Positions 1 to 50,690 are shown, counted from the whole stretch's first letter. The stretch: 50,690 nucleotides of DNA, filler included, from Ionaspis alba (GCA_964255285.1; 2 parts of 2 records of this genome joined end to end with filler, not necessarily neighbours in it); one strand, 5' to 3'. Program-made: numbers and translations. Notes: a model not told the origin generated them from the letters alone.

Positions 1-1443
1 CAACGACGTAAAGATAGGGACACATCAATATACAAATGTACCTGCCTTTTCGAAATCGATACCGGAGAGAGAAGTATCTTCTGCGAGGACTGTCTGACAT
101 GGCAACATGTTTCTTGTTACTACAAAGACGAAGAACCAGATGTTCATCGGTGCTGGGACTGCATGCCTGCCAGCGCTGCTTTGCGAGTGTTGGGAAATGA
201 TCACAAGCATCGACCTGAAGATCTAAAACTGGAGAAATTGGACCTCGAAGATTCCAGATTGGATACGTCTGCACAGGTAGATATGGATGTATTATCTTCT
301 GACTCAGATTACTCATTGATGCTCAGCAGCTTCAGAAGCTCCAACAAGAGGTTCAGACGCTTCGAGCGATTGACAGAAACAGATTTGCACTAGTTAAGAA
401 ATTGAAAACAGCCATCGATGACTCTAAAGAGTTGGCAAGTTTTACAACATATGGATCAAAGCCTGTAAAAAACCTGAATCTTGGTCCTGATGAGCGGGTA
501 GTCGCCCAAACCCTGTCAAATACTGAAGGTCAGGTTGGACGACTGGTGGTCACTCTACTCCAGAATGGTAAAGAAATCGATTTTTCTGTTATTGAAAGCC
601 TTCTTGCAGAAGAGTCTCCTCTCTCTGGTCTCTTGCAGCGAAGCTTTGGAACGCTGGCACCGATTAAGTTCCGAGAGCACATGAGAAAGCTCAAGGTCAC
701 TTCATTCTCATTGCTTGTCTTGCTACAAACACTCATTGCCGCGGCCATTCGAGATTGGGTATTCTACACGGACCTCCTCTCAGCACCCGAGAGACCGTTT
801 CCAGTCCTTGAAGTGCAAAGATCGTGTATTTGCAAGCAAGGTAAGCGAGTGTCAAATTGGTCTGGCCAGAATGGTCTAACATCAGATAGACGGATTCGAG
901 GCAATGAGGAACCTCCACATGGCGACATGGTCTTCCCTCACCAAAGACGACTGCCCCTTCTATACCAGATTTGTGTCCCAAGAAGCCAAAGCTCTGGCGC
1001 AAAGACTCACCAACACATTGGCGCCTCTTTTTGCCGCCGGGACCAAAGGCAAAGCTGTCCCAAAATTTGAACGCTGGGGTCAGCCGGTCAAAGACTGGAA
1101 AGAACGGTTCGTCCTGATCGAAGAAATCTTTAGCGGATGTCTGGCACTCCGAGCCAGATGTCCCTTGAAGCAATGCTACTTCGAGGCATACATGCCAGCT
1201 TCGGGAACGGCATTTGACTCAGCCACTATGGTAGTAGATGAGTCGCGAGCAAGAGAGGCTTCGCCCTCTGACAGCGTCCTTTTCTGCACCATGCCGGCAG
1301 TGATTACTTATCCTACCCGAGAATGGCAAAAGGCTGAGAGCGAGATCATCGCGATCAGCGGCTTTGGGGAGTTCATGGTCAGGAAGGATGGTGAGAGGGA
1401 CGATGGTACTGTCATGTCAAAGGCTTCAGTTATTCTGCAGTGA
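1..1443 (+). CDS. PHD-finger protein (5' end outside window): PHD finger, coiled coil and uncharacterised C-terminal domain; introns about 277-329 and 841-889
   Basis: Frame 1 from base 1 reads YKCTCLFEIDTGERSIFCEDCLTWQHVSCYYKDEEPDVHRCWDC (C4HC3 spacing with WQH, 37-162). The introns GTAGAT..CAG and GTAAGC..CTAAC..TAG join ORFs 163-393, 402-1070 and 904-1443 in frame. Confidence 0.8.
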
Positions 1444-1680
1444 CGTAAGTAGCTAGCTATATAGTGACCGTTGATCGCGGACATTAGCTCTGTATAACTG
1501 ATGTGGCATTCCATCTGTTATGAGCTAGATATCTGCAGTGAGATCACATGCCTCTCCTATTCTGCCAAGCTTTTGTAGAACCAACCAAGCGTCGCTCGTG
1601 AATGCATCATCACTGGTTGAACCCCTAACACACCATGTTATGCAACGCTAAATACTACCCGATCTATACCACAAAACATC

Positions 1681-3438
1681 TCAATCCAAAAATGTGAAAA
1701 GATTCGTGTGTAGAATATTGATCGCCCGGTCCGCATCTCTTTCTTCAATCACACACGAGATATTGACCTCACTCGCACCTGCATTCATCCGAGTCAACAA
1801 TGATTTCCCTCATAAGTACTACAGGCAAAGATGGGGGACATACCCTGAGAAATCATCTCTATATTCACATTATTGTCCCCCAGCGCCGAAAACATCTTCC
1901 CCGCAATCCCAACATTATTCTTCAACTGCTTACCCACCAGACTCAAGATCGCCATTCCGTCTATCAAATCCACAGTACCATACTGACCCAACTCGTCTAT
2001 AGCACCACGCAAGTCTTCGTCCACAACCTTCTTATCGTTTTCGCCTCCGCCACTGACAAGTGCTGACCCTGAGTGCAAGACCATGGAGACGTTGACCTGA
2101 GATGTAGAGATGAGATCTGTCGCCAGGCCCCATTTGCTGAGGGTGGAAAAGACGTTGGCGAAGAAGAAGCCGGAGGCGAAGGAGCGCTTGTTGGAGTGTA
2201 CGTTGAGAACTAGGATCTTGTGCTTGATAGTGACAGCGGTAGGACGCTTGGGTCTTTGATTCGGGGACAAGAGGCTGGCACTTCGGTTCCGGAAGAGCTT
2301 CCTCTCCTGGCCTACCATCGCTTTGACAGGGTTCGGAGTAATGACTGTTCCGTCGCTTCGGGGGTTCATGACGTTCTTGATACGGATGGGTATGCTGGCT
2401 TCGATGACTTGCTGCATGGTGAAGGGATGAATGACCTCGGAGCCATAGAAGGTCAATTCGGCAGCTTCATCCGGCGATATCGCCGGTAGCAATCGCGCTG
2501 TGGGAACTTTCCGAGGATCAGCGGTAAAGATACCATCCACTTCCTTCCATATCTGCAACTCTTCTGCTCTCACACCGACAGCTATGAGCGCGGCACAGAG
2601 GTCTGTGTATCCCCTTCCTATATTTTTCAGAAGGCCTCCTTGTATTGGTCCGAAATAGCCTGTCACAACCGGTACTCTATCTCCGCATGCCTCTATTTCC
2701 CTCTTAAATGCCAAGGCGACGTTGTTATAAAATTGTTGGTCGAGTCCAGTGCCAGACTTAAAGTCGATGACCTCGGAGAGATCGACGAATTGCGCATCCA
2801 CCCCTCGATCTTCCAGCAGAGCTGCCACGAAGCGACAGCTTAGGTTCTCGCCTTTACTGACCAGCCGGTCCAGTATACCAGGGCTTGTTTCTCCAACCGT
2901 CTGTACTGCCTCCAAGAACCGCATAAGACCCTCGCACTCCTTTGTAACGTCCGCGGACAATCGTTCCAGCAGCCTCGCCGACTTGATGTATTTGCTCGCG
3001 CATTGTATATGATCTTCTCGAATGCAATTGACAATGTGTATATAATTCTTTGGCTGAGCGAACTCTGCTTCGGCCGCAGCTTTGAGGAGCCTGGTCAGAA
3101 CCATCAGCTTTCCTCCAATCCATATTTTGGCATGTGACACACCTGTTTGTCGTACCCTCACTCTTTGTATTATTGCTCCTTGCAGAACAAACGACAGCAA
3201 TGCGATTTTCCTCGAGCCCGGGTCTGTAGTTGGCCGTTAGCAATGCCCGCAGGCTCAATGCGTCGGAAAGGAAGGTCTACTTCACAACGCCCTCCACAAT
3301 TCGGTCTGCGAATTTCCCCACGCTCGTTCCCCCAAACTTCTGCACCACCCATGGCTTCGCTGGATCATTTCTCAAGAAGCCAGCTCCCTCCACAGCTGGA
3401 AGGTCATAATCGCCATTGATCAACATTTCCGAGCCCAT
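1681..3438 (-). CDS. HOM3: Aspartate kinase with C-terminal ACT domains, multi-exon
   Basis: N-terminal WVVQKFGGTSVGKF (about 3310-3351), then VVCSARS, IGRGYTDLCAAL, WKEVDGIFTADPRKV and ELTFYGSEVIHPFTM. The last exon GASEVNISCVI...FTFLD* ends at 1681. Confidence 0.96.
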
Positions 3439-4067
3439 CACCCATGAGTACAGGTAGTGAGTTGAGCTGGCTCAACTGGGGGGAACAAGGCTGTTTTTGT
3501 TTGCTCCGTGTTTCGGAGAATTGGGGCGATTAGTCACATGCAATTGTTTTCTGCACGGAAAATCTTCAGGTACCGCCAATCAGGGTCCGATGACGTGCTA
3601 ACGGGGCGTCCTCCGCCGAGAAGTCTGGGGTATTTTTAGCGAGACCAGGTTACATAGCCCTAATGGAAAAGAACTTAGAAATGGATATTCCTGGATATCT
3701 TGGTACTGTTCAGGAGTGCAGTTACACATATTACGTGAGACGGTTGGTCCCCATATTAAAACATTTCTAGTACGGTAGTACAGTGGCTAGCTGACCCATT
3801 TTACACCGATTAAACTGTGCGACCACATTACACTCCTTGTTCGGGTATCTGTATCACAAAACGCCAATAGCGATGCCTGAAGCTCGCATAGTTCTTGTTC
3901 CCCATTCCTGATGCATGAGCCATGATCGTCCAATCCACCACCAGAGACTGCTCTCAATCGTCAACATGCTTTTTCCATCCAGGCACAATCCAGAAGTAAG
4001 AATCATCGTAGCTTCGTCCATCCCCACAAAATCCATAAGATACACGGCAGAATATCTCAGCTTCCCT

Positions 4068-5756
4068 TCAACGCCTGTAAACTTCCCTTTCCCTTTCACG
4101 AATGCGGTCCTTCGACATATGATGAGCTGGACTCCGACTCCGCCTCCTGCTCTGGTCATACGGATCCCTGTCACCATTCCTGCCTCTATCGGCCCTATCT
4201 GGTATCGATCTAACATTCTCACCTCCATTGCTATAGCTTGGGATGTAAGTATCAACCGAGGTAGCACCATGAGGAGGGGGTCCTCCTCGAGGAGGTCCGT
4301 GTCTCGCCCTCCTATCATTCGGACCCTCGCCGCCCCAATTTTGCCAGCCAGTATTACTGGGAGGCGGTCTTGGTGGTAGGCCGTGGCTCTGATTCCGGGT
4401 CCATGCTGGTGGAGCATCTCGCTGAGGAGGTGGCGGTGGTGCGGGAGCGGAGCCGCGATAGTGTATACGCTGATCGTGCCCTCGCGAATCGTAGTTATTC
4501 CGAGGAGGTCCGTAAGGTGGAGGACCTGGTGGACGTCCGCGTTGATGACCACCTGGACGTGGAGCGCCGTTGCCCCATAGACCGTCTGGACCCATTCCCA
4601 CGGTTCCACCGGCTGGAGCAGGTGGTAGAGCGCCTTGCTGGCTTCGAAACTTTCTCCTGTCGAGTTCATGCGATTCTTCGAACTTGGGTAGCTCACCTGG
4701 CTTCGCAGGTAGTGGATGATTCTTGAAATATGGATGTTGTAAAGCGTCTATCGCGTTGATTCGTTTTCGCCAATCCAGCTTTAGAAATTCGCCGAGTAGT
4801 GAGATGGCAGATGATCCTTGTTCCCTGAAGACCAGCGCGAGGGTGCTTTGCCGTGGTGGAAATGCTCGCACCCCTTCGCATCCTGGCAACGAGCTCCATC
4901 CGGGCATATTTTCTTCTGTTGGTGACCCGACGAGGTCGAAAATTGCGTGCGCTTGGTTGAGATCGCTAGTGCCGGCCAATATTGGTCGTCCCTTGAACAT
5001 TTCTCCAAAAACGCAGCCTACACCCCACATGTCGATCGCTGTTGTGTATCTACGTAGCTGGAGAAGGAGCTCGGGCGGTCGGTACCATCGTGTTACGACA
5101 AGAGTGGTGTAGTCTCGAGTAGCTTCTCCACCTCCTTTCCCGGGTTGTGGTGGAGGATCATCATACGGTCTGGCCAGACCGAAATCCGCTATTTGGAGAA
5201 TGCCGTGATTATTGATGAGAAGGTTGGCCGCTTTCATATCCCGATGGAGTATCTGTCGATCATGTAGATATCGGAGACCTTCAAGGAGTTGTAGCATATA
5301 ACACTTGATCTGTGGTTCCGTAATTCGGACCGCTGGATTTTCGAGAAGGCCAGAGAGATCATGGTCCATATATGGGGTGACCATATACATGATAGCCTTC
5401 TTCCGCCCTTCGCCTTTCCGGTATTCCACAGCCATCTCTTCCAGTTTCAATATGTTTGGATGTGAGAGCATTTTGAGGAGCTTGATTTCTCGCAGCGCCG
5501 TGATTGGAAATCCATCCTTCTCATTGTGCATGAGAATCTTCTTCAGGGCCACCAAGTGATTCTTTTTGACTGAACGAGCTTTGTGCACTTCTCCAAATGT
5601 ACCCTCTCCAAGCTTTCCTAGAAAATCATAGCTCTTGATGGTTGAGCAGCCTTCGAATCTAGGCGCTCCGTTGGCCTTTCTCTCCAAAGACTGTTTGGCG
5701 ATATGAACTCCATTGAACTGTGGTTGTTCGATTGGGTTCTGTGGAGTAAGAGACAT
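4068..5756 (-). CDS. BUR1: Cyclin-dependent kinase Bur1/Sgv1 (CDK9-like) with Pro/Arg-rich tail
   Basis: [15 protein letters not shown] cyclin-binding helix, [14 protein letters not shown] and [12 protein letters not shown]; single exon. Confidence 0.95.
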
Positions 5757-6183
5757 GTTGCCGGTAGCTCTGTGACCGGAGAAGTGAAAGACCGTTCGGG
5801 GACTATCTGACGGTCATCAAGCTCAGAAAGTGAACGACGTGTGACTTTTGCACTCTTGCTCTTGACGGATGAGCACAAGCAGAGGAGCAAAGAGTAGGGC
5901 GCGTCATGCTGGAACAAGTCTATCAAGCTGCTAAAGACTTATGTCGACCCAACATTGACGATGGTCAACACAACTGTGAGCTCAGTATTCAGGTGCTTTC
6001 GAGTTGGCGGCAAACTTAGCGCCGGATAAATGGTTTCAGCATGATCCGGTCCTGCAAGCGCACCGGACTCTGACGCTTGCAGGAACAACCATGCTGCTCC
6101 AGCTCTTGATGTTCAATCTCAACAGCCAGGGACCAGTACTGCGGTAAACAATCCGAACCCACAAATCCCACAGACTGATCACG

Positions 6184-6472
6184 ATGGCGGGACCTGGTCC
6201 GGCTCATGGTGCCGGCGGCCACCCTATCCACGTACATCCTGTGAGCTCACCAATCGTTATCGTAGCCGTCCCGGTCCTGATGAACGATTCTGCTGTAGGT
6301 TCGTCCTTTATACCGATTCTCCGCCACGATACTTGGTGCATCAATGTGGTTCTTCGTAAGCCCAATACATCTCTTATAATGGTTATCTTTCTGACGTGTT
6401 GTGCAGCTGATGTACCGGGCGAAGAAGGACGGACCCGTGTTGCTAGGGTGGAAGCACCCATGGGACCATTGA
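6184..6472 (+). CDS. NDUFB2: Mitochondrial complex I accessory subunit, NDUFB2 (AGGG)-like, 59 aa; exons 6184-6240, 6299-6355, 6407-6472
   Basis: Splicing the GTGAGC..TAG and GTAAGC..CAG introns gives MAGPGPAHGAGGHPIHVHPVRPLYRFSATILGASMWFFLMYRAKKDGPVLLGWKHPWDH*, with the family motif MWFFLMYRAKxDGPxLLGWxHPW. Confidence 0.9.
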
Positions 6473-6688
6473 GGACTGCATGTGAAGGAAGAGAGAAATT
6501 TCAATCGATGAGCACATCCGCCAACCGCAATTGCTGTCATTGCGGCTTCATATATATTCCCTACGGCTGGACGGCGTCAGGGACATTGTACATATACAAA
6601 GGCAGCATAACTGCGGTGTCACGCATTGCTTTCATACAAAAATCACTTTCCGGTACAATCTATGCGGATTCGGTCGGTGCGTGCAAAT

Positions 6689-7873
6689 CTATGGCTTCTC
6701 AAAAAGATAATGTGAAACGCCCCAAGTGTCACCTCCCTCATAAGCAAAGAGCTCCGCGCAAGCCATGTAGAAGATCTGCCATCTGTAAAACCACATCGCA
6801 GTGTTCTTCGTGCCATACGTCTCTTCTAGATGTGGCCATATTTCCTTTTTGCTGGCATTCATCTTAGATAGCCAGTCCTGAGCCTCTGGATCAGCGAAAT
6901 TTCCGAGGGGCATTATAATGCTTTATACACACCTCACATGTCTGAGCATAATGCCTGCCATTAACCCACCACTGTTCTTGCAGCTTCAAGTCTTTTTGAA
7001 AGTAGTGCATAAGATCTGCACTCGGCATGGTCCCTCCTGTGAAGAAATGAGTACTCATCCAGCCATCATCGAAGTCATATGGCGTCGTTCTGTGCGCGAA
7101 GATGTGGAGGAACAATTTCCCTCCTGGCTTCAGTGACCTGGCCACTTTTGCCATGAGTAGCTCATAGTTCTTCATATGTTCAAACAGTTCAATTGACACC
7201 ACGCGATCAAAGCTCTCTGCCTCAAATTCGTAGTCCACGACATCGCCGGTAATGACTTGCAGATTACTCAGTCCCTTCAGACTCGCCTGACCGTCAATGT
7301 ACTCTTTCTGCGTCCTAGAATTGGAGAAAGCAGTTATTTTTGCGTTGGGGAAAATCTCTGCAAAATAAAGAGCACCGGAGCCCCATCCGCAGCTTCAAGT
7401 ACGAACAATAAGCATAATACAAAGTGAGGTAAAGATCGCCACATACCCGAGATCCAAAATCCGCATGCCGTCTTTCAATTCCGCCTTCTCTGCATATGTC
7501 TCTAGCATTGCGACCTCGGCTTGACCAAGAGTCTCCCTGCCAGTAGGATACAGGCAACAGCTGTACTTCATCCTCGGACCTAGGCAGGCTTTGAGCACGC
7601 CGGTGCCGACTTCATAGTGCTGCTCATTAGCGGCGGCAGTCTCAATAGCTATTGGTCTGGTACGTAGTGCTTTGACGTATTTCATCTTCGTCTCATACGC
7701 CTTCTCGAGTGATGTCGAATGAATGGTATTGATTCGATCGCGTAGCTGTCTTCGGATACCAATCCGTATAACGGCTTGGGGAAGATACCCCCCGTCAAGG
7801 ATCCAGTCTGAAGTTACTGTTAGTCTTTGAAATGTCTATAAGGCTTTTCATTCATGCTCAAACCATAATTCAT
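6689..7873 (-). CDS. SAM-dependent methyltransferase, cyclopropane-fatty-acid synthase / coclaurine N-methyltransferase family, multi-exon (start approximate)
   Basis: ANEQHYEV, LGPRMKYSCCLY, ILDLG(C)GWG, DRVVSIELFEHMKNY, FFTGGTMPS, W...FYMACAELF. Confidence 0.9.
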
Positions 7874-8026
7874 GTTATGTACGGAATATGTGTGGGGCTG
7901 AGTGGCAGGAAGATGTACAAAATAATGTAATATTAATTTAGGTAAATTAATACACTACGTCATCCATCGTGACCAGCAATATGTCTTGAGATCGATAGGT
8001 TTGATTCTGTTATACGAAAAAAAAAT

Positions 8027-11000
8027 CTACATGCGCATCTTCTCATGTAGAAGCTTATATTGCTTCCTTTTCTTGCGCCGATGTGGCCATATCCGATCAT
8101 GAGTCTTACCAATTACCCTTGCCAACCACAAGAACACCTTTCTCTCTGCTATCCACGAACATGCGAAGCCGCCGGCCACTAGAACGAGTATGAATATTTT
8201 GAACTTCAGTGAGAGATATGTAAGCTGCATGAACTGTGCGAGTCCGGCGCCAGGATCCAACAGCATATAGACAGAGAATAGAAGAGCTGCAACAATTGTA
8301 ACAACGAAAGGTACTAATGCTCGATTAGCATTCTGCTTCCCAAAGTCTCATGAGTTGAGAGACTCACGATTTTGAGCCATGGATCGCCTGAAAGGTGGTC
8401 CGATGCTCAATACAATGCCAGAGAGGATATACTGGAAGCACGAGATCAAGAATAGAGCCGTGTTCTGGGAGTTTTCGATGTTTGATTTCTCCGTGTTCAG
8501 CCTCGGAGGGATATACCTAAAAACCAAGAACATCAGTAGATGTCGACGGAAGAATCCTATGCCCGAACGTACCAGCTCTGTCGTTGTACTATCTCAAATC
8601 CGACGAGCTGTATCAAGATACATATGACTACCTGGCCTAAGAGAGGGGTGAGGACTTTTCGGGAGACCAGACTCGCTGTGGGTCTTTTTCGTGACAGAGT
8701 AGGATAGGCGCCTGTCCAGCCCACTGAAAGAAGGTCAGCATTGATACGGCTAGCGCGCTGAGGTCGGCTAACTGAAGATGGCTATAGGGAGAATTAAGAG
8801 CAAGTCTATGAATAGAAACTAGTCGAGTTAGTATTCAGTCCGTAACGACGAATTTCGATGACCCTACTTGAAAGTCTCCAAGATTTGACGCAGAAGCGTA
8901 CAAAAAGCTAACAGAAGTAAATTGTATAGCAGAGTACAGACTCATGTACTTGAAGCAGCAGAAGCTAGTGACCAATGCTGCTCTGCCCTCCCTGCTCTAT
9001 CGTCAGCATTGATATTAAGCACCGAAAACGATCTCTTACCGAATGACCTCAGGTACGCATGAGATATCAAAAACACGACTGGTGAAAGGTGCAGCAACAG
9101 AGGCTTCAGCCTCCGACAGCGAGATACCGACATCCGCAGCCTTGAGAGCTCCGCAGTCATTGGCACCGTCACCACAGAAACCGCAGCAGTAGTCGATGCT
9201 CTGGAACTTCTCGACGAGTTCATGTTTCTCGTCTGGGGACATCCGTGCGAAGACTTGACCACAGGCGAGCATCTACAGAACGATTAGCTAAAAGCCCTTG
9301 GAGTAAACATAACCACAGCCTACCCGTCGTAGCAGGTCTTCTGTCCCATATTCTATTATCCACCGGAAGACTTCGCCGCTTACAGCAAGAGAGTAATTCC
9401 TTAGGTTTGAAACATCGTAGGGAAGCGATGCGTCGCCCTCTGCAGGTGGAGGGAGCGGCTAATTCTTTTAGTCTGGGTTCGGACAAGGGAGGCGCCAACT
9501 TACTAGAAGAGTCTCTTCATTCAATGTGTAAATCGAGTTGTCCACACTTTCCCAGCTCAAGCGGGCCTTCGGGTCCTGGCCGTGGCCTGCCCAAAGTCAA
9601 TTGAGTCTCGTCCAGAACTAGACTGAGTATATTTACCTTCAGCGAAGTGAGGAACGAAGCAATGAGCCGTCCTGTCGATCAAGTGGCATTCCCTAGCAAC
9701 ACTGATTGCTGTAAGGATATTATCCCCTGTGCACATAACGTTGCGGATCGCAGCCTCATTCAGCTCGTCGATGACAGCGGTCGTGCTCAATTTCAACTTG
9801 TTCTCAAAAACGATGAAGCCGACGAAGTCAAGTTCTGACTCCGCTTCAGAGCGTTTCATTTTCTGTACCTTAACCCAACTGAGCTTCGGTATATGTTTGG
9901 TAGCAACCGCAATGACTCGGAATCCTCTATGAGTGTAGTAGTTCAGCAAGTCCTCGTAATCAACAGGAACTATCAAGAAAAGTTAGATTTACTACCCGCG
10001 AAGTGGTCTAAAGAATGGCACTAACAGCTTTCCGCATAGCAGATATCCTTCATACATTCTGGAGCACCTTTGACATATATGTCGCCATCAGGAGCTCCAT
10101 ATTGTCTCACCACGACACTAGCTCTGCGAAGCTGTGAAACAAAGTCGAAAGACTTGAGTACACCGAGCTCTATTGGCGAAATCTAAAATCGCATCAGGCA
10201 TGTACCTTTCCTTGGACAAGAGGTAACTAACGGTGGCTTCTCCCTCCCTGTTGTCAATGTCATATTCCATCCCTGCTGGCGGTTTGGCAATTGATGGGGA
10301 CAGCTTGTTCTGGTCTTCATCTTCTGCTATGCCTGTCTTCTGTCCCCCTTCTTCAAAGGACCACCCAGTGAAATCGAACATCTTGAAGTCCAGTGGATCT
10401 CCCACCAGCTGATCGCCTACAACACGCAGAGAATGACAGGTGGCCATGGTATGCAAAGCAGCTTTGTGAATCTCGTAGTCGACTGTAGGGTCGCGTTCGT
10501 AAGATGCGCCAGGAAGGACCGTAGATGCATCGGTCAGAATGTCGCTAAATCTCATTGCAGACCGGTTCACAATCCGCACACCAAGAACATCGAGACCATC
10601 CTCGGTCAAGGTACCGGTCTTATCGAAGCAGACGATATCTAGCTTGCCCCCTACATTCACCCTTTGTGGACTTATACAGAATATCTCCTTCTTCTTGAGG
10701 CGTGAAAGCGCAAAGTTGATACCAATAGAGAGTGTGGCCGGTAGCGCGGGTGGAACAACAATTGTGATTAGATCAAGAGCACGAATAATGATCAGGTGCC
10801 AGGCGAGATGAAGGCGAACGAAGTTGATGAAAGAGGCAATGAATCCTATGCCAGCAACACCAGCCATGACAGAGATATAGCGAAAAGAGTCCCGATAGAA
10901 TCTGAAACCTGATGGCTTCGGAAATAGCATCGAGCGTACCAGAGCCCCTTTGGTAGTATTGAAACCAGTTCGGACGACAAGAGCTAAGGCTACCGCTTCA

Positions 11001-12693
11001 TCGTCTTGGCCGTCCTGCGGACGCCTCGCTCTAATGATCTTTGTACCGCTGAACAAGAAATGCTTGGCAACATCCGGGTGTATGGAAGTGGCGCCCAGAT
11101 CTAGCAGCCGAATTGATTCATCTGTAGCCGGAATTTTTGAAACAGGGACTGACTCTCCGGTGAGCATACTCTCGTTGACGATACAATCTCCAGCCAGCAG
11201 GAGACTATCACATGGGAACTGGCCTAGCGACGGGTCAGAAACCTCGTAGACATCTCCCGGTACGAGTTCACTGCTAGGAACACTTCGCCAGAAGCCGCTG
11301 CGCAATACCCTGGCGTCGCATTCAAATCGCGAGATCTCACGAAGGCGCTTCATGGTCGCTCTAGTCTCCAGGAGTGTGGTCGTAATGCTGACGACAGAGA
11401 TGATGAAGATACAGCTTGCATAGTAAAAATACTGATCTAGAGACCAAAGAACGAGACTCGCGATCTGAAAGATATAAAAGGGATGGAAAGCTTCGTCCAC
11501 AAGAAGTTGTGGTATCGACTTCTGCTCTATGTCGATCAGATTCTTGCCAAATACTTGTTCCCGTTTGAGTCTTTCGTCGCTGTCTAAACCAACCCTAATG
11601 GACTTCGCATCTTTCCAGTCAGGATCCTTAAAATTACTGTTGAACATGAATCTGTCCTTGAGAGGATGAAAGACAAATCTTATGTAACGGTAGTCAAGGA
11701 AGCGGAGGCTGGGAATCACTGGATCTTCATCTTCGTCATAATCCAGGTATCTGCGCTTTTCTTGTGAGCCGAAAACTGTAGATACAGAGTGGCCGTAATT
11801 AATGACTGCTATGTTGTGGACAGTAAACTCTCGCCATTGGTTCTGGGAGAGTCAGAAAGTTCACTTAAGCTAGGCAGGAACTTACCTCAATAGCTACCCA
11901 CGAGCAGTTCTTCAGAGATCTTGGTGAACCTACTAAGCGGACACGCAGTCTTGGAAGCCAGCGGAACAGGAGGTAACCGAGTCCCAGGGTTGCTACACAT
12001 ATGAATAGATATATAGTGTACCCTACCCGACTCGTTGTGAATCCGGCAAAAACAACAGTCAAATCTTCCGTGACAATATAGATTTTCTGGATGGTTCTAC
12101 CATCATTGCTAAATCCACTTGCCTCGGTCTTGGAAGAGTCGTGCCGGTAGAGGAGAGGATCCTCCACAGACAACCTTGAGAATCCTGATGATTTACGCCT
12201 TTCCGGTGATGAAGGCCCAGAATTTATTGCCCCATCCACGTGGTCGGCATAGTCGTCGTCATCGCCGCTTTGGTCTTCAACAGCTTCATCGTCTGGCCAA
12301 TTGGAGGATTCCGAGGATTCCACAGTATCCTCGAGATAAGTAAAACTAGCAGTAGAGTCTGCTCTGGAGCGGCGGTGTGCAAAACCTGTCGTACTTGATG
12401 GTATGCTCTCCGACATGGCTCCTGCAAAGACCTGAACAAAGACTTCAGCCACGTGATCATGCATTTATCACAAGTTCAAGAAGATCATACCTCATCATGG
12501 GCCATTTCGACGTCTGAAACGAAGCTGGCTCTAGCAAAATTAGCGGTATCCTTAGGATATCGAGCGAGGTAACGAACGTGCTCATATTGGAATCTCGCCG
12601 ATACAAAGGGCCTCCAGCAGACACACGCTGGCCAGAGCTGGCCGACTCGCCATGCCTGAAACGCCCTGGAGGACGTGGACTAGACCCATTCAT
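8027..12693 (-). CDS. YPK9: P5B-type ATPase (Ypk9/ATP13A2-like), many short introns
   Basis: [13 protein letters not shown] (P5B signature), DKTGTLT phosphorylation site, KGAPE, TGDN and [11 protein letters not shown]. Confidence 0.95.
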
Positions 12694-13279
12694 CTTTATG
12701 GCCTGATTGACAGAAACCCTTGCCCGCCTTTCAGAATCTCATATGCTTCCTCACCACTGAGTATAGGGCTGGATAGCCCAGCCGGCTATCTTGCCCAGAA
12801 CCACATTATCTTGACCAACCTAGCAAGCTACAACCATCAAAGCATAATGACTGGTTCCCCAGTAGCCTGGGATAGATCAACAGTTCAGAGAGACAAGTTG
12901 CAACCGGCAATGTACGAAATCTTAGAACGGTAGTCGCGCGTCTGATAAGCGGGCCTAGAATATAAGTACTTGGTTTAATACGAAGCAAGTCAGGCACTAG
13001 AGAGATGTCGCTGTTCAGGCTAAGAATTTCCTGGGTGTATCCTTGAATGGACCGTAGCTATTAGCCGGTGTAAAGCGCCGAAGGCTATTAATGCTTATAC
13101 AATTTGTGCTCTGTGGTGCCATACATGCGTGGGCACTGGTAGGGTGCCGCCACGGGTGCTAGACAATTTTTCACCCAACGCCGCCATTTAAGGTTATCCA
13201 TCTCTCATCTTCTGCCACCACAACCCACCTTCTCTCCATTCCGGATCCAACCAAACATACCCCGTCAGTGCCCAACAAG

Positions 13280-14758
13280 ATGTCCGAACCCATCCGGAAT
13301 AAGAAGCTGGACATCGGTACCGCACCGTGAGTGTACAGATGTCACTGCAAATAGCAATTTTGAAAATGTCACCACTCATCCTTAATAGCACCCCTCAAAA
13401 TACACCTGCAAATAACGCACCCATATCATCGCATGCTCAACAACCCGGAGTTACAAGTATCAAAGAAGGTGCGGTCTCCTGTTTATAGAAGCTCTGTCCC
13501 AGCTCCAAAGCACAATGAATGACTTCTGACGTTCTCACGCCAGAGGATCTCGATCGTGCTGCCGCGGCTTCAGTACTCGCTAATAATCCGAAACTTGTTT
13601 CAATGATTCAGGGAAAGCTTGGGTCTTTAGTGGGTCGGTCATCAGGCTACATCGAGAACCTTCCTGCACCTGTCCGTCGACGCGTTGCTGGACTGAAAGG
13701 GGTACAAAAAGAACATTCCAAGCTCGAAGGTGAATTTCAGGAGGAGGTCCTACAGTTGGAGAAGAAGTACTTCGAGAAGTTCACACCTCTTTACGAGAAA
13801 CGTGCCAAAATCGTGAACGGAGCTGCTGAACCTACTGAAGAGGAGATCAAGGCTGGTGAAGCCGAGGACGAGGAAGATGGAGAATCCACCGCCGATGCAC
13901 CAAAGGCCTCAACCACCGAAGAGACCAAGTCCGAGAAACCCGAGGAAAATGTGCGTGGTATTCCCGAGTTCTGGTTGTCTGCTATGAAGAACCAGATGTC
14001 TCTCGCTGAAATGATTACCGACCGAGACGAGGCTGCTCTGAAGTCGCTCACTGATATTCGCATGGAATACTTGGAGCAACCTGGCTTCCGTTTGATATTC
14101 GAGTTCGCCGAGAATGACTTCTTCACGAATAAGGCTATCACCAAGACCTACTTCTACCAGGAAGAAAGTGGTTATGGTGGCGATTTCATCTACGACCATG
14201 CTGAGGGCGACAAGATTGACTGGAAGCCGGACCAAGATCTCACAGTACGCACCGAGAGCAAGAAGCAGCGAAACAAGAGTATGTATTGTTGATCTTTGGT
14301 CTGTTTTTGGGTATTTACTGACAACAAACTAGACACCAAGCAGACTCGAATTGTGAAAAAGACCGTGCCTACGGATTCGTTCTTCAATTTCTTCAATCCA
14401 CCTACTCCACCCAAGGAAGACAGTGACGATGAGGATGCTTCGTCCGACGTCGAGGAGCGTCTCGAGCTTGATTATCAGCTCGGTGAAGATATCAAGGAGA
14501 AGCTTATCCCACGTGCTATCGACTGGTTTACTGGCGAGGCACTACAGTTCGAAGAGCTTGACGAGGACCTCGAGGAGAATGATTTCGAGGATGAGGATGA
14601 CGATGATGATGAGGAGCAGAGTGATGATCGCGATGACGAGGAGGAGTCGGATGAAGAGGTAGGAATCCCTGCTTCATGAGACTGTTCTGCACTGACAAAG
14701 ATGCAAGGATGACGGATCGAAACCCAAGCAGGAAGCCGCTGAATGCAAGCAGAGTTAG
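13280..14758 (+). CDS. NAP1: Nucleosome assembly protein 1 (histone chaperone), multi-exon, C-terminal CaaX-type CKQS
   Basis: [43 protein letters not shown] and an acidic tail; the last exon ends AAECKQS*. Confidence 0.95.
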
Positions 14759-15388
14759 ACTTGGCCTGTCGTCCTTGAACAACGACAGGTTTCCTCAGAT
14801 TCCTAAGGCGACTTGCATTGGTCTCGTATCAGATTGAGCCTTAGACAATCTTGTGGAGCAAATTTCCGTACGAAATTAGTCTGCATTTGCGTCATGATCC
14901 TGTCTTATGTGGTGGGACTTTGGTGTTGCTACTCATTGTACTCTCGTACATCACCTGCCAAGTACTATGAGAGCAAAGCAAGCAAAAGGCGACTGGCGTC
15001 GGATCTGAATAGATAATTAGCAAGCTTGCACTGCTCCTACTCAACATTCTTTGCGATTTCGTTTCCTCCCATTCATAGTAAACAAGTCTATCTAGTCGTG
15101 AATGTAATGTACGGTAAATTATAGACTTGGTATTGAAGGCAATGTGCCTCTCGATGGTTGTCCTTAACCTAGTATTGCTAGTCATGACTGGACTTCATGT
15201 TGCTGCACGCCATTTGTACCATGCAGCTGAGTGGTTCGCCTCAACAGTATGCGGACAGGGGTGGGCTCGGCTGGAGCCGTTCATCCATGCAAGATGGTAT
15301 GACGCGATCGTCTGACAGTGCAGATCACAACTTTTCTTTTGTTCGACCAAAAAACACTTGATACAAATACGAATTTAGAGCCATAGTC

Positions 15389-17082
15389 ATGGTTTCTAAC
15401 GCAAGAGACATTGCTTCAAAGCAGAACGGCTATCCGTTAGAAGTTACGAATAGCCTGAGCCTTTCTACCTCTCCAATTGCAACGTTCCATTCTCCTCAAA
15501 CCTCCAGCTATGGTGGGGCACATCTCACAAGAAGGAGTACCGGCGCATTTGCGAAACAACTGAAACCATTCGCAACGGAAGACATCAAGATCTTACTCCT
15601 AGAAAATGTCAATCAAACGGGCCGAGACAATCTGGAGAAGCAAGGATATCAAGTCGATTTCCACAAGAGCTCGCTTTCTGAGGACGACCTGATAGCGAAG
15701 ATACGGTGGGGTACCTCACCGCACATTCTACTCGTTGACTATGAATCCACGATACTAATAACTGGAGTAGCGATGTACACGTAATAGGCATTCGGTCGAA
15801 AACCAAACTCACAGCCAGAGTGCTCCGCGAGGCGAAAAATCTTATCGTTATCGGATGCTTCTGTATCGGGACAAACCAGGTGGATCTACGATATGCTGCC
15901 CAGCACGGTATTGCGGTCTTCAACTCTCCCTTCAGTAACTCTCGCTCTGTTGCAGAATTGGTCATAGGCGAGATCATCGCCCTTGCTAGACAGCTCTGTG
16001 ACCGTTCGAATGAATTGCACAAGGGTACTTGGAATAAAGTTAGTAGCGGTTGCTGGGAGATTCGTGGCAAGACTCTTGGTGAGCAGAATCCACTTGCGCA
16101 GAGCGGACATCCCTGACAGCCGCCTCAGGCATCATTGGATACGGACATATTGGATCTCAGCTTTCGGTGCTTGCAGAGGCAATGGGAATGTCAGTAATCT
16201 ACTTCGACGTCGTCAACTTGATGTCTCTGGGCTCTGCTCGGCAAGTGTCTACCCTCGAAGCGCTTCTGAACAGCTCAGACTTTGTAACATGCCACGTACC
16301 GGAACTACCGGAAACCAAGAACCTCATTGGGCCGCAGCAGATCGACCAAATGAGAAAGGGGAGCTATCTGATCAATGCCAGTCGTGGCAGCATCGTCGAC
16401 ATCCCAGCACTCATCAATGCCATGCGCTCGGGCAAGATTGCTGGGGCTGCTTTGGACGTTTATCCTTCGGAGCCAGCTGGGAACGGAGACTACTTCACGA
16501 ATGACCTCAATTCTTGGGCGGCCGATCTCCGAAGTCTGAAAAACATCATCCTTACACCGCACATTGGAGGCAGTACGGAAGAGGCTCAGAGTGCCATAGG
16601 AGTAGAAGTCAGTGAAGCACTTGTTCGATATGTGAATGAAGGATCAACACTTGGAGCCGTCAACATGCCCGAAGTTAATCTACGATCTCTGACACTAGAA
16701 GAACCAAATCATGTCCGGGTCATCTATATCCATCACAACATACCTGGCGTGCTTCGAAAAGGTAGACACATCCTTGTTTTGCACACGTCGACCGGGCACT
16801 AATTCCTTCAGTGAATGAGATTCTCGGAGACCATAACGTAGACAAGCAGATGACAGACAGCAGAGGCGATGTATGATCCCTTTGCACCATGTCTGGAGAG
16901 ATGCCTAACTTGCTGCAGGTCGCATATCTCATGGCAGATATCAGCAATGTCAACAACCATGAAATCAAGGATCTATATGAGAGTCTTGAATGTCTAAGCT
17001 GTAAGACCTTGTGTCCTCAACTTCAACGATATTTGCGATCTGATACTTTCTAGCTCGAATTATGACACGGCTGCTCTACTAG
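15389..17082 (+). CDS. SER3: D-3-phosphoglycerate dehydrogenase with ACT domain, multi-exon
   Basis: KILLLENVN, GCFCIGTNQVDL, NSPFSNSRSVAEL, GYGHIGSQLS, INASRG and LTPHIGGSTEEAQ; ends RIMTRLLY*. Confidence 0.96.
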
Positions 17083-17717
17083 TAGACCCATCTTCTTCTG
17101 GCGTTTGGTGGCGCGGCAGTCTCTGGAAAATTTTCCGACAACATCGCGAGGCATTTGGGGATTTAGGGGTCTGGCAGATCAACATCCATGACGATTCTTC
17201 TGCTCTCGTCAAATGTATGGTAAATTAGAAGTAGAGTAAAAAGCGACAAAGAGTGGCCTTATCAAAGCAGAACCGTAACAAATGCGGAACACCGTAGACA
17301 TTTCGATTTTAAGCTCAGTGAAAGTTACCAATCCGACAGAATCCACTCTACCATAAGGAACATCGATTTCAGGTGAATAAGATAGATGTTTCCAGCATCC
17401 CCAACAATGGGCGCCTGAGAAAAAGGGGTGATGCAAGATGACTCAGCATACTTGCAGTCAGGGGAAAATGTGTCGCTAATACCCGCGTTTCCTGCTAACT
17501 TTATCCTCGCGTGTACTCCCAGGGCGGTGGAACGACAGAAATCCTTTTGATCAACCCGCAGCTACACTCATGCTTTTGAAATTCGTCGACGCGGCTAGGT
17601 TGCGTTGCATATAGGCCTAGGGGTGGGGTTCTGGTTCTGATCGCGGCCGATCGGCGGTTGTCCTGATTCTGCTCAACGATCAGCCGGCAAGTGGCCTTTG
17701 GTTGAGGACTGTTGACT

Positions 17718-20700
17718 ATGGCACACAACTTCGATGTTGGCACGCGGGCCTGGCAGCCCGATCCCCAGGAGGGATGGATTGCCTCTGAAGTTGAGGAAAA
17801 GAAGATTCAAGGAGAGAAAGTGATACTTGTCTTCCGGCTTGAAAATGGGGAGGTCGGTGAAGATGTCTGCTCTAGTTATGCCACTTTGCACATAACTGAC
17901 CGTTCGCCTTAACCAGACGAGAACGATCGAGACCACTTTAGTCGCCCTACGATCAGACAACAACGAGACCCTACCTCCCCTCATGAATCCATCCATGCTC
18001 GAAGCAAGTGACGACCTTACAAACCTCTCTCATCTCAATGAGCCAGCGGGTACGAGTACCACAATCCAGAGATTCTGAGGGGATGCTAACGATTCTCCCA
18101 GTCCTTCAAGCAATCAAACTCCGGTACCTGCAGAAAGAGATTTATACATACAGTGGAATAGTGCTGATAGCGACGAATCCTTTTGCACGGGTGGATTCAC
18201 TATACGTCCCTGGAATGGTACAAGCCTACGCGGGGAAACAGAGGGCATCGCAAGCACCACACTTGTTTGCAATCGCGGAAGAGGCGTTCACGTCAGTGTA
18301 GCGGTATCATCCTGTGGGATCATGCTGAAACATTACAGGGACATGCTACGAGATTCGCACAACCAGACCATTGTTGTCTCCGGCGAGTCTGGCGCCGGAA
18401 AAACTGTCAGCGCCAAATACATCATGAGATACTTCGCAACACGAGAATCACCGGACCAGCCAGGCAAACGAGCAAAAGGAATTTCTGATGCTATGAGCGA
18501 GACGGAGGAACAAATACTTGCTACGAATCCTATCATGGAAGCTTTTGGAAACGCAAAGACGACGCGCAACGACAATTCCTCGCGGTTTGGAAAATATATT
18601 GAGATCATGTTTGACAAGAGGATGGAGATTATTGGAGCCAAGATACGAACATATCTTTTGGAACGTTCGAGATTGGTTTTTCAGCCTCTCAAGGAACGCA
18701 ACTACCACATCTTTTATCAACTCGTTGCTGGAGCTACACCTGCGGAAAGGGAAGATCTGGGACTTGTCCCTGTCGAGCATTTCGACTATCTGAACCAGGG
18801 CGGATCACCTTTGATCGATGGAGTGGATGACAAGACAGAGTTCGATGCTACGAGACAATCTCTTACGACTATTGGAGTCAGCGTCAGAAAGCAGGCCGAA
18901 ATATTCCGAATATTGGCTGCTCTACTCCATCTCGGAAACGTCAAGATTACAGCCACCCGGACGGAGTCCGCTCTTGCTCCCAATGAGCCGTCTCTTGTCC
19001 GTGCTTGTCAGATGCTTGGAGTGAATGCTAGTGAATTCTCTAAATGGACAGTCAAAAAGCAACTGATAACGCGGGGAGAGAAGATTACCTCGAACTTGAC
19101 CCAGCAACAGGCGCTTGTCGTACGAGACTCAGTGGCCAAGTTCATCTATTCTGGACTGTTTGATTGGTTGGTCGAGACGATCAATGAAGGATTGGCCACT
19201 GAGGAGGTCATCAGCCAAATCAATTCCTTCATTGGAGTCCTGGACATTTACGGATTCGAGCACTTTGCAACGAATTCTTTCGAGCAGTTCTGCATCAACT
19301 ATGCGAATGAGAAGTTGCAGCAGGAGTTCAACCAGCACGTTTTCAAATTAGAGCAAGAAGAGTACGTCCGGGAGCAGATTGATTGGACTTTCATCAACTT
19401 TTCCGACAACCAACCCTGTATTGACCTTATTGAGGGCAAACTGGGGGTTCTCTCACTCCTCGATGAAGAGTCTCGATTACCTATGGGCTCTGATGAGCAG
19501 TTTGTCACCAAGCTCCATCACAACTTCGCGGCGGACAAGCAGAAATTCTACAAGAAGCCACGTTTTGGTAAATCTTCATTTACTGTCTGCCATTATGCTA
19601 CAGATGTCACATACGAGTCGGATGGATTTATTGAGAAAAATCGAGATACCGTGCCCGACGAGCATATGGAAGTACTTCGCCTTACCACAAGTCCGTTCCT
19701 TAGTGAGGTTCTCGAAGCTGCCGCTGTAGTGCGAGAAAAGGAATCTGCGGCTACAGCCAGTGCTAAAGCAGCAGCAGCTCCTGGGAGAAGGATTGGAGTT
19801 GCATCCAACCGCAAACCCACACTAGGAGGAATCTTCAAGTTGTCTCTTATCGAGCTGATGCAGACCATCAATTCGACGGACGTGCACTACATTCGTTGCA
19901 TAAAGCCTAACGAAGGTAAAGAGGCCTGGAAGTTTGAAGGGCCGATGGTGTTGAGTCAATTAAGAGCATGTGGTGTGTTGGAGACAGTCAGGATAAGCTG
20001 TGCTGGCTATCCCACGCGATGGACCTACGAGGAATTTGCCTTACGATATTATATGCTAGTGCCTTCCTCTGGCTGGACGTCTGAAATACGCGAAATGGCC
20101 AACGCAATCCTCAAGAAAGCTTTAGGGCAGACTAGTGAGAAAGGCTTGGATAAGTACCAACTTGGACTCACCAAAATATTCTTCCGCGCTGGAATGCTCG
20201 CCTTTCTCGAAAACTTACGCACCAATCGCCTCAATGAATGTGCGATTATGATCCAGAAGAATCTTCGCTGCAAGTACTATCGAAGAAAGTATCTCGAAGC
20301 CAGAGAGTCAATTCTACAATTCCAGGCCTTGTCGCGTGGCCGTGACGCGCGACTACGCGCTGAAGAGGTTCGACGAACCAAGGCAGCAACGCAGATTCAA
20401 ACACTTTGGCGTGGTCAGAAAGAGAGAAAGAAGTTCAACCTGATCCGAGACAATATCATCCTCCTTCAATCTGTTACCAAAGGATTTCTCTGTCGGAGGA
20501 AGATTATGGAGACGAGAATCGGCAACGCTGCGGTTCTTATTCAGAGGACGTGGCGGTCACGAAGACAAATGCGCGAATGGCGACAGTACCGGAAGAAGGT
20601 TGTTACTATCCAGAGCTTGTGGCGTGGTAGGAAAGCGAGACGTGGCTACAAGAAAATACGAGAAGAGGCCCGAGATCTCAAGCAAATCTCGTACAAGCTT

Positions 20701-22746
20701 GAGAACAAGGTGGTCGAATTGACGCAGTCTTTGGGAGCGCTGAAGCGTGACAACAGAGCTCTGGTCACCCAGGTCGAGAATTATGAAGGCCAGCTGAAGT
20801 CTTGGAGAAACAGGCACAATGCACTTGAAGGCAGGACCAAAGAGCTGCAAGCGGAGGCCAATCAAGCAGGTATCTCAGCGGCTCGTCTTGTTGCTATGGA
20901 AGCGGAGATGGGCAAACTGCAGCAGAACTACGAGGAATCCACTGCCAATGTGAGACGGCTCCAGGAAGAGGAGAAGTCTCTTCGGGAATCACTCAAGCAG
21001 ACCGACAGCGAGTTGCAGAAAGAGCGTCAATCAGTTGCGATGCACGAGAATGAGAAGAAAACGTTGAGACAGCAACTCGCAGATCTACAGGACCAGATGG
21101 AGCTTGCAAAGAAGGCTGTCCCACCAACTAACGGTGAACTTACGAATGGTCATGCTCTTCCACCACAAACGAACGGCCTGATTAATCTTGTTTCCTCGAA
21201 GAAACCCAAAAGACGGAGTGCTGGAGCCGAGAGACTGGAAGCAGATCGTTTCAGTGCCACCTACAATCCTCGTCCCATGTCGATGGCAGTCACTGGTCCC
21301 AATGCATACCGCCAGAATTTGTCTGGATCGACTTTGAGTCCGGCTGTCGACAACGTTGAGTTCGAGCTTGTCAACCTTTTATCTGATGAGGACGGTCTAA
21401 ACGACGAGATCACTATGGGCCTCATCAAAGCTCTCAAGATTCCTGCTCCTAGTGCAACGGACCCTCCAAGTGATAAAGAAGTCCTGTACCCGTCCTACCT
21501 CATCAACCTCGTGACTTCGGAGATGTGGAACAACGGATACGTCAAAGAATCTGAGCGGTTCCTCGCCAATGTCATGCAATCTATCCAGCAGGAAGTCATG
21601 CAACACGAGGGCGAAGAAGCGATCATCCCCGGTGCATTCTGGCTTTCGAACGTTCATGAAGTACTTTCCTTTGTGTTCCTTGCTGAGGATTGGTACGAGG
21701 CACAAAAAGATGAGAATTATGAATATGCACGTCTCCTGGAGATTGTCAAGCATGACCTCGAGAGCTTGGAATTCAACATCTATCATACTTGGATGAAGGT
21801 CTTGAAGAAGAAATTACAGAAGATGATCGTTCCTGCTATTATCGAGTCTCAATCTCTACCCGGCTTTATCACAGCCGAGAGCAACAAGTTCTTTGGCAAG
21901 CTTCTACAGTCGAACAGCACACCGGCTTTCAGTATGGACGATCTCTTGAGCTTACTGAACAGTGTCTTCAAAGCTATGAAAGCATTCTACTTGGAGGACT
22001 CGATCGTCGTCCAGGCTGTTACAGAGCTTCTCAGACTGGTTGGCGTCACAGCTTTCAATGATCTGCTGATGCGCCGGAATTTCCTTTCCTGGAAGCGTGG
22101 TCTTCAGATCAACTACAACATCACCAGGATCGAGGAGTGGTGCAAGAGTCATGATATGCCTGAAGGGACTTTGCAACTGGAGCATCTTATGGTACGTCAA
22201 CACATTTCAATGGGAGATGAACAATTGCTGACAATTCTATAGCAAGCAACGAAGCTGCTGCAGCTGAAGAAAGCAACGTTGAATGACATCGAGATCATCC
22301 AAGACATCTGCTGGATGTAAGTCGACGTTGAAGATCCCGCAGTATCATGTCAGCACTAACATTTCTGCGCGTCCAGGCTGTCAGCCAACCAAATTCAAAA
22401 GCTCCTAAACCAATACCTCGTCGCCGACTACGAGCAGCCCATCAACGGCGAAATCATGAAAGCCGTCGCTTCTCGCGTTACAGAGAAAGGCGACGTGCTG
22501 CTCCTCACAGCCGTAGACATGGAAGACAGCGGCCCCTACGAGATCGCCGAACCCCGCCTCATCACCGCGCTGGAGACCTACACACCCTCCTGGCTCCAGA
22601 CACCCCGCCTGAAGCGCTTAGCTGAGATCGTCTCTGCCCAAGCTATAGCCCAGCAGGAGAAGCTCGAGTTTGAGCTCCCGAACGACGAACCAGATGGCGA
22701 GGCCGAGTTCGCAAGGCACGATATCCCGCCCGCTCAGGTGGTTTGA
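17718..22746 (+). CDS. MYO2: Class V myosin (motor, IQ repeats, coiled coil, DIL domain)
   Basis: P-loop GESGAGKT, NDNSSRFGK, LDIYGFE, QLRACGVLE, multiple IQxxxRGxxxR repeats and the DIL segment RRNFLSWKRGLQINYNITRIEEW. Confidence 0.97.
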
Positions 22747-23475
22747 GCTGGATCCAAACATTGCGCGCGCGGTGCATTCTGGTGATACCCTCTATCGCTA
22801 CCACTTCTTTTTCTTCCTTAATCTTCGAGTACATTGTTGCGCAGAGAGCGTCTATAAATAGAGTTGGATTTACGGGTCTCGAATTCATGGCGAGGATTTG
22901 TGCGACGGGCATATCTGCTTGCGACGATTTTTCTAGAGGGGATCTGTTGCTTGTGTGTGATGCATTACGGATGGAATCCATGGAGTATGGGTGTTTGAAT
23001 GGTGACATGGCTGAATGGGAAAGGGAGGATTAGTTGTGTAGGAGGGAGGTGGTGTTAGATACGCTGCGGAGCGATATACAAACTCATAGATGAGGCTGTG
23101 AAATGCTGTCTGTTGTCAAGACTGGAATCTCCGTTATTCCCTCATGCTCCGCAGTCTTGAGACACAATGTAAGGATCAGTATCAACAATAATCTTCTGCC
23201 AAAGCCCTGTCTACGATCTATGAGAAAACCGAAAATCTAAGGCATGGCGGATATTTCCTTTTCGAGCGAGCGGGCCAGAATCCAACGGCTGCGGAAGTGG
23301 CAACCAATTTGCCAAGGCATTAATTGGCTGCAGATTGAGCCGCCTCCCCAGATGGTGCAGGATGGAGAGATCCAGCACTCTGTATTATATTTTTGCTGTT
23401 ATCGATGTTGCTGTACTGTTTCCAGTTGGCAAGCTGCCTCGAGCAATAGCATCGCTTATCATTGAGCTTCCGAAG

Positions 23476-24993
23476 ATGCTGTTGCCTAAATCCTTCCATC
23501 GCAGGGTTATCGCCGCAGGCCTTATCCTTGTCTGCCTTTCAGCCAGTCTCTACACAGCGTACTTCTACAAACAAGCCCGCAAGCAGCACCAGATCGCGCC
23601 AATCCCAAAACCCCCGGCCCCGCCGCCTCCCATCAATGACAGCGGCGATGGAGGCATCACGCAGGCCGTCAGTGAAAAGGCGCAGGAGCGGTGGCTCAAT
23701 CGACACAACTCTTCCAACCCGTTCAAGTACGGCTACCGCGAGATGGTGACGCGCGAAGTCCCGAATCTGCGCCGCGAGTCCTTCACGAAGATCGAGTCAC
23801 CCCTCTTCGCGGAGTTCTACACTGTTGGGACGATAGAAGAGGCAAGAACGCGGATTGAAACCCAGGGATCAGAGCCTCTAGTGCTAGATGTGCCTGCTTT
23901 TGCGGAAGAGCCGGTTAAGGCTGGGCATCTGATCTTCGGGATTCAGACGACTGTCAAGCGATTGGAGGCTTCGATCCCGCAATTGACGAGATGGTTGCCC
24001 CATACTGGCGCGAAGCTCTACGTTGTGGTTCTGGAGGCGGAGAACGTGGCTGCGAACCCGGAAAAGGTCGCTGGACTTGAGTCGCGGATGCGAGAGCTGG
24101 GCTTCGATGTCACGCTCCTGCCGGCCGAAGAGGGGGATTTGTTTCCACAGAGGTATTTTTCGCTTGTGAATATTATGTATGAACATAGGACGCCGGAGAC
24201 GAAGTGGATTAGCTTGATTGATGACGATACTTTTTTTCCGTCGATGCCGGCGTTGTTGGCTATGTTGGCGAAGCATGATGCGGAAGAGGAATATTATATT
24301 GGGAGTTTGTCGGAAGATTGGTGGGCCGTTTCGCATTATGGGTTGATGGGGTTTGGAGGTGCAGGATTGTTTTTGTCGCTGCCGTTGGCGAAAGTTATGG
24401 ATGCGAATACGCAGGATTGCAAGTATGGATTAAGTTCGAGTGCGGGAGATATTACCATTATGGATTGCGTGTACCGGCATACCTCGACCAAGCTCACCCA
24501 TGTTCCAGAGATGCATCAGACGGATATACAGGGCGATCTTTCTGGATTCTATGAGAGTGGACGAAAGCATATCTCGCTGCATCATTGGAAGTCAGGCAGC
24601 GTGTCTATCAACTACACGCCAATGGCTACAATGCACCTTGTTGCCGACATCTGCGGAGAGTGTTTTCTTCAGAGATGGCAGTTCGGCGAAGACATGGTTC
24701 TCTCGAATGCGTTTTCCATTGCATATTATCCCAAAGGACATCTGAGAGAGGATCACGAAGACTCGATCGATCTGAAGAAAATGGAGCAGACTTTCAACGA
24801 GAATATGGATGTGAGGAATTCATGGGGTCCCACGAGGAGAAAACTGAGTCTGGAAAATGAAAAGATTCAGTACACTTTCCTCGACTCCATCTCGAAGGAC
24901 GAGGGCGTGCGGCAGCTTTATGTTCACAATGGCGTCAATGGAGATCCGGATACAATTCTGGAAATCTTGTGGAAGGCACAAAAGAAGGGGTGA
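23476..24993 (+). CDS. Glycosyltransferase family 31 (Fringe-like/DUF604), type II membrane protein
   Basis: N-terminal hydrophobic anchor, DxD-type WISLIDDDTFF, YIGSLSE, GFGGAG and SLHHWKS. Confidence 0.88.
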   Translation: MLLPKSFHRRVIAAGLILVCLSASLYTAYFYKQARKQHQIAPIPKPPAPPPPINDSGDGGITQAVSEKAQERWLNRHNSSNPFKYGYREMVTREVPNLRRESFTKIESPLFAEFYTVGTIEEARTRIETQGSEPLVLDVPAFAEEPVKAGHLIFGIQTTVKRLEASIPQLTRWLPHTGAKLYVVVLEAENVAANPEKVAGLESRMRELGFDVTLLPAEEGDLFPQRYFSLVNIMYEHRTPETKWISLIDDDTFFPSMPALLAMLAKHDAEEEYYIGSLSEDWWAVSHYGLMGFGGAGLFLSLPLAKVMDANTQDCKYGLSSSAGDITIMDCVYRHTSTKLTHVPEMHQTDIQGDLSGFYESGRKHISLHHWKSGSVSINYTPMATMHLVADICGECFLQRWQFGEDMVLSNAFSIAYYPKGHLREDHEDSIDLKKMEQTFNENMDVRNSWGPTRRKLSLENEKIQYTFLDSISKDEGVRQLYVHNGVNGDPDTILEILWKAQKKG

Positions 24994-25311
24994 AAGGAGC
25001 AGGTCGCCCCAGTCGTTGGATAATTCATATCCCGGGCTTTTCCTTCTTGGATACGTCCGGATCTTGGGCTCCCTTCGAGCAGGCCCAACAACAGTAAGCC
25101 AGTAAGCTTGAAGAAGGCGTCTATACAAGAACGATCTCTCCCGAAGTGGAGTAGGTGGCAGAACCATTGCGCTGGAATGCTCGAAGGCAAAGCTTGGAAG
25201 TCGGAACCACTCGATGGGTTAGTCGAAGGAGAAGTCGCTCTACCCTAGGTGCTACGGCCGACAGTATAGGGGATAGGATGTATTGAATACATCTCTTTGG
25301 GTCAAAGTGGA

Positions 25312-25411
25312 NNNNNNNNNNNNNNNNNNNNNNNNNNNNNNNNNNNNNNNNNNNNTTAATTAATTAANNNNNNNNNNNNNNNNNNNNNNNNNNNNNNNNN
25401 NNNNNNNNNNN
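25312..25411. other. Artificial contig linker (44 N + TTAATTAATTAA + 44 N; stops in all six frames)
   Basis: TTAATTAATTAA at 25356-25367, centred in a 100-base N block. Confidence 0.9.
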
Positions 25412-25526
25412 GCTCAGTGTTAGCCGTTTCCGCGATATAAGTACCACACTATCACACGGAACTCTCTTGGTCAAGCCTTTGGAAGAATATCGTACCGTCC
25501 TGCTCTTGGTTGAAGGAACCGTCCCC

Positions 25527-26610
25527 ATGGCGACTCAGAGCGAGGGTAGGGTGGCTTACCCAATCAAGCGGAACTTTAGGTCGTCTATCAGGTACGGAAT
25601 ATCAGTTAAAGCCTGTTGGCTTTTAGGCTGACTACTGTCGGCAGGCTCAATTACAATCATCTGCTCATGAAAGAGATTGCTGGCTACTTGATCAATCCTA
25701 AAATACCTACAAGCCAAGAAAACCTATGCATCGCCGATGTAGGCACGGGCACCGCGTAAGGCACTTGATTCTCCCAGTCTTCTTGCTAACAGTCATGATA
25801 ATATAGCGCTTGGGCTCTTGAGACTGCTGTCAAATATCCGAATGCGACAGTCGATGGCTTCGACATTTCAGACGAGCAGTTCTCGCCCCTGTACAGTATA
25901 CCAAATGTCCGGCTGAGAGTCCACGATTGCTTCGAAGCGTTTCCCCCGGAGTTTCTAAGACACTACGATTTCGTGCACGCTAGGTTCTGGCTCTGTGTCG
26001 TGAACAACCCAGATGCTCCAGTTCTGCTTAAGAATCTCGTGAGCATACTGAGTAAGTGCTTCCATTGCGTCCACTGCTCAGCTACCCTCGCAATAGTGAA
26101 TATTCATATCTCTTTCAGAATAGATGAAGGCATCCCGCTGACGATGGAATAGAGCCCGGTGGATACCTACAGTAGTTCGAGCCACTAGCCATGTCAGTCA
26201 GCGTCTGGAAACCTGATCCCAACATGCCAACTCCGGCTCTCGACCAGCACTGCAAAGCGTGGGCGAAGCCAAAGCCATATACCACTTACGAGTAAGTGCC
26301 CACACCATTATTCTAGGCACCGCGCGGCGTTCCTAACCAAGCTAGGTGGGTCGAGCAGCTGCCAGAACTTTTCCAGAGCCAGGGCCTTGAAGCAGTAACG
26401 ACTGACCGCCATCTCTGCGGCGACCAATACCGCGCGATGTGGGGCCAGAGCAACCTCGCTGGCTATCAGGATTTGGTTGATGAGAATACTGAAGGGGTGG
26501 GGAATGCGGACGACATTAGGAAGTTTGTGGGGGCGTTGGAGGTGGAGATGAAAAAAGGGGCGAGTTTCGATACCACCTTCTTATGTGTTGTTGGAAGAAA
26601 GGCCCTGTAA
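25527..26610 (+). pseudogene. LaeA-like class I SAM methyltransferase, multi-exon, with in-frame stop
   Basis: IADVGTGT, VDGFDIS, YDFVHAR and PGGYLQ*FE, where TAG at 26173-26175 replaces the usual Trp; ends VVGRKAL*. Not shown in the ORF track. Confidence 0.85.
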
Positions 26611-27859
26611 CGAGGTCTCATCATATGACATTTGCCGGCGGCATTGTCTGAGACGCCATTCGACCGTATGGGCATTCCGCGATGGCGAGCTGTAGTATGT
26701 GGGTTGGAACCATAGTCCCTCAGAGCATTCTCTACTTTCGTCTTCTCTGCGTTACTCCTTGCAAGCTTTCTTCACACGTTACGAAGTCATTGGAGTTTAC
26801 TCTCACCGCAAGCAGGGCGTTTATATTGGACTTCACAATGGTCAACATGATTATCGCCATCCTTACGAGCGTTGCCAATGGCGTGGCGTTCGTAAAGGCA
26901 TCGGCATGGAGAAAGAACAACACAACTGCACGAACATCTAACTTTCTGGTCTGCTACTCGCCATATATCCTTCCGCCCTAGTCACCGCGTGCAGGCGAAC
27001 GCTGACAGGCACAGCGTACATGTCACGAATTAGCGGTGGCTAATGCTTTACCCGCTGCTCGTCCCCTTCCTGAAGCTATTTCCTCAATCTTGGAAGAATT
27101 CGTGGCGCCGTATTTAATCTTCTGAGGAGGGTACCAAAAATTACAGATTATCTGAGCTAAGCTAGCGAAGGCTCTTATAAGTGCGGAATATCTGGAAAGC
27201 AGGCCACCGGCGTTTCGCTGAAGCGGACAGTGATACCGTTATACTAGTCAGACCAAATAGAAATATGCTGTAGGCGTGTAATCCGTCCGTCGCCTACGAG
27301 CTATTCACCCAACGGTCCTCTCAGGTTCCCGTTGATATGTCCAAATTTTAGGGTCTGACCATCGGTTCAGTTAAAGGCGATAAGTGGCGTATGCACTGTC
27401 GCATAATCATAGCTGGCTTCAATTTGTGCACTATCATAGAAATGACGGAATGAGCTACACATACTGGCTACCAATGATGGATAATTCATATTAGTAAAAT
27501 GTATGTATAAGCTACCGATCCAGAAATCGGGGAAGTGCAGCCTATATACATAGGGGAATACGCTAGTAGCCCCTGANNNNNNNNNNNNNNNNNNNNNNNN
27601 NNNNNNNNNNNNNNNNNNNNNNNNNNNNNNNNNNNNNNNNNNNNNNNNNNNNNNNNNNNNNNNNNNNNNNNNNNNNTTGCGGATAGTCCAGTTCCTGTCT
27701 AAGGCGGGGGAATGTGCATATGCCATGTATTGGGAATGCATGAAGCACATTGTTCTTCAGTCTCAAACGTCGGCCTACAACACCAAGAGTCCAAGCCCTC
27801 TTTTGTTCAAACACTTACTGACCCACCGAAGGAAAAACATGCTGTGCAGCGACGGTACA

Positions 27860-28715
27860 CTACATTTCTAAAGCCGCCATTTCTGCCTTAACAGCCATCA
27901 GCACCTCCTCAGCTGTCGCATATTGGTGGTTCCAGCAACCCTGGATAACTTTTCCACCCGTCAGCTTGGACAAGTTTGGAAAGCGACCTTGCTCAAATAG
28001 CGTATTGACTTCGGTCTGATACTCGAACTTGCTCTCGTCACTCGGAGGCGGACTGGTCCTGTAAGGCCAGTAGCCGGTCAGAATGGTGTGAAAAATGGAC
28101 CCGAGACTGAAGATATCGATGGCGGGCGTAGACTCCCAGGGCAGTCTCGGGTCAAAGAAAGGGTCGTCCGGTAGGTGACCGCCATCCAGTCCCATCTCCT
28201 CGCACGTGGACCCACCAAAGTCGCAGAGCCAGAGATCGAGAGAGGCTTCTCCGCCTGACGATGGGTTCGTTGCGTTGACAAGATAGTTTTCTGGCCGCAG
28301 ATCCGAGTGGATGACGCCGTTCGCGTGCAAATGGGCGATAGCCTCCGTTGCTTGCAAGCACCATTTCCAGCGTAGAGGATCATCCAGAAAAGCGTTTTTC
28401 TCGTCAATGTACGCCTGAAGGCTTCCACAATTTGCTTCATCAAACATGATGCCTGGATCGTCACCTTGTCGACGATATCTTTGAACATTTAGCTTTGGTA
28501 GCCGAGAATAGGTGGAAGAGAACAGACGGGACAATCCTTGGATGTTCGCCTAGCCTTTCTAGAATCTGTTTCTCAATGGAGAAAGCTTTGTCGACTTCCT
28601 CAATCCTTTCAGGATAGGTTTGCCCTGCCCATTCCTGTCTAGGTATCTTAAGGATGACACCGGGCGCTGGGCGAAAGAATAGCGAGGTCGAGCCTTGGCA
28701 ATGCACAAGCTTCAT
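27860..28715 (-). CDS. Divergent fungal protein kinase-like protein, two exons
   Basis: VILKIP, FSIEKQILERLGEHPRIV, catalytic loop IHSDLRPEN, CDFGGS and DIFSLGS. Confidence 0.8.
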
Positions 28716-28937
28716 CTTTGAAGAGTACTAGTAGGAAATATCTTAGACGAGGAGGGCAACTGAAAAAAGGATAGGGTTCGAGTATTCAGAGTGGACGTGG
28801 GAAATTCAGCGTTTATATATTTCCTGGTCTCTATCGTCGAAGCTGAGGTTGTGCCCGCCGGTGTCCTCAATTAGAGGTATCTAGATCCGTGCTTGCGTTG
28901 GATTGAGTGATTTTCGTAAGTTGTCCATTGTGGATTT

Positions 28938-29340
28938 CTAGCTGCCTTGAACAAGTTTCACGCCGCTTGATGTCATTAGACGGAGGGCTAGCTGCCTCTG
29001 AAGAACGTCCAGGAGATAATCTGCGCTGGTAACAAGACCGAAAAGACTGAATGCGTAAAGATATGGCCAGGTGGATGAAAGTGAGCCTATCAGCTCTTGC
29101 AATGACCAGTAAAACCGATCGCTGAACTCGTCAAAGTTTTCGAAATTGGTGAAGTAAAGTTTTAGGTGCATAAGGTTATGTATGGAGCTAATTGTTTCCA
29201 AAAGTAATTGGAACGTCATCTGTTTCAAACTATTAGCCAGTGCCGGAGGAGAGTTCCTGTATCTCGTCGAGTAATGGTGACCAAATGTCCTCGAGTGTAT
29301 CCTAAGGGTTCAAGATCTGCACACAGGCATCTATGCAAAG
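28938..29340 (-). pseudogene. Possible degraded F-box-associated/LRR-like gene remnant
   Basis: Leu-periodic fragment (TWPYLYAFSLFGLVTSADYLLDVLQRQLALRL); no intact gene structure. Weak assignment. Confidence 0.25.
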
Positions 29341-29508
29341 GCATCTTACTATGAATCGCGATTGCCGCAGAGCGTGGAGTATGTTAGACAATTGGCGCAC
29401 ACGGTTGGTCTGGAAACCTGGCTACAAGCGGAGGACAAATCTGCGGGTTTCCCGTAATTTAGAACCGTGAAAATCTGAGGTGTAGGGCTTGAATCTGCAC
29501 CGCGTACA

Positions 29509-32061
29509 TCAACCAAGAGTAATGATTTTCTCCCTAGGTTTCGCCTGCGCCCACGCATCGATATGCACCGTCCCAAGGCCCATCCGATACGCAACCTGCG
29601 CCTCCCACTCCACCAGCATAACATTATACAAACACCAAGGCTTGCTTATATCGAACCGGCGCTGATCACACGCGCAAGAGTGTTTAGATTTCTCCACATC
29701 CGGGCGATCCGGGAACGAAGTTTTCTCCATCGTAACCGCCTCCTCATCAGTCAGCAGATCAGGATCCTCCTCCCCTCGTTCCGTCTGCTCTCTTGGTTTC
29801 GTGCGCGATATCCTGATAAGCTCGTACCTGCCTTCATCGTCGTCCTCCTTCATTTTCGTAGACAGCTCGGCAGGGACTATGACGTAGCCGGCGACGAAAT
29901 CGTCCTTATCGCGTATAACGAGGGGGCACACAACATGTCTATCCTTCTCGGCGTCATCGCAGCCTGTACATTTATGGTCATAGACACTCATGGCCCAATA
30001 ATGCCCGAACTCGACTTTCAGCGCACTCGTCGTCTCCGCCGCAAACACTAGATGATTCGTCCCGGCCTTCAGATTGGGACCCAACATGCGTTCCTCTTCT
30101 GGCGCGGTCGGGTGGAAGAAGTATCGCTCGGGCCTGCTCTTTTCCATGTAGTAAGGCACGCCTTGCTGCAAAGCGCCGTCCCACTGGTTGCGATACCCTA
30201 GCCGCTGGTATACGTCTGCGTTCGCTCCGGCTGGGAAGCGGAAGTCTTGGTTGGAGAACCGGGTCCCGTCTGCTTCGACCCATTCGATTCGAGAGAGGTT
30301 CTCGTCGTCGTTGCAGTTTGCTTTTCCGACCCAACCGGCCCAGCTCCAGGTGGGGAAGCTTGGGAGGTTCGTTTTTGGGTCACGCCGTCGTTTGAGTGGG
30401 CCGCCGGGCTGCCAGAGGAGCTGGGAGTCGAGCTCGGAGCGCGGTAGACCGAAGAGGAAGTCGCTGCGGAAAAGAGGATGGAAGCGAGCTTCGAGGGCTT
30501 TGAAGGCGAGGAGGATGTCTGAGGAGAAGGTCAGGTGGCGGGATGTGTATGCTTGGACCACTCGACGATAGGCGATGATGTTGACAATATGAGTTGTCGG
30601 GATTAAATTAACGTTACCATCGCCAAGACTTCCTGACCATTTTGCTCTATCGAGACCATTTTCGATGGGATCATCACTCTCCAGAAAGCTGACTTGACTG
30701 TGGTGGCACGTGAAGAAGCATCTCTGGGCACCGAAATAGAGGACTCTTGGTGAGGAAACCTTCTCTTGCAATGTCCAAGCACGGCTGTTCCATACCGACT
30801 CGTCGATCGCTGGATCAAATCTTCGCGGAAGGTTTGCGAAATAGAGGCCTTGTACATTGTCGATGTGCCTTTGAAAAGTACGAGGTCCAGCGCTCATGCC
30901 AGGCAAGCCAGCATCAGCATTATCTCCTGACGCAGCGGCTATGGTGAGTACTGATGAGCTGTATATCTGATCCATAGCGGCGATCTGGATAGCTTTATCG
31001 TCTTCGTCGTCTTGAATAATACAAAGACTATCAACCCAAAGGTACCTTTCACCAAGCATCTCAACAAGCGCCATCGCATCTTTGATGGTCTTTGGCAACC
31101 TGTGCTCTTCATGAATAAAAGCTCCCCTCACGGCTAGATCTTTGCAGAGAGCTTTCGTGTTTCGCAATGTCGCCACCCCACCCCAGACATAGCTGAGAGT
31201 AACATACTGAACACCCTGTTCATAAGCAACAACACATCGCTGACTGACATCTATCAAGCGGAACCCTTGCGGTAAATCCCGGTCTTGCACAACCGAAGGG
31301 TTTGATCCGCACTGCCCGCTCACACAGCGATGACACCATCTTTTGATCAACTCACAGTCAACTCGCGGGCTCTCAATAGAGACCCCATGGATTGTCATCC
31401 TCGTCATCACGTCTTTCTCAGCATGATATTCGGACAATATCAAGTGGCTAAAGCCATTAATGCCCTCGGGGTGTGGAACCAGCAAGAGAACCATCTCAGC
31501 GCGACCAGCAGGATTCATTGCTTTGGGCAACATCCTGAAATCACACATGACATTCTTTCCCTGCACTTCAGTCACGATCTGCTGTTCCCCTAAAGCATCT
31601 CTCACGGTCTTCGCGATCAAGCGGCAAAATGCACAATCTTCCTCACGCAGCAGAGCCCATTTCAGCGGAAACAACTTGAAGCTCTCCAGGACTTGCGCAA
31701 GGGGGCAATTGACCAGATATTGAAAGTCAACATGTCGACAAATCTCGCAGAGATGGCCTAGCTCTCCCGATTCTGAAGTGCAAGGAGTCTGCATCATCCA
31801 GCGTTTGGAAGGTTTCTCCAACGAAGGTCGCGCCTTTGGCTTTGGAATACCATACAGCTTCGAGAAGCACTGTTCGAGAAGCCTCGCCCGCTTTGTCTCC
31901 GAGAGCTTTGACCAATGGGCATCATGGTCCACATCCCTTTGTTCATCGCGAGCGGGGTCTGTACCGTCCTTCTCCTTCTCCTTGGTCTTCTCCATCGTAA
32001 GGGTTTTGGGGTTTTCTGAATCAGCAATAATATGGTGAAGCTTGGCTTCAAGTCCTTCCAT
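29509..32061 (-). CDS. Heterokaryon incompatibility (HET-domain, TOL-like) protein, 850 aa
   Basis: FRLIDV, YVTLSYVWG, LPKTIKDAM, YLWVDSLCIIQDD, MDQIYSSSVLTIAA, WNSRAWTLQE and FPTWSWAGW. Confidence 0.93.
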   Translation of the reverse strand: MEGLEAKLHHIIADSENPKTLTMEKTKEKEKDGTDPARDEQRDVDHDAHWSKLSETKRARLLEQCFSKLYGIPKPKARPSLEKPSKRWMMQTPCTSESGELGHLCEICRHVDFQYLVNCPLAQVLESFKLFPLKWALLREEDCAFCRLIAKTVRDALGEQQIVTEVQGKNVMCDFRMLPKAMNPAGRAEMVLLLVPHPEGINGFSHLILSEYHAEKDVMTRMTIHGVSIESPRVDCELIKRWCHRCVSGQCGSNPSVVQDRDLPQGFRLIDVSQRCVVAYEQGVQYVTLSYVWGGVATLRNTKALCKDLAVRGAFIHEEHRLPKTIKDAMALVEMLGERYLWVDSLCIIQDDEDDKAIQIAAMDQIYSSSVLTIAAASGDNADAGLPGMSAGPRTFQRHIDNVQGLYFANLPRRFDPAIDESVWNSRAWTLQEKVSSPRVLYFGAQRCFFTCHHSQVSFLESDDPIENGLDRAKWSGSLGDGNVNLIPTTHIVNIIAYRRVVQAYTSRHLTFSSDILLAFKALEARFHPLFRSDFLFGLPRSELDSQLLWQPGGPLKRRRDPKTNLPSFPTWSWAGWVGKANCNDDENLSRIEWVEADGTRFSNQDFRFPAGANADVYQRLGYRNQWDGALQQGVPYYMEKSRPERYFFHPTAPEEERMLGPNLKAGTNHLVFAAETTSALKVEFGHYWAMSVYDHKCTGCDDAEKDRHVVCPLVIRDKDDFVAGYVIVPAELSTKMKEDDDEGRYELIRISRTKPREQTERGEEDPDLLTDEEAVTMEKTSFPDRPDVEKSKHSCACDQRRFDISKPWCLYNVMLVEWEAQVAYRMGLGTVHIDAWAQAKPREKIITLG

Positions 32062-32671
32062 CCCTTCTCAATATCCGGAGCGCTCACCAACAAACCACCA
32101 ATTGACGAGGAAGATGATGGTTGGGGGTTGTTTGCAATATACAATGCACACATTGGTTACAAAACGATTGGGGTTTGTTGTACAGTGAGCTTGGAGTTTT
32201 TGGAATAGCAAGGAGCTTTGGTACCTCTTGAAACACTCATCAGTCGAGTAACTTTATTTTGTTGCTGNNNNNNNNNNNNNNNNNNNNNNNNNNNNNNNNN
32301 NNNNNNNNNNNNNNNNNNNNNNNNNNNNNNNNNNNNNNNNNNNNNNNNNNNNNNNNNNNNNNNNNNNACTAAGCTTGCCCAAGTCATTACGGACGCGAAA
32401 ATAATGGCGACATTGTAGTATTCCAAGCTGATTTACTACTAGTCTAAGCGAAAATGTGTAATACTGGACCACTAGCTTGGTCACATGATCCCCCCTGAGC
32501 CCCTAATTCCTACATACTCGATTTTCCCTACGCGTCGAGGTGTCAGCTAGCTCCAACTATTCAGGGCTTCCTTACTCTATTGTTTACGGATATCGAATCA
32601 AGAAATCCCAATCTGGGGGACCTAAATTGGAAATTATGACTTCGATATACTCCATTGCAATTAAGATTCTA

Positions 32672-33189
32672 CGGCAAATTACAGAAGTGAACCCCAAAAG
32701 CGACTTTTTTTACTATTTTAGACCCCATTTTACAAATTTAACCTCGTTTATTTTACTAAAATGAACCTCTACGTATAGAAACCTTAATAACATCACCAGT
32801 TTTTGTCCAAATAAAATAAATAAAGATGATATAGAATCGTTTCAGCGAGCGCATTCAAATAAATCAAAAATAACTAAAAATGGTTAGTTATTAAAAAAGT
32901 TATTGGAGGTAGAAGATAGAGGTAACATCGTGACAATTAACATACTACGCCAATAATATATATTTTAATATTATCGCCATTTTCTACTCAAATTTAGAAT
33001 ACAAAAATGATTTAGAACCGTCTCAACGAGCGCATTTAAATGAATCAAAAATTATTTAAAACGGCTGTATATTCAAAAAGTTATTGAAGGTCGAATATAT
33101 TGGCGAGCATGGGAGGGGGTCAAAATTGTAAAAAAAAGGTTAGATTAGTAAAAAAGGTTGCTTTTGGGGTTCATTTCTGTAATTTGCCG
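32672..33189. mobile_element. Mutator-type MITE (518 bp, AT-rich, long imperfect TIRs, 9-bp TSD)
   Basis: The left end CGGCAAATTACAGAAGTGAACCCCAAAAGC is inverted at the right end (GCTTTTGGGGTTCATTTCTGTAATTTGCCG). AAGATTCTA flanks both sides, at 32663-32671 and 33190-33198. Confidence 0.9.
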
Positions 33190-33337
33190 AAGATTCTAGC
33201 CAATGTCGGCAGGAGCCTAACTAGCGTTCAACCTGCATTGAGCATCTTCAACCCGTTAGGAGCAGGCTAAGTGCATGGCACCTAAAATCGTTCTCATGCC
33301 GTGAACAGTATGCTCTACTTTGCTTGACGCATTTACT

Positions 33338-35981
33338 TTATACACCAAAGCCCAAACGGGATATTTTTCTCAAGAGCTCTTTAGCGCCTTCAGGCAAACG
33401 ATCTTGCAATACATCTTCTTGCGCGTCATCAGCTCCATATTCCCGAAGAAGACGAATAATTCTCTCATTTCCAAGCAAGAGTGCAGAAGGGACTGCCTCC
33501 CGCCAAAAGCCTGATGAATGATGGGTTTTTGCTCCTTTTTTAAGAAGCTCATGGACCAGCTCCTCATCATCTTCAACTATCGCTGCGTTGAGTGGCCGAC
33601 GAAAAGAACTTTCACCTGCAGCGTTGACATCCGCTCCCATATCGAGCATCAAACGCACAATTTCTGCGTGTCCTTGGGATATTGCGACTGTTAGCGGAGA
33701 TCCCTCAGGTCCACCGGCGTTGATATCGCAGCATGTGGCAAGATTGAGGCTTGAGAAGGAAGCTCCATCCGTGCCAGTTCCTAGGCCAGCAAGCCCCATC
33801 ATTATTTTGAGTATACGAATCAACCCCCAATACGATGCATAGTAGACTGGAGTTGCGGTCTTGGATATCCGCGAGAGGCCAAACACCATATACTTACCGG
33901 GGTTTTCCAGTGCTGTGCAAGCCTGTAATGATCGTTGTTCCTCAAACAACTTCAACACAAGAAAATCTAACTCGTTGGTTTGACACGAAATTTTCTTGTA
34001 AAGAAGACACCATTCCCGGGCAGCAAAATAAGCCAGTGGATATTCCTTCCCGAGTTCTAGGTACATTTCAAATCTTTCTTCGTGTTCCTTGCCATGACAT
34101 TTCTCAAGCACTTCAGAACAGCGATCCCAAAGGTGATTGTCTAGCAGGTAAATGAGACAAATATGAAGAAGTTCTTTATGAGCCGTGAAGCTGTCTAGGT
34201 TGAACTCAGCTGGCTTTTCAAGTCGCGTAGAGCTGGATAGCAGGTATTGCTGAACGGAATAGTGAGCGATGCGAGCAATTGGAACCAATTTGAATTCGTG
34301 ATTCTGGAGCGTTGGGTCCTGACCGGGGTATATTTCCACGAGAGTGGGACATATGAAGAGTATATCTTGATGATCTTCAAGCCGACGTTTACGATGGGAC
34401 CCGACCGGTTGATTCACATCAACTGCAACGCCTTCGGCCAATTCAGACACTTTTAGAGGCCTTGATGCGAAACAGAGCAAGGTCAGAATTCGGCGGGCAT
34501 CTTCGATCAAATTTGGATCGATGTGTCTAAGCATTCGCTCGTACGTCTCAGCAAGCGTCCGAGGTAGGGAATTGAGTAGGCGGTCGAGGTGTTCTTCGCT
34601 TCGGGGGCAGAATTGAAGGGAATATAGTTGGCATTCTACCCATCGGAACCTTTATATCGTTATTTAATCACTTTAGCAATGTCATAAGGTCGTTAGTTTA
34701 GGCCACGTACATTCCATTGGCTTTTTCGGACAGTATATTTGCAATCTTACCCCGATATGGGTACCATCTCCGAAGTTTGTGGTCCGTATCAAGGCGAGAC
34801 TTAACATAGTTGGAGATGTCCTGGTCTAATCCTTTATCTGCCATCATAACCTGTTGACTCGTGGGAAGCGCAAGGCAAGACCCAATGTCTGGCTCGTCTC
34901 GGCTGGTGATTAAAAGATGTAATTTTTGAATTTTCCAATTCCGAATTGTCTCAAATACATCCAACACCCTTTGTCGTGGTCCATGTTGGGGACTCTCGTC
35001 AAGAGCGTCTATTGCAATAAACACCTCAAAGAACTCTTCGCACAAAAGTCGTAGGTATTGAATGAGGACTGATGCGGGAGGTGTGCCGGGTTCGTACGTT
35101 TTGTTCAATTGCCGGAGATGTTTATGGTCGTTTTTCAGTTGATTTGAGAGCTGAAGAAGCAAAGCTCGAAGCATGGCTATTTCGTCCTGTTTGGACTGAT
35201 CGCTGAAGGTAAAATAGAAAAAAGCAATGCCGGTTCTTGAGCTGACACTTGAACGCCGAAAAAGAAATTGAATGGCTGTTGAGCATAACACCGACTTTCC
35301 AGACCCGGCAAAGCCATGAAGCCAAATTACCGAACTTTCTTTGGTCAGCCAACTCAAAAATTGAGGACTGTCAATGAACCAACGGCCTGTAGCAGGATGC
35401 TTCTTGGCACAGGCCGCATTGTGTTCAATTGTGGCATCTGGGGCTTTGAGCCATGCGCATAAATGCGACGAGGTTTGCTCGATCCTGACCCGGTCTATGA
35501 GAGCTTTTGTTTCTTCAGATCCACGAAGCGTTTGCTGAGCATTCAGTAAGTTCAGCGCAAGGGAAAGAGTGTTCCGAGCCTCAGCGATATCCTTGTTAAG
35601 CTTTAACAAAGCATTCTTCTGGAAGTAATAAGTCAATCTATTGACTTGTGTTTTGGTTTTAGATTTCAGATTGTCGGATGGTAGCTTTTGAAACTTCTGG
35701 CACTTTTCCTCCAGTTCTTGAATCAGTTTAACGACCTTCTCTAACGACGTTTCGAGACTCTTCATCAAGTCGACCTCATCTTGTTGAAATTCTCGAGAAT
35801 GCAAAGTGCTCCTAAGATTACGAGAAATATCCAGAAGGTCCTCAAGATTATCGCAGATAGCACAACGTTCGGAGTCTTGTTGGAAATATGAAGTGAAAAA
35901 TTCGATGAGCGACAGCGTGATATTTGTTGCTAGCGACACCAAGCCTGCCAGACTCCCTGCGATTGATAATGGGTCAGGCAT
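33338..35981 (-). CDS. Fungal NLR-like STAND protein: HeLo-like N-terminus, NACHT, winged helix and ankyrin repeats; intron 34650-34710
   Basis: N-terminal MPDPLSIAGSLAGLVSLA, Walker A GFAGSGKS, Walker B IAIDALDE, LLITSR, spliced GMFRWVECQL, AHYSVQQYL and ankyrin repeats (SPLTVAISQGHAEIVRLMLDMGADVN). Confidence 0.92.
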
Positions 35982-36501
35982 GGATATTGATTATGCTGCA
36001 ACTTTAGCAGCAAATGGGCGGTAATGCCGTAAGGAAGGACACAAGCCGAAATTCAATGCGGTCTGCACCGAATTTATCGGAGCTGAAAGCCAGGACAATC
36101 GCTTTGAGTACCTTTACGGCCAAATCGCCTACAACGGCCACGTAAGTTTCAAATCTGGAGGCAATAGACGTTGCTTGAAATCCCACTTGAGGCCATTCAA
36201 TATTCAGAGATCGACTTTTGGCACCTGAAGCTGCAATTTTAAGAAGCGACCGAGGGAAGTCAGATTAAGTGAGTGAAATCCGACCCTCTTTCAGCCTTGC
36301 ACGTGCTGCGCCTTCGTGACTGCCTAATTTACCCCCTGCTCTCGAGTTCCCTCTTACGCCACCTTCGCCTCTACCGTCGCAAGCTGAAAGGAAGGCCCCA
36401 GGACGCTCTTGGCGGCCCTCTGCTTAGTATAGAAGAAATAGTCCGCTAATTCAGGCTGTATTTGGACTGCACAAAATATCGAGACATATATTGTATATAT
36501 A

Positions 36502-36965
36502 CTCTGAGCTTAGGAGTTGAGAATCCTATTTCCGTTCGGAAAAGGGAGCAGCGAGGGAGCAAAGCGGCGCAGCAAGGGAGCACCGGGGGAGCACGAGGGA
36601 GCATAGGAGAGCAGAAAGGGAGGAAAAGCACGAAGTGGGCCTTAGTGAGGGAGCAATGCGGCGGTACCGTATATTTGAAACTCGAGGATACTATACACAT
36701 ATATATATATTATATCGACCCCGAACTTAGGATTAGAGATTGCCGTTCGGGGCCAGGAAAGGGAGCAGGGCCGNNNNNNNNNNNNNNNNNNNNNNNNNNN
36801 NNNNNNNNNNNNNNNNNNNNNNNNNNNNNNNNNNNNNNNNNNNNNNNNNNNNNNNNNNNNNNNNNNNNNNNNNGGAAAGGGAGCAGGGCCGCTTTAGAGG
36901 GAGCACAGGGGAAGCAAGGGGGAGCACGGAAGGAGTACACGAGGGAGTATTAAAGGAGGAGCCCG
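36502..36965 (+). repeat. Two tandem copies of the GGGAGCA-rich repeat family separated by a TA-rich spacer
   Basis: Degenerate CTCTGAGCTTAGG at 36502 and CCCCGAACTTAGG at 36719, each followed by GAAAGGGAGCAG and (GAGGGAGCA)n. Confidence 0.85.
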
Positions 36966-37282
36966 TACCGACTCTTAGCAACAGACAAGGCAACACAAGG
37001 GAGTCGGAGTTGGCTGCTTTGTACCTGCATGTAGCTGCCGAAGATCTTTTTATAAATTTTGCCAAGCCTACTACCTAAGCTCAGCCTCCTCTTGCCTAGA
37101 CTGAGGACCTTCATAGAATGCCTACGCGCTATCTGAGGATCGAGAGAATGCCTGGTGGAGACGTCTGCTCCGATCTACTCGAATATGTCAAGAACCAAGC
37201 CACTTATCTTTTTAATTGGACACCAATCTTCATTCGCGTAGAATATAATTAGTTATATAAAACTTATCATGATTATAGGTTA

Positions 37283-37417
37283 GCCGGGGTAGCTCAATCG
37301 GTAAGATGCTTGATATAACCCGCTGAATACCTGAATTCCCTAACCTCTTGTAGGTAGAGCGTGTGGCTCTTAAGAAAGAAAACCTCAAGGTCGCGGGTTC
37401 GAGCCCCGCCTTCGGCT
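37283..37417 (+). tRNA. tRNA-Lys(CTT) with a 53-nt D-loop insertion (37301-37353) and a 9-nt canonical anticodon-loop intron (37373-37381)
   Basis: Acceptor stem GCCGGGG/CTTCGGC, A box TAGCTCAATCGG, D stem GCTC/GAGC, anticodon CTT at 37369-37371, T arm GCGGG-TTCGAGC-CCCGC, and T-runs immediately downstream. Confidence 0.92.
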
Positions 37418-37421
37418 TAAA

Positions 37422-37437
37422 TTTTTCTATTTTTTTA
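37422..37437 (+). terminator. RNA polymerase III terminator (oligo-T) of the tRNA gene
   Basis: TTTTT begins 5 nt after the discriminator base and is followed by a longer T run. Confidence 0.75.
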
Positions 37438-37841
37438 CTTATTTCTATTTTTTGTGCCCTCAACTTCAAAATAGGATGAGCTGATTGCGGTAGTCTTTTT
37501 TTTTTTTTAACTGAACTCTAGTCATTATGGAGTCGGGCAAGTGGCTTAGTGAAGGTGCGGACCAGTTTGATATTGAGTAGCAGACGTGGGTGAATGTCTT
37601 ACTCAGGATATCAGGTTAAGGGTCACACATTTAGTCGTAATAACAAGGGGTGCGATAACTCTGGGCGCATGTATACCATATTGACAGCCGTATATAATAT
37701 GTAGAAGCGGCTATGGACCAGAGCTTTCGCTTTCCAATCACAGCACTGCTTGCGTTCTATCCCATCGCCCGGCGCAAAAACATTAAGATTTGGTCCTACA
37801 CAGGCTTCATTTTCAACCATCCTGTTCCCATTCCCTTACCC

Positions 37842-39723
37842 ATGCCACGAAATCGCGTTGTCAACAATCTAGATCACGTGCCAACTGACCTGTAAGCTAC
37901 AAAAGTTCCTTCCCCCCCCCCGACGAAAGCCCAGGAAGCTTCCAAAGCACGCGCCATTACGAATTGCTTCTACCTATCGGTATAGTAATCTCCCTCCTCC
38001 CATCTTGGCCGACGACCCTTATGAGATCTTTACCCTGTTCTTCGACGATGAAACCCTTACTATCCTCGCCAACAATGCCAATGAGAACGCCTAAGTACAT
38101 CCAGCTCCAGCCGATAAGCCTTATACGAGAACATGGTCTCCAACGATGAAAAAAGAGCTTCGCGCTTACATTACTGCTTACGTTTGGATGGGTATATATC
38201 TAGAGAAAGAAGTTAAGGACATTTGGAATACCGACCCAGCTAAAGGGTTAATACATGATATCGTTCGTTAGCATATCAGCTTGAAACATTGGGAACAAAT
38301 CCAAAAATTCTTCAACGCCTCCAAGCCTTTGCCTTAAGGCCAAAAGACTCCATTCGACAAGCTAAAGCCATTGAGCGAGCATTTGCGGAAGAAATTCAAG
38401 GACTACTGGCATATAGGGGCCCACCTAGCCGTTGACGAAACGACTTAACGATTCATGGGTCGTTCCAAAGAGACCGTCAATTTGCCCTCAAAGCCTATAC
38501 CTAAGGGCTTCAATATCTGGGTTGTGGCCAATCATGGCTATGTTCTTGACTGGCTCTACCATGCCAAAAGCGACGACGGAGGGCCGGTAGACCTTGATGA
38601 TTTCTGGATGGATGATAAAAGGTTCTCGTGACACAAGCGGTGGTATTAGACCTACTGAGTCAAGATGGTATCTCAAAGGACTTCTGCCATACAATATGGC
38701 TAGATAACCTATTCACGTCAGCCCGACTACTAGCTACATTGAAAGAGGAGGGCTTTAGTGCAGCAGGGACTGTTCGAACACAAAAACCCGCCCGAGAGGT
38801 ACCATAGAGACCTCAGGATCCACAATGCAGCGGAAGAAGCTACCAAAGGAGGCCAACAAAGGGTCGGATAATCCATTTCTGCCCTGAAATTGGAGCATAA
38901 CGCTCAACTGGAATAGGACAAATTGTACGGACGCTTGAGCCAAGACGGCCAAGTACTGGAATTCGCTTAGAAAGACCAAAATGTGGTGTTATTCATGACT
39001 ACTATTGACGATGGCCAGAATACAGTGACTAGATCTCGCCGTCAACCTACCAAAACAGCTACCAATGCGCGTACCTCTCGAGCCATATTCGGAGACGACG
39101 CTGTTAAGAAACTAGCAATACCCCAACTCATTGATATATACAACCATTTCATAGGAGGGGTCGACCAAGCCGACCAGCTCCGCTCCTATAATCATATACC
39201 GCGCATATCCGTCGAGAACTGGAAGCCGCTATAGCATTTTCTGTTGAATACCTCAAGTGTGAACCCTTAAAACATCAGCCATTGTATACCTCAACGGCCA
39301 TTCGGTGAACCATAGGATCATTCGACCCACAAGGCCTTTCGAACAAGGCTAGCCGCTCAACTATTCGCTCAGTCGAAACGACCATACACGATAAGTGTTC
39401 ATTCTAGAGCTACTCTCAAACGGCCTCTGCATGCGCAAGTACACCAAGCAAGCGCGGCCGACCATGATGAGCCGATGAGGGTAGGAGACAAACAGAAGAA
39501 ATGTTCTGTATGTGTAGCGAGAGGGAGTAATGTGAAGCCAGAGAATGAGAGACTAAAGAGAAAGCCTTTGGGAGAATTGTCTCAAAATACCATACAATTG
39601 GCCGCTGGTCGCGACAGGATACGCCCAAAGCAGTACCCCAAGGGGCTCTATGGGTGTCAGCTATGTGCTGTCTACGTATGTCGCAAAGGAGTTTGCTGGA
39701 GCGACTATATTCGAGCGATATGA
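37842..39723 (+). mobile_element. piggyBac-family transposase pseudogene (multiple stops and frameshifts)
   Basis: PYEIFTLFFDDE, HLAVDE (38422-38439), PSKPIPKGFNIW, WLDNLFTS, AAGTVR, YNHFIGGVDQADQLRSY and a C-terminal Cys-rich domain (CSVC...CQLCAVYVC...C). Confidence 0.92.
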
Positions 39724-39926
39724 TAGGTAGCTATGTATGAGGAATAGGGGGTGAGTTATCATGGAGGTCGTCGAGCGATGGGATAACTTCATCGCACTAA
39801 AAATCTCCCTCAAAGTGGCTCTATTACTACGAGCATTTTACTACGTAGAAGGATTCACCCCCCACCCCCTATACGGGCCATGCCCCCACGGGGGTCACCT
39901 ACCCTAGAGCACACCCGAACGTGGCT

Positions 39927-41696
39927 TTAATTACCATTGGTCTTTTGAATGCCAGCACACCCCTCGCAGTCAGCCTCCTCACAGATAGTGTAATGATTCC
40001 CTTTGACCTGTTCGATTCGCTTGTACAGACTTGCACAGATGAATCGATGTGGCTGTGATAAAGTGTATTGTTTATCCCTTCCCTTCACGTGGTCTGCCAG
40101 AGAGTTCATCTGACATAGTCGCATATGGGTTGGTGTTTTCCGTCCCTGAGTCACCCACAACTCTCTCCAATGTATTTCTTCCTGCTTCCTAAGAACATAG
40201 GTACACTTAATACGCATACTATACGCAGGATCGCAACGTCGTGCATTTGGAGCGCAAAGGGCAGAAGATGGCTGATTCTCCGCGAAGTCGACCTTGAGAA
40301 GGATACTGAGACCTTCTTGGCGTCGCATTATTTCACCGTCCTCGGTGAGGTAGGGAATTGGGATCTTCATGCCTCGGACGGTCAAATCAAGGGCTATCCG
40401 ATTCAAGTCATTCCGCCGATTAATTGTTTTCTCCCACCCTTGANNNNNNNNNNNNNNNNNNNNNNNNNNNNNNNNNNNNNNNNNNNNNNNNNNNNNNNNN
40501 NNNNNNNNNNNNNNNNNNNNNNNNNNNNNNNNNNNNNNNNNNNCTTGAAGCAAGGCTTCAGACGATGCATCTCCTTGAAGACGAATCTCTTGTTCACTCC
40601 GTCGCCGGCGATGCTCATTATCGATAACGTGGACCAAAGACTGACTAGACTCAAGAATGGAATCAACTGATGTCTTTAAATAACGACTCACCCAGCAAAG
40701 AAAGTCCCAGTCGAAGTCTGAACGTTTGAGAACCATCCCGGACCGCTTTTCCTGATCCCGATACATATAGAGTGCTGGGAAAGGCGCTGATCCTGGTTTG
40801 CCGCGACGATGTTTCTGTATAGTCGTCTCATGTGATTTGGCAGTGAAATCCTTACCACTTAACCAAAGAATGAAATCACATTGTACATCGAAGCGGATCG
40901 CGGCTAAGTGTCCAGACGTCGGGTTTCTATACCCGAATGACGGGTGGTCGATTTTTGCCACGATTCTCCGAAGCGTTGTTCCAGCTATATTGAATTCTAA
41001 TGCGAATTGAACATTGACATCTTCGCATGTGGAAAATGTAACAATCTTGGAAGATTTAGGAATCGCTTTGGTATAGGACTCCCAAGCGCATACTCCGCCG
41101 ATGATAAAGAGTGGACACGGAATAAGATCCAAGACATGTAATGAGAAGGAGTCATGACACGCACGTAACTTCCTTCCCCATGACTTCATAGGACAACCCA
41201 GGGGCCCTGCTGCCGCGCGCCAATGCCAATCAAAACAGAACGTGAATGCGTCTGAAAAGCCCTTCTGGGCAAGCACCTGAACGGATTGGTTATGGGTATC
41301 CCAGAATGGTCCCGCAATGAAGGTGTCCTCGTCTTCAGCCTTGTAATGCTGCACGTGCAATACCACACCAACTCCTGCATCCAGAGGTCCAGAATGTTGA
41401 ACCAGCTTTTGAGACTCTTTCTCGGATAGCTGGAGTTCTTCTTTTTCAAAATCGTGTCGCATCTTCTTAAATTTTGGATAGAGGTCCCCACCTTTCATCA
41501 TTGATAGATTTTGAGGGCTTAGAAAGTCGAAGACCGCTTGAATTTCAACTGAGTTTAGAGACCCAGTAATGGCGTCTGAAAATTGCTGAGCAAAGATTAA
41601 CGGACTTGATGACGAGAATGGCAGCTCTATCGTAGCTGCCGCTGCCGCTGCCGTCGCTCGATCACAGAGAGCAGAGAAAATAGTGCGAGAATCCAT
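39927..41696 (-). CDS. Uncharacterised fungal protein, about 554 aa if the gap is closed by the 5-bp overlap
   Basis: Long open frame on both sides of the 40444-40543 gap. The flanks share CTTGA, which gives a continuous ..SSEALLQGWEKT.. Confidence 0.7.
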   Translation of the reverse strand: MDSRTIFSALCDRATAAAAAATIELPFSSSSPLIFAQQFSDAITGSLNSVEIQAVFDFLSPQNLSMMKGGDLYPKFKKMRHDFEKEELQLSEKESQKLVQHSGPLDAGVGVVLHVQHYKAEDEDTFIAGPFWDTHNQSVQVLAQKGFSDAFTFCFDWHWRAAAGPLGCPMKSWGRKLRACHDSFSLHVLDLIPCPLFIIGGVCAWESYTKAIPKSSKIVTFSTCEDVNVQFALEFNIAGTTLRRIVAKIDHPSFGYRNPTSGHLAAIRFDVQCDFILWLSGKDFTAKSHETTIQKHRRGKPGSAPFPALYMYRDQEKRSGMVLKRSDFDWDFLCWVSRYLKTSVDSILESSQSLVHVIDNEHRRRRSEQEIRLQGDASSEALLQXXXXXXXXXXXXXXXXXXXXXXXXXXXXXXXXXXQGWEKTINRRNDLNRIALDLTVRGMKIPIPYLTEDGEIMRRQEGLSILLKVDFAENQPSSALCAPNARRCDPAYSMRIKCTYVLRKQEEIHWRELWVTQGRKTPTHMRLCQMNSLADHVKGRDKQYTLSQPHRFICASLYKRIEQVKGNHYTICEEADCEGCAGIQKTNGN

Positions 41697-42149
41697 ATCG
41701 CGAAAGGTGATATTGTTGAGTGACGCTTGTGTTTGGGAAATTTTGACAGCTATGGACTTCTTTCAAGGATACAAGATTATTTTTGACAACAAAGGAATGT
41801 CAGGACCGTGCACAGAGCGAGTCGATGTGGGTGTTGAATTGAAAAGACAACTAACGAAGGAGAGAAGAAGAGGATTGGAGAAGCCCAGACTACTGAAAGT
41901 AAATATATGACCGCTGTATAGAACACACGCCAAGTGTCAGGCACAAAGGAGCATGACACAGTGTCTGGTGTCGAATACGGACAAAGGGTGCTGAATGCAT
42001 GCGACAACACTTGCATCAACACCTGTCACGAGGCCGATCGTGATAGGAAATAACACTGAAAGAAGTGACATAGGCTACATCACATGTGCATGGACTAATT
42101 AAAAAGTCAACCGACATCTGTTCCTATATACTGTATACTTGTATCAACA

Positions 42150-42775
42150 CATAATATGTAACAAGGAGGGCAGCTCAAGCCGAATAATGGGGATCCATTT
42201 CCGACTCTACTAAGTGCGGCCATACACTGCCTTACGATGCTCACTCNNNNNNNNNNNNNNNNNNNNNNNNNNNNNNNNNNNNNNNNNNNNNNNNNNNNNN
42301 NNNNNNNNNNNNNNNNNNNNNNNNNNNNNNNNNNNNNNNNNNNNNNCTCCCTCATGCTCCCCCTGTACTCAACCAGTGCTCCTCCGCTATGCCGCTTTAG
42401 AAGGAGCCGCGAGGGAGCCGGCGGGAGCAGGGGAAGGCAGAGGGAGAGCACATCAACGAAACAGTCTCTAGCGGGGGAGCAAAGCGGCGGCATCTGAGTC
42501 AGCGATCGGTCACGTGTTGGCTTAGGTTCGGGGATGCTATATATCTATATACACACCCCGAACTTAGGATCTGAGATTACCGCTTTCGTTCGGGAAAGGG
42601 AGCAGGGCCGCTTTAAAGGGAGTAGCGAGGGAGCATCGAGGGAGCACGGGGGAGCATCGAGAGAGCAGCGAGGGAGCAAGGGGGAGCACTATGGGGCAGT
42701 GCAGGGGCGTAGCAGGTGGGAGCCTGAAATAGATTCCCTGGCCTTCGGCTCAAGCTGTCCTCATTGTTTTTTAAT
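42150..42775. repeat. Back-to-back copies of the GGGAGCA repeat family (minus copy about 42150-42390, partial plus copy 42391-42533, plus copy 42556-42775)
   Basis: The reverse complement of 42150-42246 (GAGCATCGTAAGGCAGTGTATGG..GAAATGGATCCCC..TTCGGCTTGAGCTG) aligns with 42685-42770. TTAGGTTCGGGG and CCCCGAACTTAG face each other across a TA-rich spacer. Confidence 0.85.
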
Positions 42776-43093
42776 ACCTTAAGCCCCGCCTACTGCCTAG
42801 ACTTCGCTACTTCCGTAGAATCCTTCGAGAGTTGAAGCAATTGGGGGATCTCCAGCAAGGCTCCCGTAATAGATTAGCCGTTGTGCCCTGCCAAGCTATC
42901 CCCAGTAGGCAGAACCAACTTAACTTCCTTACGCAACTACAATTCCGTTATAAGCTATGCGATTACAGTATGAACGCGCGACCGCTTCAGGAACGAACGA
43001 CTACTCATAGATACCGTCAACAGATCATTTTTCATACTCCACACGGTCCTGAACCCTTCAGCCCGGCAGTCGTCGCCAAGTGCCAACATCCAT

Positions 43094-45220
43094 ATGGCGG
43101 GCGCAACTTACAGCTCGCTGCAGTCAGAACATGAATTGTCAGAGCTACGTATTGGCGCTGAATCTGGAAGAGGCATGACGAGAAATGAGCCATCTTCAAA
43201 GGACCTGGTGCTACGATGGTGGGCTTGGGAACTTGTCATGGGCAGCCTCGCACTCATCGCGTTCGTGAGCCTGGTCATCGTCCTGGCCGTGGAAGATGGG
43301 ACTCCATCGCGAAACTTTGGGCCACTCACCTTGAACGCTATCGACACTATCCTTACTACCGTAATTGGCAGCGCGATGATGGAGTTCACTGGAGCTGCAC
43401 TCAGTCAGAATTCGTGGAATTACTTCGGACAGTATCGCAAAAAGCTCAATGGGGGCATTGTGAGCGTAGTGAGACCTGCTGAAGATCTCAACTTGCTTGA
43501 CGAAGCCTCGAGAGGCCCCGTCGGCAGCTTGCAGCTAATATTGCGGCGAGGACCACTGTCAGTGCCCTGAACCTAGCCTCTGGTTAGTAAAAGCAGCATG
43601 CTGACGTAGAGCAGAAGCCTTGCAGCTCTGGGCGCAGCAGTCACAATATTGAACACTGTCTTTGCTACCTTCACGCAGCAGCTGGTGTCTCTTGAGACGC
43701 TGGACGCTGCCAATGGAACGGCCAGACCATTTCCCCAATGTCGGCAATACGACGCTACTAGCGTTGTCGACAGCTCCACCAAAGCTGCCATCATTGCTTC
43801 GAGTGTGCAGGGCAACAATGCTGTGCCCTTACAACCGCAGTGTCCGACCGGGAATTGTACCTTTCCTCACAACATTCCAACACTCGCCATCTGTGGTAGC
43901 TGCACAGATGTCACAGATCGTCTTGACAACGGTAACACTTGCGACTGGTCTCTATCGGCCAATAAGCCTGAAGGCAAACCATGCGTTTACAAGCTGCCAA
44001 ATGGACCTTCACTAGAGTTTTTACCAGCTCATAGCGTTGACACAAGGCCAGGACCCTTTGCGATCTGGAACGCTACCAACCTCCTAGGTGCTAACGGCGA
44101 CGGCGATCTGACCGTCAAACGACCGGATTTGTCATCTCTCGCCTATAGCGACGCTTCGGTCGTGTATGTCATGAAGTTCGCAACGATTGGACTGCCCCCG
44201 AGTGTTGCAGATCCACTGCTCCGCCATAGTGCCGCAGACCACGGGAGTCTACCGAAGATGCAAGCTCAAGAGTGTGCTCTTTGGTTCTGTACGTAGCAAG
44301 GGCATGACGAAGGTATGGCTTACTGATTCTGATAGGTCTTAACTCTTACGAGGTGTCAGTCTCGATGGGTCGAGCAAGCGTCAATCTCACCAAAAGCACC
44401 TCGAAAATGACCCCTCAGAGCACCAGCGGAACGAGTCCAGACAGTCTGCTCACAGGACCTAGCTTCATCGACTATGACGGCTTCGACATCCATCCTCCGC
44501 CACGAAACTCTATCGATGCATACGGACTAAGAAGCAACTTTGCCTGGAATTCGATGCAGGCAGCCACCGCAATGCTGCTTCCAAGGAACAACAGTTATGT
44601 ATGGGGAGCCCCCGGGTACTTTGGTGGCTTCAATTATGGGAATAATACCGACAATGTCTTGTCCCTGATCGAGGGCGTTTACCAGCATAGCGGCAATCTG
44701 CAGAACTGGACGCTAAACCTTGCAGCAGCCTTGACAAGCAACCTCGGCGAAGTAGCTCCCGCAAATGACCGCTCTTTCGCTAACGGTACAGCTTACTATG
44801 ATGGCACAGCCACAAGGTCCGAAACATTCTTCAAGATTCGATGGGGTGAGTCATCCTGGTCAAGATCGTCCAGAAGCTGCTGACGATGTCGAAGAATGGA
44901 TATCCCTTCCAATCCTCGTACTTATTCTGGCTTTTGCTTTCTTCCTAGTCACGGTGTTTCAAACTCAGCGAAGGAATGTACGACCCTGGAAAGCGAACCC
45001 GTTGGTCATGCTTCTTGCGGACGTGGATGAGGAGCTGAGACACCAATCTGCGGTCAGTGGTGGATTGGAGAAAGTGAAAGGTCTAAGTAATTCCGTCGCG
45101 AAGGCCAGATTGGGTCTACATTGGCCGGTAGCAGGCGGGCTGCTGTTCACCAGTGGCGCTCACCGCGATGAAAATGCTTCGAAGCGAAATGTCACAAACA
45201 TGACTGAGCAGCATGACTGA
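43094..45220 (+). CDS. DUF3176-family membrane protein, multi-exon
   Basis: WWAWEL, LTLNAI, ALSQxxW, DEASRGPVGSL, CPTGNCTF, TLAICGSCTDVT, ECALWFC, IRW|EWISLP and RPWKANPL. Confidence 0.85.
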
Positions 45221-45319
45221 GTCAGCAGCATGTCATTTGGTAGGCTAGTTACATTCGGAATACGCAAGTCTCGCCTCCCCTCTCGTTGAACCCACCAACG
45301 TTCAAGGCATCTTTAGGGA

Positions 45320-45450
45320 AGAACAACTCCTTTCACACTTCGACCTACAGGAGCGACGGCACCTACCAGCTTGAAGGAGAATGCGATATCCATGAATCGA
45401 TGAGTGGTGCAGGATTTGGCCAGGGTCAAGAGCAGGCATCACGCTGAGCT
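45320..45450 (+). pseudogene. Remnant of the C-terminus of a HET-6-like protein
   Basis: GRTTPFTLRPT, then a frameshift, then SDGTYQLEGECDIHESMSG. This resembles the P.vLRp...y.lvGecyvhg.M.G tail of HET proteins. Confidence 0.5.
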
Positions 45451-45827
45451 GAGGCTAGTACGGAGCTGACGATACATTGAGAATCAGGCAGTGAAAGTTT
45501 TCTTCACCAAGACTGAACCCCACTGCCGACCAGACCCATTGCATCTACTAATGTCCTTGAAGCCTTCTACAAAGCTTCCAGACGACATGCTCACACCTCG
45601 GACGGCTGCCGTGACTACGACGTCGCCAGACGCTCGGATTGACCCCGCATCCCCAAGTAGCAAATGAACAGTTGGAGGAACCATATCTTGGAGATCCTGA
45701 GATCCTGAGGAGTTGAGTCCGTCAAGACGTCAAGAAAAAACGAGGCTTCAACTATCTTTCTATTCCCTTCGTGAATCTCCCATTTCGAGCAAGCGAATGC
45801 CTCATACTTCACCCTCGTTGTCCCATC

Positions 45828-46320
45828 ATGTCCACACAAACAGTCTTCTCCCGTGGCATCTACCACTGCCTTCCCACCTTCTCCCCTCCCCCCACTAATA
45901 ACGGCTACACGGCAATAACCACCGGCGCCGATGGCATCTCAGGCTACTACATGCTCCGCGTCCTCTCGCAATCCCCTGCCCGCTGGTCCAAGATCTACTG
46001 CCTCTCACGCCGCCCACCACTTATCCCAGGCAGCCTTCCCAACAACGCCGAGCATATCGCGCTTGACTTTCTCAAGCAGCCCGAGGAGATCGCCAACACG
46101 TTGAAGGAGAAAGGGTCCAAGCAAGTTGACTATGTGTTCTTCTTCAGCTAAAGTCCCGCCGAAGGAGGGGGGCGGGCTGTGGAGTGACGCTGAGGAGGTA
46201 AAACCCTTCTGTTTGCCTGCTCTTTGACTTCCCGTCTCTTCCCCGCAAACTTGAAAGCAAAAAGAAGGGAAGTATACTCGAACCCACACTGAGTTATGAA
46301 CCAGATGTGCAGAGTCAACT
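45828..46320 (+). pseudogene. 5' fragment of a PRISE-like (progesterone 5-beta-reductase family) NAD(P)-dependent short-chain reductase
   Basis: TAITTGADGISG Rossmann motif, WSKIYCLSRR and VDYVFFFS*, then PPKEGGGLWSDAEE|MCRVN; truncated afterwards. Confidence 0.8.
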
Positions 46321-46343
46321 GCTACTAACTAGTCGGCGACTAG

Positions 46344-46688
46344 GAGATCAGTGTCGAGCGGGAATATGATGGGGAATACTCTCAGGTCCACGTGCGGGCG
46401 GGCACCTCAGACGACAGCTGTGTCACAATATTCTCCAAGAGCGGTCGAAATTTGACTATGGATCGGAAGTCCCTTCTTCCCACAATGAAGAATTGTCTCA
46501 GCGTGGATACGCCAGATTGCAGGATTCAACGACAGTGCATCCTGGTGGGAGAGTTGTTGGTATGGAATGATCGCACGCAAGAGATCATGCCATTCTTCAA
46601 AGTCCGGAGATACGTCACCCGGGAAGGACACCATTTAGGCTGTGATCAAGACTCTCCTCGTTCCCCTGACGAGAATAAGGCTGTTTGA
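46344..46688 (+). pseudogene. Internal fragment of a fungal ATP-dependent DNA ligase (adenylation domain)
   Basis: SVEREYDGEYSQVHV (motif I KxDG with Lys replaced by Glu, 46362-46373), IFSKSGR and CILVGELLVW (motif III). Confidence 0.75.
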
Positions 46689-46899
46689 TACTGAATTGAA
46701 TATCCTAATTCCCCTGAGACTGCTTCGAATCAGCAACCACTAATGGTAGGAACACCATCCTCCTGATTCCGGAGACTGGGATTGACATCGACCGAGACCT
46801 CGAGGCTTCCATAGTGGAGCTATTACCTGAGGAAGACTCAACCGCTGGGGAGGCTCCGAAGAAGCGAGGTCGTCGATGACATTAGCGATGTTCATCAGC

Positions 46900-47095
46900 G
46901 ATGACATTGCATCAGCATAGCCAGCTTTTGCCAATTTGAGAATCCCTGTCGATTTTGGTGTCTGCGTAATAGTGTGATCAGGGTGCCACTTGCGCAGTAC
47001 GTCAATAATGCCAATATTGGTCAGTATTCCCGATTTCGAGAAGTGGCTTCGCAGCTCTTTCATCACACTGGGGTGTGGGTCGCCATCGCAGGGCT
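46900..47095 (-). pseudogene. Possible N-terminal fragment of a fungal AAA+ ATPase
   Basis: HFSKSGILTNIGIIDVLRKWHPDHTITQT..GILKLAKAGYADA resembles the N-terminus of a fungal AAA family; no P-loop is present. Confidence 0.35.
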
Positions 47096-47559
47096 GCTGT
47101 ATTCGCTCTGGTGAGGCTGCTAGGGCAATATTCTTTGCCACAACGCTCCTCAACAAGACTTTCTGATTGCGGGGACAGAAGAGTCGAAATTGTTCGAGAA
47201 CCCGGCGTGTGCAAACGTGGCGGTGAGCCATGACACGTGTGCCCGGCCATGAGTTTTCTGAAATTGGCGTAGCTGCAGTCCAGCTGCTCCTGTAATCAAC
47301 CAAGCCACTGGTGGTGGACCACAGTCGTAGAACGAAATTAAGGATTGTCCAGTTCAAGCGACCACATACTAGTGTCTGAAATGTGTCATACAAGCAACGT
47401 TGCCCTCCGCGTAGACTACTGACCAAGCGGCAAAGAGTAGGCGCATTGAGTTCACACTTTGATGGCATGCCTTATAGCACAATATCTAACGTGTGGGTTT
47501 TCGCGAGGAAGTTATGTTGGTTCTGCGTACTCCGGGGTGTCTTGGCAGGGCTGAACGGG

Positions 47560-47846
47560 CTCGACGGGCTCTGCTCCCCCTTGCTCCCTCNNNNNNNNNN
47601 NNNNNNNNNNNNNNNNNNNNNNNNNNNNNNNNNNNNNNNNNNNNNNNNNNNNNNNNNNNNNNNNNNNNNNNNNNNNNNNNNNNNNNNNNNTTGCTCCCTC
47701 GATGCTCCCTCGATGCTGCCTCTAAAGCGGCCCTGCTCCCTTTCCCGTCCCGGAACGGCAATTTCAGATCCTAAGTTCGGGTATTCCTGAGCACGAGGGA
47801 GCAATGAGGGAGCAGGGGAGAGCAGCGAGGGAGCATGGGGGAGCAG
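47560..47846. repeat. GGGAGCA repeat family: minus copy (terminus at 47781) abutting a plus-strand GGGAGCA run (47791-47846)
   Basis: The reverse complement reads CCCGAACTTAGGATCTGAAATTGCCGTTCCGGGACGGGAAAGGGAGCAGGGCCGCTTTAGAGG. Confidence 0.85.
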
Positions 47847-47959
47847 ATTGCAGAGAAAACCATTCCTTGCCTCTGGACTACGATACGAAATGGCTGAATG
47901 CTCCAGCGGAGTACCTCCTCAAAGACTGATGTACGCTGCACAGCGCTTTATCTCATAGT

Positions 47960-48959
47960 GTGATCGATAAAGATAAATCTAGAATCATGATGTTTCTGTT
48001 CACTCTGACTTATTTCCAGCACGCGATACAAGAGCTTGTCCAGACACTTCTGACTTTCGCAACGGTCCCCGAGCTTCGTGCGACAAGATCACCTGATTTT
48101 GCTTCTTTCCAACTATCGCATGACTACAGACCGGATAAAGCGAAATTGATAGACATGACTAATAATAGGGGCCGCGCGTTCTATCTGTGTCCGAAATCCA
48201 ACCTGCCTCAATTCTCTTACGAAACAATCGCAGAGACTGATCAGCGTCGAAGGAATGAATACGAAGCGGCAGTGAAGAAATGTGTCGGCCGCTTCACGAA
48301 CGCCCTCATTGGCCAGTGATCTGAAGCAAATGTTTGCAATTCAGTGAGCCTTGATTTCGACATCTATATTTTCGTAGAGAAGGCCACAAATGATGTGGGG
48401 AGCCACAACGTCCTTTCTTCGGCCTGTCCACTGGGTCGCAAGTGCAAAGAACGTCAACACGGTCGAATGCGCGGTGCTAAGCCCATACGAAGCTCACACA
48501 TTACTGCCATCCATACGCCAGCACAAGATGATCACCTTGCATGTTTACTCACCTCGTGTCAGCATGTCTGTGCGTATATTAGAAGATCTCTCGTTTTGCG
48601 CCATTCCTGCGATACCCAAATGTCGGCCCCACCCATCTTTCGTCATGCAGCTCAATATATTTGCAGATCAGCTCTATTTGAGAAGCTACGAGAAGTATCT
48701 GTCGGTCTGTCGGTTCTTGAGGCTGTGTTTTCGCTCGCCGTGCGAGCAAATTCAGATCGGCTGCGACGGATTCGTCAGATTAACTTGCAGGCCAGAGTTC
48801 GACGCAATCATGAAGAAAGAACGTCTCTTTCGAACCAGTCCAGTTGAGTTTCTGAGAATGCTGATTGCGTTGAGAAGAAAAAGACAGAATTATCAAAAGT
48901 CTGATTTTTATAGAATTCTGCATGGTGAATTGCTTGTCAAAGAACAGTTCCGAGAATGA
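47960..48959 (+). pseudogene. Internally deleted remnant of a large DUF3638/DUF3645-type protein
   Basis: FLRPVHWV, VLSPYEA, LHVYSPRV, QLNIFADQLY, CDGFV and SPVEFLRML match the C-terminus of this family. An upstream piece (LVQTLLTFATVPEL) is fused directly to it. Confidence 0.7.
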
Positions 48960-49344
48960 AGAAATTCGAGTCACTAGCGATCTCGCAACATATGATTGAG
49001 CTATGTGACGGTGCCTATCTTTCTGTTCCTTTCACTCATCTGAATACTCTGTTCTTTACCATTTTGTGTCACGAGATATTGAACAAACGCTGAATGAGGA
49101 GATTGTCCGTAAAATTTATCGATTTTCTACACAGGAAATCGATCTCGTTCTCACCCTTACTCATATCTGGAAAATAGTTACCAGTGAAAGCTTCTGGAAC
49201 GCACCCCAATGATCCACACCAGATGTGGTGCACTTGTTGGCACAGGACGACGCCAAGAGCCGTCAGCTGGTCTCGAGCAGCGAATTGGAGGAGCCTATCC
49301 ATTAGTAAGCTTGAGCCTGGCGACAGAATGCTGTTATTAATAAC

Positions 49345-49507
49345 GTGAGCAGCTATAGCCGGGTACGAGGGAGCCATTTCAGGCTCCCAGCTGCTGCGCC
49401 CCTGCACTGCCCCATAGTGCTCCCTCTTGCTCCCTCGCTGCTCCCTCTACAGCGGCTCTGCTCTCTTTCCTGATCAAAAATGGCAATCCCAAATTCGAAG
49501 TTCGGGG
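49345..49507 (-). repeat. GGGAGCA repeat family copy, inverted relative to 42556-42775, with TA-rich outer flank
   Basis: The reverse complement reads CCCCGAACTTCGAATTTGGGATTGCC..GAGGGAGCACTATGGGGCAGTGCAGGGGCGCAGCAGCTGGGAGCCTGAAATGG, closely matching 42685-42730. Confidence 0.88.
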
Positions 49508-50690
49508 TGTATATAATGTATATATATACATCAAAGATATAAGATGAGAACAGAAAATGATTGAAAACCAAAGGAAAGTTTAGGCCGTTAATGAATATCT
49601 AGCGTTGAGCCAAGCCACCTCAATCTTGAGGACCAGCTTGTTGTACACTCTGCAATACGTACGTACTTCTATACAAAACCCCCATTTATCACACGAGCCC
49701 TCTATTTGCCCAAATCAATCAATTCTACCCATCTAGTCGGTCTTCCCCTCTCCCCTCCATATTCCTACGAACAAGCCGACACCCACCCCATTCCAAACCA
49801 CGCCTACTAACCCGGCAATTCATTTCTCCAGACCTTGATGTCCGAGGAACTGGTCAAGGCCATCCAGCAGCAGCCCTTGGGCAGGCATCCTTTCCAGGCC
49901 ATTGAATCGACCAGATGCGAGCTGTACGCGATGATCCTTGTAGACCCGCCGGAAACACGTTGGAAAAAGAAAGAAAAAGAGAGAAAAAAAGCGAATCAGT
50001 CCGCTACCCGCACAACGATTCTGCATTTCCAAATGTAGCCGATCGATAGACTTGACCTTCGCGGACAGTCGGCGAAGTTGGGGAAAGCTTGGATAACGGC
50101 CATGCCTAGACGTTTTCGATGGAGTCTGTATCGGCGCTGCAAATGCACTAGCAACGTTCCGAGTCACTGTTACGGTTGGACTGGAGCGGAGGGGAAACGC
50201 CTCGGCTGATGAGGGAAAGGAGGTAGGGGATCAGGAGAGCGCGGGGGTGGAGGAGAGGGAGGTGAGGAGTTAGGTTGTGGTGACTTTGCTTTTGGCAGTT
50301 TGTCGTGGTAGCTGTTGTGGGTCGGGGGCTGTTGGTGGTGATCAGTGGATCTATAGGAGGGGGTGCGATAGTACGGAGTATTGCTTCGATGGGTTGGGGA
50401 TGATGATTATAGCGGTAGGAGTGGTACGGTGGGTGAGGAAGCGAGAGGGGGTTTGAGATGGGGATTGCGGGAGATGCGAGAGAGATGGAAAGCAGTTTTA
50501 TTAATACGTTTTCCCGTTCTGAAGAATTGTATTGGGGTACTAAAAATTAGGTAGCTCATTCGTCCGTGCCTGTGAAAGAGAAAGGCAAAATTGGTATAAA
50601 ACACCCCCCATCTCCCCCAGACCATGCTCAATCATAACATCGTGCAGTCGTCCCAGCCTCTCCCATCCCCTCACCACACCCCACATTCAC

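Follow-up and report, generated by a model that had tools for sequence, protein, structure and literature searches.

Foldback elements have ends made of variable numbers of short tandem subrepeats, and inverted arrangements of these ends recombine and invert the DNA between them. TIR MITEs with internal tandem repeats include DTC84 of the clam Donax (excerpt of PMC3879986), and TIR MITE families have been described from Epichloe (excerpt of PMC3227409). The HINE/DINE-1 elements, as characterised in the available part of PMC4067079, have 13-15-bp subterminal inverted repeats, central tandem repeats and a palindrome near the 3' end, 38-60 nt from the terminus, and they insert without target-site change; the fungal Helentron example in that part is from Mucor.

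We analysed a window of Ionaspis alba DNA (the whole stretch of 50,690 nucleotides, filler included), in which 36486-49527 likely represents a nest of at least nine independent copies, whole or broken, of one abundant, short, non-coding mobile repeat. Each copy would be a unit of its own, about 0.2-0.7 kb long. The DNA between the copies, which comprises a tRNA-like gene, a dead piggyBac, a DUF3176 gene and gene remnants, is probably resident sequence and not cargo brought in by paired ends, because the repeat sits singly between ordinary genes in related fungi.

Repeat copies and other features of the window

A BLAST search with one copy against the whole window confined the repeat to 36486-49532. 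Allowing at most one mismatch, CCCCGAACTTMG occurs five times versus 0.32 expected, a number reached in none of 100 shuffles; the matches lie at 36719(+), 42556(+), 47771-47782(-) and 49496-49507(-), plus one at 48067 that is unrelated to the family. The paired unit GGGAGCA-N3-RGGGAGCA gave 12 matches versus 0.01 expected. The features are as follows.

36486-36697 (+): copy A, a short complete form with degenerate end region, GGGAGCA array and R2-type tail
36699-37225 (+): copy B, a long form with AT tract, CCCCGAACTTAG at 36719, array, variant post-array block and tail
37283-37417 (+): tRNA-like gene with extra internal sequence, then a T run; outside the repeat family
37873-39234 (+): decayed piggyBac-type transposase remnant, four pieces in profile order and in different frames
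39927-41762 (-): orphan open frame of 611 codons, spanning a scaffold gap
41700-42390 (-): copy C-, a long form with tail, conserved post-array block (42150-42246) and array, without end region
42391-42537 (+): copy C', the right half of a short form, array plus R1 tail
42538-42988 (+): copy D, a long form with AT tract, CCCCGAACTTAG at 42556, array 42617-42688, block from 42689, and tail
42989-47431 (no strand): interval 2, with a DUF3176 frame 42974-43570(+), more plus-strand frames and a minus-strand frame 46740-47471
47432-47781 (-): copy E, with end region lacking the AT tract, array, no conserved block, and a tail like that of copy D
47789-47846 (+): copy F, represented by its array alone, which adjoins the end of copy E
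48540-48600 (+): degenerate end-region fragment at the edge of a gene remnant
49237-49527 (-): copy G, with AT tract, CCCCGAACTTCG, short array, conserved block 49333-49417, and tail

Motif counts, BLAST and the sequence itself agree with a preliminary description of this DNA on the presence, positions and orientations of the repeat and on its two "inner-end types". That description had counted seven or more copies, which is too low: there are at least nine pieces, including 36486-36697, the composite of C- and C' at about 41700-42537, and 48540-48600. It had also drawn the copies too short, since the 42538 copy reaches about 42988.

In copy A, module BLAST placed LE at 36486-36551 and R2 at 36631-36691, and TRF placed the array at 36541-36626; the tail stops just ahead of the AT tract of copy B. 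Copy B has LE at 36699-36773 and the "GAGCCCGT type" variant of the post-array block, and its tail aligns with L050 and L097 (L numbers denote repeat loci in metagenome contigs). Bases 41700-42242 of copy C- are 82% identical to L030 1098-1679, there called PA(-). The R1 module of copy C' (42440-42537) has all 98 module positions covered and ends in an inverted 13-nt motif (11/13). The tail of copy D is common to copy E, and its right edge is marked by X1 repeat contigs that stop at 42985 and by unique X1 and X12 pieces that start at 42989. LE(-) lies at 47723-47781 in copy E and at 49448-49527 in copy G, which also has PA(-) at 49333-49417 and aligns with L088, L016 and L076. The copy at 42538 is closest to the 47781 copy in its end region and closest to the 49527 copy further in. 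Bases 48411-48606 are 90% identical to L016 1800-1995, which follows a DUF3645 frame and leads directly into the array of a copy.

The stretches between the copies had been labelled as cargo. The DUF3176 label was borne out (PF11374, E 4.3e-13), and the tRNA label was supported by Rfam (RF00005, 38.4 bits, E 3.9e-05) but not by ARAGORN, which found no tRNA at 37283-37417. The piggyBac label is backed by four collinear PF13843 pieces (profile positions 1-25, 30-68, 191-240 and 271-321), but all of them, at 12.7-21.9 bits, fall below the 22.4-bit cut-off. A DUF3638 remnant was not recovered by Pfam in 47.9-49.4 kb. The orphan frame matches no Pfam family, and its bases 40544-41612 are 90% identical to L006/L017; a comparison of L006 with the window at 40.5 kb revealed no clean insertion site. 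ESM Atlas queries with the NAP protein and a 406-aa part of the orphan frame returned no useful taxon or function. piggyBac elements have a TTAA duplication next to CCC...GGG termini; we also considered the repeat ends as such termini and rejected this, as they have no TTAA and carry TACA before CCCC, and the remnant at 37873-39234 is decayed. No similar remnant was seen beside other copies of the repeat.

Three of the four scaffold gaps in 36486-49532 fall inside repeat arrays, and the family breaks short-read assemblies. The gap at 42247-42346 (100 N, in copy C-) has a true length of 14 letters in X11 and X13 contigs, that at 47591-47690 (100 N, in copy E) is bridged by X11 contig 14 with about 41 letters, and at 40444-40543 (100 N) about no letters are missing according to contigs of X11, X12 or X13. 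The gap at 36774-36873 in copy B is an artefact; the same 18 letters stand on both its sides, and a loose X11 end lies behind 36773. With true lengths of 41 nt or less, the 100-N gaps conceal no long element. Interval 2 is collinear over 42989-47570 with one 5226-nt contig of run X12. This run has no cover at 35500-36500, most of 37003-39500, 48025-49026 and most of 49528-50500, where absence proves nothing, and the summed depths of X1 across repeat bins do not equal copy numbers and were not used as such. Runs X3-X10, with small shares, were left out of the comparison, and no habitat is read from them.

Architecture and surroundings of one unit

The unit begins with a 20-nt AT tract, followed by CACCCCGAACTTAGG and a variable array of 10-11-nt GGGAGCA units. 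Beyond the array stands either a 135-nt conserved block or a short tail that closes with an inverted copy of the 13-nt motif; 11 of 13 positions agree between the terminal motif and the reverse-complemented short-tail end. The complete short, MITE-like form is about 230-300 bp long, and the long form continues from the conserved block into a subfamily-specific tail. Among the 86 loci with at least 300 nt beyond the core, the conserved block follows in 53, the short tail in 5 and neither in 28; the short inverted tail occurs within 450 nt in 5 of the 86. Between independent copies, similarity ceases about 125-140 nt into the conserved block.

The outer boundary is sharp. In 73 related copies the terminus is the AT tract followed by CACCCCGAAC, with conservation of 0.66-0.99 at positions -20 to -1 and at most 0.47 from -21 outwards. 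The length of the tract is fixed, conservation falling 20-21 nt ahead of CCCC, and the four bases preceding CCCC are TACA in 84-99% of the copies. The TA-rich tract previously noted beside the copies is thus present, but it is part of the repeat or its immediate junction. Short forms adjoin AT tracts at both of their ends, and because the tract is less conserved than the adjacent bases (0.66-0.88 versus 0.84-0.99), it could be target-derived; the base just outside it is T in 34 and A in 22 of the 73 copies. According to RNAalifold, no hairpin is conserved in the end region (-2.5 kcal/mol); the CCCCGAAC bases were paired in 50 of 74 single folds, without a consensus, and the sole palindrome near the end is the self-complementary (AT)6 of the tract. 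Rfam detected no RNA family inside the window copies at E 1 or better.

A metagenome scan, which selects copies with an intact 23-nt core only, revealed at least 120 further exact-core copies on contigs of up to 1 Mb, at least 92 of them with distinct left flanks; the independence of these loci is limited even after duplicate removal, because the contigs stem from a series of similar assemblies. With units of 0.2-0.7 kb at these loci and in the window, the family is short, non-coding and present in many copies, as MITEs are. In related fungi the repeat stands singly between ordinary genes: the 110 ORFs of at least 150 aa flanking the copies at 50 loci are ordinary host genes, including transaldolase, L24e, proteasome ATPase, tryptophan synthase, HET and NLR genes. 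At a cut-off of E 1e-5, none of the 110 matches a reverse transcriptase or a transposase, and none is a Rep/helicase. The earlier view of a non-autonomous, non-coding, multi-copy element with no cognate enzyme in the window is upheld. The copy-bearing stretch is a repeat-rich, gene-poor region, and the repeat marks such a compartment next to HET and NLR genes. A role as mobile promoter was considered and rejected: every window copy faces the next frame, yet at 40 independent loci downstream ORF length comes to 6021 aa on the same strand versus 6473 aa on the other.

Among 40 independent loci for which both flanks extend 2 kb, an inward-facing partner was present in 3, a back-to-back one in 5 and a tandem one in 1, the rest being single. 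Of the 12 complete short-tail ends, 8 run head-to-tail into a full same-strand copy and 4 into an AT tract; by BLAST, a family end abuts the AT tract in at least 7 of 70 loci, and back-to-back copies have one AT tract in common. The claim that copies adjoin one another at AT tracts therefore holds. We infer that an enzyme encoded elsewhere may spread the copies at the DNA level and that the AT tract of an older copy may be where a new one lands or originates, which would yield the head-to-tail and back-to-back junctions.

The dispersed copies may afterwards recombine. L016 and L076 differ by the inversion of a 975-bp segment bounded by two inverted end regions, and L031 is a chimera: it matches L018 in its left flank and end region and L037 on its right side, with the switch within the array or conserved block. 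Inversion and the formation of chimeric junctions between related genomes thus use the repeat as a substrate. Empty sites were sought in the 22 locus pairs that share both flanks, and none turned up, as both members carry the copy each time.

Modes of movement and alternative readings

For the movement of the copies we tentatively favour a rolling-circle, Helentron-type non-autonomous element resembling HINE/DINE-1, as a plausible rather than a probable mode; against it stand the missing Rep/helicase among the flanking ORFs, the absence of T-run termini or a TT target, and the absence of a conserved hairpin. Cut-and-paste of a TIR MITE comes second and is rather doubtful, since a second inverted end is missing from most copies and any target-site duplication would be indistinguishable from the AT tract.

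Alternatively, a rolling-circle element (Helentron or IS91-like) might use the fixed end as its start or stop signal and miss the other, so that kilobases of neighbouring host DNA would move along and some window intervals would be true cargo on a single end. One end is indeed conserved while the other varies, and head-to-tail joints are precise. L020 and L061 carry an identical copy, including private array variants, and share at least 2 kb on its inner side at 99.6% identity, and they differ wholly outside the AT tract. Likewise, L018 and L030 (and L077) have in common a copy plus at least 2 kb of inner host DNA at 92-99% identity, with a transaldolase gene in the common part and unrelated outer flanks. 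These two patterns are what a cargo-carrying end would be expected to leave, and they are a caveat to the nest reading. In both locus pairs, however, a further family copy adjoins the tract in one member; the pattern is accounted for equally well by a nested insertion that exceeds the 2-kb flank in length or by breakage at an AT palindrome. Furthermore, the far end of the shared block was seen in none, and no Rep/helicase was seen among the flanking ORFs. We consider this explanation unlikely. We would give equally little credence to its fullest form, in which a Helentron-type element of a filamentous ascomycete uses the AT-tract end as a one-ended signal to copy kilobases and whole genes, and at least one window interval arrived in this way. 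Examples named under it are the transaldolase gene (L018/L030), the RNase III-domain frame in L037, a locus whose right side is shared by L006 at 79%, and the window interval 42989-47431. If true, one-ended carriage of whole genes would be a simple route to gene duplication and relocation in these fungi.

The preliminary description had read the inward-facing pairs as TIRs of 2-6 kb non-autonomous Pack-type (CACTA or MULE-like) transposons that had taken up the enclosed DNA and carried it along. Pack-type elements typically have subterminal tandem motifs. The window has three inward-facing arrangements, and short inward-facing pairs occur at L079 (about 0.68 kb), L016/L076 (about 1.07 kb) and L062. 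Nevertheless, an inward partner lies within 2 kb in only the 3 of 40 independent loci given above, the unit elsewhere being a self-contained repeat of 0.2-0.7 kb, and each terminus consists of an AT tract and CACCCC instead of CACTA. No direct repeats flank the proposed pairs (36699/42537, 42538/47781 and 47789/49527) beyond the AT tract, in which an (AT)n duplication could hide. The first pair has on its right no inverted copy but the short-tail end of a plus-strand copy, and copy E has neither the tract nor the conserved block. At least five of six possible alternations among seven oriented pieces arise by chance about once in nine, and the interiors contain an unrelated dead piggyBac and a tRNA-like gene. 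The Pack-type reading is hence improbable.

A retroposon origin is very improbable. Under it, the minus-strand unit would be a SINE or the 3' end of a LINE whose tail is (AT)n; 5' truncation would account for the variability of the far end, and priming in AT tails for the clustering. In its favour, one end is intact in nearly all copies and the other varies or is cut within the array (L007, L011, L101, L104), and the AT tract is where copies meet tail-to-tail and head-to-tail. The tract length, however, is fixed and not variable, the complete short forms carry the 13-nt inverted repeat at the other end, and window copies contain no tRNA-like or other Rfam family at E 1 or better. No target-site duplications were recognised by eye at these truncated copies or at the inward pairs L079 and L076, and reverse transcriptase is absent from the 110 flanking ORFs.

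Least probable of all is that the repeat is old, not mobile now and reshuffled mainly by ectopic recombination and segmental duplication, the nest being a recombination scar: the L016/L076 inversion, the L031 chimera and the copies present in both members of 22 of 22 pairs are compatible with this, but recombination alone does not explain how 92 copies, all sharply bounded at the same outer position, came to lie among unrelated host genes.

Comparison with known mobile elements

The family does not fit several known groups. Pack-MULEs have long TIRs at both ends, and here pairs within 2 kb are rare (3 of 40 loci) and copy E is truncated. CACTA/CMC elements end in CACTA/CACTG beside a 2-3-bp duplication, and here the terminus in 73 copies is the AT tract plus CACCCCGAAC. 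SINEs have a Pol III head resembling tRNA, 5S or 7SL and a variable A/T-rich tail with flanking duplications; here Rfam detected no RNA family in the window copies at E 1 or better, and the tract length is fixed. The family resembles Pack-MULE and CACTA/CMC elements in its subterminal tandem motifs and in the host-like DNA between some inverted copies; however, it has no CACTA termini and no 3-bp or 9-11-bp duplication at the proposed pairs, ends that form a pair resemble each other no more than ends that do not, and solo copies predominate. With Foldback elements it shares ends of variable tandem subrepeats and inversion between inverted copies, but inverted arms within 2 kb occur in only 3 of 40 loci, a single end being usual.

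TIR MITEs, as far as the excerpts of the Donax and Epichloe papers describe them, are similar in being short, non-coding, intergenic and of high copy number, with an internal short tandem array; the complete short forms of the window family also have a terminal inverted repeat. The differences are that most copies lack a second inverted end, that no parent element is known, and that a target-site duplication is inseparable from the AT tract.

The closest layout is that of HINE/DINE-1, within what the available part of PMC4067079 covers. The window family differs in showing no T-run termini or TT target, in having only (AT)6 as palindrome, within a tract of about 20 nt versus 38-60 nt, and in the lack of a Helentron Rep/helicase among the 110 flanking ORFs. 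On its minus strand it presents the same order of parts. Both are short and non-coding, with inverted repeats of about 13 nt placed asymmetrically near both ends (13-15 bp in HINEs), central tandem repeats of variable number, and a palindrome between one inverted repeat and the terminus. Both also have no recognisable target-site duplication, include truncated copies and head-to-tail joints, and are tied to rearrangement breakpoints. The repeat family is apparently undescribed, MITE-like and closest in layout to Helentron-derived HINE/DINE-1 elements; if the rolling-circle reading is true, the range of HINE-like elements would come to include filamentous ascomycetes.

The repeat nest in its scaffold

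A filamentous ascomycete is the source of the window, a draft scaffold with housekeeping genes in bases 1-23 kb (aspartate kinase, protein kinase, P5 ATPase, NAP and myosin V). These genes end at about 24 kb, and a glycosyltransferase-like frame, a HET-domain frame, a kinase-fragment frame and a NACHT/ankyrin NLR follow within 24000-36000. The repeat nest lies just past the HET and NLR frames, where long frames are few; the NLR (34698-35990) directly precedes its start. At 25312-25411, two runs of 44 N are separated by 12 bases, whereas the other scaffold gaps of the window consist of 100 N.

A BLAST search of the whole window with the copy at 42531-42800 found relatives confined to 36486-49532. 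The terminal motif CCCCGAACTTMG occurs five times in the window at no more than one mismatch (0.32 expected), and paired GGGAGCA units occur 12 times (0.01 expected); no shuffle reached either count. Reading the sequence bore out the arms, the orientations and the two inner-end types given in the preliminary description. The repeat itself also stood, but the count of at least seven copies rose to at least nine pieces after module searches and comparison with related loci.

Pieces of the repeat family in the window
36486-36697, plus strand: A, short complete form
36699-~37225, plus strand: B, long form
~41700-42390, minus strand: C-, long form without end region
42391-42537, plus strand: C', array and short tail
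42538-42988, plus strand: D, long form
47432-47781, minus strand: E, truncated long form
47789-47846, plus strand: F, array only
48540-48600, plus strand: fragment, degenerate end region
~49237-49527, minus strand: G, long form

Copy E has neither AT tract nor conserved block. The end region of copy D is nearest to that of E, at 87%, whereas its inner part is nearest to G, at 94% over 72 nt.

GGGAGCA arrays hold three of the four 100-N gaps of the interval. Bridging of the gaps rests mainly on sequencing run X11, which may be source data (0.99 of sampled words present): its contigs span 42247-42346 with 14 letters (an X13 contig bridges the same gap) and 47591-47690 with about 41 and, like those of run X12, join 40438 straight to 40544. 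At the gap 36774-36873, identical 18 letters stand on either side (within 36756-36891), and a loose X11 end goes on as the far side does. The scaffold repeats a piece of the repeat here, and the real sequence probably runs on without a break. With gaps of this size, no long element is concealed in any of them.

Structure of the repeat unit

A scan of metagenome contigs with a 23-letter core of the end region, which selects intact cores, gave at least 120 stretches. The matches listed lie on contigs of up to 1 Mb. At least 80 have flanks, which are 2 kb long, and at least 92 are distinct by left flank, although the source assemblies may be related samples. When 73 listed copies were aligned on CCCC, the frequency of the commonest base was 0.66-0.99 at -20 to -1, 0.47 at -21 and about 0.3-0.4 further out. 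It follows from this sharp outer boundary that the AT tract is fixed in length and travels with the repeat. Conservation is weaker in the outer 12 bases (0.66-0.88) than in the 8 bases beside the motif (0.84-0.99), so part of the tract may be target-derived.

The array lies inward of the end region and is highly variable in length. Among the 86 listed loci with enough sequence, it is followed by a conserved block of about 135 nt in 53 and by a short tail (R1 or R2) in five; neither was found by BLAST in 28, where some blocks have diverged and some copies are cut within the array. Similarity between independent copies usually stops 125-140 nt into the block, and small subfamilies have a further 200-350 nt in common. 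The inner-end types of the preliminary description are two of these subfamilies. Almost all GGGAGCA units in the arrays of three loci (L035, L008 and L108) read GGGAGTA, with many other C-to-T or G-to-A changes, a pattern that looks like repeat-induced point mutation.

The R1 end is an inverted terminal motif: window bases 42521-42533 agree with 42556-42568 at 11 of 13 positions. The R2 end is a weaker version of it. With this inverted motif at the tail end, complete short forms are MITE-like units of about 230-300 bp.

Pairing, clustering and recombination of copies

Inward-facing pairs had been proposed to bound transposing cassettes. This was not upheld, because an inward-facing partner is present in only 3 of the 40 independent listed loci with 2 kb on each side (L016, L062 and L079), no direct repeats were found outside the tract at any of the three proposed window pairs on reading the sequence, and the interiors are unrelated. 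Five of the same 40 loci have a back-to-back partner, one has a tandem partner, and the others are single. The right end of the first proposed pair is a short-tail end on the plus strand. The 110 flanking ORFs of at least 150 aa, from 50 listed loci, are ordinary host genes on both sides of the repeat, including transaldolase, ribosomal protein L24e, proteasome ATPase, tryptophan synthase alpha, indoleamine dioxygenase, serine carboxypeptidase, HET frames and NLR frames; at a cut-off of E 1e-5, none of the 110 gave a match to either a transposase or a reverse transcriptase. Downstream frames showed no strand bias in the 40 independent listed loci (6021 aa on the same strand versus 6473 aa on the other). 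A 162-aa frame beside the copy in one locus (L033, 2091-2576, plus strand) matches the Tse2-type ADP-ribosyltransferase domain (PF18648, E 4.5e-09).

The window interiors hold unrelated items: a tRNA-like gene, piggyBac pieces, a familyless frame and a DUF3176 frame, the last as previously reported. The tRNA-like gene at 37283-37417 (plus strand) has an Rfam match of 38.4 bits, but ARAGORN gives no call, so this may be either a pseudogene or a gene with an intron of an unusual kind. By eye, CTT is read in the anticodon loop, with about 55-60 additional bases early in the molecule, a short insert 3' of the anticodon and a T run after the gene. The piggyBac assignment rests on four collinear pieces of a piggyBac-type transposase, all sub-threshold. 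The supposed orphan frame at 40544-41612 (minus strand) indeed has no Pfam family, but it is not a true orphan: it has 90% DNA identity to 803-1879 of L006 and L017, two metagenome contigs in which it lies beside a repeat copy. It is a conserved or multi-copy gene. A 5226-nt X12 contig, from a related genome, is collinear with 42989-47570 and then runs into a repeat copy.

The proposal that copies insert beside one another at TA tracts fared better. Eight of the 12 tail ends that reach the module end adjoin a full copy directly on the same strand, among them the window junctions A to B and C' to D, and the remaining four are followed by an AT tract. Another family end abuts the tract in at least 7 of 70 intact copies by BLAST, with further cases by eye; nine loci are listed, of which L019 and L097 match in the tract alone. 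Back-to-back copies have one common tract of 25-32 nt, not two of 20. Copies are thus grouped at the tract far more often than expected from scattered insertions.

Flanking DNA could also be carried along from one fixed end of the repeat. Loci L020 and L061 have an identical copy, including private array variants, and at least 2 kb past it at 99.6% identity, and are unrelated outside the AT tract; L018 and L030/L077 show the same pattern at 92-99%, with a transaldolase gene within the common part. However, one member of each pair (L020/L061 and L018/L030) has a further family copy abutting the tract, and both pairs fit equally well with a break at the AT palindrome or with a nested insertion that exceeds the 2-kb flank in length.

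Recombination among copies is clear from sequence comparison in two cases. A 975-bp segment is inverted between L016 and L076 (1993-2967 in both, the core giving the orientation), with an intact end region on one side and a degenerate inverted end region on the other; window 48411-49528 is arranged as in L076. In locus L031, the L018 left flank and end region are joined to the right side of L037 (98.6% identity), and the switch point inside the array or conserved block fits ectopic recombination between copies. The right side of L006 matches that of L037/L031 at 79-84%. No empty site was found among 22 pairs of loci with both flanks in common, the copy being present in both members every time. 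L014 and L028/L042, otherwise 97-98% identical, differ in length by about 710 nt at a point some 440-500 nt upstream of the copy, where a further insertion polymorphism, with no connection to the repeat, may be present.

Mode of spread and relation to known elements

The repeat unit is short and non-coding, with one sharply bounded end and a variable internal array. Many copies sit between host genes, the head-to-tail joints are precise, and no target duplication separable from the AT tract was seen at the copies. We propose that copies would move as DNA via an enzyme encoded elsewhere, that new copies would prefer the AT tract of older ones, and that copies may later recombine with one another. 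Spread by a rolling-circle mode is a tentative reading, to which we give somewhat less than an even chance. Cut-and-paste movement of a TIR MITE is rather doubtful. A retroposon is unlikely, because the tract length is fixed, the motif is inverted and Rfam gave no RNA-family match within the window copies.

The family apparently has no published description. HINE/DINE-1 elements are non-autonomous Helentrons that leave the target unduplicated and are found close to the breakpoints of duplications (PMC4067079). Against the rolling-circle reading, neither a T-run nor a TT target was seen, RNAalifold gave no conserved hairpin in the end region, and the flanking ORFs of the listed loci included no Rep gene. 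However, the minus-strand order of parts in the repeat, namely an inverted repeat 3-4 nt from one terminus, central tandem repeats, a second inverted repeat, a self-complementary (AT)6 and the other terminus, is the layout described for HINE/DINE-1 (PMC4067079).

Follow-up and report, generated by a model that had tools for sequence, protein, structure and literature searches.

A tRNA-Lys(CUU) gene with a D-loop insert that probably makes its maturation dependent on the spliceosome

Background

Ectopic spliceosomal introns in the rDNA of lichen-forming ascomycetes were reportedly described by Bhattacharya et al. in 2000, and the work of Tani and Ohshima (1989/1991) is likewise said to belong to the prior work among the known systems with which such introns can be compared. 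Spliceosomal introns are recorded in the genes for the U6, U2, U5 and U1 snRNAs as well as in rRNA genes (PMC5855946), and a lichen rDNA spliceosomal intron is stated to be spliced out of Pol I transcripts even in yeast (PMC8527467). A paper of 2025 holds spliceosomal, tRNA and XBP1 introns to be three unrelated classes (PMC12530127). The canonical introns of tRNA genes, between positions 37 and 38, measure 6-133 nt according to PMC4090602. D-arm introns are described, in the same source and in PMC3978253, for nucleomorphs, Cyanidioschyzon merolae and archaea, where their removal depends on a bulge-helix-bulge (BHB) motif or proceeds by an unknown mechanism. According to its description, tRNAscan-SE 2.0 seeks non-canonical introns in archaeal mode only (PMC8450103). 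A full-text search, with most subscription journals outside its reach, turned up no description of a tRNA gene with a spliceosomal intron.

The stretch of DNA analysed here (50,690 nt, hereafter the window) contains a nuclear tRNA-Lys(CUU) gene, at 37283-37417, that is interrupted by an insert in the D-loop. Among the described systems, the insert resembles the U6 snRNA introns of Schizosaccharomyces pombe and other species (and those of U2, U5 and U1) in that it is short, has GT-AG ends and a branch box of the fungal kind, and interrupts a small, structured non-coding RNA; the host gene of the U6 intron is transcribed by Pol III. It differs from the snRNA introns in that the host is a tRNA and not a component of the spliceosome, so that an origin by reverse splicing near the catalytic centre is not obviously applicable, and in that the same gene contains an endonuclease-type intron as well. 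With the lichen rDNA introns, as described for Cladonia grayi in PMC8527467, it shares the situation of a spliceosomal-type intron in an ascomycete gene that is not transcribed by Pol II, but the host there is a Pol I-transcribed rRNA and here a tRNA of 73 nt. Relatives of the window appear in sequencing runs of which some are labelled lichen metagenome. The introns of C. merolae, nucleomorphs and archaea likewise lie in the D-loop or D-arm, sometimes beside a canonical 37/38 intron (PMC4090602, PMC3978253); they are associated with a BHB motif and a protein endonuclease, whereas at the present locus the BHB motif fails and spliceosomal signals are conserved.

Results

Gene structure

The Rfam tRNA model matches 37283-37417 on the plus strand with 38.4 bits (gathering score 29, E 1.3e-4), which is the sole Rfam match at the gathering score across the 50.7-kb window, and the alignment contains inserts of 54 nt in the D-loop and 11 nt in the anticodon loop. 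ARAGORN called no tRNA on the intact window sequence; after deletion of 37301-37353 in silico it calls a tRNA-Lys(ctt) with a 9-nt intron, i(39,9), and the statement of the first-pass annotation that removal of the insert restores a regular D arm was thereby borne out.

All parts of the gene lie on the plus strand. Exon 1 (37283-37300, 18 nt) comprises the 5' strand of the acceptor stem, positions 8-9, the 5' strand of the D-stem and the D-loop up to G18. The insert of spliceosomal type follows at 37301-37353 (53 nt) and lies exactly between G18 and G19, as had been noted at first reading; read from the sequence, it begins with the 5' splice site GTAAGA (37301-37306), carries the branch-point box CTAAC (37340-37344), after which CTCTT follows, and ends in the 3' splice site TAG (37351-37353). 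The presumed branch A, at 37343, is situated 10 nt upstream of the final base of the intron. Exon 2 (37354-37372) extends from G19 to A37 and includes the 3' strand of the D-stem, the 5' strand of the anticodon stem and the anticodon CTT (37369-37371). A canonical 37/38 intron of the kind that the tRNA endonuclease removes (37373-37381, 9 nt, with 37374-37382 as an equivalent register) separates it from exon 3 (37382-37417), which runs from A38 to the discriminator T73 and contains the B box. A T5 run (37422-37426) and a T7 run (37430-37436) directly 3' of the gene resemble a Pol III terminator.

The A-box-like stretch, TAGCTCAATCGG at 37290-37301, and the B box, GGTTCGAGCCC at 37396-37406, were read from the sequence with what we take to be the consensus sequences of these elements. 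Because the insert and exon 2 both begin with G-T-A, the A-box stretch is unchanged in the DNA despite the interruption, as the first-pass annotation had pointed out, and the B box, the terminator T runs and the separate 37/38 intron were found to be as intact as it had stated. The shared start has a second consequence, which is that the cut register of the insert is ambiguous: there are five equivalent positions (-1 to +3), GT-AG among them, and the exons therefore do not force GT-AG. In the folded tRNA, 20 of the 21 stem pairs of the window copy are standard pairs; the T29.T41 mismatch in the anticodon stem, raised earlier as a caveat, is real according to the pair table, and the acceptor stem contains two adjacent G.T pairs.

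Position-based recognition, as used for 37/38 introns, does not reach site 18/19. The D-loop insert of the window differs by its location at 18/19 from the canonical introns, of which the gene has one as well, with a length of 9 nt that falls inside the range of 6-133 nt (PMC4090602).

The first-pass annotation had also noted that the insert matches the mRNA introns of the window in size and signals. Seven sites in the window are candidate mRNA introns of the form GT..CTRAY..YAG, with shorter readings of 43-65 nt, and the D-loop inserts of all lineages discussed below (49-53 nt) fall inside this range; the size match is therefore a heuristic one, made with candidate introns that were delimited by ORF continuity only.

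Two other kinds of element were considered for the insert and rejected. A group I intron needs some hundreds of nt for its catalytic core, as against the 53 nt of the insert, for which there is no Rfam intron match. A mobile repeat, which the first-pass annotation had named as an outcome that would speak against its reading, is not indicated either: the insert sequence occurs once only in the window plus the related loci, and its depth is that of a single contig in four sequencing runs (see below).

Deeper relatives

The metagenome scan employed a pattern that consisted of the end of exon 1, GTRNG, 25-55 nt, YAG and the start of exon 2, and could find only D-loop inserts that bear GTRNG and YAG. 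Six loci were recovered, five of which belong to three lineages whose tRNA-Lys(CTT) genes have an insert of 49-52 nt in exactly this place, namely L001/L002 (99.5% alike), L003/L004 (99% alike) and L005. The sixth (L006) is a chance match of the pattern without a tRNA body and was excluded from all counts. The cross-species search for split tRNA halves that had been suggested at the outset thus added three lineages with an insert at this site. The locus orthologous to that of the window is L001, with a flank that is 68% alike over 597 nt and two further blocks at 84% and 88%; L003/L004 and L005 have nothing in common with the window outside the gene. A signal-blind pattern (end of exon 1, any 35-65 nt, exon 2 up to the anticodon) gave 0 matches in prokaryote and 0 in viral contigs, a blank that is expected because these collections are prokaryote and viral.

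None of the unedited copies was called by ARAGORN, and Rfam at its gathering score missed five of the six, that is all five metagenome copies, in agreement with the expectation that standard scanners could miss the gene. With the insert removed, ARAGORN called tRNA-Lys(ctt) in four of six constructs (window, L003, L004 and L005), and a canonical 37/38 intron of 8-10 nt is present in L003, L004 and L005. The constructs of L001 and L002 fail because the T arm is deleted: the T-loop and the 3' strand of the T-stem are absent at L001:5090-5110 and at the matching place in L002, and L002 shows a further 4-nt difference from L001 at that deletion. The intron of L001/L002 still has all splice signals in spite of this loss, and the gene looks like a recently dead, decaying copy, which implies that the interrupted copy would be dispensable in at least one lineage.

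The tRNA body is otherwise well preserved. Window and L001 agree at each of the 55 exon positions that can be compared, as counted on the alignment (18/18 in exon 1), versus 35/54 in the intron; judged by this comparison, the exons are under strong purifying selection. All 21 stem pairs are standard in L003 and likewise in L005, and there are five pairs of which both partners differ among window, L003 and L005: 4-69 (G-C or C-G), 7-66 (G-C, A-T or T-A), 29-41 (T.T, G-C or A-T, the first of these in the window), 31-39 (G-C or A-T) and 50-64 (C-G or T-A). When L003 is compared with L005, six of the seven exon differences, counted on the alignment, constitute three compensating pairs. A tRNA pseudogene or tRNA-derived repeat was rejected in view of the conserved exons, the compensatory changes and the single-copy insert, with the T arm of L001/L002 as the exception.

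These conserved stems and signals also bear on the possibility that the insert simply stays in the RNA, or that the locus functions as DNA only, be it as a TFIIIC/Pol III site or as the source of a tRNA-like RNA with an enlarged D-loop. Either version would leave unexplained why GT..CTAAY..YAG is conserved around a free interior and why compensatory changes extend across all four stems, and we regard it as highly improbable.

Intron signals and chance controls

Since the scan pattern demanded G1, T2, R3, G5 and YAG, these positions are imposed in the three metagenome lineages and are not free observations there; free observations in those loci are the branch box, positions +4 and +6, the degree to which the interior has diverged, and the tRNA body. 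For the window and the four related runs (X2-X5, see below) the GT signals are unimposed. Statistics per lineage, for the signals as well as for the BHB motif, were calculated on the window, L001, L003 and L005, with the near-copies L002 and L004 left out.

The inserts of these four lineages read, in the order of length, 5' splice site, branch box and 3' splice site, 53 nt, GTAAGA, CTAAC and TAG (window), 52 nt, GTATGA, CTAAT and TAG (L001), 49 nt, GTAAGT, CTAAT and TAG (L003), and 50 nt, GTAAGT, CTAAT and CAG (L005). All four start with GT in an extended 5' splice site of the fungal kind, as belongs to U2-type GT-AG introns. All four also contain a CTRAY box whose branch A is followed by 10, 10, 11 and 12 nt, respectively, and a box in such a position is expected by chance at 0.055-0.076 per lineage (20000 shuffles); the lineages do not count as independent of one another. 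The interior is identical at 27/45 positions between window and L001 and at 27/44 between L003 and L005, that is within the two groups, and between these two deep groups at 23/47 to 27/50 (46-54%), where shuffled sequences give 0.49 +/- 0.04. Decay of the signals at the pace of the interior, one of the outcomes by which the first-pass annotation would have considered its reading refuted, is thus not what is seen: the interior is randomised between the two deep groups and the branch box is kept in all four lineages. A randomised interior combined with a branch box at a fixed distance is the pattern that would be expected of a spliceosomal intron.

As a chance control, 1381 segments of the form GT[AG]NG...YAG, 35-90 nt long, were removed singly from the window and from L001, L003, L004 and L005. 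A tRNA across the junction resulted in only seven of the 1381 constructs, all at the four known genes, and this exhaustive GT..AG removal followed by ARAGORN revealed no other split tRNAs in the window and the four loci. Three of the seven constructs make use of a second AG. This AG is located 4 nt downstream of the first, in an exonic GTAG that directly follows the YAG (window 37351-37357; the same in L001, L003 and L005). Constructs joined at the second AG lose four bases of the D-arm and are still called by ARAGORN, as a weaker tRNA; because its use would delete these four bases, the first AG must be chosen.

The ambiguity of the register, by which GT-AG is unforced, could be taken in favour of a different route of removal, in which the tRNA endonuclease, or another nuclease together with a ligase, would excise the insert. 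We searched for the BHB motif in the geometry that we take to define it (one base after each cut, a 4-nt central strand, and outer and inner helices, with bulges of 3 nt at both cut sites). A complete central helix (4/4) was formed in 0 of the 20 combinations of four lineages and five registers; the best fit, in L001 only, has a central helix of 3/4 with 0-1 of three outer pairs. The absence of a strict BHB at any register in any of the four lineages argues against the endonuclease, and the conserved primary-sequence signals of the spliceosomal kind have no role on such a route. According to PMC4090602 and PMC3978253, D-arm introns that are removed by proteins do exist in some eukaryotes, but the nucleomorph inserts measure 3-24 nt. 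Taken together this makes nucleolytic excision very unlikely in our estimation, and excision by the spliceosome remains the reading that we follow below.

The longest T run inside the intron is 2 in all four lineages, which is compatible with transcription by Pol III, although the absence of longer runs is not significant, given that 78% of shuffles are without a run above 3. Downstream, each of the four lineages has a T run of at least 5 that lies no more than 10 nt beyond the gene. These features are of relevance for another alternative, which keeps the spliceosome but lets it remove the insert from a Pol II precursor, from which RNase P and RNase Z would later release the tRNA. The recruitment of the spliceosome is, as a matter of general knowledge, normally coupled to Pol II, and an A/T-rich, TATA-like stretch is present upstream of the gene at 37254-37262. 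This stretch was rejected as a signal, as the sequence is altered in close relatives, at 37259-37277. The terminal T runs in all lineages and the intact A and B boxes speak rather for a Pol III transcript, and spliceosomal introns are documented in genes of Pol III (U6) and Pol I (rRNA), so that we consider a Pol II precursor unlikely.

Close relatives

Part of 36874-40443 is contained in 20 DNA runs from ten studies, some of which are labelled lichen metagenome or air metagenome. For four of them (X2-X5) the contigs were compared with the window at a likeness of at least 85%. In each of the four, one orthologous contig extends across the locus, insert included, and there is no joint that leaves the insert out. 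The X2 contig (36876-37411) shows 16 differences from the window, distributed as 15 in the 5' flank, one in the intron interior and none in the exons. The change 37337 T>A, in the intron interior, is common to all four runs, and among the differences listed for X3-X5 there is a 3-nt deletion in X5 at 37317, also in the interior. As far as these contigs tell, the insert is fixed in the close relatives; the divergence of X2-X5 amounts to a few per cent, which is too close to separate signal from interior. In each of the four runs, the bin containing most of the insert has a summed depth equal to that of the single orthologous contig (nearly so in X5), from which it follows that these assemblies do not contain the insert as a repeat.

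In X2, X3 and X5 there are further contigs whose match is confined to 37353-37417, the final insert base plus the rest of the gene. An additional C follows 37375 in the canonical intron of these contigs, and one of them seems to start with A instead of G. The letters that precede the match in these three runs resemble the end of exon 1, which suggests that the contigs represent uninterrupted tRNA-Lys paralogues in the same genomes. As such paralogues are apparent, the interrupted copy may be redundant.

Redundancy is the starting point of the view that the locus is a dead or dying copy, in which a neutral insert sits in a superfluous tRNA-Lys paralogue, is never removed and leaves no working tRNA behind. 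Apart from the apparent uninterrupted paralogues, the loss of part of the T arm in L001/L002 and the T.T mismatch plus two G.T pairs of the window copy fit such a view, and insertions in the D- or T-arm of eukaryotic tRNA genes are usually taken as a mark of pseudogenes, as stated in the review by Yoshihisa (PMC4090602). A dead gene would not, however, be expected to display exons that are identical at 55 of 55 positions between window and L001, against 68% in the flank and 35/54 in the intron, nor exon differences between L003 and L005 that compensate each other in six of seven cases and leave 21/21 standard pairs in both. Moreover, the splice signals are kept over a randomised interior, and a neutral insert would not hold CTAAY at 10-12 nt in four lineages. 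On balance it appears improbable that the insert is a neutral one in a dead or dying copy, and the comparisons point to an intron of spliceosomal type in a gene that is retained.

Genomic surroundings

The gene is located 410 nt downstream of one of eight N runs in the window. Six of these are 100 bases long (e.g. 36774-36873 and 40444-40543) and two have 44 bases (25312-25355 and 25368-25411), and their regular lengths suggest assembly gaps or left-out stretches. On either side of the nearest run a purine-rich tandem repeat of the AGGGAGCAGC type is found, at 36541-36626 and 36874-36992. In the related runs many other contigs map to 36874-36992, with a summed depth of some 10-30 times that of the neighbouring bins; this accumulation indicates a dispersed or satellite-like repeat. 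Downstream of the gene, about 2 kb of the window (37757-39837) are missing between matching blocks of L001. The two ORFs within this segment (38971-39234 and 39316-39723) have no Pfam match, one X4 contig skips 38722-38951, and the segment may be an inserted element. On the minus strand, 33338-35990 encodes a fungal NLR-type gene with a PigL_N-like N-terminus, an NPHP3_N/NACHT domain and ankyrin repeats; it comprises two ORFs, and the short gap between these is probably an intron.

Discussion

The comparisons made above support the reading of the D-loop insert as a spliceosomal intron, and we think it likely that the spliceosome is what excises it. The locus would then act as a functional nuclear tRNA-Lys(CUU) gene in a filamentous fungus and would contain two introns of different kinds. 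Transcription would proceed from the internal A and B boxes, presumably by Pol III, and stop at the T5/T7 runs. In the transcript the spliceosome would recognise G|GUAAGA, CUAAC (with 37343 as the branch A) and UAG|, and the 53-nt intron would leave as a lariat, by which G18 is rejoined to G19 so that the D arm can then fold. The tRNA splicing endonuclease and a ligase would subsequently cut out the 9-nt 37/38 intron, and end processing would come afterwards; that the spliceosome acts before the tRNA endonuclease is the order that we presume.

The occupation of the same site in at least four lineages would make the D-loop intron old and vertically inherited, with splice signals that are under selection while the interior drifts. 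Extended to the group as a whole, the proposal is that an ascomycete clade keeps by selection a spliceosome-dependent tRNA-Lys(CUU), made as a Pol III transcript of about 135 nt that passes through both the spliceosome and the tRNA endonuclease. To this broader statement, which is derived from comparative sequence analysis, we give slightly more credence than to its negation.

Conclusion

The tRNA-Lys(CUU) with the D-loop insert probably needs the spliceosome to mature, as far as can be judged from conserved signals and tRNA structure, and the insert is probably a further case of the ectopic spliceosomal introns in Pol I and Pol III genes and a new kind of tRNA interruption. If this is true, it would break the division that assigns the introns of tRNAs to the endonuclease and spliceosomal ones to the transcripts of Pol II (as drawn in PMC12530127), and a tRNA would join U6 and rRNA on the short list of spliced products of Pol I and Pol III. 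The gene would in addition offer a compact natural substrate for the study of how the spliceosome finds an uncapped, structured Pol III transcript, and would lead one to ask by what route an intron entered the D-loop of a tRNA. It would also stand for a further class of tRNA introns that is invisible to standard tRNA annotation and may extend to other isotypes; given that ARAGORN missed every one of these copies and Rfam, at its gathering score, five of the six, and that tRNAscan-SE 2.0 provides for non-canonical introns in archaeal mode only, the tRNA counts of fungi may be systematically short. For the fungi that carry it, the intron may couple the supply of a tRNA to splicing capacity, as has been proposed for the spliceosomal introns of lichen rDNA.
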